From: a virus | Reading direction: 5' to 3' (one strand) | DNA length: 64,000 nt | IMG/VR virus record: IMGVR_UViG_3300038454_000106 | Location: 37,698-101,697 of that record | In this document: piece by piece, positions 1 to 64,000 of the stretch | Layout: every line of letters begins with the position of its first letter | How positions within the stretch are numbered: position 1 is the stretch's first letter | Made by a program: the position numbers and the translations under genes | Notes under the pieces: model-generated | What the model was told of the DNA's origin: nothing | Seen by the model: only the letters and a program-made list of their open reading frames with translations | The model's database searches: none

Positions 1-37
1 AGCAAGAGCAGGAGCCCGGCCTCGAAACGCGATGATC

Positions 38-448
38 TCACGCTCGGTTCGTCAAACGTGGATGGTCACCGATGACGAGCTTCGGACATCGGAGGCTCGG
101 CTCGTCGATGCGAGCGTCACCCACGAGCGGCTGCTGAACGATCGCGCAGCACCGACCACAGCACGCGCCGATCGTCCACGGTGGCAGCTTGCTCGGCACG
201 TAGCCGGTGAAGCCGAAGCTCTGTGCGAGATCGACGGCGTAGGTCAATAGCGGCGGGCGTGTGAGGCCAACACTGATCGCAAGGAACCGGTGGCTCATCG
301 AGGTCCAGAAGTAGCAGTGGAAGTCATTGAACAACTGGACCGCATACAGCGTGGACAAGTTCTCCGGCAGCATCGCGGAGGTGACGATGGCATCGATCGC
401 CCGTTGCTGTTCGGGCCCCGGCCTAAGGAGGATCTGGTTGTCTGTCAT
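38..448 (-). CDS. hypothetical protein
   Basis: 136-aa ORF with protein-like composition and CCxxCC cluster. Confidence 0.5.
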   Translation of the reverse strand: MTDNQILLRPGPEQQRAIDAIVTSAMLPENLSTLYAVQLFNDFHCYFWTSMSHRFLAISVGLTRPPLLTYAVDLAQSFGFTGYVPSKLPPWTIGACCGRCCAIVQQPLVGDARIDEPSLRCPKLVIGDHPRLTNRA

Positions 449-747
449 GGGCTGAGCCTTGCGCAGAGGTTCCCCATGACGTCAAGCGATTCGTTGCAGC
501 ACGTAGCAGGGAAGATCCACGTGGGTCGCGACGTAGCTACAGCCGGGCCCGATCGACGTGGCGAGGTATCAGTCGGGATCGCGTGGGTAGCCGGTACGGA
601 TCCAGCGTGCCAGGGCAAAGCACGCAGAGCGGAGTGCATCCTTCAGGACGATCCAGGTGTATCGCATGCTCCCTCCATGGCCGAGGATGCTTCTCCTGAT
701 CTCTCTTTCTCAACGGCTCCGGATCCGGATTCGGATATGCTAGGGGC

Positions 748-1020
748 ATGCGTACTACCCACCGCAGCGCCACGACGGCCAAGGGCTGGGGCAGTCGGGC
801 CCCCAAGACCGTTGGAGAGCGCCGAGCGCTCCGAGCACGTTGTGGTCCCCGTGCCTTCCTCGATCCCGAGGGGCTGCGCTTCCCCGTGATCGCGAAGCGA
901 GGACGCTGCCTCCTCGACTGCCAGGGCCTCAAGGCTGCCCTTGGACGGGCCAAGGCGAGGCGCTACCGCAGCATCGTGGCGAAGGCCGAGAGCCTGCTGC
1001 GCCGCGGTTGTGGCGTGTGA
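748..1020 (+). CDS. small basic Cys-containing protein, putative virion core protein
   Basis: 90 aa, Arg/Lys-rich, GW...CG..AFL.P..L.FPV...C..DC.GL.AA..RA pattern; TATGCT 6 nt before ATG; TGATG overlap with next gene. Confidence 0.65.
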   Translation: MRTTHRSATTAKGWGSRAPKTVGERRALRARCGPRAFLDPEGLRFPVIAKRGRCLLDCQGLKAALGRAKARRYRSIVAKAESLLRRGCGV

Positions 1021-1283
1021 TGGCCCGCCGTCGCAAGGGACGGTCGATCGTCTGCCGGAAGCCCTGGCGCGAGCGGCTCCGGGGCGGCAAGGCCCGTGGG
1101 CGCAGGCCAGCCGACTTCGACCCGAGGCAGCTCCAGATCGGGACCCGAGTTGAGATGGAACACACGGACGATCCGTGCCTCGCGCAGGAGATCGCGATGG
1201 ACCACTTGACCGAGAGCCGCAACTACTACGTCCGCTTGCTGCGGCACCACCTCGACGGTGCCAGTCGGCGCCAGAGACGCTAG
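1020..1283 (+). CDS. DUF5661-like protein
   Basis: QLQIGTRVEMEHTDD..LAQEIAMDHLTE..NYY..L matches the recalled DUF5661 signature; start reassigned to ATG 1020. Confidence 0.7.
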   Translation: MARRRKGRSIVCRKPWRERLRGGKARGRRPADFDPRQLQIGTRVEMEHTDDPCLAQEIAMDHLTESRNYYVRLLRHHLDGASRRQRR

Positions 1284-1873
1284 TTGCCAGCGGCGATGCG
1301 CCAGAACGTGTAGATCGACCGGCCAATGAACGGATCGATGGGATCATCGAGATGTTCAAGACCCTTGAGGATGCGCAGCCGCCGCTCGGTCACGTAGGGG
1401 TAAGTCACTGCATCGAGCGAAGGAACCGCATCACGCAAGGCTCGCTCGATGGCGTCGGCCACGCGCAGCTCAATGTCAGAGCCCCGCAAGCGTTGGATCG
1501 CGTTCCACCGCTGCACTACCCGCTCTCGTTGGCGCGCGACCGTAAGCCCAGTGGTCCCGCTGCCAAGTGGCACGTTCACCTCCCAGGTGTGAGCGGCACG
1601 GCGCGGCAAGCGGGCCATGATGGTCCACTGGATCTCGTCGTTCCAACCCATGAAGCGAGCGGACTCGGCGGCCGATAGCATCGTCACGCAGTCCTGGCAC
1701 TGCACGCCCATGTTCCCAAGTGCAACTTGCTGGATCATTGCCTCACAGGTATCGCTGGAGACGTCGCTGTACCGGAGCCGTCCACAAAGCACACCGGCCG
1801 CGTCCGACCGATGCACCTGCGTGACCAGCGTGCCAGCCTCCTCTCGGTGGACAAAGACATCGAAGGTGATCAT
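1280..1873 (-). CDS. hypothetical protein
   Basis: 197-aa ORF, ATGA-coupled to upstream gene. Confidence 0.6.
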   Translation of the reverse strand: MITFDVFVHREEAGTLVTQVHRSDAAGVLCGRLRYSDVSSDTCEAMIQQVALGNMGVQCQDCVTMLSAAESARFMGWNDEIQWTIMARLPRRAAHTWEVNVPLGSGTTGLTVARQRERVVQRWNAIQRLRGSDIELRVADAIERALRDAVPSLDAVTYPYVTERRLRILKGLEHLDDPIDPFIGRSIYTFWRIAAGN

Positions 1874-2589
1874 GCGATCCTCTCATTGGAGATGGTCTCG
1901 CGCGGGATGATCACACCGGTATCCTCCTCCGAGTAGGCCTGGACGCTCACGTCCGCCAGGATGCGACGGCCCAGGGCCCGTCCGGTATTGAAGCCCGGGA
2001 AGTCCGGATAGTCGCGCTCGTAGATGTCGAGCACCTTGAGGAGAGACTTCACCACCCTCCAGCATCCTGGATCGGGGCGGCCATCGGTTACATCGAGCGG
2101 TAGGCTTTGATGGACGATACGGCCTTGCGCAGGCCCCTCTGAGAGCACCCTCCACGCGAAGGTCACAGTGTGGGAGTACCTCGGCGCCCAGACGTACCAG
2201 CACCCGAGGAGGTAGGTCCCCTCAGGTACTGGCTCGTACAGGCTGGTCTTCCAGAACCTGTAGGTAGCGCCGCCACCGAACGTGGTGACCAGGTCATGCG
2301 AGGCCAACCAAGGCATCATCTTGCGAGCAACGTCTACGACTTCGCCGCTCACGTTGAGATGGTCGTCGAAACGCATGCAGGCAGCGGCCGCGACGTGGCT
2401 GCGCAGGAACCAAGAGGCGCCATGCGGTAGCATGTACGGCTTACGATCGCCACGTCGGTACCGCGTCAGAGCGTTGTTCGCTTCGTGTGCCTCCAGTTGC
2501 CACACGCTGATCGCGCCCGTCGGGAGCATTGCAACGGTTGCGTCAAAGCCTTCTGCGATGGGAATGTCTGCGGTGTCACTCATGCGCAA
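1870..2589 (-). CDS. hypothetical protein
   Basis: 239-aa ORF, GAGGAGG SD upstream. Confidence 0.65.
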   Translation of the reverse strand: MRMSDTADIPIAEGFDATVAMLPTGAISVWQLEAHEANNALTRYRRGDRKPYMLPHGASWFLRSHVAAAACMRFDDHLNVSGEVVDVARKMMPWLASHDLVTTFGGGATYRFWKTSLYEPVPEGTYLLGCWYVWAPRYSHTVTFAWRVLSEGPAQGRIVHQSLPLDVTDGRPDPGCWRVVKSLLKVLDIYERDYPDFPGFNTGRALGRRILADVSVQAYSEEDTGVIIPRETISNERIA

Positions 2590-2640
2590 TCCTCCTCGTC
2601 GTCATCCATCATTGTCGTCCTCCACCGTCACGATCAACAG

Positions 2641-3009
2641 CTAGTCACAGGTGGACTGGCAACTCACGGGGAATTCCTCCTCGTGGTCGTGAAAAATCGC
2701 GTCCACCCGCCAACATTTGAGTGCTTCCAGCGCAATGAGGCAATCGCTCGCGATCTCCTCGTTGAACGTATGCCCCGCCTCGCAGACGTTCGCCTCCGTC
2801 CAACCGGAACAGCCAAGCTCCGCCGCGTACATCGCCGCGCAATCACCGGTCACGGTCTGCCCACACTGGCTAGCGTCCATGCACAACGTCGTGGTCAGTT
2901 CCTTGCAGAACTCTCGTGGCGACAAGGCCGACCCGGAGCCAGCACCGAGGCTCGAGTCCTCCCCGCAAGCGGTGGCGATGAGTAGCAGCACAATGATCGT
3001 GATCCTCAC
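2641..3009 (-). CDS. Cys-rich lipoprotein (myxobacterial type)
   Basis: lipobox LLLIATAC followed by regularly spaced Cys; AAGGAGG SD before GTG 3009. Confidence 0.7.
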   Translation of the reverse strand: MRITIIVLLLIATACGEDSSLGAGSGSALSPREFCKELTTTLCMDASQCGQTVTGDCAAMYAAELGCSGWTEANVCEAGHTFNEEIASDCLIALEALKCWRVDAIFHDHEEEFPVSCQSTCD

Positions 3010-3064
3010 TGTCCCTCCTTCTTTGTCTTCGCGAACACGAAGCACACCGCCAGTTCCGTCCCCA

Positions 3065-3481
3065 TCACGCCTGCCCCTGCGCCTTCAGCTTTATCCACGG
3101 CTTGCCCGCCAGTTTCTCGGCGCACACCAAGTGGTCACCGCCGATCGGGATGTACTCGACTGGAATCATCAAGCGGTGGTCCTTGCCGTGCTCCTCACAG
3201 GCCTCGGCGAACTTCCCGCCGAAGAACGCTACCGCCGCGGCCTCGCTCGGCCCGAGGTACGGCGATACGAGCACGAGCAGCGTGGAGTCCCCCGAAGAAG
3301 TCACGCCCGTGACTCGTAGCTCAAACGTCTCGCCCTTGCGTACCAACTCGGCGTAGATGGCCATCCCAGCAAACCCTGCATACCAGACCCCGACGATGTA
3401 GTCGGTGGGGTCGATGATCGTCACGGCGGGTGTCCACCTTCCCGCCAGCTTGTCGTTGTCGTCGGCCTCGTCTCGTTTCAT
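3065..3481 (-). CDS. hypothetical protein
   Basis: 138-aa ORF in the leftward gene run. Confidence 0.55.
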   Translation of the reverse strand: MKRDEADDNDKLAGRWTPAVTIIDPTDYIVGVWYAGFAGMAIYAELVRKGETFELRVTGVTSSGDSTLLVLVSPYLGPSEAAAVAFFGGKFAEACEEHGKDHRLMIPVEYIPIGGDHLVCAEKLAGKPWIKLKAQGQA

Positions 3482-3533
3482 CTGGGAACCTTCTCACGCG
3501 GCTTGACGCCGAGCCAAGCGCCGCTTTCGCTCC

Positions 3534-5309
3534 TCACGCGGCCCGGGGCAGCGCCAAGACCACGATCCGATTCGAGTCCTTCCGCGCACTTCCGGTTGTC
3601 AATTCGGAGTGCTTCAAGAACGAGTTCCGCCGCGAATTGACAATCGCCAAGGCCACGTCTGAGTCGCCCTCGATCCGGAAGATCCGCTTGCGCGGCGACT
3701 TCTTTGGCAGCAGCGTCCCCTTCGGGATCGTCACCGGCGCGAAGTAGAGACCCCCGGGGAAGAGGGCCTCGAAGGCCTGCCGCTTGAGCTTCCGGTCCGC
3801 GCTCTGGAGGTTGTCGCGCATCGCGACGAGGTAACTCCGGACGCCATGCTCGGCCTGCTCGATGGACGCCTCGCGCTCCTTGGGGGCCTTCCAGGCATCG
3901 GCCAGCTCGCGCTCAGCTTCCTTGAGCCGGCCACTCGTCTCCTTGTGCTTGGCGTAGAGCCCGCGCCGATCGTCGACCTGCTCCATGTCCTCCTCGATCC
4001 TACGGAGGCGCTTCCGGAGCGTGCCGATCTCCTTCTGGAGGGCGTCGACGCTGAGGTTCGGCGAGCTGAGTCGGCGCTCCATCGCTGCGCGCACCAGCGC
4101 GACGAGCTGCGCGATGCGCGGTTCGTCCAGCTCGGTCGCGATGCGGCTAGCGAGCGCCGCCTCGACCTCCTCCACCGGCTGGCGAAGGCTCATCGTACAG
4201 ACCGCCTTGCCCTTGCTGGTGTGGGCCGCGCAGCCGTACGAGTAGACCTGCACCCGGCGCCCATTCGCCATCGTACGAGGCCAGCCACGCACGTTGATCG
4301 ACCCACCGCACTCCGCGCAGCGCGCGAGAGATGAAAGCGCGTACTTCACAGCGGGCGATCGCTTGCAGTGCTTCGAGGCTAGGCTCCGCTTCGCACGTGC
4401 CTCCTGCACCGCGTGCCACAATTCGTCATCCACGATGCGGAGACTGGGCGCAAACTTCTCGAGCAGTGGCTCGGGACGCTGGAGACGCTGCTTCTTGCCT
4501 GTGCTCCGGTCCGTGTAGGTCACACCCCACACGACGAGGCCGCGATAGCGTGGGTTGGCCAGCATCTCGTCAACCGTCCTGGGCGACCACGTTCGACCCT
4601 TGCGCTCGGCCTTTCGGTCCGCGTACGGGGGCGGAACCTTGTCAGCGTTGAGGCGCGCGCAGATGAGCCGGGCGCCCATGCCGTCGAGGTTCCAGCGATA
4701 GATCTGGCGCACGACCTGGGCCTCAACCTCATGCACGATGGCAATCGGCTCGCCGTCCATCTCGACGTTGCGATAGCCGTAGCAACCGCCATTGATTGGC
4801 CGTTCTACCTTGAGCCTGCCGCTCGCGATGTCCTCGGCGAACGTGTAGAGCTTCTGCCGTGTGTTCTCGATGATCTTCTTGTGCTCTGCCTCTGCGCCGA
4901 ACGCCTCGACGGCGTTGATGACCCAGTCGGTCGGGTTATCCGCGCGAGTCTCCTTGCGCGTCTGGTAGTAGAAGAGACGGGCCTGCTTGCGCTGGCAGAT
5001 CTCACGGATGAACAATAGCGAGTCAACGATCGTGCGCCCGAGACGTGCGGCATCACGCGCGATCACGATGGAGCCTGGACGGAGCCGCTGCATCATCTCG
5101 CCCAGCGCCGTGCGCGCGTCCCAGTCATCACCGGACACGCCGTTGTCGGCGAAGACCTCGATCGCGAGGCCGGGGAACAGCTCAGCCGCGAACCGGCGCC
5201 CATTTCGTTCCTGGATCTCGATGGTGTCGTCGTCGGCTTTGCTGAGACGGAGCAGGAGACAGACCGTCGGCAGTGACGGCACCGGTTGCAATGCATGGGC
5301 TCTCTTCAC
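3534..5309 (-). CDS. large serine recombinase (resolvase, recombinase and zinc-ribbon domains)
   Basis: LRLS catalytic-Ser motif, DNGVSG, ARLGR, YGY, ML.NP.Y.G, IVDDELW..VQ, C..CG...YGC...C ribbon, coiled coil; GTG start overlaps the upstream stop. Confidence 0.9.
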   Translation of the reverse strand: MKRAHALQPVPSLPTVCLLLRLSKADDDTIEIQERNGRRFAAELFPGLAIEVFADNGVSGDDWDARTALGEMMQRLRPGSIVIARDAARLGRTIVDSLLFIREICQRKQARLFYYQTRKETRADNPTDWVINAVEAFGAEAEHKKIIENTRQKLYTFAEDIASGRLKVERPINGGCYGYRNVEMDGEPIAIVHEVEAQVVRQIYRWNLDGMGARLICARLNADKVPPPYADRKAERKGRTWSPRTVDEMLANPRYRGLVVWGVTYTDRSTGKKQRLQRPEPLLEKFAPSLRIVDDELWHAVQEARAKRSLASKHCKRSPAVKYALSSLARCAECGGSINVRGWPRTMANGRRVQVYSYGCAAHTSKGKAVCTMSLRQPVEEVEAALASRIATELDEPRIAQLVALVRAAMERRLSSPNLSVDALQKEIGTLRKRLRRIEEDMEQVDDRRGLYAKHKETSGRLKEAERELADAWKAPKEREASIEQAEHGVRSYLVAMRDNLQSADRKLKRQAFEALFPGGLYFAPVTIPKGTLLPKKSPRKRIFRIEGDSDVALAIVNSRRNSFLKHSELTTGSARKDSNRIVVLALPRAA

Positions 5310-5545
5310 GACACAGACTCCTCGTCGTAGCAGCCGCAGGAGATGATCTGGCCGCGGCATCGGGGGCAGCGCTCCATGTCACAACCGGGATGATGGAACC
5401 CGCCGGGCGGCGCACTACAGTCATGACAGTGGCCATCACCAGTGTACGGAATCGGCGTGTCACCGCACTTGGCGAGATCCGGTGCGTTGCCCGGACATGA
5501 CACCTTCAGGAGCATCTCTTGGTTGCAGAAAGCGCAGGTGGCCAT
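5306..5545 (-). CDS. small Cys/His-rich zinc-binding phage protein
   Basis: CxxC...CHDC....G.FHHPGCDMERCPRC.GQ.ISCGC. Confidence 0.7.
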   Translation of the reverse strand: MATCAFCNQEMLLKVSCPGNAPDLAKCGDTPIPYTGDGHCHDCSAPPGGFHHPGCDMERCPRCRGQIISCGCYDEESVS

Positions 5546-5639
5546 CAGGTCACCGGCTCCTTGAGCAGCGCATCCGCGATGATCTCGGCGAGGGCCGCCG
5601 GAACGGGTTGCAGGATGCGGGCGGTAGCGTTGTGAATTC

Positions 5640-6080
5640 TCACGGGGGCTCCTTGAGCAGGTGGTCGGCGATCATCTCGGCGAGCACGACGAGGAACGGT
5701 TGCCAGTCCTCGGCGTAGCGAAGGGTTCCAACCTCGGCGAGTAGTGGTGGGCCATCGTCCGAGGTCGAGGTCTTGGCCTTGGCCGCACGCACCCGCCGTG
5801 TGGACCGAGCGCTGCGAGCCGCACGGAGCTTGCGGCGAGCGCCCTCCATCACGGCGGCCAGGCGCTCGCGCACCAGCATGTTGAGGCGAGCGTTCGCCTC
5901 GTGTGCCGCGCGCCAAAGTCGCCGGATCGTCGTGTCGGCATCGCCACGCACCTCGGCCTCGACGGCCCTGGCTTCCGCGGTGGCGACCTCGTGCCACTCC
6001 GGTGCGTCGATCGCGGCCTGATCTTCTGTGGTCCAATCGTCAAGCGGGATGATGTCGTCGTTCTTAGGGGTCATGATCAT
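5640..6080 (-). CDS. hypothetical protein
   Basis: 146-aa helical ORF. Confidence 0.5.
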   Translation of the reverse strand: MIMTPKNDDIIPLDDWTTEDQAAIDAPEWHEVATAEARAVEAEVRGDADTTIRRLWRAAHEANARLNMLVRERLAAVMEGARRKLRAARSARSTRRVRAAKAKTSTSDDGPPLLAEVGTLRYAEDWQPFLVVLAEMIADHLLKEPP

Positions 6081-6116
6081 TCTCGGTCCGCGAGGGAAGC
6101 TTGAGTAGACCGTCCT

Positions 6117-6536
6117 TCATGACGACGGATCTTCGACGGGCGTGCCAAACATTTGCAGAAGACCCAGGAATCTAGCGAGCACGCGCGCCATGCGACGCAG
6201 TTCACCCGCGTCCGCGTGTGCCGTGTACCACTCCACGAGCCACTCGTGTCCACCCCTGGCACTCCGTTCCGTCTTGTACGCCACGATCGGCTCCCAAACA
6301 GTCTGTTCCCAATCGTGCTTGTCCAGGACCTCGATCGCCGTATCGAACAAGATCGGCTCCCGTCGGAAGTTCTCGCCGTACCAGAGCGTGCGGATTCGCA
6401 GGCCATGCACGGTGTCGTCACCGATGGTGCGATACGCCCGGTCATTGCGTAGGCGATCCCACTCAAGGGCGTCGATTGGTTTGCCGTCGCGGTCGAGATA
6501 CCAGGGCAGCTCATCCTTGTTCGTTCGCTCGGTCAT
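6117..6536 (-). CDS. hypothetical phage protein
   Basis: 139 aa, AAGAAAGGAAG SD, coupled to the HTH gene. Confidence 0.65.
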   Translation of the reverse strand: MTERTNKDELPWYLDRDGKPIDALEWDRLRNDRAYRTIGDDTVHGLRIRTLWYGENFRREPILFDTAIEVLDKHDWEQTVWEPIVAYKTERSARGGHEWLVEWYTAHADAGELRRMARVLARFLGLLQMFGTPVEDPSS

Positions 6537-6808
6537 CGTGGGCTTCCTTTCTTGGGAACCAGCAAGATCGTCAGCTCGCAGTCGAGCGCATCGGCGAGTC
6601 TTGCCAGCGTACTGACCGACAGGTTCGCGTCGGCTCCAAGGATCTGAGACACACGGCCCGCGGTCACCCCGAGTCGCTTGGCCAGCTCGCGTTGCGTGAT
6701 GCCGCGGCTCTCCAACGCGTCGGCCAGCACCAGCGCGACCGCTGCGAGCGCGCGCTCCTTGACGAACGTCCGGTGCTCCTTGGGGCTACGCTTCCGCGTT
6801 GTCGGCAT
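6533..6808 (-). CDS. XRE-family HTH transcriptional regulator
   Basis: RGITQRELAKRLGVTAGRVSQIL...NLSVSTLARLADAL; TAACTT 7 nt before ATG (leaderless-like). Confidence 0.9.
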   Translation of the reverse strand: MPTTRKRSPKEHRTFVKERALAAVALVLADALESRGITQRELAKRLGVTAGRVSQILGADANLSVSTLARLADALDCELTILLVPKKGSPR

Positions 6809-6835
6809 GGAGCCGAAGTTAACACTTGCATAAAC

Positions 6836-7024
6836 CTAAAGCAAGTGTCGCTCCTCGACGGTGAGGGTGCGGCCCGTGGCCTGAGCTGCGTACACGCGCC
6901 CGGTCTCGGTCCGCTTGATGGTGTCGACGTAGACCTCGACGGCATGCATGCCGCAGCTCTCGTCCCAGCCGTGCTCACCCTTCACGCGGCCACAGGCCAT
7001 GCAGACGACGGCGACGTTCCTCAC
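6836..7024 (-). CDS. small hypothetical protein (CxxC)
   Basis: GTG overlaps the upstream stop; CMAC...H...C..H. Confidence 0.45.
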   Translation of the reverse strand: MRNVAVVCMACGRVKGEHGWDESCGMHAVEVYVDTIKRTETGRVYAAQATGRTLTVEERHLL

Positions 7025-7212
7025 TGGAGCACCACCTCGTGCCACTCCAGCTCGAGATGAACGGCCGCCAGGATCGACGCCTCGATCTTGGCGGCGAGCA
7101 GGCACCGGTCGTCGGCCGTCATGCGGACCCGCGTGGCCATGACGTCGGCGATCCGATCACCCTCCTGGGCAGCTAGCTCGCGGACCTGTGTGGATAGCTC
7201 GATGGTGTCCAT
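7021..7212 (-). CDS. hypothetical protein
   Basis: 63-aa helical ORF. Confidence 0.5.
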   Translation of the reverse strand: MDTIELSTQVRELAAQEGDRIADVMATRVRMTADDRCLLAAKIEASILAAVHLELEWHEVVLQ

Positions 7213-7352
7213 CGCTATCGACTAGCGGCCCGCGACGTCATGCGGCGCCCCCAACAGGGGAGGCGTGAGATCCGACGACGAGAGGACCACTCCCGCCGTC
7301 GGGAGCCTGTAGACGGGACTCCACGACCTGGATTCAGGAGGAGGGACCCGTC

Positions 7353-8261
7353 ATGGCCGGCAACGGCAAGCACAAGCAGCCCGTGGACGCGCCGAGGACC
7401 AACGTCTTTTGGTGCGACCCGCACCAACTCGTGATCGTCGGGCTCGACACCAGCGATACGGAGGAGCATCCACTCTGGGACGCACGTGGGTTCCAGGAGC
7501 TGGAGGAGTCCTTCGTCGTGAACATCCTCCGCAACGGCGTAGTCTCGACGATCACAGCCCGTTCCGTCGACGGGCAGCTCCAGGTCGTCGAGGGCCGTCG
7601 TCGCGTGCTGCATGCCCGCGAGGCACTGCGCCGGCAGATCGCCGATGGCATCCCCGAGGCCGAGCTACTCCGGATCCCAGTACGGACGATCCGGGGAGAC
7701 GATGCTCACCTCCTTGCGATGAGCCGAGTCGCCAACTCGTTTCGGCGCGAGGAGACGATCCTCGAGAAAGGCTTCCATGCTCAGCGGCTCCTCGCCATGG
7801 GCAGGTCAGAGGCCGACGTGGCGATCACCTACGGCGTGGATGAGACGACCGTCAAGGCGTGGCTGTCCCTGTTGGAGTCCGACACGAACCTCCGCAAGGC
7901 GATCATCGAGGGCAAGGTGTCGCCGTCCGCGGCCTACCGGTTGGCCCGCCTTCCGCATCCGGACCAGCGCAAGGCACTCGAGGAGCTACTGGCCAGCGGC
8001 CACGCTTCGATCCGCGAGGCGCGCCGGGTCACCGCCAAGCGCCGTGGTCACGGCGATACCGTGGGCGCACGGCGCCGGACGCTGCGAGACATGCGCGATC
8101 TCCTGCGCACGGACAAGGAGCCAGACGACTTCCAGCGCGGTGTCGTCGCGGCCCTGGATCTTGTCCTCGGCGCAGAGAGCGAGGGTCTCGATACCCGGAT
8201 CCGACGATGGACGATCGAGGCCGCCGCTCACCGCAAGCAACTGAAGGACAAGCCATCGTGA
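7353..8261 (+). CDS. parB: ParB/RepB/Spo0J-family protein
   Basis: VVEGRRR (GxxR) motif, AN..R, downstream HTH (DVAITYGVDETTVKAWL); AGGAGAGG SD. Confidence 0.8.
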   Translation: MAGNGKHKQPVDAPRTNVFWCDPHQLVIVGLDTSDTEEHPLWDARGFQELEESFVVNILRNGVVSTITARSVDGQLQVVEGRRRVLHAREALRRQIADGIPEAELLRIPVRTIRGDDAHLLAMSRVANSFRREETILEKGFHAQRLLAMGRSEADVAITYGVDETTVKAWLSLLESDTNLRKAIIEGKVSPSAAYRLARLPHPDQRKALEELLASGHASIREARRVTAKRRGHGDTVGARRRTLRDMRDLLRTDKEPDDFQRGVVAALDLVLGAESEGLDTRIRRWTIEAAAHRKQLKDKPS

Positions 8262-9121
8262 AAGTGCCGTTTGACAAGTTTGCGAGCCTCGCCAGCAATG
8301 AACTCCTGGTGCAGCGCTGGTTCTCACTGTTTGGCTCGCCGCAACTCATCGAGCTGAGCGACGCCGTGCTGGACTGCCAAGACCAGCTCAGGATGGCTCA
8401 CGTCGAGTTGACGACCGCGCTCAAGACCTTGCTGGTCGACGTCGTCCAGATCGCGACGAACACCGTCCCTGACTTCATGGACAAGACCTCACTCGACGTG
8501 ATCGTGGAGGTGATGTTTACGATGCTCGTCGCCGAGCGTCGGCACCAGCGCGAGCAGCAGCGCGCGGCGCGCAGCTTCAAGCTGATCGTCGAGCCACTCG
8601 ACGGCGGAGATCTCGATCCGGAGCACCTCCAGGCCGTGGCCGATGCCACTGCCGACGGCAGGCCTACTGGGGATGCTTGGCGGGCGCTCGCGGACAGGCT
8701 TGCCGCCTGCAAGCGCCCTGCGCGAGCCTGGACACCTGAGCACGAGATCCATGTCGATCTCGACGAGGACGAGGACGAGGACGAGAACGAGGACGGAATC
8801 CAGGACAAGACCACGCCTGTGCTCATGCCCGCTCCGGAAGCTCGCATAGCCCATCCACTGGAGATCGTATCGGCCACGTTGGCATGGTCACTGGGCTGCG
8901 ACCAGTGTGTGCGCCTTGGACTCACCCAAGACGAGGAGGGCCATCCGTGCCAGCTCTATTTCTGTGCCTGTGCCAACAACGGGACGATCCTCGTCCAGGG
9001 CGCGATGGGCGTCCGTGCGGTACCCTGCGACGTCGTGCGGCAGGCCCCTGCCACGAGTCTAGCTCCTCAGGTCGAGGGGCTCCGGCGTGCCATCGCGGCA
9101 AGGCTTCTTGAGGAGCCATGA
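8258..9121 (+). CDS. hypothetical protein with acidic tract and Cys cluster
   Basis: GTG 8258 coupled to the parB stop; DEDEDEDENED tract, CDQC and HPC...CAC. Confidence 0.6.
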   Translation: MKVPFDKFASLASNELLVQRWFSLFGSPQLIELSDAVLDCQDQLRMAHVELTTALKTLLVDVVQIATNTVPDFMDKTSLDVIVEVMFTMLVAERRHQREQQRAARSFKLIVEPLDGGDLDPEHLQAVADATADGRPTGDAWRALADRLAACKRPARAWTPEHEIHVDLDEDEDEDENEDGIQDKTTPVLMPAPEARIAHPLEIVSATLAWSLGCDQCVRLGLTQDEEGHPCQLYFCACANNGTILVQGAMGVRAVPCDVVRQAPATSLAPQVEGLRRAIAARLLEEP

Positions 9122-17835: not shown

Positions 17836-18252
17836 TCATCGCCCTCTCTTCGCCCGGGCCACCTTCCGGGCCTTGGGCTCGGCGACGGGCTCGGCGACGG
17901 GCTCGGCGAGGGTGGGCGTCGAGAGCGCCTTGCGCTGCTGGGCCGCCTTCGAGAGCGCCTTGCGCTGCTGGGCCGCCTTCCTCGGCGTGGCCGACTTCGC
18001 GTGGAGCTTCTCGCGGACCGCGGCAATGCGCTGCTCGAGGCGATCGTACTCGTCGTGCCTGTCGCCGATTCGCTCGAACTCCTTGAGCAGGTCATCCCAG
18101 GCGCCGGAGAAGTACACCGGCTCGCCGTTCGGTCCTGGTACGATGTAGTGGCTTCTCGCGGTGCTGAGCAGGCGCTGTTGCGCGTCGTAGAGCAACGCGT
18201 CGAGCCCCTCCTCGAGAGTCACGAGGTCGTCCTTCGTGAGCTTCGTCGTCAT
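17836..18252 (-). CDS. hypothetical protein with repetitive basic C-terminus
   Basis: KAAQQRKALS x2 (30-bp tandem) and EPVA-type 12-bp tandem. Confidence 0.65.
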   Translation of the reverse strand: MTTKLTKDDLVTLEEGLDALLYDAQQRLLSTARSHYIVPGPNGEPVYFSGAWDDLLKEFERIGDRHDEYDRLEQRIAAVREKLHAKSATPRKAAQQRKALSKAAQQRKALSTPTLAEPVAEPVAEPKARKVARAKRGR

Positions 18253-18269
18253 TGCTCGGCTCTCCAGAG

Positions 18270-18499
18270 CTTGTCATCGCTCATTTGTTCGATTCCCTTT
18301 CTTGCTCCCAGAATAGGAGCTGTTGCGCTCGACCAGATACTCGCGCGCCTCTCGCCGGGTCACGAAGCGAGGACACAGCGCCTCGTCGTACGGGATGCCA
18401 CTCGGATAGTCATGCGACCCTCCTCCTCGCCCTCGACGGGACACACCGACTTGTCATCGCTCATTTGTTCGATTCCTTTCTTGCTCCCAGAATAGGAGC
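18270..18499. repeat. about 50-bp direct repeat (18270-18320 and 18450-18499) containing hairpin-SD copies 1 and 2
   Basis: identical apart from one C indel; both copies include the start of an ORF reading MSDDK. Confidence 0.9.
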
Positions 18500-18520
18500 C
18501 GAGCCGTTGCAGTCTCACGC

Positions 18521-19282
18521 TCACTCGCGGGGTTCGTCTCGCGGGAGCAGCTCATGCACACGTGCGGCAAACGCCCGCTGCTCCTGCGTGATCTCGCCAA
18601 GGTACTCGAGTTGCTCCCAGAGGTAGTCGAGCGCGCGCACGTAGCCGAGGAGATCTTCGATCAGGAGCCGGTCATCGGTCGCCGGCTCGACGTGGATATC
18701 GTACTCGCGCACCGACCTCACGTAGGACGCGCGGACCTGCGCCCAACTCACGGTCCCTCTGGGCCCGACGATCGGGCCCGACCACGTCTCACTCAGCTCG
18801 CTCTCGAGCCGATCGACAGCCAAGGCGGAGATCCGCCCTAGCGGACGAGGTGCGATCACGCCCTCCCTGTTCTTTTCGCGGACGTAGAGCACGAGGCTCC
18901 TGTCCTGCTCGCGCACCTCGTGGAAGTCCGGGATCAGGCGGCACCTGACTGCGTGCCAATAGTCGGGAGACGCCAGAGGTCCACGTCCATCGTACAGCAA
19001 CTCGCGCGGATCCTCGAGCACCGTCGGAAAACATGGCACCTTGGCGAAAGGCCGGCCCCGCATCCGGGCACCGCGCAACTCGGTCTTGCCCCCACTGCTG
19101 AGCAGCGGGAGAGCCCGCTTACGGAGGAGCTTGCCACGCAGAAGCGTGGCGATCTTGTCCTCGAGCCAGCGGATCCCCTCGACGGCTTCTCGTTGCGCGG
19201 CTACGCGGTCGGGGAAATTGCCCCGTCGGATGTCCAGCTCGTGGGCAATCCCCGCGAGTAACTCAGTGATACAGGGGTTCAT
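18521..19282 (-). CDS. hypothetical protein
   Basis: 253-aa ORF. Confidence 0.6.
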   Translation of the reverse strand: MNPCITELLAGIAHELDIRRGNFPDRVAAQREAVEGIRWLEDKIATLLRGKLLRKRALPLLSSGGKTELRGARMRGRPFAKVPCFPTVLEDPRELLYDGRGPLASPDYWHAVRCRLIPDFHEVREQDRSLVLYVREKNREGVIAPRPLGRISALAVDRLESELSETWSGPIVGPRGTVSWAQVRASYVRSVREYDIHVEPATDDRLLIEDLLGYVRALDYLWEQLEYLGEITQEQRAFAARVHELLPRDEPRE

Positions 19283-19290
19283 GGGTCGGG

Positions 19291-19473
19291 TCAGTCCAAT
19301 ATGTGACGGAGCGCGGCGCAGACGTCATGAAGCGCCACGGTCGGCCGTCCAATCTCCGCCAGCGCATCCTTGACCGGACCCTCGAAGGAGACGAGCGCAC
19401 AGAGAGCCCGCTCTAGCGCTTCCCGGTCGTCATCCTCTAGCGCTTCCACGATGCGTTGCTTGCCCTTGGGCAT
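19291..19473 (-). CDS. hypothetical protein
   Basis: 60 aa, AGGAGG SD. Confidence 0.55.
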   Translation of the reverse strand: MPKGKQRIVEALEDDDREALERALCALVSFEGPVKDALAEIGRPTVALHDVCAALRHILD

Positions 19474-19499
19474 CTTGACCTCCTACGCTCGACGCGGAT

Positions 19500-19922
19500 T
19501 CAAAAGTACGACAGGATTGTGAAGGCGTGCGTGCAGGACGCCGTGGCTGAGCTGGCGCTGAACGTGCCCGAGCCCTTCGCCCCATCGACGTCGGGGTTGA
19601 CGCGGAAGGTCCAGATCGCGTGCGTGCCACCGGTCCCTGTACCGGTGAGGGTCACGGAGAGCGTGCAATCACGGCCCACGTACGAGGGCGAGAGCACACC
19701 GGTCCCGACCGAGGACGCCACCGTGTAGCCGGTGCCGCTCTTGACGATCTGGAGATCGATCGTCTGCTGAGGCACCGAGAGTGAGCAGGTGCCCTGGCCC
19801 CACGCGATCGTGGCATGCCAGGGGCCCTCTGGATGCTCGCAGAGGTACGACGTCGGAGGCTCGGAGGAAGAATCCGAGCAAGCGACAAGCGCGAGCGCGA
19901 TGGCGAGAGTGCGTGTCCTCAT
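19500..19922 (-). CDS. lipoprotein
   Basis: MRTRTLAIALALVAC lipobox, beta-rich mature part. Confidence 0.7.
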   Translation of the reverse strand: MRTRTLAIALALVACSDSSSEPPTSYLCEHPEGPWHATIAWGQGTCSLSVPQQTIDLQIVKSGTGYTVASSVGTGVLSPSYVGRDCTLSVTLTGTGTGGTHAIWTFRVNPDVDGAKGSGTFSASSATASCTHAFTILSYF

Positions 19923-19999
19923 GACAGTGTCTCGTAGGAGAGAGCATCCCACGCCTCGCAGGTGTTCGATCTGGAGTGCGAGACCTGGCTCAAGCGCGG

Positions 20000-20923
20000 T
20001 CACGGGACCTTCCCGACGGTGACACGTTCGCTACCATCGAGCGCCTCGATCCATCCCCAGGCGCCATCGGCCACCTGGTCCGCGTCTGGCCACTCACGCT
20101 TCTCGACGAGCTGCTCGATGGCTCGCTCAATGTCCGCGGCGACGATCCGACCAGACGCTGCGTCCGTGCGCCATGCGTACGCCGTATTCTCTGCGATGAT
20201 CTCCGCCCAACATGGTCTGGGCCTCGACCCTCCGAGCGCCTCCTGCTCGTCATCTGTAAGCCACTGGGACCAGTCGATCACCTCGACCCGCATGCCGGCC
20301 ATGTAGGCCTGCGTTCCAATTCTGACCGCTTCGCCGTCGATCTCCTCCCCGTCGACGACAGACCGGATTTCCCGGTACGGCCTGAAGGTGATTTCAAGAT
20401 CTGACTCGGTACCGGCGCCATCTCCGGTCCATCCGACCGCCCATTCCGGGCCGATCGCCGCCTTGACCGACCGCACGACGGCGGCACAGGCCTCGTCGTC
20501 GTTCGCGTCGACGGTGACTCCGACGATGTATCGGCCAGGCGCGCGGCGGTGACCATCCCCGATCGAGTACGGACACTTCTCGATCATCGCCTCGTCCTGG
20601 CTCTGATTCTCCGCCTCGTCCGAGGGCCAGGTTTCCTCATCCTGCGAGGGCCACCCGAGCCCCGCAGACCCATCCGTGCACGGGGTCAACGGGCGCTCGA
20701 GCGCTCGTTGCCACGCGTAGGTGGCAGCGCCGCCTGCGCCGCGCGCGACGTCGCGCGCCGGGAGATGATCACGGCTCTCGCGATAGGCGATAGCTGCGGC
20801 CTCGGCGGCCTCGGCGGCGATGGAGGCATGCCAGGGACAGGGGACCGGGCCATGGGGGCCCCTGTAGCAGTAGTCTCTAGTCACAGAATCAGAATCAGCG
20901 TTATCAGCGTTATCGATGATCAC
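20000..20923 (-). CDS. hypothetical protein
   Basis: start reassigned to GTG 20923 behind the hairpin-SD motif. Confidence 0.6.
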   Translation of the reverse strand: MIIDNADNADSDSVTRDYCYRGPHGPVPCPWHASIAAEAAEAAAIAYRESRDHLPARDVARGAGGAATYAWQRALERPLTPCTDGSAGLGWPSQDEETWPSDEAENQSQDEAMIEKCPYSIGDGHRRAPGRYIVGVTVDANDDEACAAVVRSVKAAIGPEWAVGWTGDGAGTESDLEITFRPYREIRSVVDGEEIDGEAVRIGTQAYMAGMRVEVIDWSQWLTDDEQEALGGSRPRPCWAEIIAENTAYAWRTDAASGRIVAADIERAIEQLVEKREWPDADQVADGAWGWIEALDGSERVTVGKVP

Positions 20924-20931
20924 GGGAATTT

Positions 20932-20958
20932 CCTTTCTCGCCCCCCCAGGTAGGGAGC
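20932..20958 (-). promoter_or_regulatory. hairpin-SD motif copy 3
   Basis: GCTCCC-TACCTGG-GGGGGC-GAGAAAGG-N8-GTG. Confidence 0.7.
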
Positions 20959-21012
20959 AGCCTCGTCTATCAGACTCGTGCAATGGCCATCAGAGTCCCG
21001 TCACGGGACCCG

Positions 21013-21270
21013 TCAGCGAGCGGCGATGACGTCGTCAACCGTTTCGCCAACTCGCGCGCCGCGAGCGTCGAACCAAGTCGTGACGCCAGACGGACCGCGC
21101 ACTCCGCCGGACCACGACAGGGCGCCTCCGGTGGATGGTCTGCATGCCTTGGCGTATCGCGCCGCCGCTTTCCTCGCGGCGGCGGGCGTACGGTGTCGAG
21201 ACCACTCGACAAATCCCCTATTCTGTTCCCAGACTCCAGCAGAATAGTAACTCGCGATCACGCTGGCCAT
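21013..21270 (-). CDS. hypothetical protein
   Basis: ATG 21270 follows the hairpin-SD motif. Confidence 0.6.
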   Translation of the reverse strand: MASVIASYYSAGVWEQNRGFVEWSRHRTPAAARKAAARYAKACRPSTGGALSWSGGVRGPSGVTTWFDARGARVGETVDDVIAAR

Positions 21271-21277
21271 ACTTGTT

Positions 21278-21305
21278 CTCCTTTTTCTCGCCCCCAAGTA
21301 GAGGC
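21278..21305 (-). promoter_or_regulatory. hairpin-SD motif copy 4
   Basis: GCCTC-TACTTG-GGGGC-GAGAAAAAGGAG-N7-ATG. Confidence 0.7.
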
Positions 21306-21344
21306 TCGCCTCGTTCTAGCAGACGGCTGACGGGGTCGTCATCC

Positions 21345-21512
21345 TCAGTGATGAACCGTCGGTGGGTCACTGGCCTTCCGCGTCCCCTTGATAGCTGTGA
21401 TCTGGCCGCGTCGGCGCGCGCGATCCATAGCCGCAAATGCAGCTTTGCGCCTCGAGTATGTGCGCTCGCGCATGATGACCGTGCCGTCAGAATTGTAAAA
21501 GAGGACCACCAT
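21345..21512 (-). CDS. small hypothetical protein (55 aa)
   Basis: AGGAG SD; MVVLFYNSDGTVIMRERTY...; below the ORF-track cutoff. Confidence 0.4.
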   Translation of the reverse strand: MVVLFYNSDGTVIMRERTYSRRKAAFAAMDRARRRGQITAIKGTRKASDPPTVHH

Positions 21513-21523
21513 ATCGATATCTC

Positions 21524-22219
21524 CTAGAAGACGTCGTAGTCAGCGCGGGCGACGGACGCTGCGTGCGCGTCCGCATACCCACGACGGAACGCAGCGCACC
21601 ACTCGGATTCGATCTCGTCCCAGGCGGTCTCGTCGAGGTCGAGGTCCTCGCAGATCGATCCAATTCCGACGGTGGAAATGTACGCAGCGTCGGCGCCACT
21701 GAAGGGCCATGCCCAAGTGGTCGGCTCGCCTTGGGCGACGTCCTCCGCTCGTCCAGAGTAGTCCTCCCAACCCGCCTTCTTTCCGTGGACTCGCACAGCA
21801 GCATACGAGATCTCGTCCGTCTCGTCCGTGCCGCCCCCCTCGCCCTGGTCGCCTGCGGGGAAGAGCACGTGCTCCGGCACCGGACCGAGCCACAGCTTGA
21901 ATCGCCAGACCGCGATGTCCTCGTCGGTAAGCGAGGTGGCTTCGCCCTCGTCATCGTGCCGAGTCAGGAAGAACGGGCCGTGGAGGTGGTGATAGCCACG
22001 AGCCGAGCTGGGCGCGACGTCCCGGCTGAACGGCAGATTCTTGCAGAGGGGGCCGCCCTCCTCGTCGCACCAGAGATCGACGCCATCCTCGAGCGGCACG
22101 CACTGGAGGTAGCCGTCGACGATGCTTCGCATCCCTCTCAGGGTCGGCTCGATCTCCTCGACCCTCGGCTGCTCTCCGACCCGGCACACCAGCACTCGAA
22201 TCTTCCTGTCACTCATCAT
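21524..22219 (-). CDS. DUF3846-like domain protein
   Basis: PRVEEIEPTL.GMRSIVDGYLQCV......LWCDEEG...GPFF.TR..DEGE.TSLTDEDI. Confidence 0.7.
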   Translation of the reverse strand: MMSDRKIRVLVCRVGEQPRVEEIEPTLRGMRSIVDGYLQCVPLEDGVDLWCDEEGGPLCKNLPFSRDVAPSSARGYHHLHGPFFLTRHDDEGEATSLTDEDIAVWRFKLWLGPVPEHVLFPAGDQGEGGGTDETDEISYAAVRVHGKKAGWEDYSGRAEDVAQGEPTTWAWPFSGADAAYISTVGIGSICEDLDLDETAWDEIESEWCAAFRRGYADAHAASVARADYDVF

Positions 22220-22227
22220 CGCCTTGG

Positions 22228-22251
22228 CCTTTCTCGTCCCCAAAAGGGACG
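22228..22251 (-). promoter_or_regulatory. hairpin-SD motif copy 5
   Basis: CGTCCC-TTTTG-GGGACG-AGAAAGG-N8-ATG. Confidence 0.8.
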
Positions 22252-22467
22252 CATTGACTTACTGTAAGCATACACGATCGGCGCTTCGCGCGCCACCCTT
22301 CTCACGCATGCGGGTTGCGGTCGACCTCATAGCGCCGATCGCTGCCGAGCCCTTCGGCCGTGACGTGAAGCCAGTTGATCTCGCCTTGCCCGTTGACGAC
22401 CGGCCCCGACCACTCGTCGGGCAGCGACTCGTCCAGCTCGTCGATCGCGTCGGCAGAGATCGTTCCA

Positions 22468-22689
22468 TCAGGTCCCGCTCTCCTTCAACACGACGTTGCG
22501 CATCTTGTGGGCTTCCGCGATGAGCATGCGAGCGCATGCGATCGCGTTGTCGATGTTGGCATCGAAGTCCTCAGCGCTCTCGCACGAGCCAGCGTTCTCG
22601 AGATGCTCGTTGAGGTCGTCGGCCAGTTTCTCCAAGTCACCGACGAGCGCCTGTCGCTCTTCGAGGTTCTTGCCTGTCGTCTTGCTCAC
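22468..22689 (-). CDS. hypothetical helical protein
   Basis: GGAG SD, GTG start. Confidence 0.5.
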   Translation of the reverse strand: MSKTTGKNLEERQALVGDLEKLADDLNEHLENAGSCESAEDFDANIDNAIACARMLIAEAHKMRNVVLKESGT

Positions 22690-22783
22690 GGCTTGTCTCC
22701 GAGCTTGCCAACGTCCTTGACGCAGCCCTTGTCGAGGATCTTGAACTTCCGACCGGAGTAGGTACGAACGCGCGTTGCCATGG

Positions 22784-23179
22784 CTACATGTCCTCGTCGC
22801 GCTCGCTCTGCGCGGTGAAGAGGGCGCGTTGTGCCTCGACGTCCAGCGCGCGCACAAAGCCGGCGTTGACGCCACCGAGCTTGGCGACGATCTCGCCGCC
22901 GTTCTGTCGCCAGAGGTCACAGAGGAACACAGCCGCGTGCGACGGCTCGCTCGTCATCGCCGGCTCCTCGGTGACCGCCATACGGACAGGGACATGCAGC
23001 CTGTGAGTGGCCACGTCGAGCACCAGCGGCCGCCGGTAGTCGAGCCAGAGTGCCTCCGTGTAGTGGTCCGGTGCACCGCCGGTGTTGTTGGCGATCACGA
23101 TGCGGCTGTTGTCGCTGGCGTTGGTGTGGCGGTAGTACCGGAAACCGCGACGCGTCTGACGGATCAGGTTCCAGGTCAT
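22784..23179 (-). CDS. hypothetical protein
   Basis: 131 aa, coupled to upstream gene. Confidence 0.55.
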   Translation of the reverse strand: MTWNLIRQTRRGFRYYRHTNASDNSRIVIANNTGGAPDHYTEALWLDYRRPLVLDVATHRLHVPVRMAVTEEPAMTSEPSHAAVFLCDLWRQNGGEIVAKLGGVNAGFVRALDVEAQRALFTAQSERDEDM

Positions 23180-23463
23180 AGCAGCTCTCCTTGCATCGCC
23201 TCGGTGCCGGCGTCCGTGAGGAAGGCGATCGGCCTTCCGTGTTTGCGCTCGAGAACCACGAGACCGCGGTGCACGAGATCATCCGCGGTGCGCCGCCACT
23301 CGACGGCCGCCGTGGCGTCCGCGTGCGTGCCGCCGCGTGGCGACGCGTGACCACCGGTGCGGCGCACACACCACTTGAGGAACAGCCGCAGCACGAGATC
23401 CTCGTGCCTCGTGAGCACGGTGTAGGGTCGCAGCTTGCGCGCGGCCTTCTGGCGCTTCGTCAC
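23176..23463 (-). CDS. hypothetical protein, possible winged helix
   Basis: DDLVHRGLV......AFLTDAG pattern. Confidence 0.5.
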   Translation of the reverse strand: MTKRQKAARKLRPYTVLTRHEDLVLRLFLKWCVRRTGGHASPRGGTHADATAAVEWRRTADDLVHRGLVVLERKHGRPIAFLTDAGTEAMQGELL

Positions 23464-23714
23464 GACACCATCTCCACGAAGTTGCGCCAGCAGCCATCGG
23501 GCGCGAACCCGCTCGCTCCGTTCGTGACGTCGTAGAACAAGCCCCCGCTGCGGCCGCTGTGCGTCGCGGAGAACACCGGCGTACGGACCCACACGAGCCC
23601 GTGCGTGTCGGGATGCTGCTCCAGCTCGATGCATCCGGGGGCGCGTGCCACGCCAGCGTGCTCCAGCAACTCGACCGTAGCGTGGCCGTAGATCATGCGA
23701 GGACGAGCCGTCAC
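23460..23714 (-). CDS. hypothetical protein
   Basis: GTG overlaps the stop at 23711. Confidence 0.45.
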   Translation of the reverse strand: MTARPRMIYGHATVELLEHAGVARAPGCIELEQHPDTHGLVWVRTPVFSATHSGRSGGLFYDVTNGASGFAPDGCWRNFVEMVS

Positions 23715-23978
23715 GACGACACCCCCATCACGTACTGAGCCGCGCGCCATGCAGCGTGGTTGAGCTGCCGCTGCCAGGCACCCGCGGTCGGCGACCAGCG
23801 AAAGCCGTAGCTCTTGAGCTTCGTGCGCATCGCGCGTCGCGGTGCGCTCGGCCGCTTGCGCGCGGGCCTCGGCGCGGTCGGCGGCGCGCAGCTTGCGCTC
23901 ACGCTTGCGCTCTTGCTTGGCCTCGTACGCGTCGATCCGCGCGGCGAGGGGTTTCTCTTCGGACTCGGACTCGGACAT
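23711..23978 (-). pseudogene. DUF3560-like gene with internal deletion or frameshift
   Basis: N-terminus AYEAKQERKRERKLRAADRAEARA in one frame; C-terminus RTKLKSYGFRWSPTAGAWQRQLN..A.RAA in another; junction near 23830-23845. Confidence 0.6.
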
Positions 23979-23985
23979 CGGCAAG

Positions 23986-24011
23986 CCTTTCTCGTCCCCA
24001 ACGCAGGGACG
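23986..24011 (-). promoter_or_regulatory. hairpin-SD motif copy 6
   Basis: CGTCCC-TGCGTTG-GGGACG-AGAAAGG-N7-ATG. Confidence 0.8.
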
Positions 24012-24053
24012 TCTGTGGAACGACCGGAACCTAGCTCTAGTCGTCCCTGGCGG

Positions 24054-25064
24054 TCAATCCTCGTAGCGGTATCGGGCGAGGATGCCACCGTAGATCGCGT
24101 AGATCGCGAACCCGTCGGGCTCGACGCGGATCTGTGATGCCTCCGGAAAGTCGAGGTAGGACAGCGCACCCTTGCCGCCCTTCTCCTCGAGGTCGGGGCC
24201 CGAGAACGCCACGTGCACGGAGGTCACGCTCGCCACCACGCGCACGAGGTCGCACGGGCCGCGGCCGTTCTGAACGAGCCGGAGCTTGGTGCCGACCGGG
24301 ATCCGCTTGAGGCTCGCCAGCGACGTGACGAGGTACGCGGGCGCGCGATCGTCGCTGGCTTTCTTCGTGGCGCCGCACGACGCGCCGTTGCCGTCCCGAT
24401 GGTTGTAGCTCACGACCTCGACGTGGACGTGGCACTGCTCGTTTACCGGAGGGCGTTTGTCGGTGAGCAGGCATAGCACACGCTCGATCAGCGCGGCCGG
24501 TGCGCCAAGCTTGAGCATGGCCTGGTCTTCCGTCACGGCCAACTTGGCCGTCCACGCGTGGTCGCCCGTCGAGCCCTCGCCGTCGATCTGGAGATAGCTC
24601 GGATCTTTGCCATGGTGCGCGGTGCCAAGAAGCGTCGCGAGGCGCTTGGCGGTCACTAGCGTATTGGCGCGCAACGTCTCACGCTCGGACAGCGCGGAGA
24701 CGCACGCCTCGTACACGCGGAGATAGTCGGGAAGGAATCGAGCCTTGATGTCGGCCGCGATACGGCGACCGCCCTTATCGACCGAGGCATTGATGGCAGG
24801 CGGAGTCTCGTCGACGCCGTAGTCACGCGGCAGAGTGACGCCACGCGCCGAACGCGCCGGATCCTGCGGGTACGTGCCGCGCACGGCAACACGACGCTCG
24901 CGCACGAGGATCTCGAACCAAAGCGCCGCTCCGTCGCCACGCTTGATGTCGAAGGTGAACGGGTAATCGCTGGTCTCGAGTCGCCAGCCGAGCGCAGTGG
25001 CGATCTCCTGTGCGAGTTCCATCGCGAACGTGGACGTGATCTCGGGCTTGTCAGAATCAGACAT
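24054..25064 (-). CDS. hypothetical protein (probably two domains)
   Basis: ATG 25064 behind the motif; long ORF with GC3-rich codons. Confidence 0.7.
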   Translation of the reverse strand: MSDSDKPEITSTFAMELAQEIATALGWRLETSDYPFTFDIKRGDGAALWFEILVRERRVAVRGTYPQDPARSARGVTLPRDYGVDETPPAINASVDKGGRRIAADIKARFLPDYLRVYEACVSALSERETLRANTLVTAKRLATLLGTAHHGKDPSYLQIDGEGSTGDHAWTAKLAVTEDQAMLKLGAPAALIERVLCLLTDKRPPVNEQCHVHVEVVSYNHRDGNGASCGATKKASDDRAPAYLVTSLASLKRIPVGTKLRLVQNGRGPCDLVRVVASVTSVHVAFSGPDLEEKGGKGALSYLDFPEASQIRVEPDGFAIYAIYGGILARYRYED

Positions 25065-25072
25065 CGGACGTT

Positions 25073-25098
25073 TCTTTCTCGTCCCCAAGACAGGGACG
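25073..25098 (-). promoter_or_regulatory. hairpin-SD motif copy 7
   Basis: CGTCCC-TGTCTTG-GGGACG-AGAAAGA-N8-ATG. Confidence 0.8.
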
Positions 25099-25133
25099 CG
25101 GTGTGTGTTGGTTGAGACGACTATCGAACGCTG

Positions 25134-25310
25134 CTATTCATTGGGCATCAACGCGAGCGCGGCACGCTTGGCGTCGAGAGCTTGCTTCACCTCCTTGGCG
25201 TAGTCGCCGAGCCCGTCGCGCTCGGCACAGCGGAGGTCCGTCTCATGGTCGGCGATCTCCGCTTCGAGCAGGGCGCGAGCCGTATAGCGCATGCGAGGCG
25301 TGTAGGCCAT
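25134..25310 (-). CDS. hypothetical protein
   Basis: GGAG SD, 58 aa. Confidence 0.5.
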   Translation of the reverse strand: MAYTPRMRYTARALLEAEIADHETDLRCAERDGLGDYAKEVKQALDAKRAALALMPNE

Positions 25311-25312
25311 GA

Positions 25313-25573
25313 CTAGGACTCCGGGGCGCCCTTGATCACAGCGCCCTTGCCGAAGTGGTCGACGAGCGCAAAGCCGGCCCAGATCTTCGCGTCGTCGTTC
25401 CACACGGCGACGACGGCGGCGAAGCCACGCATGGCATAGGCCCGATGGTGCGAGTAGATCTCGGTGAGCATCACGTCGGGAACGTAGACGGTGACGGGCG
25501 CCGCTGGCGGGTCGGCGTCGCCGATGTACGCGGCCACGAGCGGAACGTGGACGCGAGCCTTGGGCCTCCGCAT
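25313..25573 (-). CDS. hypothetical protein
   Basis: GGAGGAGG SD, 86 aa. Confidence 0.55.
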   Translation of the reverse strand: MRRPKARVHVPLVAAYIGDADPPAAPVTVYVPDVMLTEIYSHHRAYAMRGFAAVVAVWNDDAKIWAGFALVDHFGKGAVIKGAPES

Positions 25574-25574
25574 G

Positions 25575-26165
25575 TCAGCCCTCCTCCGTCGACGAGCGCC
25601 ACGGCTCCCACGTGTGGATCGCCGGCCCGGGAACGTGCTCCGACACCATGCGCATCACAGCGACCTCACCGTGACCAGCGAGGCACCCGGTGCACGTCCG
25701 CACCGCGCCCGCGTTCGTGGTCCACTCCCTGATCTCGTCGTGCTTGCGCTCGGTGCGGCACGCGTCGCAGCGGAGCCAGTACAAGCGATGCGCATGCTCA
25801 ATCGCAGCGGCCTCGGCCTCTGCCGAGGTGTCGTAGCCCATCGCAGTGCAGCTGAGGCTGAGTCGGATCCGTTCTTCGGGATCGCCGTCGCCGTCGCCGG
25901 GACCGATACGGAGCATCGCGTACTCCCACCCGCTCGCGTGCGGCAGGATGATCGCCGTGCCGAATGCCTCGCCACGCACAAGGCGGGTGCGATCGAGCCC
26001 CGCCGCGAGATTGACCAGGATGCGAGCCACGCTGGCGACGGCCTCGGCCTCGGTCGCGCCGGTGCCCTCGACGGCTCCCACAACGGCGCACCAGTGGAGG
26101 ATGCGACCACGAGGATCCTTGACGTTGAACGTGCGGACGGGAACGCGAGCATTCTTGTCAGCCAT
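25575..26165 (-). CDS. hypothetical protein with C-terminal CxxC pair
   Basis: ATG 26165 behind the motif; CDAC...CTGC. Confidence 0.6.
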   Translation of the reverse strand: MADKNARVPVRTFNVKDPRGRILHWCAVVGAVEGTGATEAEAVASVARILVNLAAGLDRTRLVRGEAFGTAIILPHASGWEYAMLRIGPGDGDGDPEERIRLSLSCTAMGYDTSAEAEAAAIEHAHRLYWLRCDACRTERKHDEIREWTTNAGAVRTCTGCLAGHGEVAVMRMVSEHVPGPAIHTWEPWRSSTEEG

Positions 26166-26174
26166 GGGAGCGAG

Positions 26175-26199
26175 CCTTTCTAGTCCCCAAGATAGGGAC
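26175..26199 (-). promoter_or_regulatory. hairpin-SD motif copy 8
   Basis: GTCCC-TATCTTG-GGGAC-TAGAAAGG-N9-ATG. Confidence 0.8.
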
Positions 26200-26212
26200 G
26201 CGGTGTGTTGGT

Positions 26213-26247
26213 GGAAGGAAGGGGGCCCGCCACCGTGGGCGGGCCCC
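26213..26247 (-). terminator. putative intrinsic terminator
   Basis: GC-rich stem GGGGCCCGCC/GGCGGGCCCC followed by pyrimidine run TTCCTTCC, just after the stop of 26258-28240. Confidence 0.55.
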
Positions 26248-26257
26248 GGAGGGCGAG

Positions 26258-28240
26258 CTAGGCGGACTGAGCCGCGCTGGTGCCGGGATAGGCGGGGTAG
26301 AGCGCGCGGCCGTTGTCGTCGACGACGCACTCCACGTTGTTCGGAGATGACCAGTGGATCTCACCGGTCGCGGTCTTGATGCACACACGGGGGCCCCACT
26401 GGCCGACATCGGCGCGCAGCACGACACCCTCGGTCCCGAGCGGCACCTTGCGGCCGCGAACGACGCGCACGAGCCGACCCTTACGGATGTCGAGGCTTGC
26501 ATCCGTGCGGCGCTCGGTCGCGATGGCCAGGGGGACACCGTCAACCATCGTCGCGGGAACCGACGACACAACCGGAGCGGAGGCAATGGTGCTCGTCACG
26601 GAGCGCGCCGGACGACGAGGACCGCGCTCGGTCGGGTTGATGACGACGCGCTCCACGGGAACGGCGACCGGAACGGGGCTCGGAGCCGGCGCCTCGACGG
26701 CGACCGTCGCCGCCGAGACGTCGCTGATCGCCTCCGGGATCGCGTCGGACGTCGCGACGGGCATCGCGTCGGACACCGCACCCTCGGCGCGCAGATCATC
26801 CCAGATACCGGCGAAGCGGATCGCCTCGGGTGACAGGGTGGGCGCGATCTCCTCGATGGCGGCCCGGACCGTGGACCGAAGGAGCGCCACGTGCGCATCG
26901 CCGAGCAACGCGGCGAAGCCCTGCGCGCGCTCGAGTACGACCTTCATGCGCTCATCGAGGCCGAGCGCGATCTTGTCACTGATCGGCTTGCCCGACGTCG
27001 CGGCCGCGTCGCGTGCCTCGCCATAGGCGACGAGGACATCGCGCGCCTCGTCGACGAGCGAAGCGACGAGTCCCTCGCGGAGTTGCTGACTCGTCGCGAT
27101 AGGGAGCGCGGGGAGGATCCACGAACCACCCCACCCCTGGCCCTTGAGAGCGGTGCAGAGCCGCTCGGCTTGTATCGCACGCTCGTGGCGCACGTAGTAG
27201 CTACCGGGCCCATAGCCGATGCCGGCCATGCGCTCGCGCATGATCTGGCCAAGCCACGCGGTGACATCCCCCGCGGCGAATTCCTCCGCCTCGCGGCGCG
27301 CCTCGTAGCGCGCGCGGAGTTGCGCGGCAAGCGAGGCGAGGTGCGCATTCAGCCCGACGTCCACGGTCAATCGCTCGTCGCGATCCAGCGTGGCCACCAT
27401 GGCGACGGAGCCGAACGAGTCGCCGACACCCTTGCCCGTCTGGAGATCGTCCACGCCGCCGATATTCCACTTGGCGATCCAGCCACGCTGCTCGCGAGTC
27501 TGGCCATCGGCCTCGACGGCGCGTGCCACGAAACCATCGTGATTGATGGCCGCCATGATGGCTCCCGCTTGCGCGCGAGCAGTCTTGGCCTCCGGGGCCC
27601 ATGCTGCGGGGAGTCCCGCAGACACGAGCGCGGCCTGGATCTGGCCCCGCGTGCGCTTACCGCGGCCGGACCACCCGACGAGCGCGCCATCGCGCACCTT
27701 GCTGGCGCCCGCGACGATGTCACCGTTGGTGAGCGTCGGAGCACGCGTACCCTGCGCCGGCGCGGTCAGTTGCGCGTTGCGCGCGGCATCCGCGTAGCGC
27801 GTCGCCTCGCCACGCTGGGCCACAACCGCGGTGTTGTAGCCAGCCACGGGGTTGACGTCGGCGCGCGCCACGCCACCGCGCACGAGATCACGCTGTGCGT
27901 GAAGCCGCTGGCCTTCCGCCGTGGCGGTACCGAGCGCGTCGCCGATGCTCGCCGTCGAGGAACCCGGGATCGGGGCCGGGGCCACCGACTCCTGCGCCGC
28001 GCGCTGCACGTTGCGTGCGGCGATCGCCGCGTTGCTGGCGAGCCGCGTTTGCGCATGCGCCGGGAGCGCGACCGGAGAGGGCGGCACCGGGGCCGGGGTC
28101 GGCGCCGGGGCCGGCGCGACGGGGGCCAGAGCCGGAGCCGGGCGCCCCAGCGCAGGGGCGCGAGTCACCGCGGTGCGCGCAGGGAGAGGATCCAGCTCGA
28201 GGGCGGCGAAGCGAGCGGCAGTGTCGTCGGTGGCGGACAT
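26258..28240 (-). CDS. large multidomain hypothetical protein with C-terminal SH3-like domain
   Basis: 660 aa; N-terminal RFAALELD, Pro/Ala linkers, C-terminal GRLVRVVRGRKVPLGTEGVV...RVCIKT..GE.HW....NVE. Confidence 0.75.
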   Translation of the reverse strand: MSATDDTAARFAALELDPLPARTAVTRAPALGRPAPALAPVAPAPAPTPAPVPPSPVALPAHAQTRLASNAAIAARNVQRAAQESVAPAPIPGSSTASIGDALGTATAEGQRLHAQRDLVRGGVARADVNPVAGYNTAVVAQRGEATRYADAARNAQLTAPAQGTRAPTLTNGDIVAGASKVRDGALVGWSGRGKRTRGQIQAALVSAGLPAAWAPEAKTARAQAGAIMAAINHDGFVARAVEADGQTREQRGWIAKWNIGGVDDLQTGKGVGDSFGSVAMVATLDRDERLTVDVGLNAHLASLAAQLRARYEARREAEEFAAGDVTAWLGQIMRERMAGIGYGPGSYYVRHERAIQAERLCTALKGQGWGGSWILPALPIATSQQLREGLVASLVDEARDVLVAYGEARDAAATSGKPISDKIALGLDERMKVVLERAQGFAALLGDAHVALLRSTVRAAIEEIAPTLSPEAIRFAGIWDDLRAEGAVSDAMPVATSDAIPEAISDVSAATVAVEAPAPSPVPVAVPVERVVINPTERGPRRPARSVTSTIASAPVVSSVPATMVDGVPLAIATERRTDASLDIRKGRLVRVVRGRKVPLGTEGVVLRADVGQWGPRVCIKTATGEIHWSSPNNVECVVDDNGRALYPAYPGTSAAQSA

Positions 28241-28248
28241 GGGACGGA

Positions 28249-28273
28249 CCTTTCTTGTCCCCAGATAGGGACA
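28249..28273 (-). promoter_or_regulatory. hairpin-SD motif copy 9
   Basis: TGTCCC-TATCTG-GGGACA-AGAAAGG-N8-ATG. Confidence 0.8.
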
Positions 28274-28341
28274 GAGACTTACGGTGTCGGGATGGCGGGC
28301 ACAGTGCAGAGCCCGGCTAGGGTTACGGCTAGGGTTACGAG

Positions 28342-28647
28342 TTACGGTTCACCATCGGGATCACCGTACGACGACTCGATCTCCGCGTCGCACTCCTCGA
28401 CGAGCGCGACCGTCTCTCCGTCGCGCTCGACGGTGAGAGACTCGCCCTCACACTCGAGGGCTGGACCTTCGTCGTACGTGGCGCACTCGAGCGCCATGCC
28501 TGCATGGTAGGCGGCCGTCGCGCACCACGCACAAAGGCACGTATCGGTGCCCTTGACGACATAGAGAATCGTGTCGCCTCCCGCGCTCGTGTACTGCGGG
28601 AGCGAGCCATCGGCGCGGAGTAACTGGCGAGTGACAGGGAAGGTCAC
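28342..28647 (-). CDS. hypothetical Cys-containing phage protein
   Basis: GG.TILY...D.CLC..CA...Y.EGP.L.C...C..EIES.YGD; GTG coupled to upstream stop. Confidence 0.6.
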   Translation of the reverse strand: MTFPVTRQLLRADGSLPQYTSAGGDTILYVVKGTDTCLCAWCATAAYHAGMALECATYDEGPALECEGESLTVERDGETVALVEECDAEIESSYGDPDGEP

Positions 28648-29075
28648 GACGCACCCCCAGTCGCGCGGTCGACGGTGCCAGGGACGATCCGGTACCCGTT
28701 CGCGGCGGCCCAGTCGTACGCGTCCGGCGCGGCGACGTGGTACGAGACGGCCTGCTCCGACTCGGTGTCGACGAGGACGATCTGGCCCTCCACGACGTTC
28801 GCAGAGCACGTGCGGGGCTGGCGGACCACGTGCGCGTAGTGGGCACGCACGACGTCGCGGATATGCACGTCGGCGCGCACCGCGGGCGCCTTGTCGTCGA
28901 GGCGGAAGTACGTCGGCCTGTGGCACGCGACGCACTGACCGACCACCACGGCAACGTCGTCGTCGGAGCGGTAGCGCTCCTCGACGTGATAGAGCCAGAT
29001 CGTCCCCCCGCACTCACAACAGGGGCCGCAGTCGGTCACGTAACGACCGTCGTGGAGAAAATGGCAGCGCGTCAC
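28644..29075 (-). CDS. hypothetical zinc-ribbon protein
   Basis: CCEC...CVAC; GTG coupled to upstream stop. Confidence 0.55.
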   Translation of the reverse strand: MTRCHFLHDGRYVTDCGPCCECGGTIWLYHVEERYRSDDDVAVVVGQCVACHRPTYFRLDDKAPAVRADVHIRDVVRAHYAHVVRQPRTCSANVVEGQIVLVDTESEQAVSYHVAAPDAYDWAAANGYRIVPGTVDRATGGAS

Positions 29076-29296
29076 GACGCCGTCTCCCGGACCGGGAAGA
29101 GCCGGTATCTGCCCGCACCCTCGATCGCCCACACCAGGCCAGCGGTGATCGCGCGGTGTACCGACTGGTACCCGTACATCAAGCTGCCGTGCGGTCCTAC
29201 GACGGATGCCGCAGCCTTCGCCGTGCAGCCCGGGTGGGCTGCGACGTACTGCGCAATCGCGGCCATACGTGGCCCAACGCGTCTCTTGGCGGACAT
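29072..29296 (-). CDS. small winged-helix-like protein
   Basis: YVAAHPGCT...Y.SVHRAI.AGLV....G.YRL; ATG behind the motif. Confidence 0.6.
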   Translation of the reverse strand: MSAKRRVGPRMAAIAQYVAAHPGCTAKAAASVVGPHGSLMYGYQSVHRAITAGLVWAIEGAGRYRLFPVRETAS

Positions 29297-29304
29297 GGAA
29301 TCAG

Positions 29305-29328
29305 CCTTTCTTGCCCCCAGATAGGGGC
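29305..29328 (-). promoter_or_regulatory. hairpin-SD motif copy 10
   Basis: GCCCC-TATCTG-GGGGC-AAGAAAGG-N8-ATG. Confidence 0.8.
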
Positions 29329-29389
29329 CTGGTGTGTAGGGACCGGGGTACCGCCGGTCGTGAATCACTCGCAAAGGTAAGACGACCGG

Positions 29390-29640
29390 AGTTCCGAAGT
29401 TATTTAGCCAACCGTAAACTTTCTTCTAAGTTGTTGAAATCATTGACGTATTCCCATCCGAAGGGGATCGTAAGTATGCGAAATCATTAAGTCATTGGAA
29501 TTCACGTACTTAGGGGATCGGAGTCCCATCCGACTCCCTTCGGATGGGAGTCTAGGGAATCTCCTGATCGGGAGTGCGCCCAATCCAAGGAACTCCCGAT
29601 CGGGAGTGCGTCCGATTTGCGTTGACAAACGGAGCGAGCT
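29390..29640. promoter_or_regulatory. AT-rich non-coding control region with nested inverted repeats (candidate origin, att or operator region)
   Basis: AT-rich 29395-29512; TCCCATCCGAAGGG/CCCTTCGGATGGGA IR; TAAGTATGCGAA/TTCACGTACTTA imperfect IR; perfect palindrome ACTCCCGATCGGGAGT at 29592-29607. Confidence 0.6.
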
Positions 29641-29641
29641 G

Positions 29642-30319
29642 TTAGCTCACAACGAATCGCCTGTAACGCATGAAGATCGATGCCCATCGCGGATCACGGT
29701 GACCGCGGAAGTAGTCCCGTCCGGCCCACGGTGCACCATCCGTCTCGACGATGGCGCGGCCAAGCTGGCGATCATTGCTCGCCGAGCAATGGGCCACGCG
29801 GAGTCGATGGTACGGTGGAGCCTTCGTGTTCCATTCGAATTCGGAGAGCAACTTGCCGTGGCCGTCGACCATGCCAGTGACCATGCCAACGTGGCCGATA
29901 CGATCTCGACTGCCATCGCGATCGTAGTCAATCGAGGGGTACACGATCAGGCACGCGGACTCGGGCCACGAGATGATCTCGAACCACCGCATACGCGTGT
30001 GAGCTTCGAGAATCATGGAGTCAGTGTTGGCCCAGTCCCAGAGCGGTGCAAAATCGGGCTGCATGCGGTCGAAACCAAGACTCCAGGTCTGGTATCCAAC
30101 GCAGTCGCACGTTGCGCGACGGAGCTTGAGCACTGGAGAGCGCCAGTGCGTCGCCGGATCGAAGGCATCCGGATCCGCGCCCCCGTTGTGCCCTGGCTCC
30201 ATGCTGTAGCGGATCGCCCTGCCGCCCTCACCGAGCATGCGCCGGGCTCGTTGGAGCGCCTGCTCACGCGTCATGGAACGGACGCGCCCGCGCTTCGCGA
30301 GTGTTGCCGCGTCCGCCAT
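29642..30319 (-). CDS. NlpC/P60 or CHAP-like peptidoglycan endopeptidase
   Basis: CDCVG catalytic Cys, GHVGMV His, VAHCS. Confidence 0.75.
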   Translation of the reverse strand: MADAATLAKRGRVRSMTREQALQRARRMLGEGGRAIRYSMEPGHNGGADPDAFDPATHWRSPVLKLRRATCDCVGYQTWSLGFDRMQPDFAPLWDWANTDSMILEAHTRMRWFEIISWPESACLIVYPSIDYDRDGSRDRIGHVGMVTGMVDGHGKLLSEFEWNTKAPPYHRLRVAHCSASNDRQLGRAIVETDGAPWAGRDYFRGHRDPRWASIFMRYRRFVVS

Positions 30320-30322
30320 GCG

Positions 30323-30565
30323 CTACCGACGGTATCGGCGCCTGCGTCGAGCCATCATCCGAGGCCCATACAGGCCCCGGAGTGTCTTGCGACCACTCTT
30401 GAACTTCTGCAGGCCCCAGACGACGGGATACGACACGATGAACCCGGCGATGCCAGCCGAGGCCAGCGTCAACGCGGCCATCACGGGCAACGGTTGCCGC
30501 AGAATGAAGTCACCGACGGGGTTGCCGAGGCTACGCGGTCCATCGAGAGTCATCACGCTTGGCAT
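30323..30565 (-). CDS. membrane protein with Arg-rich C-terminal tail
   Basis: one TM segment; ends GLYGPRMMARRRRRYRR. Confidence 0.65.
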   Translation of the reverse strand: MPSVMTLDGPRSLGNPVGDFILRQPLPVMAALTLASAGIAGFIVSYPVVWGLQKFKSGRKTLRGLYGPRMMARRRRRYRR

Positions 30566-30812
30566 GGTCAATCCCTCCATCCCGGGCGATCACTCTGCAC
30601 ACGTTCACAGATTCGATCGACCTCGACGGTGGCAGCGTGCCACGGTGCCTTCTCTCGAAGCGAGGCTCCCCGGGGTGGACGTGCCACGTCGAGATGATTC
30701 CGGGCTACGTGACAATCACGTCTCTTGGCGGCTGCCACGGCGAGCCTGAGATGATCTGCCCCCGAACCGAGATCCCGACGGCGCCGCCTGCGCTTCTTGC
30801 GACTCCTGCCGC

Positions 30813-31211
30813 TCACGCGTTTCTCCAGCCGTGCCACGAGGCGCCGATCATCGTCACGCCGGCGCCAACATCGATCGCGCCAGCCGTGAGGTGCGGTACC
30901 TTGTCGTAGCCCCTCGAGTTGTAGAAGTACAAGCCACCGAGCACCGTACTCCCAAGGCCCGTGAGCCCACCGAGTCCAGCGGTGACCTTGGCGAGAGTGG
31001 TGTGCCCCTTGCGGCCCAGAGCGATCGAGCCGAACGACGCGGCGAGCCCAGCAGCAAGCCCAGCCCACTCGAGCCAGGTCAAGTCGACGTAAGGAATCGG
31101 GCCACTGAGGAACGTGGGCAGCGGTGCGCCGAGCATCTGGGGCAGGTTGCCCAGCATCTGCGGCATGGAGTTACCGAGGACGGCGGGCAGATGAGTCGAC
31201 GTGAGCATCAC
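30813..31211 (-). CDS. multi-pass membrane protein
   Basis: N-terminal VLG/QMLG/QMLG repeats, three hydrophobic segments. Confidence 0.65.
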   Translation of the reverse strand: MMLTSTHLPAVLGNSMPQMLGNLPQMLGAPLPTFLSGPIPYVDLTWLEWAGLAAGLAASFGSIALGRKGHTTLAKVTAGLGGLTGLGSTVLGGLYFYNSRGYDKVPHLTAGAIDVGAGVTMIGASWHGWRNA

Positions 31212-31468
31212 TTCCTCCGACGACGGGGACCCTGGAGGCCACCGCAGCGATCGGCCACCGCGTCGGCGGCCTGGTAGTAGAGGCGCCGGTCAGTCGGCGA
31301 GCCACCTCGGGCACTCTCGAGATGCATGCGCGCGATGCCACACTGGCCCTTGGTGGCCGCGCGGTACGCCATGAGCCGGTGCTGACTCCGGCCCGAGGAT
31401 GTCGCCACCGAGCCGAGCCCTTTGCGCTGGTAGCGGCGACCATGCTTGCGCTTGCGGCTGCGCGACAT
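31208..31468 (-). CDS. small basic protein, putative core protein
   Basis: MSRSRKRKHGRRYQRKGLG...GGLQGPRRRRK. Confidence 0.6.
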   Translation of the reverse strand: MSRSRKRKHGRRYQRKGLGSVATSSGRSQHRLMAYRAATKGQCGIARMHLESARGGSPTDRRLYYQAADAVADRCGGLQGPRRRRK

Positions 31469-31469
31469 G

Positions 31470-31742
31470 CTAGCGCCTTCGCTTCCAGAAGTACCGTCCG
31501 CCAAGGAGCGCACCTGCCGCGCCACCGACGGCGGCCCAGAGCTTCCAGTTGCCGAGCACGTCAGTCACGCCCGCGAGCTGATCGATGCCTTCCATGCTGG
31601 CTGGATTCCAGAAGAACGCGCCATGTGCACCCTCACTGGTGCCATAGGCGGGCACGATCCGGATCCGCTGGTACGGATTCAGCGGCTCGAGGCCAGCGAC
31701 CTGCTGCCAACGGCGGGCGGCGATCATGCCAGTAGCATACAC
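31470..31742 (-). CDS. small membrane protein
   Basis: C-terminal TM followed by WKRRR. Confidence 0.6.
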   Translation of the reverse strand: MYATGMIAARRWQQVAGLEPLNPYQRIRIVPAYGTSEGAHGAFFWNPASMEGIDQLAGVTDVLGNWKLWAAVGGAAGALLGGRYFWKRRR

Positions 31743-31760
31743 GGTGACTTACGGAGCGTG

Positions 31761-32387
31761 CTAGTGAATCGGGACGCTACCCCGGAGGACCGCCAGATTG
31801 AAGGCTCGCCGCACCGGGGGATAGAGACTACACAGCCGGCCCATCTCCCGCGGAATCTGGTCCCGGAGCGGGTCTCGGTCACTCCAACGGATCCAGCCGT
31901 CGACATCGGCCATGGACACGTCAGTCTCCGTCTCGCTGGCGTGCTGATCGGTCGATGGCGCTGCGTCGGTGCGCTCCAAGTGGACCACGTAGCCGGCCAG
32001 CGCCAGGGGGTGCCGATCCTCGAGCTGGCGCAGGGTGGCCAACTCATACTGGTACCGACAGTCATCCACCACGTACAGCGGGCCGTCCTCGGCGACAACT
32101 CGGTCGATCAGGGCCTTGACGAGCACACCCTGTCCCAGGCCAGACCGGAGTCCATCGCCGATGCGCTGCAAGAGCCAGCGCGGAGTGACTCCATAGCGAG
32201 AATCGATGGCTTCCTTGCGCGCCGGATCGCGCAACATCTCATTCGTGAAACCGAAGGCATGAGACACGATCGAACGCAGCGGCTCAGCAAACGAGAGCAG
32301 TCTCGCACCATAGGTCGCGACGAGAATCTCGGCCGCCGTCGACTTGCCGGTCTGCTTCCGCCCGTGAAACGCGATGATCGTTTTCAT
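31761..32387 (-). CDS. deoxynucleoside monophosphate kinase (phage type)
   Basis: GRKQTGKST P-loop, SFAEPLR, TPRWLLQRIG, VVDDCRY..E, HASE. Confidence 0.85.
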   Translation of the reverse strand: MKTIIAFHGRKQTGKSTAAEILVATYGARLLSFAEPLRSIVSHAFGFTNEMLRDPARKEAIDSRYGVTPRWLLQRIGDGLRSGLGQGVLVKALIDRVVAEDGPLYVVDDCRYQYELATLRQLEDRHPLALAGYVVHLERTDAAPSTDQHASETETDVSMADVDGWIRWSDRDPLRDQIPREMGRLCSLYPPVRRAFNLAVLRGSVPIH

Positions 32388-33250
32388 TCAGCGACGCTAG
32401 ATGGCCTAGACGACACCGGGCCATTGCTGCCGTCGTCGGCGATCTGGACCGGCACCTCACCGTAGAGCACGTCATCGTCGCGATCGGACCTGTGTGCCAT
32501 GGTGCGATTCCGCACGTCGGGCCGCAACGCGTCAAACGCCTTGCGCAGGGCGACCTCTGCGAGAATCACAGCCCGCAGCTCGCCCTCGACGGGGAGCCAG
32601 CTCTCGTGCCCGACGCCATCGAAGCCCGCACAGTACTCCACCACGACGTCACGATTGTTGATCACCACGCGATAGGAACCAGCGACCTTACCACCCTCGT
32701 AGGTGAACCGGATCACGCGACGCTTGTTATCGGCGCGACGCTTGACCTCGGCGTTGATGACGTTGAATCGAGCCTCGGCCTCCCGCTGGCGTTCGGCCTC
32801 CCGCCGGCGTTTCTCGAGCTGCCAGCTCGTGGCGAACTCACGCAGGTTGCGCTCGATAGTCTCGAGATACGCGCTGAGCCGGTGGCCTGAGTCCATGACA
32901 GCGTCGATCGCCTGCATGAGCACCGTCATGCGCTGGAGCGCCTGCTCGGTCTGGGCCTCGACCTGTGCGTCGTGGAGCGCCTGGTAGACGGTGTGGTGGG
33001 ATTGCACGACGCGCGCGCTGAGCCCAGCGGCCGTACACGCCATCTCGGCGGCCTCGGTGAGCAGCCGGCTCGATGAGCGAACCGTGTCTCCACGGCCCGT
33101 CGAGTATCTCCAGCCCTCGTGTGCGATCGCGCCGATCAGGTCATGGAGAACCTCTGGATCGAGGCCTGGCACGTAGTCTCTGAATCGCTCGAAGAGCGTT
33201 TGCTCGAACGGATCGCTCGTTGGCTTGATTTCCACGTCGGACTCGCTCAT
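32384..33250 (-). CDS. hypothetical coiled-coil protein
   Basis: ATG 33250 overlaps the methylase stop. Confidence 0.65.
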   Translation of the reverse strand: MSESDVEIKPTSDPFEQTLFERFRDYVPGLDPEVLHDLIGAIAHEGWRYSTGRGDTVRSSSRLLTEAAEMACTAAGLSARVVQSHHTVYQALHDAQVEAQTEQALQRMTVLMQAIDAVMDSGHRLSAYLETIERNLREFATSWQLEKRRREAERQREAEARFNVINAEVKRRADNKRRVIRFTYEGGKVAGSYRVVINNRDVVVEYCAGFDGVGHESWLPVEGELRAVILAEVALRKAFDALRPDVRNRTMAHRSDRDDDVLYGEVPVQIADDGSNGPVSSRPSSVAE

Positions 33251-34074
33251 GGCTCCCTCCCGATGTTGCTGGTGATGAGTAGGCACTCAGCCGCCTGCCG
33301 GCGCGTGCTATCTGCCGCGATGGTGCGAGACTCGAAGATGGGCTCGACGGTGGCCCACCGGTAGAGCCCCCGGATGCGAGGCGTGTCCGCGTTGCTCGTG
33401 ACGACGGCAGCGCCGCGACGTGCGGCGCTCCACAAGACCCGCGCGAGCTGCTCCTGATCGTCGGGACCGAACCCCTCCGCCGTGTAGCCATCGAAGCCCT
33501 CGTCATAGGGTGGATCGGCGTAGATGACCGGGGGAGCGACGCGAGTGATCTCCCGAGCGATGACATCGTTGGCGAGCGCGTGGCCGATGGCAGCGTTCTG
33601 CAGCGCGCTCGCCGCGGCCTGGAACGCGTCGAGGCTAGCGAGATACTGGCGACCGTCGCCATAGGGCACGTTGAACTCGCCGGCCTGGTTGACCCGCCAG
33701 AGGCCGTTGAAGGCAAACGCGTTGAGGTAGAAGAACCGAGCCGCATCGTCGAGCGTCCGTGCGCCATACTTGACCAGACTGCGCTCCTTCTCGTACTGGT
33801 CACGTGCGCTGCGCGTCCAGATCCGCTCGGAGGCGAGCGTGTGGAGAGCCAGTGGCGAGCGACAGACCCATCGCCAGGCATTGACGACGTCGGAGCAGGC
33901 ATCGGCGAGCAGCATCCGGCGCTCCGGCATCGCCAAGGCAACGGCGCCGGCCCCGAGAAATGGCTCGACATAGAGGGCGCCTGGGCGGGCCTCGAGCGCC
34001 CGCTCGAGGAGCGGGACGATCGTCGAGACCAGACGACGTTTGCCGCCCGGCCATCGGAAGATGGGCTCGGCCAT
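33247..34074 (-). CDS. dam: Dam-like N6-adenine DNA methyltransferase (D12 class)
   Basis: FRWPGGK, EPFLGAGAV, FNGLWRVN..G.FNVPYG, YADPPY, VTSN. Confidence 0.9.
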   Translation of the reverse strand: MAEPIFRWPGGKRRLVSTIVPLLERALEARPGALYVEPFLGAGAVALAMPERRMLLADACSDVVNAWRWVCRSPLALHTLASERIWTRSARDQYEKERSLVKYGARTLDDAARFFYLNAFAFNGLWRVNQAGEFNVPYGDGRQYLASLDAFQAAASALQNAAIGHALANDVIAREITRVAPPVIYADPPYDEGFDGYTAEGFGPDDQEQLARVLWSAARRGAAVVTSNADTPRIRGLYRWATVEPIFESRTIAADSTRRQAAECLLITSNIGREP

Positions 34075-34080
34075 AGGGCC

Positions 34081-34344
34081 TCAACGTGCGTGCTGCGTCA
34101 GCGCCAACTCGCGCATCGCCGGATAGACCTGCTCGCACGAGGCCAGGAGGTGATGCTCCATCGCGTCGAGGTGTGCGATGCACTTTCTCACGATGGCCTC
34201 CATGGCTGCGCGCGGATCCGCATCGAACGCGTGCTCGAACGTCGGCATCGGCGCTGCGTGCACACGAAGTCTCAGGCCGCCCTGGGTGAGGGTCCAGCAG
34301 AACTCGAGATCTCCATCGGTCGCGACACTGGTGATATTCAGCAT
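34081..34344 (-). CDS. hypothetical protein
   Basis: 87-aa ORF between the polymerase and methylase genes. Confidence 0.5.
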   Translation of the reverse strand: MLNITSVATDGDLEFCWTLTQGGLRLRVHAAPMPTFEHAFDADPRAAMEAIVRKCIAHLDAMEHHLLASCEQVYPAMRELALTQHAR

Positions 34345-34370
34345 GGCTCACACGCTAGCGGACGCAGACG

Positions 34371-37124
34371 TCAGACCTCTGCCCACGACTTTCCTTTCTT
34401 GGTCTCGATCGGGAACGGGATCGTCATGCCGTTGACGGCCGTGTGACTCTGCTCGAAGCAGTCTTTGACATCGACCATGAGCCGGTCGGCGTCGTCCTCG
34501 TCGCACTCGAAGATCACCGCATCGTGCACGTCGATGATCGGAAACGCACGGCGACGAAACCTGCGCAGACGCGGCATGATCCGAACAAGCCCGCTCTTGA
34601 TCATGTAGGCGCTGAACGACTGGATGCCCCAATTCACCACGTCGGCCGGCGAGAACATGCCGAGCGGGAACGCACGGAGCCGGTTCAGGAGGAGGCATCG
34701 CATCTCGTGCGGTGGCTTCGCAACTGCAGTCAAGATGCGCTGCTTCCAGGCAATGAGCTGGTGCATCTTCGAGCGCATGAGCGCGATCATCTCGCGTGTC
34801 TTGGCGAGTGAGATCGTCGGGTCACCGAGCTTGACGATGAGCGTCTTGTGGACCGTCTCCTCGGAGCCCTCGTAGAACGAGGCATATTCGGCGTTCTTGA
34901 CGCCCTCACGCAGGATCGAGCGCGATACATCATCCAGCTCCCAGAACTGGGGCCACACCACGGCTGCAAACTCGGCGTGAATGTCCTTACCCCTGGCGAA
35001 GACATCGCAGAGCCAGTCATCGCCTGAGACGAGTGCGATGGCACGGGCCTCCTGCTGCCTGACATCGAACCCGACGAAGATCCGGCCCAGCGGCGCCACG
35101 ACCTGCGCGCGGAGATTCGGGAGCCCAGCGAAGCACACACCACGGCGCGGGATGATCGTGTCGGTGTGCGGACACTCGCCCTTCTTGGGCTTGCTGTGCC
35201 AATAGGCATCAACGCCGACGAGAAGCACCTTGCTCTTGCAGGCGAGGCACTGCATCGGATCGCCCTTGGAGTAGTTTTGGACAACTGGCGCTGAGGCGCC
35301 CCATCGGCCGGTAATCTTGTGTACCGCCCACGTGGGATGGATGCGACCATCATCCTGGACGTGACCGAAGATCGTCTGTCCCTTCTCGTCGACGTGATCG
35401 TACATCGGCAAGACGAAGGTCCCGTAGATCTTCTCACGCTCGCGGAACTCGATGAGCTTCTGCACCATCTGGACGTGCCGGAACTGCTCGAGCACCTCGG
35501 CATCCGTCGCGGGCTGCTTACCGCTCTTCGATCGCTTCTTGAGGAACAGGCCAAGCGACTGGAGCAGTGCCACGACCTGGAGCTGTGCATTCGGATTGAA
35601 CTGCCAGCCCTTCTTTGTAGCTCGCTTTTCGATCTCGGCTCGCCGGAGGTGATAGCGCTCGATCGCCTTGTCGGGATCGGTCTTGCGCTTGACGTTGGCT
35701 TGCTGCGCGGCGAGCCGATCCCAGACCTCGCTACGCTTGCTATCGACGGCCTCGCGCAGCTCGAGGAGCGAGCGGTCGATGACGTCCTTGAGGACGATGG
35801 CCAGCTCGAGATTCACCTCGCGGCTCATCGGGATGCCGTCGAGATGCATCTGGCCTGCGATGAGCGCACACTGGCGATCCAACTCGTAGACCTGCTCGAC
35901 CTCTCGGCGCTTGATCCAGAGCGTGAGCGGCGCCGTCAACGCATGCGTGCTGAGAACATCCTTGGCACAGTACGTGACCGTGTCTTGGTCCGAGTCACCG
36001 CTCGCCCTATACTCGGACTTCCACGGCTCGACGGCCCAGAACTGCGACACGATGGTCTGCAGCTTGTGGCTCATGCCAGGGAACGTGACGTGATGCATGA
36101 GCATCGTGTCGTCCCACGCGTCATCCACCTCGAAGCCGAGCGCCTTGAAGACCGTACGGTCATAACCGATGCCATTCTGGCCAATCTTGCGGATGGCTGG
36201 ATTCTTGAGCAGCAGGCGCAAGAGACGGACTGCATTTGAGCTCAAGAGGCTCCATAGCACCGAGCAAGCCCAGCTTTCGGTGGCGAGCCCGAGCACGCGG
36301 ATCTTCGCTGCGAAGGGCTGGCGCGCATCATGACGCTTGGGGTTGTCGACGTAGGTCTCGAGGTCGATCGTGATCGCGCGTTCCTGCAGGGCTCGTCGGT
36401 ACGCATCGGCCACGAGCTTGTTGGCACGAGTGACGTCGGCGATCTCGGTCTCGATGCCCGAGAAGTCGAGGCGGATGTCACGACCCCGCGCGAGCGACTC
36501 GATCTTGCCCGCTGAGTAGACCAGGTTCCAGAAGCCGATCTCGGCCGCATGCGCGCCCTTCACCTCGCCACCACCGCGCAGGATCGCAGCCGGGTGGATC
36601 GTCGGGATCACGTCGCGCACACGGCCCGTGCCGTCGACATCGACGGCGTGCCACGTGTCCGCCAGCTCGGTGATGCCCTCGAGCCGCGTGGGCAATAGCG
36701 TGCGCGCTGCGATGGCACCCAGTGCGAGGATCGGCACTGGAGGAAGCGAGGCCAGCTCGCGCTGAAGTCGTGGCAAGCAGGCCTTGGCGGCGAGAAGTTT
36801 CTCCTTGATGTCAGCGTTCGGCGGCGGACGGCAAAGCGTCGAGTTCGTGATCCACACCGTCGAGCGATCACGATGAACTTGACTCAGCATCTTGGTGACT
36901 AGCGCGCCCGACGGGCCGATGAAGGGACGAGCCATCTGACACTCTTGTGCGCCAGGGCTTTCTCCGACGATGATCCAGGCCGGATCCTCGGCTGGCCCCT
37001 CGGCGGTAACTGGAGTCGCGGGCATGCCATTACGGGAGAACGGGCACGAAGCACAGTCCGCGCCGGCGACCGATCCTCGACGGTAGGTCCGGATTACCCC
37101 GTCGAATGGGAGATCGTCATCCAC
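34371..37124 (-). CDS. polA: family A DNA polymerase with N-terminal family-4 uracil-DNA glycosylase domain and 3'-5' exonuclease
   Basis: UDG: CASC, VGESPG..E, PFIGPSG, TN..LCRPP, IHPAAILR; exo: DLET, QNGIGYD, DTML, YCAKD; pol: TGRW, FDVRQQEAR, REGVKNAEYASFY, VHDA. Confidence 0.93.
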   Translation of the reverse strand: MDDDLPFDGVIRTYRRGSVAGADCASCPFSRNGMPATPVTAEGPAEDPAWIIVGESPGAQECQMARPFIGPSGALVTKMLSQVHRDRSTVWITNSTLCRPPPNADIKEKLLAAKACLPRLQRELASLPPVPILALGAIAARTLLPTRLEGITELADTWHAVDVDGTGRVRDVIPTIHPAAILRGGGEVKGAHAAEIGFWNLVYSAGKIESLARGRDIRLDFSGIETEIADVTRANKLVADAYRRALQERAITIDLETYVDNPKRHDARQPFAAKIRVLGLATESWACSVLWSLLSSNAVRLLRLLLKNPAIRKIGQNGIGYDRTVFKALGFEVDDAWDDTMLMHHVTFPGMSHKLQTIVSQFWAVEPWKSEYRASGDSDQDTVTYCAKDVLSTHALTAPLTLWIKRREVEQVYELDRQCALIAGQMHLDGIPMSREVNLELAIVLKDVIDRSLLELREAVDSKRSEVWDRLAAQQANVKRKTDPDKAIERYHLRRAEIEKRATKKGWQFNPNAQLQVVALLQSLGLFLKKRSKSGKQPATDAEVLEQFRHVQMVQKLIEFREREKIYGTFVLPMYDHVDEKGQTIFGHVQDDGRIHPTWAVHKITGRWGASAPVVQNYSKGDPMQCLACKSKVLLVGVDAYWHSKPKKGECPHTDTIIPRRGVCFAGLPNLRAQVVAPLGRIFVGFDVRQQEARAIALVSGDDWLCDVFARGKDIHAEFAAVVWPQFWELDDVSRSILREGVKNAEYASFYEGSEETVHKTLIVKLGDPTISLAKTREMIALMRSKMHQLIAWKQRILTAVAKPPHEMRCLLLNRLRAFPLGMFSPADVVNWGIQSFSAYMIKSGLVRIMPRLRRFRRRAFPIIDVHDAVIFECDEDDADRLMVDVKDCFEQSHTAVNGMTIPFPIETKKGKSWAEV

Positions 37125-37150
37125 GAGGTGGGAGGCTACGGGCCTGCGAC

Positions 37151-37173
37151 GTCAACACGTGCCGCGTGTTGAC
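37151..37173. promoter_or_regulatory. inverted repeat between divergent promoters
   Basis: GTCAACACG-TGCCG-CGTGTTGAC, flanked by TAGCCT (- strand) and TATGAT (+ strand) -10-like boxes. Confidence 0.55.
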
Positions 37174-37197
37174 ATCTCTTGTCGCTATGATCGTGTC

Positions 37198-37365
37198 ATG
37201 ATGGTCCGGCGATGGACATCCCGCTGGTGCCTCGTAGGCCTCACGTTCGCGGCGATGCCGCCCGTGGGAAATGGAGACGGTCTGGAGGGAGCCGGAATGC
37301 GTACCCTCGAGCGGAACGTGAGGGGGTCGTTCCTCCCGAGGACGCGGTCCCGGAGCCATCGGTGA
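37198..37365 (+). CDS. small hypothetical protein
   Basis: TATGAT 6 nt upstream; stop overlaps GTG of the next gene; GLEG motif and basic tail. Confidence 0.4.
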   Translation: MMVRRWTSRWCLVGLTFAAMPPVGNGDGLEGAGMRTLERNVRGSFLPRTRSRSHR

Positions 37366-37685
37366 CGACCTACTGGATCTGTCTCCGATGGAACCACGCC
37401 ACCATCGGGCCGCCGGAGTGCCCTTGCTGCCAGGATCACGTCCGCATCGATCTCAACGATCCGGATCACGACGTTGACGCCGAGCTACGCGTCTGGTGGC
37501 GACTGCGCATGGCGCAGAAGCCACCAGCGCTACAAGCGGACATCGCCTCTGCCGGGTGGGGTCTGTATGGTCCGGGCTGGGATCGGACCGTGGCAGCGCT
37601 CGTGGAGGGCGCTCGTCGACGGTCGACGGGCTTTTACGTCCTCAGCCGTGAGTATGAGGATGTCTACTATGGCTTCGTGAGGTAA
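37362..37685 (+). CDS. hypothetical protein
   Basis: CPCC..H motif; start uncertain (37212 possible). Confidence 0.5.
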   Translation: MTTYWICLRWNHATIGPPECPCCQDHVRIDLNDPDHDVDAELRVWWRLRMAQKPPALQADIASAGWGLYGPGWDRTVAALVEGARRRSTGFYVLSREYEDVYYGFVR

Positions 37686-38158
37686 CTCGGCCAGACCAGT
37701 GCCTTGGGCACGAGCAGGACGCGATCCGGAGTTCCACCCATCTCGATCGCGATCTGCGCGGCCTCGACCATGTCAGCGGCGAGGACGAAGCTCGTCTCGC
37801 GTCCCTCGGAGACGGTCCAGCAGCGCAGCTCGGCCAGGCGGCCGAACAGGGCGCCGAGCGCCTGCTCCTTGGCCGTCATGGCAGCCAACTCGTCTCGGAG
37901 GGACTCGATGGTCTTCTCGCGATCGATGGCGCACCCACCTGCCCACTCGAGCTGACTACGGAGCGCCTCGATCTCCTCCTGCGCCTGCTCGAGGAGGCTC
38001 GCAACGGAGCCCTCGATCGGAGCGTGCGCTTCCGCATCATCGTCGTCATCGTCGTCGATGTACTCGCCAGCCGAGAGATCGATGTCCTCCACGGGGGGGA
38101 CCTCCTTGACCTTGGCCAGAGTCGGTCGGGAGGCGTTCTGTCGAGACGTAACCGCCAT
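37667..38158 (-). CDS. hypothetical acidic coiled-coil protein
   Basis: GAGGAGG SD, poly-Asp tract. Confidence 0.6.
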   Translation of the reverse strand: MAVTSRQNASRPTLAKVKEVPPVEDIDLSAGEYIDDDDDDDAEAHAPIEGSVASLLEQAQEEIEALRSQLEWAGGCAIDREKTIESLRDELAAMTAKEQALGALFGRLAELRCWTVSEGRETSFVLAADMVEAAQIAIEMGGTPDRVLLVPKALVWPSYLTKP

Positions 38159-38173
38159 GGACATCCTCCTCGC

Positions 38174-38293
38174 TCAGCGACGCCGGCGCTTCCGGGACTT
38201 CTTGCGAGCCTTGCAGCGACGCGGACAGCAACTCGACAGCTTCAGGCGCTTGCCGCCCTTGCCGACACACCGACGGGTGGTTCGCTTGGCCAT
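38174..38293 (-). CDS. protamine-like Arg/Lys/Cys-rich peptide (39 aa)
   Basis: MAKRTTRRCVGKGGKRLKLSSCCPRRCKARKKSRKRRRR; AAGGAG SD; not in the ORF track. Confidence 0.65.
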   Translation of the reverse strand: MAKRTTRRCVGKGGKRLKLSSCCPRRCKARKKSRKRRRR

Positions 38294-38401
38294 GATGCAT
38301 TGACTCCTTGCGGCCAAGGATAGTCACGCAAATTGACCGGTTGCAACCCCGTTTTGTCACTCGTGCTCGGGATGTCAACGCGAGTCGCTAGACTGCCATC
38401 C

Positions 38402-38683
38402 ATGCGCTACCCTGACCAGCTCCGGCAGCTCTCCAGGGGAATCGAGGCCGTCATGGACGTCCTCGAGTTCCTGGCTCGACTCACGCAGAACACAGCAGAT
38501 GACCAGGCCGTGGCCATCGTGCGGACCGTCCATGCGGCAGTGATCAGCGCGCTGAATGGTCTTGTCGGTCACCTGTCCCCCGAGGACGTACTCGACCAGC
38601 TCACCCGGCTCACGGAGGATCTGAAGCACAATGATCTCGCAACGGATACCGAGCTGGATCGGAAGTTCCGCGATCCGGGCTAG
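38402..38683 (+). CDS. hypothetical helical protein
   Basis: TAGACT 7 nt before ATG 38402. Confidence 0.6.
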   Translation: MRYPDQLRQLSRGIEAVMDVLEFLARLTQNTADDQAVAIVRTVHAAVISALNGLVGHLSPEDVLDQLTRLTEDLKHNDLATDTELDRKFRDPG

Positions 38684-39048
38684 TGCGCTGGTGGAGCCGG
38701 CATTCCGATCGTGGCGGTCGCCTGCAGGACCGAGCGGGCGGCCTCGGAGGCCTTGACGACGGCGGCATCGCTCGGGTCCAGCGCCGCCACGGCGATCGCC
38801 TTGTAGACGGTCTCGAACAGGAGCACGATGGTCTCTCGAGCCGACCGGTACGAGGCGAGTTCCCGCTTGGCTTGCTGCAGCTCGAGGGCCGCGTGGACGA
38901 TCAACGATTGGTGCGTGCGGTCCCAGACGAGGAACGCGTCGCGCGCCGCGTTGACGGTGACCAGGGTCGCCCGGAGCGTGCGCTGCTGCGCCGAGGGACC
39001 ACAGGCAACGGCAAGCAGGACGACCAGGCCGAGCCACGAGCGCCTCAT
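38680..39048 (-). CDS. helical lipoprotein, possible spanin-like lysis protein
   Basis: LVVLLAVAC lipobox; coupled to the holin-like gene. Confidence 0.6.
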   Translation of the reverse strand: MRRSWLGLVVLLAVACGPSAQQRTLRATLVTVNAARDAFLVWDRTHQSLIVHAALELQQAKRELASYRSARETIVLLFETVYKAIAVAALDPSDAAVVKASEAARSVLQATATIGMPAPPAH

Positions 39049-39257
39049 GGCTCGACGGACTCTCGCCGCTTGGCCACGGCCAGGCCGACCGAGGTGAGCG
39101 TCTTGGTACTGGCATAGACGCCAAAGATCCAGGTCGTGTAGTCACGCCAGGCTTGGGCGTCGATGCGTCCTAGGGCAGTCAGCACCGTGGCGCCGACCAG
39201 AAGGAGAATGGCGATCACGCCCTTCTCACTGCTCCACAGGTCTGCGATGGCTCCCAT
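39045..39257 (-). CDS. holin-like small membrane protein
   Basis: 70 aa, two hydrophobic helices, charged C-terminus. Confidence 0.55.
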   Translation of the reverse strand: MGAIADLWSSEKGVIAILLLVGATVLTALGRIDAQAWRDYTTWIFGVYASTKTLTSVGLAVAKRRESVEP

Positions 39258-39355
39258 GGAGTCAGGATGTCATGAGTCCTTTCACTGGACGCAAACATTC
39301 GATAGGCTCGCCCCATACGCCGGACGTCAACGCAGCCGGTCAAGGAGCAAGTGAT

Positions 39356-39676
39356 ATGGCCAAGCGCGCTTTCAACCTTCTCCACTGCGCGGGCATCTAC
39401 AAGCGCGGTCCCAAGAAGGGCCGTGTGAAGGCGACCGATGGCTATGCCAGCCGAGGTCCAAACCGTTGCCCGGCAAAGATGCGTGTGACCAGCCAGAGGC
39501 GGGTGAAGCGCACTGCTGGCTGCCGAACACTGATCGAGAAGGCGTACAAGAGCGGTATCCTCAAGGGCCGCAAGCTCCAGGCCGAGCACAAGCCCACACC
39601 CCCGAGCGTTCCTGCGACGCAGGCCATGCTCAGGGGCGCCGGGCTCGGTCGCGCTGGACGCCGGCGCCGACGCTAG
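39356..39676 (+). CDS. basic protein, putative core protein
   Basis: AAGGAG SD; Lys/Arg-rich; ends LRGAGLGRAGRRRRR. Confidence 0.65.
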   Translation: MAKRAFNLLHCAGIYKRGPKKGRVKATDGYASRGPNRCPAKMRVTSQRRVKRTAGCRTLIEKAYKSGILKGRKLQAEHKPTPPSVPATQAMLRGAGLGRAGRRRRR

Positions 39677-39718
39677 CAAGCACAGACGTGGATTCGGTGC
39701 TGCCGGGGCTGGTCCACG

Positions 39719-40282
39719 TCACTCAGTGAGCACGGAGACGTCCCCACCTCCCTTGGCCAGATAGATCGCCGTCGCGACGAGACCCATGATCGAGACAAGG
39801 CTGAAGCCCAGCACCGGGATCGCCACTGGGTGCAGCGTCCTCTTTGGGGGCTCCTTCACGATCACGATCGGATCGTTGCGGAGGATCTCTGGATGGTCGC
39901 GGTAGGTGTCACCGATGTACTTGCCGATGGCGTCCGAGTTGGCCGCCAGGAGCCGAATCCCATCCTCGGCGCTGAGCTTCGGGTCCAGGAGCGCGGCGAC
40001 CTCGGGTGGAGGCGGGACCGAGCCCGCGAAGACCGCAACGATGAACTTGGCCGCGGTCGTCGACGTCGGACCTGGACGTCCGTCGACCGTGACCTCGGCC
40101 AGGTTGATGGGGAGCTGCTTACCCGACTTCGCCATGGCCTTCGAGACCTGCTGGATGACGTTCTGCAGGAGCAGGAAGGAGTTGAGGCGGTCCTCCGTAC
40201 TGGGGACGCAGACAAAGACGTTGTTGCGAGTGCTACAGGTGTAGCCGGCCGTGGCCGCGCCGAGGATATGGATTCCGAGCAT
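39719..40282 (-). CDS. membrane-anchored protein with peptidoglycan-binding-like motif
   Basis: LQ...VTVDGRPGPTSTTA; C-terminal TM; MLGIHILG start. Confidence 0.6.
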   Translation of the reverse strand: MLGIHILGAATAGYTCSTRNNVFVCVPSTEDRLNSFLLLQNVIQQVSKAMAKSGKQLPINLAEVTVDGRPGPTSTTAAKFIVAVFAGSVPPPPEVAALLDPKLSAEDGIRLLAANSDAIGKYIGDTYRDHPEILRNDPIVIVKEPPKRTLHPVAIPVLGFSLVSIMGLVATAIYLAKGGGDVSVLTE

Positions 40283-40285
40283 GGG

Positions 40286-40930
40286 CTACACCGGGGGTGG
40301 AAGGTAGCGAGACGAGCTGCGACGATGGCGAATCGCCCACGCCGCGCCGAGTCCCAGGAGCAGGATGGCACCACTCGCACCGAGCGTGATCTTGATCCCA
40401 AACGGGAGCTTGAAGTGCATCGGTGGTGGCGGCGAGGGTACGTCGAGATCGTCGGGCAAGTTCTGCGGCAGGATGCGCGCATCGGGAGGCTCGAGGCCCG
40501 GGAAGGTGAGACGCAGACCGCATTGTCCTGGAACACTTCGGCGGGTTGCTGCTGCCGAGAAGAGCGCCGTGAAGGTGACGACGTTGGGCTCGAGGCTCCT
40601 CGCGCTGGGCGCATCGACGAACCGCTGGAGGTTGTCGAAGACCGCGTTGAAGCCAGAGTAGCTCGGAGCCTTGAGGCTCCGTAGCAGTTCCAGCTCCCAC
40701 AGCGTGATGGCATAGCCACCGACGTCGGCGATCCAGGCGACGAAGGCCGGATCGAGAGCCGGGGCTACCTGACTCGGCGGCGAGAGAGTGACGCCATCCT
40801 TGACCGCGAGGGACGCGAGACGATCCGCCTCGCAGCGGAGGAGCGCGATATCAGGAGCCGTCGCCAACCCGTCCTCAGCGAGCAGCCACCATGGCGCGGC
40901 GACCTCGAGCAGGCTTGCGCAGGAAGGCAA
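40286..40930 (-). CDS. membrane-anchored hypothetical protein
   Basis: Pro linker plus C-terminal TM and basic tail; start uncertain. Confidence 0.55.
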   Translation of the reverse strand: MPSCASLLEVAAPWWLLAEDGLATAPDIALLRCEADRLASLAVKDGVTLSPPSQVAPALDPAFVAWIADVGGYAITLWELELLRSLKAPSYSGFNAVFDNLQRFVDAPSARSLEPNVVTFTALFSAAATRRSVPGQCGLRLTFPGLEPPDARILPQNLPDDLDVPSPPPPMHFKLPFGIKITLGASGAILLLGLGAAWAIRHRRSSSRYLPPPV

Positions 40931-41441
40931 AGTAGCCGATGCCCAGCACAGCGATGCCGCCGAGGATCCACTTCCACGGGATCTGCCGCCCCATCCCTGG
41001 CGAGGGTGGCAGGCCCGGAGGTGGCTCCGCGGGCGTGACGGGCGTGCCTGGCTTGGGCGCTGGCACGGGCTTGAGCTGGAGGTAGGTCGCGCCGATCTCC
41101 AGTTGCTTGGCGACCAGCACCGCCGATGCAGCGAGGGTCGTATAGCTGCGCGACGGCGCCACGAGTGTGGATCCGATGGCAGCCGTCGCCGGATTCATGA
41201 GCAGCCACTGGACGACCTTCTGCAGCGCTACAGCGGTCTTGGAGCCGATCTTGCCGTCGACACCAATCGGTGAGAACCCAACCGAGCCTGTGTACTTGTT
41301 GATCGAGGCCTGAATGCTCTTGAAGAGCTGGTCAGTCTTCGGGTCTGTGGCGTAGCAGATGTCCGGCGCCGCGGGATTGGCACACTTGTACGTAGGCGTG
41401 ACGTTCGTGAGATCGGGCGGAGCCGCAAACAGCATGGTCAT
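40875..41441 (-). CDS. membrane-anchored peptidoglycan-binding-domain protein
   Basis: IQASIN...GF.PIGVDGKIGSKTAVALQ; Pro linker; C-terminal TM. Confidence 0.7.
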   Translation of the reverse strand: MTMLFAAPPDLTNVTPTYKCANPAAPDICYATDPKTDQLFKSIQASINKYTGSVGFSPIGVDGKIGSKTAVALQKVVQWLLMNPATAAIGSTLVAPSRSYTTLAASAVLVAKQLEIGATYLQLKPVPAPKPGTPVTPAEPPPGLPPSPGMGRQIPWKWILGGIAVLGIGYFAFLRKPARGRRAMVAAR

Positions 41442-41600
41442 CTCCCCTGGTGGCCAGTCCTCGTTCCGGTGCGATCACCCTAACACAACGTTGACAAACG
41501 GAACCATGCTGCGTGCTAGTGTCAGGTTGAGCTGGCGTGATGCCGCCTGGGCTGGCGGGACATGCCGATTGTAACCACCCCAGGGAGGAGTCTTCCGGTC

Positions 41601-42041
41601 ATGACCGTCACCGCTGCTCGGCAGTTCAACACCAAGAATACGATCGTCTACCTGTTCACCCACGATGGTGGCGCCGGCGATGCCGCCACAATCCCGAACG
41701 ATGCGGGCGCTTCACCGGATCTCACCACGGATGCCGAGGGTGGCCTGCTCAAGGCGATCATGACGGCGCGCACCAACGGCTACGGCGCGTTCGCTGCCGG
41801 CGCGCTCAACCAGGCACAGGCTCGGGCCCTTCTGTTCTCGATGGACCCCAGCAATGTCTTCGGCACGGACAACATCGCGCGCGCACGGTGCGCGACGCTC
41901 ACCATGACGGGCGTTGACGACTGGGTTCTCGACGCCAACGTGGATGGCCAGGGAGATCCCGTGCTCACGGCCACCAAGACGACCACGGCGGCAGGGACGT
42001 TTCTGGTCACGATCCAGGCGCTGCCATCGCCTGACTACTGA
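41601..42041 (+). CDS. putative virion structural protein
   Basis: GGAGGAG SD; Thr/Ala/Gly-rich with beta-strand patterning. Confidence 0.6.
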   Translation: MTVTAARQFNTKNTIVYLFTHDGGAGDAATIPNDAGASPDLTTDAEGGLLKAIMTARTNGYGAFAAGALNQAQARALLFSMDPSNVFGTDNIARARCATLTMTGVDDWVLDANVDGQGDPVLTATKTTTAAGTFLVTIQALPSPDY

Positions 42042-42092
42042 GCCTCTCGCCTAGGGCGACAGGCGTCGCCCCGGTGCGTAGACTGGTGCGGC

Positions 42093-42983
42093 GTGGATTC
42101 GATCCTCCATCCGAACACCGACTGCCTCCCTTGGTGGCATGGCCGGTATGCACTCCTTGCAGAAGGCCGGCAGTACGTCGTCCGGTCGGGCTGTGCCATC
42201 AACGCCGAGGGCAACGTGGGCTGCTCTCCGGAGTCGATGCGAGCCCAAGCGCAGGGCGTGCTCCGCGCTTGGGGCTACTGGTCGATCCTCCGCAGCCTGC
42301 CACTGACCGTGTACACGCTGGCCCGGTACATGGCCTCCGAGGTCGGATCGCACTCGATCGAGACCCGAGCCGCGGTCGGGATGGCGGCGATCAACCGAGC
42401 CAAGCTCGAGGGCCTGGCCGACGTCAACGCCCTCCTCCTGTACCGGCAAGGGACCGGGAGCCCAAACCGCGGCTACTACGGACCGATCCATGGCTCGGGT
42501 GGCACCGGACACCCCTATGGCCGCTGGGCTGCGACCTCACAGGACCCGTCGCTGGCGGACATCCTGCTGGCGGACTTCCTCCTCGGCGGGGGAGATACGG
42601 GCTGGGCTCGAGGTGCCGATGACCAGGCCGATCTCACCAGCACGGCCAACTTCCCGAACCCGGTCGCCACTGTGCGCGGGTTCGGCTCCCAGCGGAGCTA
42701 CTGGATCGGGCCACTCCCTGGTGTCGACCACCGAGTCACCTACCTGATCGCCCGCCGGAACGACATCGAGCCCGACTCGGACGCAGGCCAGTACCTCATT
42801 GAGCGAGGCATCGCGATCTTGTCCGCGCCGTCGCCGAGCTGGTCCGGCCTAGGTGTCTGCGCGCGTACCGGCTGGATCTGGGCCAGTGCGGCCGGCGTAG
42901 CCTCGATCGGGCTCTCGTATCTCCTCAGCGGAACTTGGCCAAGGCGGCGAAGCTTGCTCGGAGGGCCTCCGTCCGACCCGTAG
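42093..42983 (+). CDS. SleB/Hydrolase_2-like cell wall hydrolase with C-terminal TM
   Basis: YTLARYMASE (catalytic Glu position), AVG.AAINRA, TSQDPSLAD; paralog of 43457-44284. Confidence 0.65.
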   Translation: MDSILHPNTDCLPWWHGRYALLAEGRQYVVRSGCAINAEGNVGCSPESMRAQAQGVLRAWGYWSILRSLPLTVYTLARYMASEVGSHSIETRAAVGMAAINRAKLEGLADVNALLLYRQGTGSPNRGYYGPIHGSGGTGHPYGRWAATSQDPSLADILLADFLLGGGDTGWARGADDQADLTSTANFPNPVATVRGFGSQRSYWIGPLPGVDHRVTYLIARRNDIEPDSDAGQYLIERGIAILSAPSPSWSGLGVCARTGWIWASAAGVASIGLSYLLSGTWPRRRSLLGGPPSDP

Positions 42984-43335
42984 ACGTCTCGTGCAGCTTC
43001 TCGCCCGCCTGGCTGATCCAGCGCTGGCGCCGGTTCTGATCGCGCATCCACGCCGAGAGCAAAGTCACGATGGTGGCACTCGCGGTGCCGTACTCGCGCA
43101 CGACGGCGTAGATTGGCTGGGAGCCCTGGCGACGACCTGCGATCTCGACGATGCGAGCGGGGCGGTCCTCGTCGATGATGTCCTCGAAGAGTCGAGCCGC
43201 AACGCCGTTGCGCAAGAGTGCATTGAGCCAGTGCGCAACAACCTCATCGTCGAGATCATCGCGCTCGACCCGTGTGAGATATCGCTGGCGAAAGCGCAAC
43301 AGTGCGTGATTCGACACGTTGATGTCTGCAGTCAC
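42925..43335 (-). CDS. RelE/DUF4258-like putative RNase
   Basis: VSNHALLRFRQR ... IYAVV ... TIVTL pattern; start uncertain. Confidence 0.45.
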   Translation of the reverse strand: MTADINVSNHALLRFRQRYLTRVERDDLDDEVVAHWLNALLRNGVAARLFEDIIDEDRPARIVEIAGRRQGSQPIYAVVREYGTASATIVTLLSAWMRDQNRRQRWISQAGEKLHETSTGRTEALRASFAALAKFR

Positions 43336-43456
43336 GCGAACACGATACGAGGTCTGGACGACAACGACTCCCGCCATCACTGGCCAGCACGCTGGCCAGC
43401 CCATGCTACTCTTCCTCGTCACGTCTCTGCAGCTCGCCCGTGATAGCCTGTGGATG

Positions 43457-44284
43457 ATGCCACCCCACTACTCATTCACGGTGGAAGAGAAGGTGAGCCC
43501 TCCGCTCGATTGGTGCCTGCCGGGCACCGTGGCACTCGTCGACGCATGGGAAGCACAATATGGCCGGACGCGTGACGGAGGCCCGGTACTGATCCCCTCG
43601 GATGGATGCCAGCAGTCCCCAAACTGCCCCATCAAGCCCGAGACGCTCGCGGCCAAGGCCGATGCTTGGCTCCGGCAGCGTGGGATCCGCCCGGTCGACG
43701 CGCCCCCGTTGCCCCTCGACGTGTACACGCTGGCGCGCAACGTGCGCTCGGAATTCGGATCGGGCACAGCGATGGAGAAGCTGGCGATCGCCTGGGTCGC
43801 TGTCAACCGGACCCTCATGGACAATGCCGCGTCGATCACCGAGCACTTGCTGGGCACGTTCGGGACCTTCGGCCGCCAGGTCGGCTCGAGACGCCCAGCC
43901 TCGACGCAGCAGGATCCCTCGGTGGCCGATCTCCTGATCGCGAACCACGTCTACACGTCATGGAAGACCCGTGGCACCGAGGAGGATCCGACCTTCGGAG
44001 CCGTGTCCTACTTCGACAAGGTCTCACAAGATGCCATGCACGCCAAGGCGCCCGACTCGAACCCGGCGCCGCTGGACGTCTATGACACCTGGACGGGTGG
44101 CGGAAACTGGCTCACCTGGATCGGCCACGTGCCCGACATCCGGCCCTATCGCCTGCTCCTGTTTTCGATCCGCAAGGATCTCCGAGCGGCCAACAACAAC
44201 ACCGAGCGGGCCCGGATCCGCAATCTTGGGCGCCTGGCCCTGCTCGGCCAGAACCGGGCACCCCGAGCCGACTGGTGCCAATAG
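43457..44284 (+). CDS. SleB/Hydrolase_2-like cell wall hydrolase
   Basis: YTLARNVRSE, AIAWVAVNR, DPTFGAVSYF; TAGCCT 7 nt before ATG 43457. Confidence 0.75.
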   Translation: MPPHYSFTVEEKVSPPLDWCLPGTVALVDAWEAQYGRTRDGGPVLIPSDGCQQSPNCPIKPETLAAKADAWLRQRGIRPVDAPPLPLDVYTLARNVRSEFGSGTAMEKLAIAWVAVNRTLMDNAASITEHLLGTFGTFGRQVGSRRPASTQQDPSVADLLIANHVYTSWKTRGTEEDPTFGAVSYFDKVSQDAMHAKAPDSNPAPLDVYDTWTGGGNWLTWIGHVPDIRPYRLLLFSIRKDLRAANNNTERARIRNLGRLALLGQNRAPRADWCQ

Positions 44285-44329
44285 CGCGCACGCTTCCAGA
44301 AGCAAGTGCCATCTGATAGGGTATCTGCC

Positions 44330-44464
44330 ATGCGTGTACAGGTGACTCGTCCAACGCCTATCCGGCAGCCGGTTCGGCAGCCGGTCAAGGCACCTGCACC
44401 GCGGCCGGGATGCTGCCTGCGTCCGGTGCTCCCACCCCGTCGTCCGCCCACGCGCCCGCGCTGA
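44330..44464 (+). CDS. Pro/Arg-rich peptide (44 aa)
   Basis: MRVQVTRPTPIRQPVRQPVKAPAPRPGCCLRPVLPPRRPPTRPR; TAGGGT 7 nt upstream. Confidence 0.45.
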   Translation: MRVQVTRPTPIRQPVRQPVKAPAPRPGCCLRPVLPPRRPPTRPR

Positions 44465-44488
44465 GGCCGCTTACCAGGAGAGAGATCC

Positions 44489-44752
44489 ATGGCTCGCAAG
44501 TTGACTCTTCAGCAAGAAGCCTTTGGCGTGGCCACGCAGCAGTGTCATGCCGAGACGACGACCGCCAAGGAGTACGGTCGTTGCGTCTCCGACAGGATTG
44601 GAAGCATCCTCGCGTCTGGATCGGTCGCCACGTTCAAGGCAAAGGCAAAGGCAAGGGGTAGGACGGCGGCAACGGGCAAGGGCAGAGGCAGGGGTGGAGG
44701 CAGGGGCGGAGGTAGGGGCAAGAGCAAGAGCTACGCGTGGCCAGGTCGGTAG
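44489..44752 (+). CDS. basic protein with RGG-rich tail
   Basis: AGGAG SD; KAKAKARGR...GRGGGRGGGRGK. Confidence 0.65.
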   Translation: MARKLTLQQEAFGVATQQCHAETTTAKEYGRCVSDRIGSILASGSVATFKAKAKARGRTAATGKGRGRGGGRGGGRGKSKSYAWPGR

Positions 44753-44776
44753 GCTAGGCTTCGACGGTAGAAGGTT

Positions 44777-45001
44777 GTGGCCAAGGATCTCGAGGCCGCG
44801 GTCAAGGCTGCCCAGCTCTATGCCGGCTGCGGCGCCACGATGCGCATCACCGATGCGCAGAAGCTCTACCGTCGACTGCACAAGGCGGTCGAGCGAGTTG
44901 CCACGCGTCGCGGGATGAGCTTCAGCGACGCCCATGACCAGATCACGCGAGAAGCGAGCCGCCGCGGGCCGATCTGTCCGACGCCGGGGAAGGACATCTG
45001 A
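44777..45001 (+). CDS. hypothetical protein
   Basis: 74-aa ORF in a + strand run. Confidence 0.55.
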   Translation: MAKDLEAAVKAAQLYAGCGATMRITDAQKLYRRLHKAVERVATRRGMSFSDAHDQITREASRRGPICPTPGKDI

Positions 45002-45035
45002 GTCTCTGGTCGGCAGTCAAAATGACCTAGCAGCT

Positions 45036-45338
45036 ATGACGAAGCGGAAGCGACGACGGTTCCTCTGGAGCGCTGCTGCGCTCGGTGCCGTCGGGTTTGT
45101 CTGGTGGTTACTGCACGGCTCGGCTGGAGGTGCGAGACTCGCGATGCGTCTCGACGCGACGGGCCTGCACGCTGGCGGTAAGGTCATCACGGCGGAGGAA
45201 GCCGTGAGCTTGGCCCGAGTGGCTGGCGCTGGCGTTGACCTGGTCGTGACCGGGGACGCACGGCAGGGCGACCTCGATGCCGTGCGGACCCTCTTCGCGC
45301 AGGCGCGCATCCTGCTCGCCGTCAAAGTGGCCGCGTGA
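45036..45338 (+). CDS. membrane protein with ExbD/TolR-like C-terminal domain
   Basis: basic N-terminus, TM, then LRLDA.GL...G......VDLVVTGDARQGDLDAVRTLFAQARI. Confidence 0.5.
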   Translation: MTKRKRRRFLWSAAALGAVGFVWWLLHGSAGGARLAMRLDATGLHAGGKVITAEEAVSLARVAGAGVDLVVTGDARQGDLDAVRTLFAQARILLAVKVAA

Positions 45339-45817
45339 GTCTCTGGTCAACAGTCGGGGCCCTCGCCGGTGGCGTGGTCCTTGGCGTGCTCGGTGCCGCG
45401 GCATGGGAGCGCCGAGGCCAGCTCGCCGGACTCCCCGAGGACTGGTGGCGCAAGCGACGCGAGCCCAAGGAGCGGCTCTGCTACCGCACGAAGTCGGAAG
45501 CGCTCCAAGCCTTCCGAGATGCGAACCGGCACCAGATCGAGGATTGGGGCGGGCTCGACACGATAGCGAGCCCAGCCGAGTTTGATGCCATCAACGCTCG
45601 ATACGGGCTCAAGGGCTCACGTGCGGTGCGCACGCTGGCACAGGCGCTCTGGGCCGTGATGCCGGCACACGCACCGTTCTGCCTCGACGAGATCGACGTC
45701 GAGACGCTGAACGAGACGAGCCCGGGCCAGCATGGGACGGGCTTCGTGCTGCCGAGCTGGGCCTACGACCTCATCGCCGCGCGCGACGAGGCCGAGCACT
45801 ATGCGACCGCAGGCTAG
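45335..45817 (+). CDS. N-terminally membrane-anchored protein
   Basis: TM followed by GQLAG; GTGA coupling. Confidence 0.6.
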   Translation: MSLWSTVGALAGGVVLGVLGAAAWERRGQLAGLPEDWWRKRREPKERLCYRTKSEALQAFRDANRHQIEDWGGLDTIASPAEFDAINARYGLKGSRAVRTLAQALWAVMPAHAPFCLDEIDVETLNETSPGQHGTGFVLPSWAYDLIAARDEAEHYATAG

Positions 45818-47124
45818 TCAGCACAGGGCCCGAAGGAGCCCCCAAAGGCATCCGTGGCCGATGGCACGAGCAGTCGCTCGCCGTCACCTGCGACGTTGAC
45901 AACCCCGGCGGAACTCTGGAACGTGTGGCCACTTGGCGGCAGGTAGCGACTGAAGATGACCCGCTCGCCAGAGATGTCAGTGCTGAAGTCACCCACCACA
46001 GGGCCCGAGAGACTGTGATTGGTCAGCTTGACAGCGACGCCACCGGTAGATGCAACGCGGAACAGCTTGTATGCGCCCTCTCGGTCGCTCGAGAAGACAA
46101 TGCCCGAGTCGTCATTGAGCCATCTCGGGGCGTCCTCGAAGGAGTCGGCACCCAGGGTCAGATCAAGGGTATTCAGGCCGTTGATGTCCGTGGTCCAGAT
46201 GTCATTTTCACGGACGTAGGCAACACGGTAGATCCCGTGTGCGAAAGCTGGCGTACGTTCGGCAACCTCCTCCGTCCTCGTGATGTTCTGCGCAGGTCCA
46301 CCAAGGATGGAGATCCAGTACAGATCCGACGGCAACGAGATGGTGCCATCCTTGATGTTGCGGTGAACGAAGATGATGCCCCTGGAGTCCGGGGCCCACA
46401 CGTAGCCGGCATCATCGATCTCCAGCGCGGTGACGGCCCTTGCCACGGTACCGTCGGTGGTGCCGAACCAGAGTTCCTTGCCACGACGCCACAGGAGCTT
46501 GGTGCCGTCAGGCGACCAGCGCGGCCACGTATCCGCCAGCACGGGTCCGAGGACGTCCAGGGCATGGGTGAGGTTCTGGACCATCGACCCATCGGGGGTC
46601 ACCACGTAGATGTCCGAGGTGGTATTCGATAGCTCGCGGCTAGAGCCAAAGGCGATGAGATCGCCCTTGGGCGACCACGTTGCACTATCGATCGGATTGC
46701 CAGCGGCGATGCTGTACGCGTTGGAGCCGTCAACGTCGGAGATCCAGAGCGCACCGCCGAGCATGTACGCCATGCGGCAGGCCACTGCGGGAGGAGCGTC
46801 CGGCGTTCCGGGAGGTGCATCTGGGATATCGGCATCCGGCGTCGCTGGCGTGGCATCTGGAGGGAGCGCGGCATCGAGGTCCGCTGCGCTCGAGACGCAG
46901 ACGCCCGTGAGTGCTCCACCACTGTCATCGTAGACATAGCCCGAGTCGCACATGCTCTCGGGATAGGCGCAAGAATCCCCTCCGCTGGGAGCCGCCAGGC
47001 AAAGCCCGCTCGGGCGCAAGTTGCACTCGATGTCGGAGCTGCACGAGAACTGCCGGGCGCTCTGACTACAGCCACTGCAGCCGGCCATTACAACGAAGCA
47101 TCCAATCAAGATCAAGGCACGCAT
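45814..47124 (-). CDS. TolB-like (PD40) beta-propeller lipoprotein with N-terminal Cys-rich domain
   Basis: lipobox VMAGC; WSPKGDLIAF, PRWSPDG, WAPDSRGIIF, IVFSSDREG repeats; DA-P linker. Confidence 0.85.
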   Translation of the reverse strand: MRALILIGCFVVMAGCSGCSQSARQFSCSSDIECNLRPSGLCLAAPSGGDSCAYPESMCDSGYVYDDSGGALTGVCVSSAADLDAALPPDATPATPDADIPDAPPGTPDAPPAVACRMAYMLGGALWISDVDGSNAYSIAAGNPIDSATWSPKGDLIAFGSSRELSNTTSDIYVVTPDGSMVQNLTHALDVLGPVLADTWPRWSPDGTKLLWRRGKELWFGTTDGTVARAVTALEIDDAGYVWAPDSRGIIFVHRNIKDGTISLPSDLYWISILGGPAQNITRTEEVAERTPAFAHGIYRVAYVRENDIWTTDINGLNTLDLTLGADSFEDAPRWLNDDSGIVFSSDREGAYKLFRVASTGGVAVKLTNHSLSGPVVGDFSTDISGERVIFSRYLPPSGHTFQSSAGVVNVAGDGERLLVPSATDAFGGSFGPCAD

Positions 47125-47150
47125 GAGATCCTCCTGCTGAGAAACACCGC

Positions 47151-47450
47151 TTATCGACGCAACTTCATGCCAGAGACAGAGACCTTCCAGCGGTCCGGCA
47201 CCGGGGAGAACCGGAAGATCACGTAGAGGTAGTCATCGGGATCGTCGGCGTCGCTCACGTAGCTCGGATGTTCGCGGAGCCGAGCAAACGCCCATGCGTA
47301 GTGGGCACGGCTGCTCTCGCTACCAAGGCGCGCGCGAACGTGTAGCTCGTCACCTTCGATCCAAGCTTCGCGAAAGCGCACAAACAGGATGCGTTCGAGA
47401 TCAAAATCTCGCAGCATGACATCTACGGTCTCGTCGTCGATCATGGACAT
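47151..47450 (-). CDS. hypothetical phage protein
   Basis: RFRE.W....L.V.ARLG...LREHPSYVSDADD.DD..Y..FRF. Confidence 0.6.
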   Translation of the reverse strand: MSMIDDETVDVMLRDFDLERILFVRFREAWIEGDELHVRARLGSESSRAHYAWAFARLREHPSYVSDADDPDDYLYVIFRFSPVPDRWKVSVSGMKLRR

Positions 47451-47451
47451 C

Positions 47452-48144
47452 TCACTCGACGTGGCAATCGTGCGAGCAGCCATCGCCGTCGCGGTTATTG
47501 CCATCATCGCATTGCTCGAACAGGCCCTCAGGGTGACCGTTGCCACAGACGTTGTTCTGTTGACAGAGAGCCGAGCAGCCGTTGCGGGTGTCGACGGCAT
47601 CACCATCGTCGCACTGCTCGGCGAGCTGCTCGACGTGGTTGTTGCCGCACACGTTGTTGAACTTGCAGGCGGTGCCGCAGCCGTTGCGGTCGTCATCACG
47701 GTTGCCGTCGTCGCAGTCCTCGATATCGGGACCTTGCTTGTCGACCATGCCATCGCCGCAGACGTTACGCTGGCAGTTCGGCGTGCAGTCCTTGTCGATG
47801 CCATTGCTGGCTCCGTCGTCGCAGGTCTCACCGGCGGCAACGTTGGTGATGCCGTCGCCGCATCGGACGAAGGTACAGTCAGCCATGAGTGCATCGGTCA
47901 CCGCCGCGTCAGGGAGCGCGTTGGATTCGACGCACACGTTGTCGAGTGGACCATCAATCGTCCAATGAAAGCCCGTGCTGCACGCGGTGTCGGGATAAGC
48001 GCACGTCCGACTCTCGTCCGGTGACGACCAGCAGTGGCCGTCGCCGGCCAGGTTGCACTCTCCGTCGGAGCTACAGTGGTACTCGGCCGACGAGGAACAA
48101 GCGGCCAGCAAGCTGGCAGCGATGGTGAGAGAGATATTCCTCAT
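47452..48144 (-). CDS. lipoprotein with Myxococcus cysteine-rich repeats
   Basis: LLAAC lipobox; four CG(D/N)G...E.CDDG.....GC...C repeats. Confidence 0.88.
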   Translation of the reverse strand: MRNISLTIAASLLAACSSSAEYHCSSDGECNLAGDGHCWSSPDESRTCAYPDTACSTGFHWTIDGPLDNVCVESNALPDAAVTDALMADCTFVRCGDGITNVAAGETCDDGASNGIDKDCTPNCQRNVCGDGMVDKQGPDIEDCDDGNRDDDRNGCGTACKFNNVCGNNHVEQLAEQCDDGDAVDTRNGCSALCQQNNVCGNGHPEGLFEQCDDGNNRDGDGCSHDCHVE

Positions 48145-48145
48145 G

Positions 48146-49807
48146 CTACATGACTCCATTGGGATCGATCTTCTCGGACTTGCGAGGCCGGCTTGACCTG
48201 CGCTTGGGCTTGGGCTTGTGCTCATCGTTCGCCGACGGAGCCGTGATGGCAGCCGCTGGAACGGGCTGGACCGTGAGCACAGGAATCGGAGGAGCTGGCG
48301 GAGGAGCTGGTGGGGGCGCTGGCGGAGGAGCTGGCGGGGGAGCCACCATGAGCGTGGGGACTGGAAGCATGAGAGGACGCTGCACCGCAACGCCCCCGAC
48401 GCCATAGTGGGTCACCGCAGCGATGGCCACGGCGCTGCTGCTCGCAGCGATAAGCCCCATGCCGACAAGACGGCCCCAATGGCGCTGTGCCCTGGATGTC
48501 GGCGCGATGACACCAGCAAAGCCGCCCATCGACGTGGAACCGGAGACGCCGCTCATCGACGAGGGACTCGTCGGTCCCGTGACGGCGCTGGCCATCACCG
48601 TACCGCCGTTCATCATCGTCGGCGTCTGGACCGGCGCAGGAGCCACCACCGGTGAGACGCCACCAGTCGGCATGGTCGCGTGAACGATGTCGCCTTCGTT
48701 CAGCTCGATCACCTTGCTCTCGCTCGGATCGGCGCCCCGAATGGCATCCAGTGGAGCAGACACGTCATGGATCGAGATCGGCACGCCTCCCGGTGGAAAG
48801 AAGGGTCGCACCAAAGCGGGCTTGAGCGTGGGCTCTAGGCCCAACTCGCGCCAGTGATGCATGAGGAGTGCAGGGCCATTCGGCGACGTGTGCGACAACG
48901 CGATCGCCACCTCGCGCATGTCCCTCATGCGATCGCCGGGCTCCCACGCCATCGCGTGGGCAAAGAGCGCATCCCAGTACAAGCTGACATCGGGCCGAAA
49001 CCTGGTCGCCGGCACGAACGGCCTACGTTTGGCCTCGTAGATCTGCATCTCGTTGCTCCCCTCGAAGGGGTATCGCCCGGTCAGCATGAGATAGAGCACA
49101 ACGCCAAGGCTGTACACATCTGTCCTGGCATCGACGTCACGGGAGTCCTGCACCTGCTCGGGCGACATGTAGTGTGGCGTGCCCATACACAGGCGCTGCA
49201 TCGTCTCGATGGCCGTCGGGAGCACGCATGGTGCAAGCGGCGACGTGCTCCCAGGTGCAGGCACCTTGGCAATGCCATAATCGAGTAGCTTCGCCACTTG
49301 CACACCATCGATATCGCAGATAAAGATATTGGAGGGCTTGACGTCGCGATGATAGATATTCTCCTTGTGGCCCTTGTAGAGCCCGCGGGCCACCTGGGTC
49401 CCGATCGCAATCACCTCCTCGACGGTAAATCGCAGCTTGATCTCTTGGAGCTTCTTGAGATCGTGGCCCGTCAAATACTCCATCACGATGAAGTGGCGGC
49501 CATCGGGGAGCTGTCCGATCTCGTAGATCGTCGTCGTGTGCCTGCCACCGACGCGTGATGCGGCGCGTGCCTCCGCGTAGAAGCGATTGACTTGCGCCTT
49601 CGCATCATCGCTCTTGCTCGGCGGCTGCGTGAGCACCTTCATGGCACGGCGCTCGTCGAGGTCAATATGGTGGACCTGATAGACCGTGCCCATGCCGCCA
49701 GCACCAATCATCTCTTTGACGACGTATCGGCCGACCTGCTGTCCTACTAGCAAATCGATCCTCCTGGTGTCGCCCTGCCTGCTGTCAATCGTGCCTGCGG
49801 TCGTCAT
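48146..49807 (-). CDS. membrane-bound Hanks-type Ser/Thr protein kinase
   Basis: GAGGMG, AMKVL, HRDVKPSN, DYG (for DFG), GTPHYMSPEQ, DVYSLG; TM and Pro-rich tail. Confidence 0.93.
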   Translation of the reverse strand: MTTAGTIDSRQGDTRRIDLLVGQQVGRYVVKEMIGAGGMGTVYQVHHIDLDERRAMKVLTQPPSKSDDAKAQVNRFYAEARAASRVGGRHTTTIYEIGQLPDGRHFIVMEYLTGHDLKKLQEIKLRFTVEEVIAIGTQVARGLYKGHKENIYHRDVKPSNIFICDIDGVQVAKLLDYGIAKVPAPGSTSPLAPCVLPTAIETMQRLCMGTPHYMSPEQVQDSRDVDARTDVYSLGVVLYLMLTGRYPFEGSNEMQIYEAKRRPFVPATRFRPDVSLYWDALFAHAMAWEPGDRMRDMREVAIALSHTSPNGPALLMHHWRELGLEPTLKPALVRPFFPPGGVPISIHDVSAPLDAIRGADPSESKVIELNEGDIVHATMPTGGVSPVVAPAPVQTPTMMNGGTVMASAVTGPTSPSSMSGVSGSTSMGGFAGVIAPTSRAQRHWGRLVGMGLIAASSSAVAIAAVTHYGVGGVAVQRPLMLPVPTLMVAPPPAPPPAPPPAPPPAPPIPVLTVQPVPAAAITAPSANDEHKPKPKRRSSRPRKSEKIDPNGVM

Positions 49808-50171
49808 CGATTGCCCCCTTTCCTTCCTTCGCGACGACGGCCATGGCCCTGCGGAGGACCATGATCAGATCGGGTCTCTCAGCCGTGCCCTGCCACACGG
49901 CATCCACGTCGGCCGGATCATGCACGCAGCCTCGTAGGCTCAGGAGCAACGATTGGACGGTCGCCTCACGCTCGGCCGTCCAGAGCGGTGGCGGCACCCC
50001 CGCAAGGAGTTCCGCCTGCAACCTCACCGAAGAGGTGATCGAGGCGCAGAGCAACTCTTGCTGCAACTCTGGCTGACACACTGGGTCACGCTGGCGGAAA
50101 TTGGCCCAGAGAAGCGCGATCATCAGCAGGGTCAACGCAAGCGCAACTTGTTTCATGGCGACTTGTTTCAC
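49785..50171 (-). CDS. secreted or membrane hypothetical protein
   Basis: N-terminal hydrophobic segment. Confidence 0.55.
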   Translation of the reverse strand: MKQVAMKQVALALTLLMIALLWANFRQRDPVCQPELQQELLCASITSSVRLQAELLAGVPPPLWTAEREATVQSLLLSLRGCVHDPADVDAVWQGTAERPDLIMVLRRAMAVVAKEGKGAIDDDRRHD

Positions 50172-51604
50172 GGCGACATCCCCTGTCGAGCTTGCCGAGT
50201 TTGCGCAGCCCACATGAGTACCGGCATGAAGGAACTCCGGCCGTCGCTTACGTCGACGGTGACGATGGGCGAATCGATCGCCTCATGATGCGTGGCCACA
50301 GCAAGATCGGTGAAGTCCTCATCGATCCACCGCACGAAGGTTGCACCCTCGAGCTGCGTCTCAGCTTTGCGCAGGATCTCGCGATCGAGTTCCCCGTTCA
50401 TTGTCTTCCAGATCCCCGCCGGGCTCCCCACCACGCCCGCGTCTGGATCTCTTGCGGGGTACTCACCCGATAGCATCTCGGCATAGCGCTCGACGCCGTG
50501 GCACGTGAAGCGCACAACCTCGAGCCGGCCAGTGTCCGCTCCTTTCGTGCGATACGAGCCGATACCCTCGACGTCATGCTCCTCGAAGCGCGCGAGCAGC
50601 GTCGCCACCTGCTGCTCGTAGATGACCGGCTGCGTATGCACAGGGTGATAGGCCTCGAGCATGAGGAGCAGCTCGTCATCGGACATTGTCGACGCGAGGG
50701 ACTCGCGCAGGATCTGGCCAGACAGCAAGACTTGAAACTCGATCGCACGAAGAAACTCGATGCGATCGGTCGTGTCCTTGGGTTGATAATGCGCGCCGTC
50801 CTTGAGGCTGCTGCGAGCTGAACGGGCGAGCATGGACCAGGACTTTTTCAACGCGTCGACAGGCACGGCGATCATCGCCTGCTCGAGGGCAGAGACTGGC
50901 GCGGCCTCGACGCCGGCGCTCATGAGGACAAGGATATCGTTCTCGGCGATCCTATGAAGCGCGCTCTTCTGCGCCTGCACGTAGATGCCGACGATGGCGC
51001 CAAGGACGACAAAGCTCACGGCTTCAAAGAGCAGGTCAATCAGGAAGTTCCAATGCGTGTGGCGCGTGAGCATCGCTGCCAACTTCGCCTCACGCAACGC
51101 ATGCACGAAGCTCTGATCGGCGACCATCATGCGGAGCTGCAGGGTCCGTATCAGCGTCGCCCGGTCGGGTTGTCCGAGAGAGCAGCCCGGGGCGACCGGC
51201 ATATCACAACGGCCTGGGTGGTCGATGTCGGGGACGCCCGTCTTGCGGGCGCTACGATGCGGAGGTGTGTACCCGATGCGATCGTACTCGGCCTGTGCGA
51301 TGCGCTTGAGGATCACGTAGCGATCCTCGAGATCGGAGATGTCTCCCGTGGTGACAGCGTTGAGATGCTCCCTGGCAATGAGGAGCTGAGACTGCACGAC
51401 GAGCGCGATGGGCATGGCCTTGGCGATCTCGGTCCCCTGCAAGCGCGTGAGGACGTCCGCAGCGGCCTCGAGCGCCAAGATGGCCAGGTGCTCCGGTGGC
51501 GGCGCTGGCATGTCCTGCGTGAGTGTCTTCTTGCCTGGCGTCGGACCCGCCTTGCCCATCCCTGTACCCCCCTTTGAGTTGTGCGTGCGTGCGTGCGTCT
51601 TCAT
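50168..51604 (-). CDS. hypothetical protein with central TM, possible effector
   Basis: 478 aa; N-terminal PGKKTLT; AAGGAG SD. Confidence 0.7.
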   Translation of the reverse strand: MKTHARTHNSKGGTGMGKAGPTPGKKTLTQDMPAPPPEHLAILALEAAADVLTRLQGTEIAKAMPIALVVQSQLLIAREHLNAVTTGDISDLEDRYVILKRIAQAEYDRIGYTPPHRSARKTGVPDIDHPGRCDMPVAPGCSLGQPDRATLIRTLQLRMMVADQSFVHALREAKLAAMLTRHTHWNFLIDLLFEAVSFVVLGAIVGIYVQAQKSALHRIAENDILVLMSAGVEAAPVSALEQAMIAVPVDALKKSWSMLARSARSSLKDGAHYQPKDTTDRIEFLRAIEFQVLLSGQILRESLASTMSDDELLLMLEAYHPVHTQPVIYEQQVATLLARFEEHDVEGIGSYRTKGADTGRLEVVRFTCHGVERYAEMLSGEYPARDPDAGVVGSPAGIWKTMNGELDREILRKAETQLEGATFVRWIDEDFTDLAVATHHEAIDSPIVTVDVSDGRSSFMPVLMWAAQTRQARQGMSP

Positions 51605-51639
51605 CGGTACTCCTTAGGTTCCGTTCCACGTCGGGACCC

Positions 51640-51894
51640 TCATGTGGCCGCTAGCCTACGACGGCGAGCATTGCGCTCGTCGCTACAGCTCACGCAGAGA
51701 AACCCCTCTTTGCTGGACTCTCTACAGCGGGTGCAGAGCCCGGCAGCGCGGCGAGCCCAGTAGCGATTCTGGTCGCACTTGTTCATGCGACGTCGGCAAC
51801 GGCGACACGTCGGCACGCCCCTCCGCTTCAAGCAGACGGAGCAGAGCCCCCTCGCGACTCGCTTCGCACGGAGTACGGTGATCGACCCACCCAC
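51640..51894 (-). CDS. small multi-CxxC zinc-finger protein
   Basis: four CxxC pairs, Arg-rich. Confidence 0.6.
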   Translation of the reverse strand: MGGSITVLRAKRVARGLCSVCLKRRGVPTCRRCRRRMNKCDQNRYWARRAAGLCTRCRESSKEGFLCVSCSDERNARRRRLAAT

Positions 51895-51902
51895 GGCTCG
51901 AC

Positions 51903-52712
51903 CTAGAACCTGCCACGGACGGCGACGTGCGTCGGTCCGGCTTCGAGTTGCAGATCGGGTACGAGCACGAGCCGCACGGTCGCCGCGACGGCCACAGCGC
52001 CGGCACCGACCAGTGCAAGGGTGCCCATGACCGAGCGCGTGTCCGCTCGATCGAGGAGCTGGGCCTGCTCACGCTGTGAGCCCGCATCCGTGTCACGCAG
52101 ACTGCTAGCGCTCAGCTCGAGGCCAAGGCCAACGCCACCGAGCACGACGGCGCCCCCAGCGAGGGACCATCCAAGCGTGTCCTCGTACCAGCGTGGGCGC
52201 GTGGGCTCTCGCCGTCGTGCGCTCGTGAGCGTGGCATCGATGGTGGGATCGACAGGCTCCTGATCGGTCACGGGCGACACGACCGGTTTCTCCTCGGCGG
52301 GGGCGAGTGACGTCGGCGGGCGCGTAGCTGCCACGGTGGCCTTGTCGATCGAGGTCTGGCACGCAGCCACGAAGCCCTTGGCGAGGCCAACACGCTCGGC
52401 TGCCTTCGGGCGATCTTCGACGGCGGCGATGAACCGCCCATAGAGCCAGATCGCCTTGGGACAGTCCCCGGCCATGCGGTAGGCCTGCCCGAGGTTGTAG
52501 AGCCAGACCGCGAGGTCTGGTGCGGCCTGAAGCCCTGCCTCGAATTCGGCAATCGCCTCGTCCCACTTCTGGACGGCGTAGGCCGCACGCCCAGCGCGGA
52601 GATGCCGGATGCTCTCGGCATCCGTCGGCTCAGCGAGCGGGTCAACAGGTTCTGCAACAGCAACAGCAACGCCGCTCGTCAACACGAGCGACACGATGAC
52701 AACGCGCAACAT
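51903..52712 (-). CDS. tetratricopeptide repeat protein (myxobacterial type)
   Basis: signal peptide; AIAEFEAG...WLYNLGQAYRMAG.C.KAI.LY..F; RWYED.LGW plus hydrophobic C-terminus. Confidence 0.85.
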   Translation of the reverse strand: MLRVVIVSLVLTSGVAVAVAEPVDPLAEPTDAESIRHLRAGRAAYAVQKWDEAIAEFEAGLQAAPDLAVWLYNLGQAYRMAGDCPKAIWLYGRFIAAVEDRPKAAERVGLAKGFVAACQTSIDKATVAATRPPTSLAPAEEKPVVSPVTDQEPVDPTIDATLTSARRREPTRPRWYEDTLGWSLAGGAVVLGGVGLGLELSASSLRDTDAGSQREQAQLLDRADTRSVMGTLALVGAGAVAVAATVRLVLVPDLQLEAGPTHVAVRGRF

Positions 52713-53033
52713 CTAGCCCTCCTCTGGCACCGGTAGCTTCTTCGACGTGTTACGGGCGAGCGGCGAGGCCGTGTAGAGACGGCGATCGGACTTGCTCGGC
52801 TCCTTCGGTTTCTTCGACAAGTGCCCCCCATGGCAATGAGCGGCGCATCACCGTAAACTTCGCCGCCAGACCATCATGCGATCGACGATCCGGGTCCCGT
52901 CAAGGCCTAACTAGCTGTCCCGACGGAGATACGATCCAGCGCTCCGGACCGGTAATCACGTTGGGTCCAACCAGTCGTTTGGTAGCGGCCGGCACGTGCT
53001 CCGCGCCAAGAGATCGCCACCACGGACGGGTGA

Positions 53034-53360
53034 TCAGCCGTAACGCTGCACGTGCTCGGCCATCGCGAGGTACCCGTCGAGCGTGGTCGAGTCCACGCTC
53101 CCGATCACCGAGATCGAACCGGGCCCCCTGCACAGGATCAGGAGCGTCGGCGTCGACGTGACGCCGAATCGATCGAGGAAGGCCTGGACGTCTGCGCGCT
53201 CGTCGTCGGCCTTGTAGATGCCAACGGGGATCTCCGGGTTCCGTCGCTGCAGTTTCTCAACGGCCCGACGGAAGCGTGGCTCAAACTCCTCGCACGCGCC
53301 GCACCCGTCAAGTACGACGAGCGCAACGAACACCTTGGCGTTGCTGAGATCCAGAGCCAT
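53034..53360 (-). CDS. thioredoxin-family protein
   Basis: CGAC active site, FGVTSTPTL cis-Pro loop. Confidence 0.8.
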   Translation of the reverse strand: MALDLSNAKVFVALVVLDGCGACEEFEPRFRRAVEKLQRRNPEIPVGIYKADDERADVQAFLDRFGVTSTPTLLILCRGPGSISVIGSVDSTTLDGYLAMAEHVQRYG

Positions 53361-53397
53361 GCAAGGGGGCGTCGGCCCCGATGGAGCGAGGAGCATG

Positions 53398-54309
53398 CTA
53401 TGCGGCCTTCGCCCTCCACGTCGCCGTCGTCGGAGCTGGAAGCACGTCGACGTCGATCCTGGACGTGTCCTCGTCCTCGTCCTCGTCCTCCTCCTCCTCC
53501 TCGGCACCTGTGATCGCGTTGTAGCGAGGGCCGCGCTTGAGATGCAGGTACAGCGCGACGCCAGCGATGGCACCGAGCACACCGAGCCCGAGCAAGCTCC
53601 AGAAGTCCCACTTGCCAGCCATCGCCGTCGGACTGACGTCAACCTGGGGGATCAACTGCAGGCACTTGTCGAAGCACACCTCGTTGGTGTCCTTCACCGT
53701 GCACGAGGCCATGCACTTGTTGCGGGCCTCGTACATCCCGAGCGCAACTTGGGCCTTCTTGTCGATCTCGAGCATCATCCGCTTCTGCTCGCTCTTGGCC
53801 TCGATCGCGTTCGCGAACGCGACCACCGCCGTGAACCCAGCGGCGAAGCCAACACCAGCGACGACGAGGTAGATGATCAGCGGTGCGAGACCGAGCCCGC
53901 TCTTCTGAAAGTCGAAGGTGACGATCTGCGGGTCCATGTAGTTGGGCTCGCTCGTCGATACCGTGAGACTACCTGACGGCAACGGCTGCACCGCAAGGGA
54001 GCCCGCGAGCGGCATGGAGCAGTCGAGGAGTGCGGAGTCCTTGCCGAGCGTTGTCTTCCAGTTGAATAGCGTCGGGCTTGGCGGCAGTGCGGGCAGGCCT
54101 GTGACGCCTTGGGCTCGGAAGAACTCGAGCATCGCCTTCTGGCTCTCGTACACGGCGAGCGCGAGCAGGTTGTAGGTCTTGACGTCCTGGCACGTCGCGG
54201 CGCCTTGGGCGTAGAGGAGCGAGACACTGCGGGCCGCGCGGCGGACCGTGTTCCACGCGTTCTCAACGGCCGTGGTGACCTCCTCGGCGGTCTTCTGGGC
54301 GTCGATCAC
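53398..54309 (-). CDS. two-TM membrane protein with acidic tail, putative virion membrane protein
   Basis: GGGAG SD before GTG 54309; SGLG before the first TM; C..C...C...C cluster; poly-Glu/Asp. Confidence 0.7.
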   Translation of the reverse strand: MIDAQKTAEEVTTAVENAWNTVRRAARSVSLLYAQGAATCQDVKTYNLLALAVYESQKAMLEFFRAQGVTGLPALPPSPTLFNWKTTLGKDSALLDCSMPLAGSLAVQPLPSGSLTVSTSEPNYMDPQIVTFDFQKSGLGLAPLIIYLVVAGVGFAAGFTAVVAFANAIEAKSEQKRMMLEIDKKAQVALGMYEARNKCMASCTVKDTNEVCFDKCLQLIPQVDVSPTAMAGKWDFWSLLGLGVLGAIAGVALYLHLKRGPRYNAITGAEEEEEDEDEDEDTSRIDVDVLPAPTTATWRAKAA

Positions 54310-54390
54310 GTCTAGCTCCCTGTGCCCGTTTACGTACCGAGCGGCCCTATGATGCCACAACGGCGCTTGACTTGCGGTACCTTGGAACCC

Positions 54391-55311
54391 ATGGCCAACA
54401 CAGTTATTTACAACGTCGTTCCCTCGATCGAAGAGGCGCGCCAGCGTGGGCAATCGGTCTGGGATCTCTACCTAGAAGGCTTCTCGTCGGGCGCCAGCGG
54501 GAACGTCTCGATCTACCCAGAAGATGGCCGCCAGGCACTGACGTCGGTCTATGCCATCACGATCGGGAACCGCTCGCATCTCGACCGGTGCTTCGTGCTC
54601 TGGGATCCGCAGGCCACGCTCGCGCCCATCGACTCCGACGATGGCGTGCCGGACTTCATGCGACGTGTGACGACGACCGCCCCATTGATCTTCCCGCAGA
54701 CCGGCAATGTGGGCCCGACGTCGATCGTCGTCGCAACGCCACCTAGGCTGGGCGCCATTCGTGTCGCGGGCGATCCCGCAGACTTCATCCGCAACTTTGC
54801 GACGCAGTTGAACCGGATCGACAAGGACGTCGTCTTTCGGCCAGTCAGCTACATCCCTGTTGGCGGCGCAGAGGTTGTGATCGACTGGGACGTTGCGCCG
54901 AATATTACAATCGCCCCAGTCCTGCATCTTCAGTTCTATCTGCAGCCACCGAACCAGGTGCCCTATGGGCGTGCGCCCTATCGGCAGTGGAATGGGCGCG
55001 AGATCAATCTCGCTGCCGAGACCTTGATCCTCATGTGCGCGATCCACGGACGGCGTCTGGTTCGCGTGGAGGTGACGACGGACGATGCCCTAGTGACTGA
55101 CGCGACCGTGCGAGTTGGCGCGTTCAGCCCGATCGCGGAGGACCCGGTGGCCTTCATCCCGCGAGAATTCACCATTGCCACCGGCGCCATCGTCTCGAGT
55201 GCGCCCGCGAGTATCCTCATCACGAATCCGGTGGCAGACTGGCTTACCGTCTATGCGACGTCGACCAGCGGTGTCGGCAACGTGAACGTGAAGGTTTACG
55301 CCATCGACTAG
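54391..55311 (+). CDS. beta-rich putative structural (spike/vertex) protein
   Basis: TACCTT 7 nt before ATG; alternating hydrophobic strands, C-terminal VNVKVYAID. Confidence 0.6.
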   Translation: MANTVIYNVVPSIEEARQRGQSVWDLYLEGFSSGASGNVSIYPEDGRQALTSVYAITIGNRSHLDRCFVLWDPQATLAPIDSDDGVPDFMRRVTTTAPLIFPQTGNVGPTSIVVATPPRLGAIRVAGDPADFIRNFATQLNRIDKDVVFRPVSYIPVGGAEVVIDWDVAPNITIAPVLHLQFYLQPPNQVPYGRAPYRQWNGREINLAAETLILMCAIHGRRLVRVEVTTDDALVTDATVRVGAFSPIAEDPVAFIPREFTIATGAIVSSAPASILITNPVADWLTVYATSTSGVGNVNVKVYAID

Positions 55312-56066
55312 CTCCGGGCCCAACGATGGTGAGCTGCGATGCCCGTGGCGAGTAGTGCGATGGCACCAAGGACCGCCAGCCCGGTCCGTGGCCAGTCAAT
55401 GGGCACCGTCGGTAGCGGGGCTGGCTTGGGCTCGCCAGGCGTGGTCGATGGCTGGCCGCTGGCAACTGCATCGGCGCGCGACAGGAGCCATTGGCCCTGC
55501 TCGCGCACGATCGCATCATCGGCGAGGATCGCGGCCTGGGCGAGCGCGCGGACTCGTGGGTCATAGGCGTGGAGGATGCGATCGGGCAGCCCCAACAGCA
55601 GCGCGATCATGGCGCCAGCTTGGATCTGCGGCGTGGCACCCGCCTCGGCGAGATCCATGACGGCCTCCTCGATCCCAGTGAGGTCCGAGAAGGTCGCGGC
55701 GTAGAGCCAGCCAACGAGCAGGTTGGGGTCCTTCTCGACGCGCAGGGCCCAGCGGAGGACGTGCAAGTCCTCACCGAACAGGTGCCGAGCTGTGCCGGGC
55801 CGCTCGCTGGTCTCGAGGAGCGCGGTGAGTCCCTTGAGGCCTACGGTCCGCTCATGGGTCGACTCGAGGAGGTACGGTACCGTCACCAGCGGCACGCCAG
55901 GGAGGTGGACGAGGCAGCCGGTCGGCTCGTCCTGGTAGTAGGCCAGGAACGCATGGGCGACGATCGTGGCTTGCGCGAGCGTGTAGGGGGGCTCGCGCAA
56001 GCTGCCCGACATGCCGAGAGGAAGCTGGTCCATCCACGCCTGAGTGCGTGTGCAGGCGTCGCCCAT
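55308..56066 (-). CDS. C-terminally anchored membrane protein
   Basis: Pro linker plus TM; downstream of the capsid-like genes. Confidence 0.65.
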   Translation of the reverse strand: MGDACTRTQAWMDQLPLGMSGSLREPPYTLAQATIVAHAFLAYYQDEPTGCLVHLPGVPLVTVPYLLESTHERTVGLKGLTALLETSERPGTARHLFGEDLHVLRWALRVEKDPNLLVGWLYAATFSDLTGIEEAVMDLAEAGATPQIQAGAMIALLLGLPDRILHAYDPRVRALAQAAILADDAIVREQGQWLLSRADAVASGQPSTTPGEPKPAPLPTVPIDWPRTGLAVLGAIALLATGIAAHHRWARS

Positions 56067-56069
56067 GAC

Positions 56070-56387
56070 TCATGACTCCGCGAATTGCAGCGGAAAGGCC
56101 TTGCTCGCGGCGACGGAGACTGAGCCACCCGCACCCACGCCAGCGCAGTACAGGACGTCATTCGGCTCGAGGACGAAGACATCCGATCGGTCCGCCGGCA
56201 GGAAGTAGGAGTCAAGCACTGACTGCGACGAGATCAGTGCGTTGGCCGAGTACGAGATGAACACGCCACCAGGTCCATTGTTGCGGACCATGGCGCGCAC
56301 AGGTCCGCGGACCGTGGCACTGGCGAGCCGCGAAGGGCTCGCCGTGCCGACGGCATTGACGGTGACCGTCTTGGTGTTGGCCGCCAT
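56070..56387 (-). CDS. putative penton or minor capsid protein (single jelly roll)
   Basis: 105 aa all-beta pattern (MVRNNG...VFIS...YFL....DVFVL....VLY), directly after the MCP candidates; GAGGTG SD. Confidence 0.5.
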   Translation of the reverse strand: MAANTKTVTVNAVGTASPSRLASATVRGPVRAMVRNNGPGGVFISYSANALISSQSVLDSYFLPADRSDVFVLEPNDVLYCAGVGAGGSVSVAASKAFPLQFAES

Positions 56388-56396
56388 GGCGTCACC

Positions 56397-56900
56397 TCAC
56401 CGTGAGTCGCTGGGCGCCGCGATCTGGATCAGGAAGCCCTGCCAGTTCAGCTCGATCTTGAGACTCGTCACCGTGGCCACGAGGCTTGCGGGCTCGGCCA
56501 GGGTGGTGACTGCGATCTGGAAGCCACCCGAGTTGGGCAGCGTGTAGGGCTCAGCCAGCTCCCACGTGCGCTCCGACGTACCCTTGACCATGTCACGGAT
56601 CAACGTCGGCGCCTTCGTGAACTTCTGGTCCGTGCGGAAGTCGAGGATGTCGAGCCGCACGAGCGCCTGCAGCGTGTCCTGATCGGGCTGCGTGCCGAGC
56701 AGGAGCTGGTTGTTGTCCAGGGCAGCCACGCGGGGCAGCAGCCGATGGATCTCGAACGGCTTGTCTACCTGGTTGGTAAACACGACATCCGGGAACGTGA
56801 CGCCATTCTGGGAGAAGCCAATCACCAGCTCGGCCGGCATGTTGTACGGAAACCGAGCCGTGATCTTCTGCCCCGCGAAGGTGTCGGGCAATCTCCCCAT
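56397..56900 (-). CDS. putative small major capsid protein (single jelly roll)
   Basis: 167 aa; beta pattern DKPFEIHRL, VRLDILD, LAEPYTLP..GGFQIAV, IELNWQG. Confidence 0.55.
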   Translation of the reverse strand: MGRLPDTFAGQKITARFPYNMPAELVIGFSQNGVTFPDVVFTNQVDKPFEIHRLLPRVAALDNNQLLLGTQPDQDTLQALVRLDILDFRTDQKFTKAPTLIRDMVKGTSERTWELAEPYTLPNSGGFQIAVTTLAEPASLVATVTSLKIELNWQGFLIQIAAPSDSR

Positions 56901-57061
56901 AAATTACACCGCCTCGACCCCCCGTGATCATTCTTGAGGGCCGCGAAGGGTTGTTGTGGTGGTCTCTCTCGAGACCGATATCAAGGGGAGGCCGAACCCT
57001 CCCAATGGGACGTCCGATCGCATTGTCCGCTGTGCGGGCGACGCGTCCGGGATCTGGATCC

Positions 57062-57769
57062 TCAGACCACGGGTCGCTTGATCAACCCTACCTTCTCGAC
57101 CTTGAAGTCCATGAACGTCAGGGCGACGCCGCCATCCGAGGCGGCCTGGCTGATCACCAGCGCTGCCTCTGGGAACATCGCCATCTTGTAGCCCAGGTTC
57201 TCTTGCTCGAGGATCGGCAGCACCATCGACCAGCGGTCACGCGGGCTCGGCACACCGTTCTGCGCCAGCTCGAAGTCGCCAGTGGTGGCGAACACGTTCC
57301 AGCCGTGGCCCTGGGGGTAGTTCTGCATGACCCCCTGCGAGTAGATCTTCTCGCGGTACTCGTACTGCAGGAAGGTCACGCGATCGACGCTGAACAGCGT
57401 CTGCAGACGCACCGGGTTCGACAGCGCGCCTGCACCGTCGGCGAGCACCGGCTGGGTCTGTCCGGTCGGCGGACGCGTGACGCGGACCGCCTTGCACGCG
57501 ATCGTGTAGACCAGCATCGAGAACGCCTGCGGCAGTCCGTTCGGACCCGGGCGTGGGATGTTGGTATCGACACGCGTCATGGTGCGCGTGCCACCGGGGA
57601 TCTGCTGCGAGCGGCCGGCGGAGAACGCCTCGACGGGGGTTCCCTGACCGTTGGAGAGCTGGACCGTGCCGTAGTAGCGGTCATCGATCCAGTCCGCCAG
57701 CTCGATGACGGTTCCGTCCGCGAGGGCGAGAGTTGAGGTTCCTGGGGCTACACCGACAGTTCCAACCAC
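57062..57769 (-). CDS. putative large major capsid protein (single jelly roll)
   Basis: 235 aa; YYGTV..F....Q....T..DTN...G.LP..F.M.V..I N-terminus and LPI...N..Y...KVE.VGLIKRPV C-terminus, as recalled for vertical single-jelly-roll MCPs; AGGAG SD. Confidence 0.6.
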   Translation of the reverse strand: MVGTVGVAPGTSTLALADGTVIELADWIDDRYYGTVQLSNGQGTPVEAFSAGRSQQIPGGTRTMTRVDTNIPRPGPNGLPQAFSMLVYTIACKAVRVTRPPTGQTQPVLADGAGALSNPVRLQTLFSVDRVTFLQYEYREKIYSQGVMQNYPQGHGWNVFATTGDFELAQNGVPSPRDRWSMVLPILEQENLGYKMAMFPEAALVISQAASDGGVALTFMDFKVEKVGLIKRPVV

Positions 57770-57836
57770 GGGTCACTCCTGAAGGAGGTTGCAAGGAGGG
57801 CTCGTGAAACCCTCGGATGGCGCCGTCGGCAGTGGC

Positions 57837-58418
57837 TCAGTGCGCGCTGAAGAGGTTGGCACCGTAGGCGGAAGCGAGACCATGAGGAGCCTGCAGCGTC
57901 GGGCCGGCGAGCATCTGGGCCTGCATGCCCAGCGCGCTGCCACCCCCGAGCAGGTTGATCGGCGGACCGAGCGCAGCCGACTGCGCGACGCCAGCGACAC
58001 CGGGCACCGTGCCGTAGGAGGATGGTGTCGGGATCACGGTCGCGACGCCGAGCCCGCCGTTGAGATAGTTGACCTGCGGAAGGCCAAGCTGATTCACGAC
58101 GGGCACGCCGAACGCGCCCATGAACGAGCCCTTGGTGAGCTTGTTCTCGATGGCACCGACGCCAACGGCGAGAAGTCCACCGAGCACAGCGCCCGCGCCC
58201 GCACCATGCGTGTCCGGTCCCATCGCGTAGAGCACGCCTCCCGAAAGCGCCGCCAGACCAAGTCCGATGTAGAGCGCTTTGTCCGCCACAGAGGGGATGA
58301 ACTTGGATCCGATGTAGCCGGCTGCTGAGGCACCACCACCGATGGCCAGACCCCACAGGGGATTCAGACCGACCGTGCGGCCGAAGTCATCGATACCGAG
58401 CAGGTTGACGTGCGCCAT
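57837..58418 (-). CDS. three-TM membrane protein upstream of the MCP
   Basis: three hydrophobic helices; repeated LLG/AFG/QLG/GLG/ALG/LAG motifs; GAGGAG SD. Confidence 0.7.
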   Translation of the reverse strand: MAHVNLLGIDDFGRTVGLNPLWGLAIGGGASAAGYIGSKFIPSVADKALYIGLGLAALSGGVLYAMGPDTHGAGAGAVLGGLLAVGVGAIENKLTKGSFMGAFGVPVVNQLGLPQVNYLNGGLGVATVIPTPSSYGTVPGVAGVAQSAALGPPINLLGGGSALGMQAQMLAGPTLQAPHGLASAYGANLFSAH

Positions 58419-58447
58419 GACTTTGAATTGCTCCTCTGGTGGGCGGC

Positions 58448-58618
58448 CTAGCAGCGACCCTCGAACTTGCGACCGTTCCTGTGATCAGGAGACTTTGGCA
58501 CCACACACACCTTCACGCGTTGACGAGTACGGGGATTGAAGGTGCACCAGCACGTGCCGATCGGTTTCTCATCTGGTTGATAGGCGGAGAGCGACTTGTC
58601 GCGTCGCCGACGCGGCAT
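58448..58618 (-). CDS. small basic Cys-rich protein
   Basis: MPRRRR...CWC...C...C; TGATG coupling. Confidence 0.55.
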   Translation of the reverse strand: MPRRRRDKSLSAYQPDEKPIGTCWCTFNPRTRQRVKVCVVPKSPDHRNGRKFEGRC

Positions 58619-59193
58619 CAAGAACCTCGAGACCACGTCCAGCCCGGGGACTGCACGGAGGTGAACGGGTACATATCGGCGGCTTGTGCGCGAGCACCGA
58701 CCATGCCTCCGATGCGATCGTCGATGAGGTGACGGGAAAGCGCCACCGGAGCATAGGCGATCGGAGTCATGGCCGCCGCTGCCGACGCTGCTGGATTGAG
58801 CACCGGCGGGAACACCTTGGCACCTTGGGTGACCGCCCGCATCGAGATCGCGAGGGCGGCTTGCTCTTGGCGATTGAACTGCGGTGCATTGGCCGTCGGG
58901 ATCGCCATCGAGGTCTGGTCACCATAGAGACCCGACATTCCGCTCCGGCGCAGGGCGGCCTTCATGCGCTGCTTGGCGGCCCAGAGCTTGATGCGCTCGA
59001 TGACGCCGACAGGGCGATCGCCAAACCCGCCACTCTGCAGCGCGTCCTGAACCCGAGGTTGCCAGATCGCCGTGAATCGCGCAGCGACCTCCTGCGCATT
59101 CATCACGGGCTGGTATCCCGGAATGGCCGTGAGGACACCCGTATACATGACCGCGTCGGGTCGAATCAGGTGCAGCTCCTCACCATGGCGCAT
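58618..59193 (-). CDS. hypothetical protein, putative virion component
   Basis: TAGAGT 7 nt before ATG 59193; GGFG, GMSGLYG motifs. Confidence 0.65.
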   Translation of the reverse strand: MRHGEELHLIRPDAVMYTGVLTAIPGYQPVMNAQEVAARFTAIWQPRVQDALQSGGFGDRPVGVIERIKLWAAKQRMKAALRRSGMSGLYGDQTSMAIPTANAPQFNRQEQAALAISMRAVTQGAKVFPPVLNPAASAAAAMTPIAYAPVALSRHLIDDRIGGMVGARAQAADMYPFTSVQSPGWTWSRGS

Positions 59194-59305
59194 GGCGATC
59201 ACTCTAGGAGTGTCTGCTCAGTAGTTCAACACTCGTCGTGAGTACCGTTGCCGTCCCGAGCAAGCTAGTGATGCAACGGCTGTCAAAGCATGCCAAGCTT
59301 GCTCA

Positions 59306-59491
59306 GTGAAGCTCTACCGACTCGATGAAGTCGCCGCCCAGCTCGGTGTCTCGGTAACTACGATCCGCCGATTGCTCGCGTGCGGGAAGCTCGCGCACGT
59401 GCGAGTTGGCGGTCAGAACCGGATCCGCGATGTCGACGTGGCCGCCTTCATCACAACCAACACTTCGAGTGCGCCACGAGTCCGGCGCTAG
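59306..59491 (+). CDS. excisionase-like HTH_17 (MerR-type) DNA-binding protein
   Basis: LYRLDEVAAQLGVSVTTIRRLL..GKL..VRVGGQ.RI...DV..FI. Confidence 0.85.
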   Translation: MKLYRLDEVAAQLGVSVTTIRRLLACGKLAHVRVGGQNRIRDVDVAAFITTNTSSAPRVRR

Positions 59492-59796
59492 AGCTTGCGC
59501 CAGACGCTGAAGGCGAGGAGGGCTGCACCCGCGAGGCCGAGATACCATCGGTTCTCGTAGAGCCAGCCTCCGGCGCGAAACCAGTCGGTGACGCCGTCGA
59601 TCTGTCCACTGGTACGGAGCTGCTCGACCTGCTGCGGTCCCAGCGTGCTGCGAGCGGAGTTGACCATGACGTACCCGAGTCCGTTCATGGCCTGCTGCCA
59701 GGCGGCCGACGACGGCACGAACCGGTTGAGCCTCGGGTTGAGATTCGGATCCGACGAGAACTGCCAGGTTGGGATGATGCCGAACGGCCCGTTCAT
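59488..59796 (-). CDS. small membrane protein
   Basis: MNGLG and IDG motifs; C-terminal TM. Confidence 0.65.
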   Translation of the reverse strand: MNGPFGIIPTWQFSSDPNLNPRLNRFVPSSAAWQQAMNGLGYVMVNSARSTLGPQQVEQLRTSGQIDGVTDWFRAGGWLYENRWYLGLAGAALLAFSVWRKL

Positions 59797-59797
59797 A

Positions 59798-60031
59798 CTA
59801 GGGAGCCTTTCGGACGTGGTGTGGCAACGTTGCATAGTACTTGCCACCGACCGTGACGACGACGACCTGGCTGCCGTCGATGCTGCGCGTCCCGACGCGA
59901 CGCCCACACAGCCTCTTGGACGACATGATCAACTCCCAGCGCTCCGACGAGCTGCCACGCCAGTTGCGCTTTCCCTCATACTCGTAGATGTAGCCATCGC
60001 CGAGACACACGCGACCGCTTCGCTTCACCAT
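59798..60031 (-). CDS. hypothetical protein
   Basis: AGGAG SD, 77 aa. Confidence 0.55.
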   Translation of the reverse strand: MVKRSGRVCLGDGYIYEYEGKRNWRGSSSERWELIMSSKRLCGRRVGTRSIDGSQVVVVTVGGKYYATLPHHVRKAP

Positions 60032-60216
60032 GGACTCCTGCTCCCTGTGAGTTGCTTCTGAGACCGCAGGGTCATCCACAACGAGATGCCCGCGCCCAGC
60101 AAGGCAACGATGGAGATGCCGAATGAAAAGCCCGCTAGGTTCCACTTCGCGACCGGCCTGACCGACTTGGGTCGCCGCTTGAGGTTGACGGTCTCGCGTT
60201 CAGAGGTCTCGGCCAT
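60025..60216 (-). CDS. small membrane protein
   Basis: GAGG SD; single TM. Confidence 0.55.
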   Translation of the reverse strand: MAETSERETVNLKRRPKSVRPVAKWNLAGFSFGISIVALLGAGISLWMTLRSQKQLTGSRSPW

Positions 60217-60223
60217 GGTCGCC

Positions 60224-60478
60224 TCACTTCTTTGGCTTGCCGTAGCCTTCCCAGAACGCGACGGCGGGCGTGATGATCGGAAATACGTAGCCGAGCACAA
60301 ACCATCCGACGCCCCACCCGACGGACCCGTTGTTGCGATGGTAACCGTGGTAGCCGGACACGAGCCCGGAGACGGTACCGACGACACCCCAGAAGCTCAG
60401 GCCAGGGATCGTCAAGCCGAGCTGGGAGTCGCCGACCATTCGGGAACTAGGACGTGGATAAGGCATCATGTGCGGCAT
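60224..60478 (-). CDS. small two-TM membrane protein
   Basis: YHGYHRNN.SVGW.VGW...G..FP....A...GYGK. Confidence 0.65.
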   Translation of the reverse strand: MPHMMPYPRPSSRMVGDSQLGLTIPGLSFWGVVGTVSGLVSGYHGYHRNNGSVGWGVGWFVLGYVFPIITPAVAFWEGYGKPKK

Positions 60479-60487
60479 GCTTGCCCC

Positions 60488-61168
60488 TCAGGCATCGAAG
60501 TCAGCGTGCTTGGCGTAGGGGGCCTCGAGCCCGAACCGTCGGCCCGGGAGAGTCGAGTCGAGGGCGACCCACTTTGTCGGTGCGTACTTCGGCAAACCCG
60601 CCATCACGTAGATATGGGACCAGTCCCCTCGCTTTGAGGTCGCCGTGACTCGAAGCCGGGGCTCGATGCCGTTCAAGGAGAGTAGCGTGGCCAGCAGAAT
60701 CGACTGATCATCGCAGTCCCCTGCGCCCATGGACCACGTGTTCCAGCCCGTCTGATAGTAGTCGATGGAATCCTTGGGCCCGTTGCGGCCATGCTTGATC
60801 GGCGCGACGTCGCCGGAGTAGCGGACCCGAGCCTTGACCGCGTTGTAGATGGCTTTCGCCTCGCACAGCCCGTCTCGCTCGGGACACGCCCGAACAGCAT
60901 CGGCGGCGATCGACTTCATCCTCGGATCTGATACTGACTTGAAGACCTGATCTTGGATGATCCCGATCCGCTCCTGGATCGACATTCGGTGAGTGCGGAA
61001 GAGTTGAGTCATGCCGTTGCCAGCATGCGTCACCTGCACCGGATTCGGACGCGGCATTGGACCAGGCGCGTAGTAGCCGAGTGGGGATCGTCCCTTCCAT
61101 GCCCACGCCAACGCCCCTAGCGCGGCAATACCGCCCACGCCAAGGAGCACCTTGGTCGAGGTCTTCAC
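60488..61168 (-). CDS. membrane-anchored transglutaminase-like (Cys-His-Asp) enzyme, candidate maturation protease
   Basis: N-terminal TM; IYN.VK..VRY..D, GDCDD, HIY, WVALD. Confidence 0.85.
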   Translation of the reverse strand: MKTSTKVLLGVGGIAALGALAWAWKGRSPLGYYAPGPMPRPNPVQVTHAGNGMTQLFRTHRMSIQERIGIIQDQVFKSVSDPRMKSIAADAVRACPERDGLCEAKAIYNAVKARVRYSGDVAPIKHGRNGPKDSIDYYQTGWNTWSMGAGDCDDQSILLATLLSLNGIEPRLRVTATSKRGDWSHIYVMAGLPKYAPTKWVALDSTLPGRRFGLEAPYAKHADFDA

Positions 61169-61255
61169 GAGTCCACGCTAGCACGAGACGTCAACGCAAC
61201 TCGAGCAAACGTGTTGACTAGCGGAGCGCTGGTGTTCTATGCGACCCTCTCCGGC

Positions 61256-61846
61256 ATGCTCCAGGCATTCATGATCCCGTCCCCGCGCATGCTTGGATGG
61301 CATGGTGCTGGGCTTGGCGCCGCCAATGCCAACGTCAAGGCGATGCAGCAGGCGCTCGCGGCCTATGCAACGGCCACCAACTACCCGCTCGCGAACCCGG
61401 GCGCGATTGACGGCTTCATCGGCCCACGGACTCGTGATGCCGTCCTCGCGGTCTTGCCTCGTCTGCCCAAGCTGCCAAGTGCGGTCAAGTCACTCCTGCA
61501 GTATGGAGCCATGGTTGCGGTGATCCCCGAGGTGGCGAAGCATCTCGACGACCTGATCGTGTCCTACGCCTCCGAGATCACCACAGCGCTCAAGCTGCTC
61601 CAGGTAGTGCAGACGCCAGCGACGCCAGGGACACCCACGGGTGCAGGCACGACGGCGACGCCTGTCGTCCCTGCTACTCCGGCCCCTGGGGCAAGCTTGC
61701 CGGCCGTCCCGACGCCAGCCGCAGGCCTACCAGCGACCGGCGCTCTGCCGGCCCCGGCCTGGTACAAGACAGGTCCTGGGATGGCCGCGCTCGGCGTCGG
61801 AGCCACTGCCGTCATGGCAAGCGCGATCCTCCTGGCGACGAGGTGA
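61256..61846 (+). CDS. membrane-anchored peptidoglycan-binding-domain protein
   Basis: VKAMQQAL...NPGAIDGFIGPRTRDAV; Pro/Thr/Ala linker; C-terminal TM; N-terminal MLG...GLG. Confidence 0.7.
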   Translation: MLQAFMIPSPRMLGWHGAGLGAANANVKAMQQALAAYATATNYPLANPGAIDGFIGPRTRDAVLAVLPRLPKLPSAVKSLLQYGAMVAVIPEVAKHLDDLIVSYASEITTALKLLQVVQTPATPGTPTGAGTTATPVVPATPAPGASLPAVPTPAAGLPATGALPAPAWYKTGPGMAALGVGATAVMASAILLATR

Positions 61847-61849
61847 TCC

Positions 61850-62155
61850 GTGCTGGGCTATGACTGCTTTCCGGGCGTCGCGGGTGGCTGTTCCCAACGA
61901 GGGCTCGGCGACACCAAGGACGAGATCAACAATTGGCTCAAGACCGTCCCTGTGGTTGGCTCGGCGCTGCAGTCCGGGCTCGACAAGCTCGTCACCTACA
62001 TCAAGTCGGAAGCCGAGACCGGCGCCAAGCAAGCCATCCCCCAGATCCGGAGTGAGGTCCGCGACGAGGTGAAGCCCTATATCATCGCAGCGGTGGGGCT
62101 GTCCGCCGTTGCAGCCGCCATCGGGATCACTGCCCTGGTGCGAAGGAAGGGCTGA
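61850..62155 (+). CDS. small membrane protein
   Basis: MLG...RGLG leader; C-terminal TM and RRK. Confidence 0.65.
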   Translation: MLGYDCFPGVAGGCSQRGLGDTKDEINNWLKTVPVVGSALQSGLDKLVTYIKSEAETGAKQAIPQIRSEVRDEVKPYIIAAVGLSAVAAAIGITALVRRKG

Positions 62156-62159
62156 GGCC

Positions 62160-62417
62160 ATGCCACGGATCTGGTGCGAGGAGCAACTCGCTTCCAAGAA
62201 AGCCATCGATCCTGGCTCGTATCGCTGGATCCGGAGGGGACGAGCCCGGCTGCTGGTCATCTGCCCCAGGGGTCATTGGCATCCGAGGCGAAAGCCTGGC
62301 AAGCAGTGCGACGTCAGGCTCCGTGCATACAAGAAATATGTGGACCGTGGCGGGCGATGTCGCGTCTACGAGCGCCGAGTGAGCAAGGACTCGCCTTTCT
62401 TCTCGCGCCATCGCTGA
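62160..62417 (+). CDS. basic Cys-containing protein
   Basis: DP.SYRWI......LVICPRG.W......C; GAGG SD. Confidence 0.6.
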   Translation: MPRIWCEEQLASKKAIDPGSYRWIRRGRARLLVICPRGHWHPRRKPGKQCDVRLRAYKKYVDRGGRCRVYERRVSKDSPFFSRHR

Positions 62418-62443
62418 CATCGCTGACTCGTAGGGTGGCTCGC

Positions 62444-62704
62444 ATGACGCGAGAGACGTCGAGGACCGCCGCTGACTCGATTCAGCCTGACACGCAGCGC
62501 CTCCGTCGGCTCGTCTTTACCGCACTCAGGGCAAAGGGGAGCCATGGGATGACCTGCGACGAGGTGGAGGTGATCTGCAAGCTGCGCCACCAGACGGCGA
62601 GCGCGCGGATCCGCGAGTTGTTCGTCCAGTCGCGCATCAAGGACTCTGGCCAGAGACGGCTCACGCGCAGCAACCGGACCGCGATCGTATGGGTAGTGCG
62701 ATGA
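62444..62704 (+). CDS. winged-helix phage DNA-binding protein
   Basis: TS..AA.SI...GMTCDEVE....L.HQTASARIREL.....I.DSG.RR.TRS.R.AIVW. Confidence 0.75.
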   Translation: MTRETSRTAADSIQPDTQRLRRLVFTALRAKGSHGMTCDEVEVICKLRHQTASARIRELFVQSRIKDSGQRRLTRSNRTAIVWVVR

Positions 62705-62811
62705 GACTCCTTGGCTACGTAGTGGCGGCGCTCGCCGTCACCGTTGCCGTGGTCGGCTGTGCGGTGTCATATCAGGCACTGCGCAGGAAGGACGATCGAG
62801 ACGTCAACTGA
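62701..62811 (+). CDS. 36-aa single-TM peptide
   Basis: ATGA-coupled; MRLLGYVVAALAVTVAVVGCAVSYQALRRKDDRDVN. Confidence 0.45.
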   Translation: MRLLGYVVAALAVTVAVVGCAVSYQALRRKDDRDVN

Positions 62812-62829
62812 CGTGATACCGTTGCTGCC

Positions 62830-63567
62830 ATGGTCATCCCCAAGCGAGTAGGGGTCGCGCCAGGCACGACGACTCTGCATCTGGGCGCCCCACCGAGCAA
62901 AGGGGAGAGCTGCATCTACTACGGTCCCGTGAACACGATGGGCTCCTTCGGGCCTCTCACCTCGTATTCGAGGAACGTGTCTCCGGCCATGCCATCGGCG
63001 GCCAGTGCACCCCTGGGACCCGGCAATCCATACGGCTCGGAAGCGGAATTCAAGGGTGGACTCGGCTACATCATCACGCCGACGGGCTACACGCCAGGCC
63101 GGGTGCCCTGGGAGGTCGTAGGGCTCTACACCGACTCGAAGGGCCGCCGCGGCTGCGATCCGCAACACAACGAGCGTGGTGAAGCTGGCTTCTACTACGA
63201 TACCCAGCTCGGTGGGCTCGGTCGGGGCATGCCCACGGATGCACAGATGTCGGTCCAGCATGGCTGGACGCCGACGTTTGGGCCCGGGTACATGCCCGTC
63301 GTCGACCAGATGGTACCGACGGCCGATGGGAGGCTTCTGCCGTTGCCATGGGTCCCACCGGACGGATGGAATCCGGCTGGCCGATCGGGGCCCGCCTCGG
63401 CTTGGGGCCGCAAGCCATCGGGTCTTGGCGAGTTGACCGAGGAGGAGATCCGGGCCAACGCCGACCGCATGTACAAGCTCGCGCTGTACGGTACCGTGGG
63501 CGGGCTTGCGCTCGGGGCCATCACCCTGATCGTGACGCTCGCCCGAAAGTCGTCGTCGTCGTCTTGA
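62830..63567 (+). CDS. Gly/Pro-rich membrane-anchored protein
   Basis: TACCGT 7 nt before ATG; GGLG x2 and SGLG; C-terminal TM. Confidence 0.7.
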   Translation: MVIPKRVGVAPGTTTLHLGAPPSKGESCIYYGPVNTMGSFGPLTSYSRNVSPAMPSAASAPLGPGNPYGSEAEFKGGLGYIITPTGYTPGRVPWEVVGLYTDSKGRRGCDPQHNERGEAGFYYDTQLGGLGRGMPTDAQMSVQHGWTPTFGPGYMPVVDQMVPTADGRLLPLPWVPPDGWNPAGRSGPASAWGRKPSGLGELTEEEIRANADRMYKLALYGTVGGLALGAITLIVTLARKSSSSS

Positions 63568-63579
63568 GACGAGGCCGCT

Positions 63580-64000
63580 ATGAGCATGTCCGCCAACGTC
63601 GCAGAGGCGATCAAGATCCTTCGCACCGCCGAGACCGAGCTGACGAGCGCGGTAAACCTCGGCTACACGACCGCAGTCGTGATCCCGGGTCCCGTCCCTG
63701 CGCCCGAGGAGACGACCATCATCGCGCTACGGGCGACAGGGATCCCGGGTCCGATCGCGATCAAGGCCGTCCTCATGAACGGCGACAAGTACATGGCTTG
63801 GCGGGCAGCATGGGAGGTGCTCATGGCCTTTGCCGGCTGGTGGGGCCGGCAGGCGCGTTGGCCGCTTGGCGACGGTGAGCGTGCCAAGAAAGATCCGACG
63901 ACGGCGGCAGGTATGCCACCGCTGGGCGCTGGGCTCGCGGCGCTGTCCGCGACCCTGACAGCGATCACAGCACCGACCTGGAAGCCGTCCGTACGGCTCG
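63580..64000 (+). CDS. hypothetical protein (runs off the window end)
   Basis: GAGG SD, ATG 63580, open to the end (MSMSANVAEAIKILRTAETEL...). Confidence 0.6.
   Translation, partial: MSMSANVAEAIKILRTAETELTSAVNLGYTTAVVIPGPVPAPEETTIIALRATGIPGPIAIKAVLMNGDKYMAWRAAWEVLMAFAGWWGRQARWPLGDGERAKKDPTTAAGMPPLGAGLAALSATLTAITAPTWKPSVRL

Follow-up and report, generated by a model that had tools for sequence, protein, structure and literature searches.

Start-associated repeats and protective leaders

The closest known elements to the motif reported here are the SAS/ESAS elements of cluster K mycobacteriophages and, in T4-type phages, the mobile regulatory cassettes called promoter-early stem-loops (PeSLs; PMC2839356, PMC4122927); by sequence, the motif belongs to neither. 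SAS/ESAS were described in 2011 (PMC3203893) and are covered by a survey of 188 genomes (PMC12699233). A genome carries 11 to 19 SAS copies, which share one orientation, are restricted to the non-structural part, and lie 3 to 8 nt before the start codons of genes from unrelated families; inverted repeats precede about half of them. The ESAS are imperfect 17-bp inverted repeats with a spacer of 4 to 13 bp, and their authors favoured DNA-binding proteins, because the departures within the repeats do not support RNA pairing (PMC3203893). How SAS/ESAS and PeSLs act is still unproven, although both were described over ten years ago (PMC3203893, PMC12699233). PeSLs span about 100 bp; a strong sigma-70 promoter defines them, and their stems vary, whereas in the motif both stem and purine tract are conserved and a promoter consensus is absent.

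Stoperators are 13-bp non-palindromic dsDNA repressor sites of fixed length. In the STAB-SD of Bacillus thuringiensis cryIIIA and the ompA 5' hairpin, mRNA is protected by a purine tract that lies near a processed 5' end and can pair with the 16S tail, and/or by a 5'-terminal hairpin. The mycobacterial furA-katG transcript is processed in single-stranded RNA, and a polypurine sequence together with translation initiation stabilises its katG part (PMC2358910); the purine tract lies near the processed 5' end and protects the downstream mRNA. The katG, STAB-SD, and ompA stabilisers are single-gene leaders, whereas the motif is a family of ten copies with a putative stabilising role. The stoperators of mycobacteriophage L5 and cluster A (PMC3203893, in part) resemble the motif in that they are numerous asymmetric sites in short gaps, oriented with transcription, in temperate phages; the motif differs from them by its hairpin, its variable loop, and its compensatory changes.

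Ten copies of a hairpin-purine module in one block

The window analyzed is a stretch of 64,000 nt within the 101,697-bp contig (~102 kb) of an uncultured virus-like element, which is temperate-like (integrases and a Cro/CI-type HTH protein). On its - strand, between positions 18282 and 29328, we confirmed ten copies of the motif at the coordinates given by the first-pass annotation (Table 1). Their common layout is G-Y-Y-C-C-U, a pyrimidine-rich loop of 3 to 7 nt, G-G-G-R-R-C, (R)AGAAAGG, 7 to 11 nt, and ATG or GTG. The stem haplotypes were also as previously listed, namely, GTCCCT/GGGGAC (five copies), GCTCCT/GGGAGC (two copies), GCCCCT/GGGGGC, GCCTCT/GGGGGC, and GCTCCC/GGGGGC. Other details needed correction: (i) RAGAAAGG, assigned to every copy, occurs in most, but copy 3 has T for R, copy 4 reads AGAAAGA, and copy 7 reads GAGAAAAAGG (21280-21289), and (ii) of the motif-to-start spacing of 7 to 12 nt, the lower bound stands, but the measured range is 7 to 11 nt.

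Table 1. Motif copies (numbered in the direction of transcription) and associated features on the - strand of the window
Feature	Coordinates	Strand	First-pass position	First base of 5' arm	Start codon	Composition	Downstream gene or context	Score (bits)
Copy 1	29294..29328	-	29305	29328	29296	GCCCCT/ATCT/GGGGGC + AAGAAAGG + 8 nt + ATG	Heads block; gene for 74-aa small winged-helix protein (coding frame; fold is a lead)	32.4
Copy 2	28238..28272	-	28249	28272	28240	GTCCCT/ATCT/GGGGAC + AAGAAAGG + 8 nt + ATG	660-aa ORFan	
Copy 3	26163..26199	-	26175	26199	26165	GTCCCT/ATCTT/GGGGAC + TAGAAAGG + 9 nt + ATG	196-aa ORFan	39.5
Copy 4	25062..25097	-	25073	25097	25064	GTCCCT/GTCTT/GGGGAC + GAGAAAGA + 8 nt + ATG	336-aa ORFan	
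Copy 5	23976..24010	-	23986	24010	23978	GTCCCT/GCGTT/GGGGAC + GAGAAAGG + 7 nt + ATG	172-aa ORFan	
Copy 6	22217..22250	-	22228	22250	22219	GTCCCT/TTT/GGGGAC + GAGAAAGG + 8 nt + ATG	231-aa DUF3846 protein	
Copy 7	21268..21305	-	21278	21305	21270	GCCTCT/ACTT/GGGGGC (two U-G pairs) + GAGAAAAAGG + 9 nt + ATG	85-aa ORF; coding signal weak	18.3
Copy 8	20921..20958	-	20932	20958	20923 (GTG)	GCTCCC/TACCTGG/GGGGGC + GAGAAAGG + 8 nt + GTG; alternative pairing, 7-bp stem with loop ACCT	307-aa ORFan	21.2
Copy 9	18462..18499	-	18475	18499	18464	GCTCCT/ATTCT/GGGAGC + AAGAAAGG + 10 nt + ATG	34-codon ORF (MSDDK...)	
Copy 10	18282..18320	-	18296	18320	18284	Same as copy 9 across 50 nt except one additional G	Opens 11-codon upstream ORF	
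11-codon upstream ORF	18249..18284	-			18284	MSDDKLWRAEQ-stop	Opened by the ATG of copy 10	
Post-stop hairpin	26222..26247	-				Strong 10-bp G+C stem	Directly follows the stop codon of the 660-aa gene; copy 3 is ~20 nt downstream	
AT-rich gap	29390..29640	-				GC ~0.38-0.40	Directly upstream of copy 1	

The confinement of the motif to this 11-kb block, claimed from the window, was borne out across the entire contig. A hairpin-plus-AGAAA descriptor matched only the ten copies on the - strand of the 101,697-bp contig, and its sole + strand match (7757-7771) is unrelated. Hairpins alone gave 26 matches as compared to 12 ± 3.7 in shuffles, with the ten copies making up most of the excess, and RAGAAAGG alone was found 11 times in the window as compared to 1.6 ± 1.4 in shuffles. 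Repeat finding retrieved the motif family independently. A covariance model built from five copies, one of the checks that the first-pass annotation had proposed, retrieved the other five with E values from 5e-7 to 2e-3; no further convincing match came up in the window or in the remaining 38 kb of the contig. At gathering thresholds no Rfam family matched; there were merely two chance-level matches, on the + strand. None of the guide spacers of the element's own TIGR-Tas arrays matches the conserved core of the motif, and the array repeat GAGCGAGCC matches a single copy only, in the spacer between its ribosome site and ATG.

The analogy with mycobacteriophage SAS drawn by the first-pass annotation is apt as far as placement, orientation, and the unrelated genes are concerned, but the motif is not an SAS by sequence. 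Both are short asymmetric repeats that contain ribosome-binding purines a few nt before start codons, have a single orientation, are confined to the non-structural part before unrelated gene families, and are rare outside the phage group. Here all copies lie on the - strand, 7 to 11 nt before the start, and the downstream proteins are mutually unrelated and mostly ORFans. The 13-bp SAS consensus GGGATAGGAGCCC, with up to 2 departures allowed, had 4 matches in the window where 1.5 were expected, none of them at a motif copy. ESAS differ in that the motif arms are 6 to 7 nt long, are always present, and change in an RNA-compatible manner. With PeSLs the motif shares a composite intergenic cassette of stem-loop, Shine-Dalgarno sequence, and start codon that recurs within one region among small ORFan genes; furthermore, PeSLs have been proposed as points of homologous exchange, and the block contains an identical 50-nt pair.

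Pairing, strand, and local duplication

With the alignment fitted to the structure, pairing was complete, at 54 of 54 stem cells; slid controls were paired to 39 to 66% and showed no double change. Compensatory changes are seen at two pairs (U-A/C-G, 5:4; C-G/U-A, 8:1), a further pair changes from C-G to U-G, and every one-sided stem change is G-U compatible on the sense strand only. The covariation score was 0.296 versus 0.167 in shuffles and was equalled in 1 of 500, whereas permutation of the arms among the haplotypes, of which there are only five with two compensatory changes, gave a p of 0.1. In all ten copies the sense strand forms the more stable hairpin (mean of -10.2 kcal/mol versus -7.6 for the complement). 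In a 60-nt context the folding energy is ordinary (z from +0.3 to -1.9), and the minimum-energy fold lacks the hairpin in three of the ten copies. The loop has 3 to 7 nt, depending on the copy, yet the distance to the start codon is constant. The complete pairing, the two compensated pairs, the sense-only G-U changes, the sense-strand stability, and the variable loop support the earlier proposal of a structured cis-element, and we read the motif as acting at the RNA level.

Two candidates fit the motif poorly. An intrinsic terminator does not fit, as the stem is followed by RAGAAAGG and has no U-run, and a terminator scan lists none of the ten copies. A dimeric dsDNA operator or stoperator with sequence-specific half-sites of fixed length would not tolerate an arm spacing that varies from 3 to 7 nt, and the half-sites change complementarily.

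The first-pass annotation had also considered a -10 box or operator. At the DNA level, the module could be a PeSL-like composite, in which the loop serves as -10, GGG as discriminator, and the purine before AGAAAGG as transcription start, or a stoperator-like operator that silences the block in a lysogen; we consider this improbable. PeSLs do carry a stem-loop within or over a promoter, and a Shine-Dalgarno sequence and ATG come after it (PMC2839356). The loops of copies 3, 9, and 10 read as an actinobacterial-type TANNNT and then GGG, like a -10 box and discriminator, and a purine follows the stem in nine of ten copies, about 7 nt past the hexamer. A terminator-like hairpin precedes copy 3 (Table 1), and if it really terminates, a promoter would be needed behind it. 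In this temperate-like element, moreover, the winged-helix product of the first block gene could bind DNA palindromes; this protein, the strong hairpin before copy 3, and the three loops count against an RNA leader. On the other hand, the -11 A is absent from seven of the ten copies in the register that preserves the invariant T, a consensus scan for sigma-70-type -35/-10 sites found none at any copy, and no sigma factor or RNA polymerase, T7-like and YonO-like enzymes included, was found among the scanned proteins of the element. Recognition by a promoter or operator also leaves unexplained the compensatory arm changes, the U-G-only asymmetry, and differences of up to 4 bp in half-site spacing.

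The copies that are most alike are neighbours, and flanks are shared between neighbouring copies. Copies 9 and 10, 179 bp apart, are identical over 50 nt, copies 3 and 4 are 94% identical over 33 nt, copies 1 and 2 are 85% identical over 40 nt, and copies 7 and 8 have a common upstream box. The resemblance of downstream N termini noted earlier extends to shared first codons, for example GAC AAG, but its two MSDDK instances belong to the single 50-nt duplication and are counted once. Such patterns would also be expected of a functionless relic, that is, a gene-start head copied along with cassette duplication or illegitimate recombination, with its palindromy kept by template-switch repair. We regard this as very unlikely: the module was retained before different, unrelated genes while its surroundings diverged, full pairing and exact start-codon geometry were kept in ten of ten copies, and template switching would also erase the U-G pairs, which persist. 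The suggestion that the motif may be a homology handle for cassette shuffling receives indirect support from the 50-nt module repeated at 179 bp, the shared flanks of neighbours, and the unrelated downstream genes.

A candidate translation-initiation leader and its implications

The best explanation, to which we give about an even chance, is that the motif works in RNA as a portable leader for translation initiation, that it probably doubles as a 5' stabiliser once the transcript is processed, and that it spread by local duplication or recombination. The AT-rich gap upstream of copy 1, in which palindromes such as CTCCCGATCGGGAG are centred on GATC, is probably the promoter/operator region, and from it the block (29.3-17.8 kb) would be transcribed leftwards into one or a few long transcripts. 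Genes uncoupled from the preceding stop would obtain from the module a standard ribosome-loading site: a 6- to 7-bp G+C hairpin, directly followed by the polypurine AGAAAGG, 7 to 11 nt, a start codon, and often similar first codons. The hairpin would shut out upstream sequence so that the purine tract and start codon remain unpaired, and AGAAAGG may pair with a ...CCUUUCU-3' 16S tail of the host. Endonucleolytic cuts may fall in the upstream single-stranded, often CA-rich spacer, after which hairpin and bound ribosome would shield the new 5' end; this processing and the stabilising effect are putative. In about half of the gaps a separate, non-conserved hairpin lies just past the upstream stop (26222-26247 being the clearest example), and it may shield the 3' end of that upstream gene. 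Local duplication or recombination would have carried the module to unrelated genes.

A number of observations link the module to translation. (i) The predicted unpaired probability of positions -18 to +6 is 0.52, compared to 0.41 at 115 other gene starts from crude gene calls (Mann-Whitney p = 0.005). (ii) The remaining genes of the contig mostly have GGAG/AGGAG-type ribosome sites, so that AGAAAGG without AGG belongs to the module. (iii) The start codon of copy 2 is supported by the homologues P0002 and P0003, which align from M1 of the 660-aa ORFan, and that of copy 4 is the start called in a public protein collection (P0016). (iv) The ATG previously assigned to copy 10 is present, but it opens just the 11-codon ORF, which ends in a TGA that overlaps the start codon (ATG, 18252) of the real gene, 17836-18252 (GC3 frame), in an ATGA coupling junction; a transplanted initiation module would be expected to yield such an ORF.

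Alternatively, the hairpin and AGAAAGG may be an RNA site for a dedicated protein of the element or host, which could repress or activate translation or be a hairpin-specific endoribonuclease; this protein would switch the ten cistrons jointly or cut the transcript at each stem base into separately translated units. Beyond pairing, the sequence varies within narrow limits, with G at pair 1, C-G at pairs 4 and 5, and an invariant AGAAA; a closing U-G is found in nine of nine distinct copies, and U precedes the 3' arm in ten of ten. A purely structural clamp would drift more freely. The stem adjoins the ribosome site with a gap of 0 to 1 nt, and the confinement of the copies to one block would make the ten genes co-regulated. 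This narrow sequence range is explained equally well by recent common descent of the copies, and none of the scanned proteins matched a known RNA-binding or RNase family, which weighs little given that most are ORFans. We consider such a site unlikely, and quite unlikely the specific case of a dedicated RNA-binding or hairpin-cutting protein of the element that uses the hairpin as its handle and cuts or gates a long early transcript at ten points. If true, the latter would give the engineered hairpin-endoribonuclease "insulators" that make operon genes independent an equivalent in nature, and would mean that SAS-like phage repeats work on RNA.

As the element is uncultured and a singleton, the finding carries limited weight. 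The motif is a new example of phage start-associated repeats, with a putative function, and has a feature that SAS/ESAS and PeSLs lack, namely, compensated stem changes that are sensible only on the mRNA strand. The module is compact (~35 nt) and directly testable in reporters. If upheld, the portable leader would be a clean case of an RNA-level modular "plug-in" gene start, with which the virus could express genes it has just acquired and need not evolve a ribosome site for each of them.

Anatomy and completeness of the motif family

The first-pass annotation had listed ten minus-strand copies of a hairpin joined to a ribosome site, and all ten were present when we read that strand (copies 1 to 10 in the table). 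Each copy consists of a 5' arm (G-Y-Y-C-C-T, with a final C in one copy), a short loop, and a 3' arm (G-G-G-R-R-C) that runs without a gap into A/G/T-AGAAAGG (variants AGAAAGA and AGAAAAAGG), followed after 7 to 11 nt by the start codon (ATG, or GTG once). RAGAAAGG was seven-fold over-represented in the window. The proposed confinement of the motif to one gene cluster (the block, at approximately 29.3 to 17.8 kb) held, since a hairpin-plus-AGAAA descriptor applied to the minus strand of the whole contig retrieved only the ten copies. A hairpin-only descriptor returned 26 sites versus 12 ± 3.7 in shuffled sequences, from which we concluded that there are no "naked" copies. As the first-pass annotation had advised, a covariance model was built; it was derived from five equal-length copies, and the remaining copies were aligned with Infernal. 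The model recovered the other five copies at 32.6 to 18.3 bits; the best nonmember scored 17.7 bits, just under the lowest member, and the best score in the other 38 kb of the record was 10.2 bits. The ten-copy feature is thus real and nonrandom. Separately, the plus strand carries a different 6-bp hairpin (CGAGGA/TCCTCG) that runs straight into AGAAAGG, with an ATG after a further 5 nt; this site lies out of frame within a ParB-like open reading frame (ORF), scored 10.5 bits, and is probably due to chance.

Coordinates of motif copies and associated features
Feature	Position	Strand	Loop	Remarks
Copy 1	29305	-	ATCT	74-aa protein gene (29072-29296), heading the block
Copy 2	28249	-	ATCT	660-aa gene; alignments of homologues P0002 and P0003 begin at Met1
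Copy 3	26175	-	ATCTT	196-aa gene, well supported
Copy 4	25073	-	GTCTT	336-aa gene; same start called in public protein collection
Copy 5	23986	-	GCGTT	172-aa gene, well supported
Copy 6	22228	-	TTT	231-aa DUF3846 gene, well supported
Copy 7	21278	-	ACTT	85-aa ORF, weak coding signal
Copy 8	20932	-	TACCTGG (or ACCT with a 7-bp stem)	307-aa gene with GTG start, well supported
Copy 9	18475	-	ATTCT	34-codon ORF
Copy 10	18296	-	ATTCT	11-codon leader ORF (18249-18284, MSDDKLWRAEQ*), then 138-aa gene (17836-18252)
Common segment, 660-aa protein	26783-26941			Residues 434-486
Common segment, 138-aa protein	18079-18222			Residues 11-58
P0017 match	24054-24590			C-terminal half of 336-aa protein
Strongest post-stop hairpin	26222-26247			10-bp stem
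Tandem repeat	28314-28339	+		12-nt unit, perfect (CGGCTAGGGTTA); after TAA of gene 28342-28647
AT-rich gap	29390-29640			Upstream of block
Palindromes	~29592-29608, ~29562-29578			GATC centered, type CTCCCGATCGGGAG
Nested inverted repeat	~29519-29553			Within AT-rich gap
Plus-strand hairpin	7757-7779	+		Within ParB-like ORF (7353-8261)
Dam methylase gene	33247-34074			
TIGR-type arrays	5900-6200, 10900-11125			Record coordinates (L006), outside the window

Genes and sequences surrounding the copies

Gene assignments were based on a third-position G+C frame plot and ORF maps. Eight copies directly precede well-supported genes. The start codon of copy 10 begins an ORF of 11 codons, and the TGA of this ORF overlaps the ATG of the 138-aa gene; this ATGA junction is of the classic coupling type and is the result that would be expected if a ready-made initiation module were placed before an existing gene. 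The block contains about 21 genes, and those lacking the motif mostly overlap the previous stop codon (ATGA/GTGA) or carry ordinary GGAG-type sites. Apart from DUF3846, no Pfam or PHROG family was recognized in block proteins. For the 74-aa protein, the Atlas model resembles winged-helix regulators of the PerC/MarR/FaeA type, which provides a lead only; the public call of its gene begins at the internal Met11 and not at the motif ATG.

The gaps between the previous stop codon and the stem measure 36 to 70 nt. About half of them contain a separate, nonconserved G+C hairpin after the stop, and the sequence from there to the motif is often C/A rich, examples being ACACAC(C) at copies 1, 3, and 4 and CACAGAC at copy 5. 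Upstream of copy 2 (28281-28344), the TAA of the preceding gene is followed by a perfect 12-nt tandem repeat, and the reading frame meets a second TAA after another 21 codons, 8 nt ahead of the stem. Ribosome sites elsewhere in the contig are mostly GGAG, AAGGAG, or AGGAGG, and AGAAAGG with no AGG after it is rarely seen outside the module. The predicted unpaired probability between positions -18 and +6 was 0.52 for the ten starts versus 0.41 for 115 other starts (p = 0.005), a modest effect in a comparison in which the other starts came from a crude caller.

RNA and DNA readings of the hairpin

In the Infernal alignment of the ten copies, nine of which are distinct, all 54 stem cells pair. 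At pair 2, five copies have U-A and four have C-G. At pairs 3 and 4, eight copies have C-G, and the remaining copy has U-A at pair 3 and U-G at pair 4; all nine stems close with U-G. For an alignment that was fitted to the structure and copies that are kin, covariation scored 0.296; shuffles gave 0.167 ± 0.035, and 1 of 500 attained the observed value. Sliding the partner by 1 to 3 columns reduced pairing to 39 to 66%, and every double change was lost. Two compensatory events suffice to explain the pairing pattern, and a permutation over the five stem haplotypes gave p = 0.1.

Several observations bear on the molecule in which the hairpin acts. (i) Every one-sided change replaces C by U across from G; the result is a wobble pair on the minus strand and A-C on the plus strand. 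(ii) In all ten copies, the hairpin folded in isolation has greater stability on the sense strand (mean, -10.2 versus -7.6 kcal/mol), as illustrated by copy 7 (-8.5 versus -3.4 kcal/mol). (iii) Loop length ranges from 3 to 7 nt at a fixed distance between the stem and the start codon; an RNA hairpin would accommodate this readily, and a dimeric protein bound to duplex DNA only with difficulty. Taken together, the strand-biased changes and stability and the variable loop favor action in the sense-strand RNA. Folding in a 60-nt context gave z-scores of +0.3 to -1.9, and other pairings appeared in the minimum-energy fold of three copies; the element would have escaped detection by thermodynamics alone.

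A DNA palindrome or operator overlapping a -10 box was the alternative raised in the first-pass annotation. The -10 box fared poorly, as TANNNT fits only three of the ten loops. When the loops are set in the register that preserves the invariant T ahead of GGG, only copies 3, 9, and 10 have the essential A at -11; judged by their sequence, these resemble TANNNT plus GGG, and weak promoters may be present there. A consensus scan detected no sigma-70-type promoter at any copy, and no copy resembles a terminator. No sigma factor or RNA polymerase was recognized among the scanned proteins, the sole Sigma70_r4 match being the helix-turn-helix (HTH) of a 91-aa Cro/CI-type protein. Nor was a single-subunit or YonO-like polymerase found, as there was neither a DxDGD motif in a plausible context nor a Pfam match. 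The promoter/operator region of the block likely corresponds, from its sequence features, to the AT-rich gap upstream rather than to the hairpins; its third-position G+C is approximately 0.38 to 0.40, and it contains two near-identical palindromes and a longer nested inverted repeat. We consider a DNA promoter or operator at the copies to be unlikely.

Other structural readings were also rejected. Pairing of the 3' arm with GTCC upstream of the ATG, which would give an alternative hairpin, is not conserved by eye across the stem variants; a pseudoknot between the loop and AGA was judged sterically implausible by reasoning only; and attC, REP, and boxB were ruled out by size, position, and loop composition. 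A search of Rfam gave no match to the motif. The record carries two TIGR-type arrays with units of about 36 nt and the repeats GCGAGCC and GTG(N)CCC, and no guide spacer matches the motif. Between the array repeat GAGCGAGCC and the variable spacer of a single copy there is a match at chance level, and the resemblance of the repeat-B variant GCGTCCCCC to the 5' flank and arm of several copies (GCGTCCCT) spans only 7 nt.

Signs of spread of the module, its host element, and known counterparts

The most similar copies are neighbors. Copies 9 and 10, 179 bp apart, have an identical stretch of 50 nt that comprises the hairpin, the ribosome site, and five codons; copies 3 and 4 have 33 nt in common (94% identity), copies 1 and 2 have 40 nt (85% identity, including ATGTCCGCC), and an upstream box is common to copies 7 and 8. 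Several genes have related first codons (Ser/Ala-Asp...Asp-Lys) and encode unrelated proteins. No paralogy links the block proteins, apart from a segment of 53 residues that the 660-aa and 138-aa proteins have in common (45% identity) and that by its sequence appears to be a domain-sized mosaic piece inside the block. The only homologue of the 336-aa protein, P0017, is encoded on the same 43.9-kb foreign contig as P0002 and matches only the C-terminal half (56% identity), its own N-terminal half being unrelated; the genes of the block are therefore mosaic. These sequence patterns fit a mobile module that spreads through local duplication and homologous exchange. That the copies are functionless relics of duplication is a reading we regard as very unlikely.

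Motif scans used two patterns over IMG/VR, one over JGI metagenomes, and one over single genomes of 185,579 species (GTDB representatives). They returned single matches only, on unrelated contigs of 39 to 68% G+C that had no second copy and no protein similarity. The main variant is consequently not a host-wide or genome-wide repeat in any sampled genome, and the equal frequency throughout a host genome considered in the first-pass annotation was observed in none of them.

The 101,697-bp IMG/VR record is rated 95% complete and has a G+C content of about 65% throughout. Recognized genes encode a serine recombinase, PolA with a fused UDG, a Ser/Thr kinase, a ParB-like HTH protein, a Dam methylase, a dNMP kinase, an SNF2 helicase, a PD-(D/E)XK nuclease, beta-helix proteins, an eCIS-core protein, an acyl-CoA dehydrogenase, a tyrosine integrase, and a Cro/CI-type HTH protein. 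Pfam identified no terminase, portal, or capsid family among the proteins scanned, and none of 35 proteins from window positions 34081 to 63999 matched PHROG, so the viral label rests on IMG/VR/CheckV. The element is distant from known phages. Megablast of the 12-kb region against cultured phages gave no nucleotide match, and tblastn of PolA and the 660-aa and 336-aa proteins against phages gave remote PolA matches only (21 to 27% identity) or none. P0005 had no match among plasmids, protein-seeded scans of IMG/VR, JGI metagenomes, and GTDB genomes found no relatives, and the 660-aa family profile was absent from 401 genomes of Actinomycetota, the phylum of Cryobacterium genome G001. Homologues were found only in Logan, ENA, and NCBI records (P0002, 62% identity; P0003, 59%; and P0017). 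The best acyl-CoA dehydrogenase matches showed 40 to 43% identity in four of five genomes (four phyla), the Cryobacterium genome giving 29%, so no host phylum stands out.

The motif shares its logic with two known systems. The start-associated sequences (SAS) of cluster K mycobacteriophages are 13-bp Shine-Dalgarno (SD)-containing repeats located 3 to 7 bp before start codons, in one orientation, in the nonstructural half, and before unrelated gene families (PMC3203893). About half of them have upstream inverted repeats (ESAS), in which RNA-type compensation was not seen and for which the authors leaned to DNA-binding proteins (PMC3203893); the function of SAS/ESAS was still open in 2025 (PMC12699233). 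The motif sequence is unlike SAS, whose consensus is absent at the copies, and its arms covary, unlike those of ESAS. In the PeSLs of T4-type phages, a sigma-70 promoter with a stem-loop lying inside or across it is joined to an SD sequence and a start codon (PMC2839356). PeSLs mediate exchange between ORFan cassettes (PMC2839356, PMC4122927), but the motif lacks the PeSL promoter.

The reading we prefer, at about even confidence, is a cis-acting RNA leader copied in front of unrelated genes, in which the hairpin would form a boundary ahead of the polypurine ribosome site and which would probably double as a 5' stabilizer once the transcript is processed. Single-gene precedents for this mechanism exist in high-G+C bacteria: the furA-katG transcript is processed in single-stranded RNA and stabilized by a polypurine tract plus translation (PMC2358910), and RNase E cuts 5' of C in C-rich intergenic RNA (PMC10641625). 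That the same RNA is instead the site of a dedicated protein or nuclease seems to us rather improbable. The RNA-type covariation is a feature that SAS/ESAS lack, in a motif family known from one uncultured element alone.

Follow-up and report, generated by a model that had tools for sequence, protein, structure and literature searches.

The window (the whole 64-kb stretch of DNA that was analysed) carries, between positions 56,070 and 58,418, four co-oriented genes on the minus strand, and both gene calling by codon bias and the list of open reading frames return them as an earlier sequence-only reading had described. Following the strand, they encode a 193-aa Gly/Ala-rich membrane protein (57837..58418), located directly upstream of the candidate coat genes, a 235-aa candidate large major coat protein with a GTG start (57062..57769), a 167-aa candidate small major coat protein (56397..56900), and a 105-aa conserved protein (56070..56387) that may act as a vertex (penton) protein. 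The last three genes have GC3 values of 0.78-0.88. The 193-aa protein, initially read as having three transmembrane segments, shows two clear hydrophobic segments, at about residues 47-68 and 70-95, with a weaker one at 20-40 that is only perhaps a third, and it is kept in the same position in 18 loci with 28-37% identity. The 105-aa gene follows the 167-aa gene in 15 loci (31-44% identity), appears as a tandem double copy in the relative L024, and its product has no Pfam or PHROG match.

On the upstream side, the same strand encodes a 194-aa conserved protein with no Pfam or PHROGs family match (58618..59202), found upstream of the membrane protein in 11 loci, a 71-aa single-pass membrane protein with its transmembrane segment at residue 43 (60224..60439; 13 loci, 38-54% identity), and a 226-aa protein (60488..61168), predicted to be a membrane-anchored cysteine enzyme of transglutaminase fold (Pfam Transglut_core, E 6.4e-8), which is present in 21 of 24 loci. 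On the downstream side lies the minus-strand gene of a 252-aa C-terminally anchored protein (55308..56066, transmembrane segment at residue 227), which gave no tblastn match in the related loci and, of all sequences searched, was seen in this genome only. It is followed by a plus-strand gene (54391..55311) for a 306-aa beta-rich conserved protein, a candidate for a vertex or spike role, with no Pfam or PHROGs family match. This gene is inverted with respect to the relatives, where its homologues (23-33% identity) lie after the 105-aa gene on the strand of the coat genes (L004, L011, L019, L022, G002 and G003). An apparent kinship between the 105-aa and 306-aa families (hhalign 98%) was discarded as an artefact of an L006 open reading frame read through a stop codon. 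The block continues on the minus strand with a 303-aa protein with two transmembrane segments, at residues 136 and 235, and an acidic tail (53398..54309), encoded downstream of the coat genes in 7 loci, and ends with a 108-aa thioredoxin-like protein (53034..53360; Pfam Thioredoxin E 4e-5, Thioredoxin_2 E 1.5e-5), found in 14 loci.

Three further membrane proteins of 204, 101 and 245 aa, anchored near their C-termini, are encoded on the plus strand (61232-61846, 61850-62155 and 62830-63567); their homologues flank the block in 4-9 loci, and the 245-aa protein belongs to the core genes described below. It had been estimated that about 20 small transmembrane proteins occur across the window, and a simple hydropathy scan comes close to this figure, giving 27 membrane proteins in the whole genome and 17 in the window, of which 12 have at most 250 aa. 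Many of those in the window are tail-anchored and clustered around the coat genes. A scan of the block for promoters and terminators found nothing above shuffled controls.

The source record has 101,697 bp, comprising the 64-kb window and 37.7 kb upstream of it. At the end of the window, the frame of a 312-aa repeat protein (63580..64000, plus strand), the second half of which is a repeat of the first, runs on with no stop into contig bases 1-515. Since this frame stays open across the record ends, the genome is read as circular or circularly permuted, and the earlier expectation of a genome well over 64 kb is borne out by its 101.7 kb. Gene calling gave 134 proteins of at least 60 aa, and no tRNA genes were found in the genome. 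The gene content includes a PolA, a Sak4, an SNF2 helicase, a PD-(D/E)XK nuclease and a probable SF3-type primase-helicase, together with a ParB, a serine recombinase and a tyrosine recombinase; a transposase, a Ser/Thr kinase, an acyl-CoA dehydrogenase and HigA-type genes constitute further cargo.

The order of the block is kept in at least 20 loci from IMG/VR and metagenome-assembled genomes (MAGs), and runs from the transglutaminase-like protein through small transmembrane proteins, the 194-aa protein, the 193-aa membrane protein and the 235-, 167-, 105- and 306-aa proteins to the 303-aa membrane protein and the thioredoxin. Two proteins of pectate-lyase type adjoin the block in relatives. 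Two of the relatives are genomes of 124 and 138 kb with direct repeats at their termini; they share 23 core genes with the one studied here, among which only one large protein, a proline-rich coiled-coil protein of 722 aa, is left without a role. The most conserved gene of the family is that of the 235-aa protein, which is 59-68% identical to its counterparts in G002 and G003, compared with 39-40% for PolA. It has 446 database clusters at E<=1e-3, of which the 120 listed are 59-100% identical to it, and the listed homologues have 220-255 aa, mostly 234-239. A tblastn search with this protein in 50,697 phage records gave no match, and no longer, fused form of it was found, which is weak evidence. 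For the 167-aa protein, 119 clusters were obtained at the 50% level, and its gene adjoins that of the 235-aa protein in 20 of 24 loci.

Both proteins were modelled as single jelly rolls, in agreement with the beta-rich character that had been ascribed to them from the sequence. The 235-aa model (AF2, 46 sequences; pLDDT 71, pTM 0.69) has two poorly modelled loops and 45 residues below 50, and the 167-aa model (AF2, 76 sequences; pLDDT 95.7, pTM 0.88) is compact. The best full-length matches of the pair are the coats of SH1, HHIV-2 and HCIV-1 and that of SPV1. In VIA-align comparisons, all of which give Z below 8 and are graded as "middling" by the tool, the 235-aa model reaches Z 6.2 with SPV1 (6oj0_A; rmsd 4.5, 143 aa), Z 6.0 with SH1 (6qt9_h; rmsd 3.6, 134 aa) and Z 5.2 with P23-77 VP17. 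The 167-aa model reaches Z 7.4 with each of the small coat proteins of SH1 (6qt9_g), HHIV-2 (6h82_E) and HCIV-1 (6h9c_K), which it matches end to end (rmsd 3.5-3.6, 127 aa), Z 7.3 with SPV1 (6OJ0, 139 aa) and Z 7.5-7.9 with the C-terminal jelly roll of EhV/PBCV-1. The Foldseek matches of the 235-aa model are nearly all viral jelly-roll coats, yet with E of 0.009 or more. A kinship with sphaerolipoviruses, as initially suggested, would be one of fold only (Z 6-7.4), no sequence or profile signal having been found: the profiles of both families retrieved no coat protein at E<=10 from all PDB sequences, neither candidate has a match in Pfam or PHROGs, and a profile-profile comparison of the two families with each other revealed no homology.

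Considering all these data, it is fairly probable that the stretch represents the central part of the virion-building genes of an uncultured bacterial dsDNA virus, probably a temperate one, with a circular or circularly permuted genome of 101.7 kb. The whole study is in silico and the virus is known here from its genes alone, from which we infer the coat function, the internal membrane, the vertex roles and the icosahedral shape. It is proposed that the 235-aa and 167-aa proteins would be two upright single jelly-roll coats that jointly tile the icosahedral shell in the manner of SH1, P23-77 and SSIP-1, and that this shell would cover an internal lipid membrane carrying the small, mostly tail-anchored membrane proteins. 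The vertices and host-binding spikes would be formed by the 105-aa protein, the 306-aa protein and the two pectate-lyase proteins, the cysteine enzyme (similar to gp34 of SSIP-1, see below) and the thioredoxin may be virion-associated processing or entry factors, and replication would depend on the virus's own PolA, probable SF3-type primase-helicase, SNF2 helicase, Sak4 and PD-(D/E)XK nuclease.

It is unlikely, although part of the fold evidence points that way, that the element is a virus in which the jelly-roll pair does not form the shell. In that case the pair would serve as cement, vertex, spike-base or membrane-associated proteins, and the shell would be made of another protein (for instance, the 306-aa protein as a compact double jelly roll) or of one with a fold not known so far, or the particle would have a shape other than icosahedral. 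Jelly rolls occur also in tailed-phage cement proteins, Ena fibres, nucleoplasmin and enzymes; the fold scores fail to separate coat proteins from these other jelly rolls, and those with SPV1 (Z 6.2 and 7.3 for the 235-aa and 167-aa models) tie with unrelated ones. In fact, the best Foldseek PDB match of the 167-aa model is the trimeric cement protein of KHP40 (E 1.6e-3), with KHP30 and Pam1 matched too. The 306-aa protein is one of the conserved members of the block, and among Atlas clusters with a Pfam family the nearest have the PM2 coat domains P2_N and P2_C, though with scores of only 0.76-0.77. Nevertheless, no other gene comes close to that of the 235-aa protein in conservation, and the 306-aa protein has only 23-33% identity between relatives; what the 167-aa model matches end to end are small coat proteins equal to it in size; and cement proteins are known from HK97 capsids, while no HK97 protein is detectable here.

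Regarding cultured phages, the only link by sequence is provided by the 226-aa transglutaminase-like protein, the family profile of which matches gp34 of SSIP-1 with E 3.1e-20 (hmmsearch) and an hhalign probability of 98.4% over 148 columns. The gp34 protein is an annotated structural protein of a cultured tailless membrane phage, and through it SSIP-1 is, by sequence, the closest cultured relative; the transglutaminase domain is widespread, however, and therefore gp34 is to be taken as a link and not as proof of common virion descent. No other SSIP-1 protein is detectably homologous. The best SSIP-1 match of the 167-aa profile, gp47, is not significant (E 0.03; hhalign 0.6%), and the 167-aa model matches BFVD entry I1ZBI0 (256 aa) with E 3.4e-4 and TM 0.52, an entry that agrees with gp47 in length. 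The two viruses resemble each other in having circular dsDNA (inferred here), in being bacterial and not archaeal viruses, and in having small genes for structural and membrane proteins grouped together. They differ in that the genome described here is 2.3 times larger, with relatives reaching 138 kb or more, and in that it has its own PolA-based replication block and recombinases.

The homology to gp34, a proven virion protein, also bears on whether the element is a virus at all. A large plasmid or integrative element that is not viral, the block of which builds a surface fibre, a secreted structure or a protein cage, would account for the plasmid-like cargo (ParB, two recombinases, transposase, kinase, acyl-CoA dehydrogenase and HigA-type genes), for the jelly-roll Ena fibre subunits among the fold matches, and for the failure to find a packaging motor, the IMG/VR "virus" label being automatic. 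Against this origin, which we consider improbable, no conjugation, relaxase or secretion genes occur among the listed Pfam, PHROG and NCBIfam matches, the replication and recombination block (PolA, Sak4, SNF2, nuclease) is of phage type and accompanied by depolymerase-type spikes, and relatives carry direct repeats at their termini and vary little in size. Furthermore, the hydropathy scan found no hydrophobic segment in either coat candidate, and therefore these proteins have no evident signal peptide or membrane anchor.

The absence of terminase, portal and HK97 genes that had been stated for the window was confirmed with Pfam and PHROGs on the 134 called proteins, and it extends to the rest of the contig, where no HK97 capsid, portal or terminase is detectable; nor did any of these proteins, from the window and the 37.7 kb upstream, match tail-tube, sheath or tape-measure families. 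For 104 of the 134 proteins, the best 25 families per library were listed, any other match having E above 3e-5 (PHROGs) or 2.7e-4 (Pfam). Two relatives were scanned in bulk, with the best 25 families listed, a scan that takes in single-member matches only down to about E 1e-35. Six-frame searches were negative for Terminase_6N in this genome, for Phage_capsid in this genome and four relatives, and for TerL_ATPase in four relatives and one MAG chromosome. The profile phrog_2 was discarded as a terminase probe, since it matched 13 of 14 control genomes and is uninformative. The exception to this lack of tailed-phage genes is the presence, upstream of the window, of the two "tailspike-like" pectate-lyase proteins.

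The packaging ATPase, not visible in the window according to the sequence-only reading, is not found in the whole genome or in the relatives checked either, although a very divergent one may escape such searches: a six-frame search with FtsK_SpoIIIE was negative here, and nothing passed the cut-off in four relatives. The only proteins with a Walker A motif in the genome are Sak4, a dNMP kinase, a 103-aa open reading frame product and a 554-aa protein, the latter being the only conserved orphan P-loop protein. A role as packaging ATPase was set aside as the less likely reading because its gene lies in the replication block, the matches in PDB and Pfam (RFC, AAA) cover only the Walker A region, and a distant homologue has a Prim-Pol domain, some members of the family containing inteins.

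We regard as highly unlikely a tailed phage (Caudoviricetes) in which capsid, portal, terminase and tail have diverged beyond the reach of the Pfam and PHROG profiles and the jelly rolls serve as decoration. In its favour, the nearest Atlas clusters are automatically classified as Uroviricota, the two pectate-lyase proteins are "tailspike-like", and relatives have rIIA/rIIB-like genes and PHROG "virion structural protein" matches. However, profiles normally detect a large terminase, and none appeared in called proteins or six-frame searches, including those of the relatives checked; the 23 core genes leave no unexplained set big enough to supply terminase, portal, capsid and tail, only the 722-aa coiled-coil protein remaining; and the automatic labels rest on replication genes.

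The proposed virus, with a shell of two single jelly-roll coats over a membrane, can be compared with several groups of tailless viruses. It shares with the Halopanivirales (Sphaerolipoviridae, Simuloviridae and Matsushitaviridae, including SH1, HHIV-2, HCIV-1 and P23-77) adjacent genes for a small and a larger single jelly roll, by predicted fold only, with 167 and 235 aa here versus about 170 and 230 aa in the solved chains, many membrane-protein genes around the coat genes, and no tailed-phage genes. In contrast to them, it has no detectable ATPase of FtsK/HerA/A32 type beside the coat genes or elsewhere, its coat candidates have no sequence or profile similarity to VP4/VP7 or VP16/VP17, its genome has 101.7 kb versus 16-31 kb, and environment and host differ; in P23-77 the small coat gene precedes the large one, the reverse of the order here. 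SPV1 (Portogloboviridae, 6OJ0) ranks first among the structural matches of the 235-aa model and near the top among those of the 167-aa model, and is not known to have a recognisable packaging ATPase, but it is a virus of hyperthermophilic archaea with about 20 kb and no sequence similarity to this genome. The PRD1-type phages (Tectiviridae, Corticoviridae and Autolykiviridae) resemble the virus proposed here in being tailless, with vertex spikes and an internal membrane that contains many small viral proteins, and their single jelly-roll penton of about 100-130 aa offers a model for the role of the 105-aa protein. However, their coat is one double jelly-roll protein, whereas the candidates here model as single jelly rolls, and they encode an FtsK/HerA-type ATPase in genomes of 10-20 kb.

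With regard to the host, the assignment to Myxococcota made from the sequence is only hinted at. It is favoured by a single Cys repeat protein of DUF4215/myxo type and by a single relative from a Polyangiales bin, but bins of Actinomycetes, Gemmatimonadota, Tessaracoccus and Alphaproteobacteria contain relatives at the same distance; deducing the host from MAG-binned relatives was thus abandoned, none of them being closer to this genome than the others.

Among tailless phages with a membrane, those described have 10-44 kb of DNA, and a bacterial virus with a large genome is assumed to be tailed. To our knowledge, a membrane-lined shell of two small jelly rolls has so far been described only for viruses of at most 44 kb, and our literature search gave no paper that describes a tailless virus of bacteria with about 100 kb. 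It can be tentatively suggested, with rather less confidence than the existence of the virion-building block itself, that this genome and several hundred metagenomic relatives (85-138 kb when complete, perhaps more than 200 kb) may constitute an undescribed, widespread lineage of tailless membrane-containing viruses, distantly linked to SSIP-1, whose two-single-jelly-roll capsids are filled without a terminase or an FtsK/HerA-type motor.

If this is true, a common family of tailless jelly-roll viruses of 100-140 kb is now automatically labelled as Caudoviricetes in IMG/VR, and current counts of the virosphere would put the share of non-tailed viruses too low. Capsids of single jelly-roll design would cover a size range two- to three-fold greater, and one would have to ask how a shell of this kind takes up some 100 kb of DNA when no motor is recognisable; filling without a motor would be a packaging route new for bacterial dsDNA viruses of this size. 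Finally, the 235-aa protein is highly conserved and therefore could serve as a marker gene for finding such viruses and for seeking a culturable host.

Four co-oriented genes lie on the minus strand where the sequence-only reading had placed them, as seen in the ORF list and by codon-bias calling, and they encode a 193-aa membrane protein (57837-58418), a 235-aa protein (57062-57769), a 167-aa protein (56397-56900) and a 105-aa protein (56070-56387), the last being the proposed penton. None of the four has a match in Pfam or PHROGs. The three transmembrane (TM) segments attributed to the 193-aa protein are borne out in part, two hydrophobic segments being clear and a third only perhaps present, and across the window a TM segment is predicted in 17 proteins, mostly small and C-terminally anchored. 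The gap of 161 bp between the 235-aa and 167-aa genes holds an inverted repeat with perfect 6-bp arms (ggtctc gaga gagacc; 56961-56976, minus strand), which may act in RNA stability or attenuation and set the ratio of the two coat candidates.

The 167-aa protein is modelled as a compact beta sandwich (pLDDT 95.7, pTM 0.88), aligned end to end by VIA-align, over 127 residues, with chains of SH1 (6qt9_g), HHIV-2 (6h82_E) and HCIV-1 (6h9c_K) (Z 7.4, rmsd 3.5-3.6 Å). These chains, 167-175 residues long, are presumably the small coat protein. Scores by the same method were Z 7.5-7.9 against the C-terminal jelly roll in the coat proteins of EhV-201 and PBCV-1, Z 7.3 for SPV1 and Z 5.5-6.7 for the coats of ASFV, FLiP, PRD1, P23-77 (VP17) and STIV. 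In the PDB, Foldseek ranked first a cement protein with a jelly-roll fold, that of phage KHP40 (E 1.6e-3). The 235-aa protein, despite the weaker confidence of its model (pLDDT 71, and below 50 at the N-terminus and in loops 154-162 and 171-183), is also predicted as a jelly roll, its best VIA-align matches being SPV1 (Z 6.2 over 143 aa) and SH1 (Z 6.0 over 134 aa), followed by the coat of a nanovirus and by P23-77 VP17 (Z 5.2), while its Foldseek list consists almost throughout of viral jelly-roll coats, with E of 0.009 or more. All Z values for both models lie under 8, which is middling by VIA-align's own scale, and thus they support the jelly-roll fold but not family membership. Both candidates model with the fold that had been expected of them. 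Profiles of the two families found no coat protein among PDB sequences, and the families have no detectable kinship to each other. One rival reading is a shell built by a coat protein other than the 235/167-aa pair.

The 235-aa protein has 446 homologous clusters at E<=1e-3, the best 120 of which are 59-100% identical to it, nearly all 234-239 aa long and all annotated as 'hypothetical', on contigs that reach 179 kb among those 120; for the 167-aa protein, 119 clusters were obtained at the 50% level. Pattern scans gave 18 IMG/VR loci, on contigs 39-221 kb long, and 6 loci from MAGs, and a tblastn comparison of all proteins of this genome with the fetched loci revealed that the order of the coat-gene block is kept in at least 20 loci: transglutaminase-like enzyme, 71-aa TM protein, 194-aa protein, 193-aa membrane protein, the 235-aa, 167-aa and 105-aa proteins (then a 306-aa protein), 303-aa TM protein and thioredoxin. 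The conserved 306-aa gene (54391-55311) lies here on the strand opposite to the coat genes, whereas in all relatives seen it is on the same strand; it is accompanied by a genome-specific gene for a 252-aa anchored protein (55308-56066), an arrangement suggestive of an inversion or an insertion at this place. In the relative L024, a 187-aa tandem duplication of the 105-aa domain (~10784-11350) takes the place of the 105-aa gene.

Two relatives fetched whole, G002 (137,914 bp, 123-bp terminal repeat, CheckV 100%) and G003 (123,913 bp, 103-bp terminal repeat), have 23 core genes in common with this genome. The most conserved core protein against both is the 235-aa one (59-68% identity), with PolA at 39-40% and all others at 53% or less. 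Around this core the accessory content differs widely between genomes. G002 and G003 (L027-L040) carry rIIA/rIIB-like genes, thymidylate synthase, a nucleotide-sugar epimerase and HNH endonucleases, all lacking here.

The window covers bases 37,698-101,697 of a single IMG/VR record, 101,697 bp long, with ends classed as 'linear' and a completeness of 95% by the CheckV estimate; 139 genes were called in it by codon bias, and GC along the window is 60-71%. A plus-strand ORF without a stop runs in frame across the record ends (window 63580-64000 joined to contig 1-515), encoding a 312-aa repeat protein whose two similar halves have in common a W..AW, WPLG.GE, DP, ATL, WK.P pattern and each end in a hydrophobic stretch. 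Since this ORF is continuous across the ends, and the flanking genes (for a 245-aa membrane protein and a 722-aa protein) also adjoin each other in G002, the record is indicated to be a complete genome, circular or circularly permuted, despite its label.

The 134 called proteins of at least 60 aa were scanned against Pfam and PHROGs, 30 singly and 104 in bulk, the bulk scan covering the best 25 families per library (remaining families had E above 3e-5 in PHROGs and above 2.7e-4 in Pfam). The matches comprise PolA, Sak4, an SNF2 helicase and a PD-(D/E)XK nuclease for replication and recombination; Dam methylase and dNMP kinase; HTH regulators and a Ser/Thr kinase; an acyl-CoA dehydrogenase, a GDSL lipase and a 1,270-aa DUF4157 protein; the transglutaminase-like protein and thioredoxin; and two 'tailspike-like' pectate-lyase beta-helix proteins of 710 and 742 aa (contig 20815-25178). 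A conserved beta-rich protein of 193 aa (L002:2226-2807, upstream of the window) precedes these two. In L011, L018 and L023, loci of relatives, the pectate-lyase and beta-rich genes are found downstream of the coat genes, within a few kb, and therefore these proteins are probably host-binding spikes of the virion. The structural block has host-like cargo as its neighbour, namely a protein with 18 Cys and the DUF4215/myxo repeat, a Ser/Thr kinase anchored in the membrane, a protein with a PD40 beta-propeller and a membrane protein with TPR repeats (window 47452-47937, 48146-49753, 45814-46773 and 51903-52712).

A second rival is that of a non-viral element. The genome has partition and mobility matches (ParB, serine and tyrosine integrases, a transposase), and it also has a link to a cultured virus, SSIP-1 (JN880423), which has a circular genome of 43.8 kb and 13 annotated structural proteins. 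Used as a profile, the 226-aa transglutaminase-like family matches the SSIP-1 structural protein gp34 with E 3.1e-20 (hhalign probability 98.4%, 148 columns). The SSIP-1 particle is described as measuring ~100 nm, with T=49, an internal membrane and two types of coat protein that may be single jelly rolls (PMC6356626, PMC4958249, PMC6260650). Beyond the gp34 match, SSIP-1 proteins showed no significant similarity to this genome; the best SSIP-1 match of the 167-aa profile, gp47, reached only E 0.03, and the match of the 167-aa model to a 256-aa BFVD entry, the same length as gp47 (E 3.4e-4), is a lead only.

No terminase, portal, HK97 capsid, tail tube, sheath or tape measure appeared among the matches listed for the 134 proteins, and six-frame searches gave no match to Terminase_6N in this genome, to TerL_ATPase in four relatives and one MAG chromosome, or to Phage_capsid in this genome and four relatives. 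The HK97 capsid, portal and terminase that might have lain elsewhere on the contig were not detected by these searches. The sole large core protein without an assigned role, of 722 aa (L001:1103-3271, contig numbering, minus strand; 25-26% identical in G002 and G003), combines a small domain at its N-terminus with linkers rich in proline, a coiled coil that is long and charged, and an acidic tail, and could be a scaffold or internal protein. A very divergent tailed phage, the weakest of the rivals, would have to hide its terminase, portal, capsid and tail set in a 23-gene core that is without room for it.

The hallmark of the PRD1 and sphaerolipovirus assemblage is a packaging ATPase. A Walker A motif occurs in only four proteins of the whole genome, one being a conserved 554-aa P-loop protein of no known family (contig 11841-13505, minus strand; motif GxxGSGK[ST]). 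Its gene lies between those of the SNF2 helicase, nuclease and Sak4 here and in G002 and G003; inteins or homing endonucleases occur in some homologues, and a Prim-Pol domain in a distant one (29% identity). Its PDB and Pfam matches are limited to the P-loop region, as is that of the FtsK profile on the G003 homologue (E 0.006). Taking into account its position in the replication block, the Prim-Pol homologue and these restricted matches, it was set aside as packaging ATPase; it is probably a replicative primase-helicase and would represent a new family of these viruses. As this is the only conserved orphan Walker A protein, the FtsK/HerA-type ATPase that had not been visible in the window was not detected in the rest of the 101,697-bp genome either. 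In a closed Gemmatimonadota MAG chromosome (CP070815.1), the coat-gene block (~3.715 Mb, centre of L004) and a 554-aa ATPase homologue (2,247,882-2,249,354, L044) are 1.46 Mb apart, which points to two separate elements or else to an integrated copy that has been rearranged or degraded.

The proposed Myxococcota host is a hint only. A 'myxo' cysteine-repeat protein (DUF4215/TIGR02232; window 47452-47937) and one relative binned with Polyangiales point to it, whereas equally distant relatives were binned with Actinomycetes, Gemmatimonadota, Tessaracoccus, Alphaproteobacteria and an archaeon; no tRNA genes were found in this genome.

The likeness to sphaerolipoviruses is one of predicted fold, in the middling matches to SH1-type coats; because the ATPase and sequence similarity both fail, membership in their order is not supported. 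The size claimed for the virus, much larger than that of known sphaerolipovirus-like ones, agrees with the 101,697-bp record. Searches of the literature gave no description of a tailless bacterial virus of this kind and size. We moderately favour the reading of a large tailless virus whose coat would be made of two jelly-roll proteins and which encodes many membrane proteins. Such a virus would work like those of the sphaerolipovirus order and SSIP-1, with a genome 2-3 times their published size.
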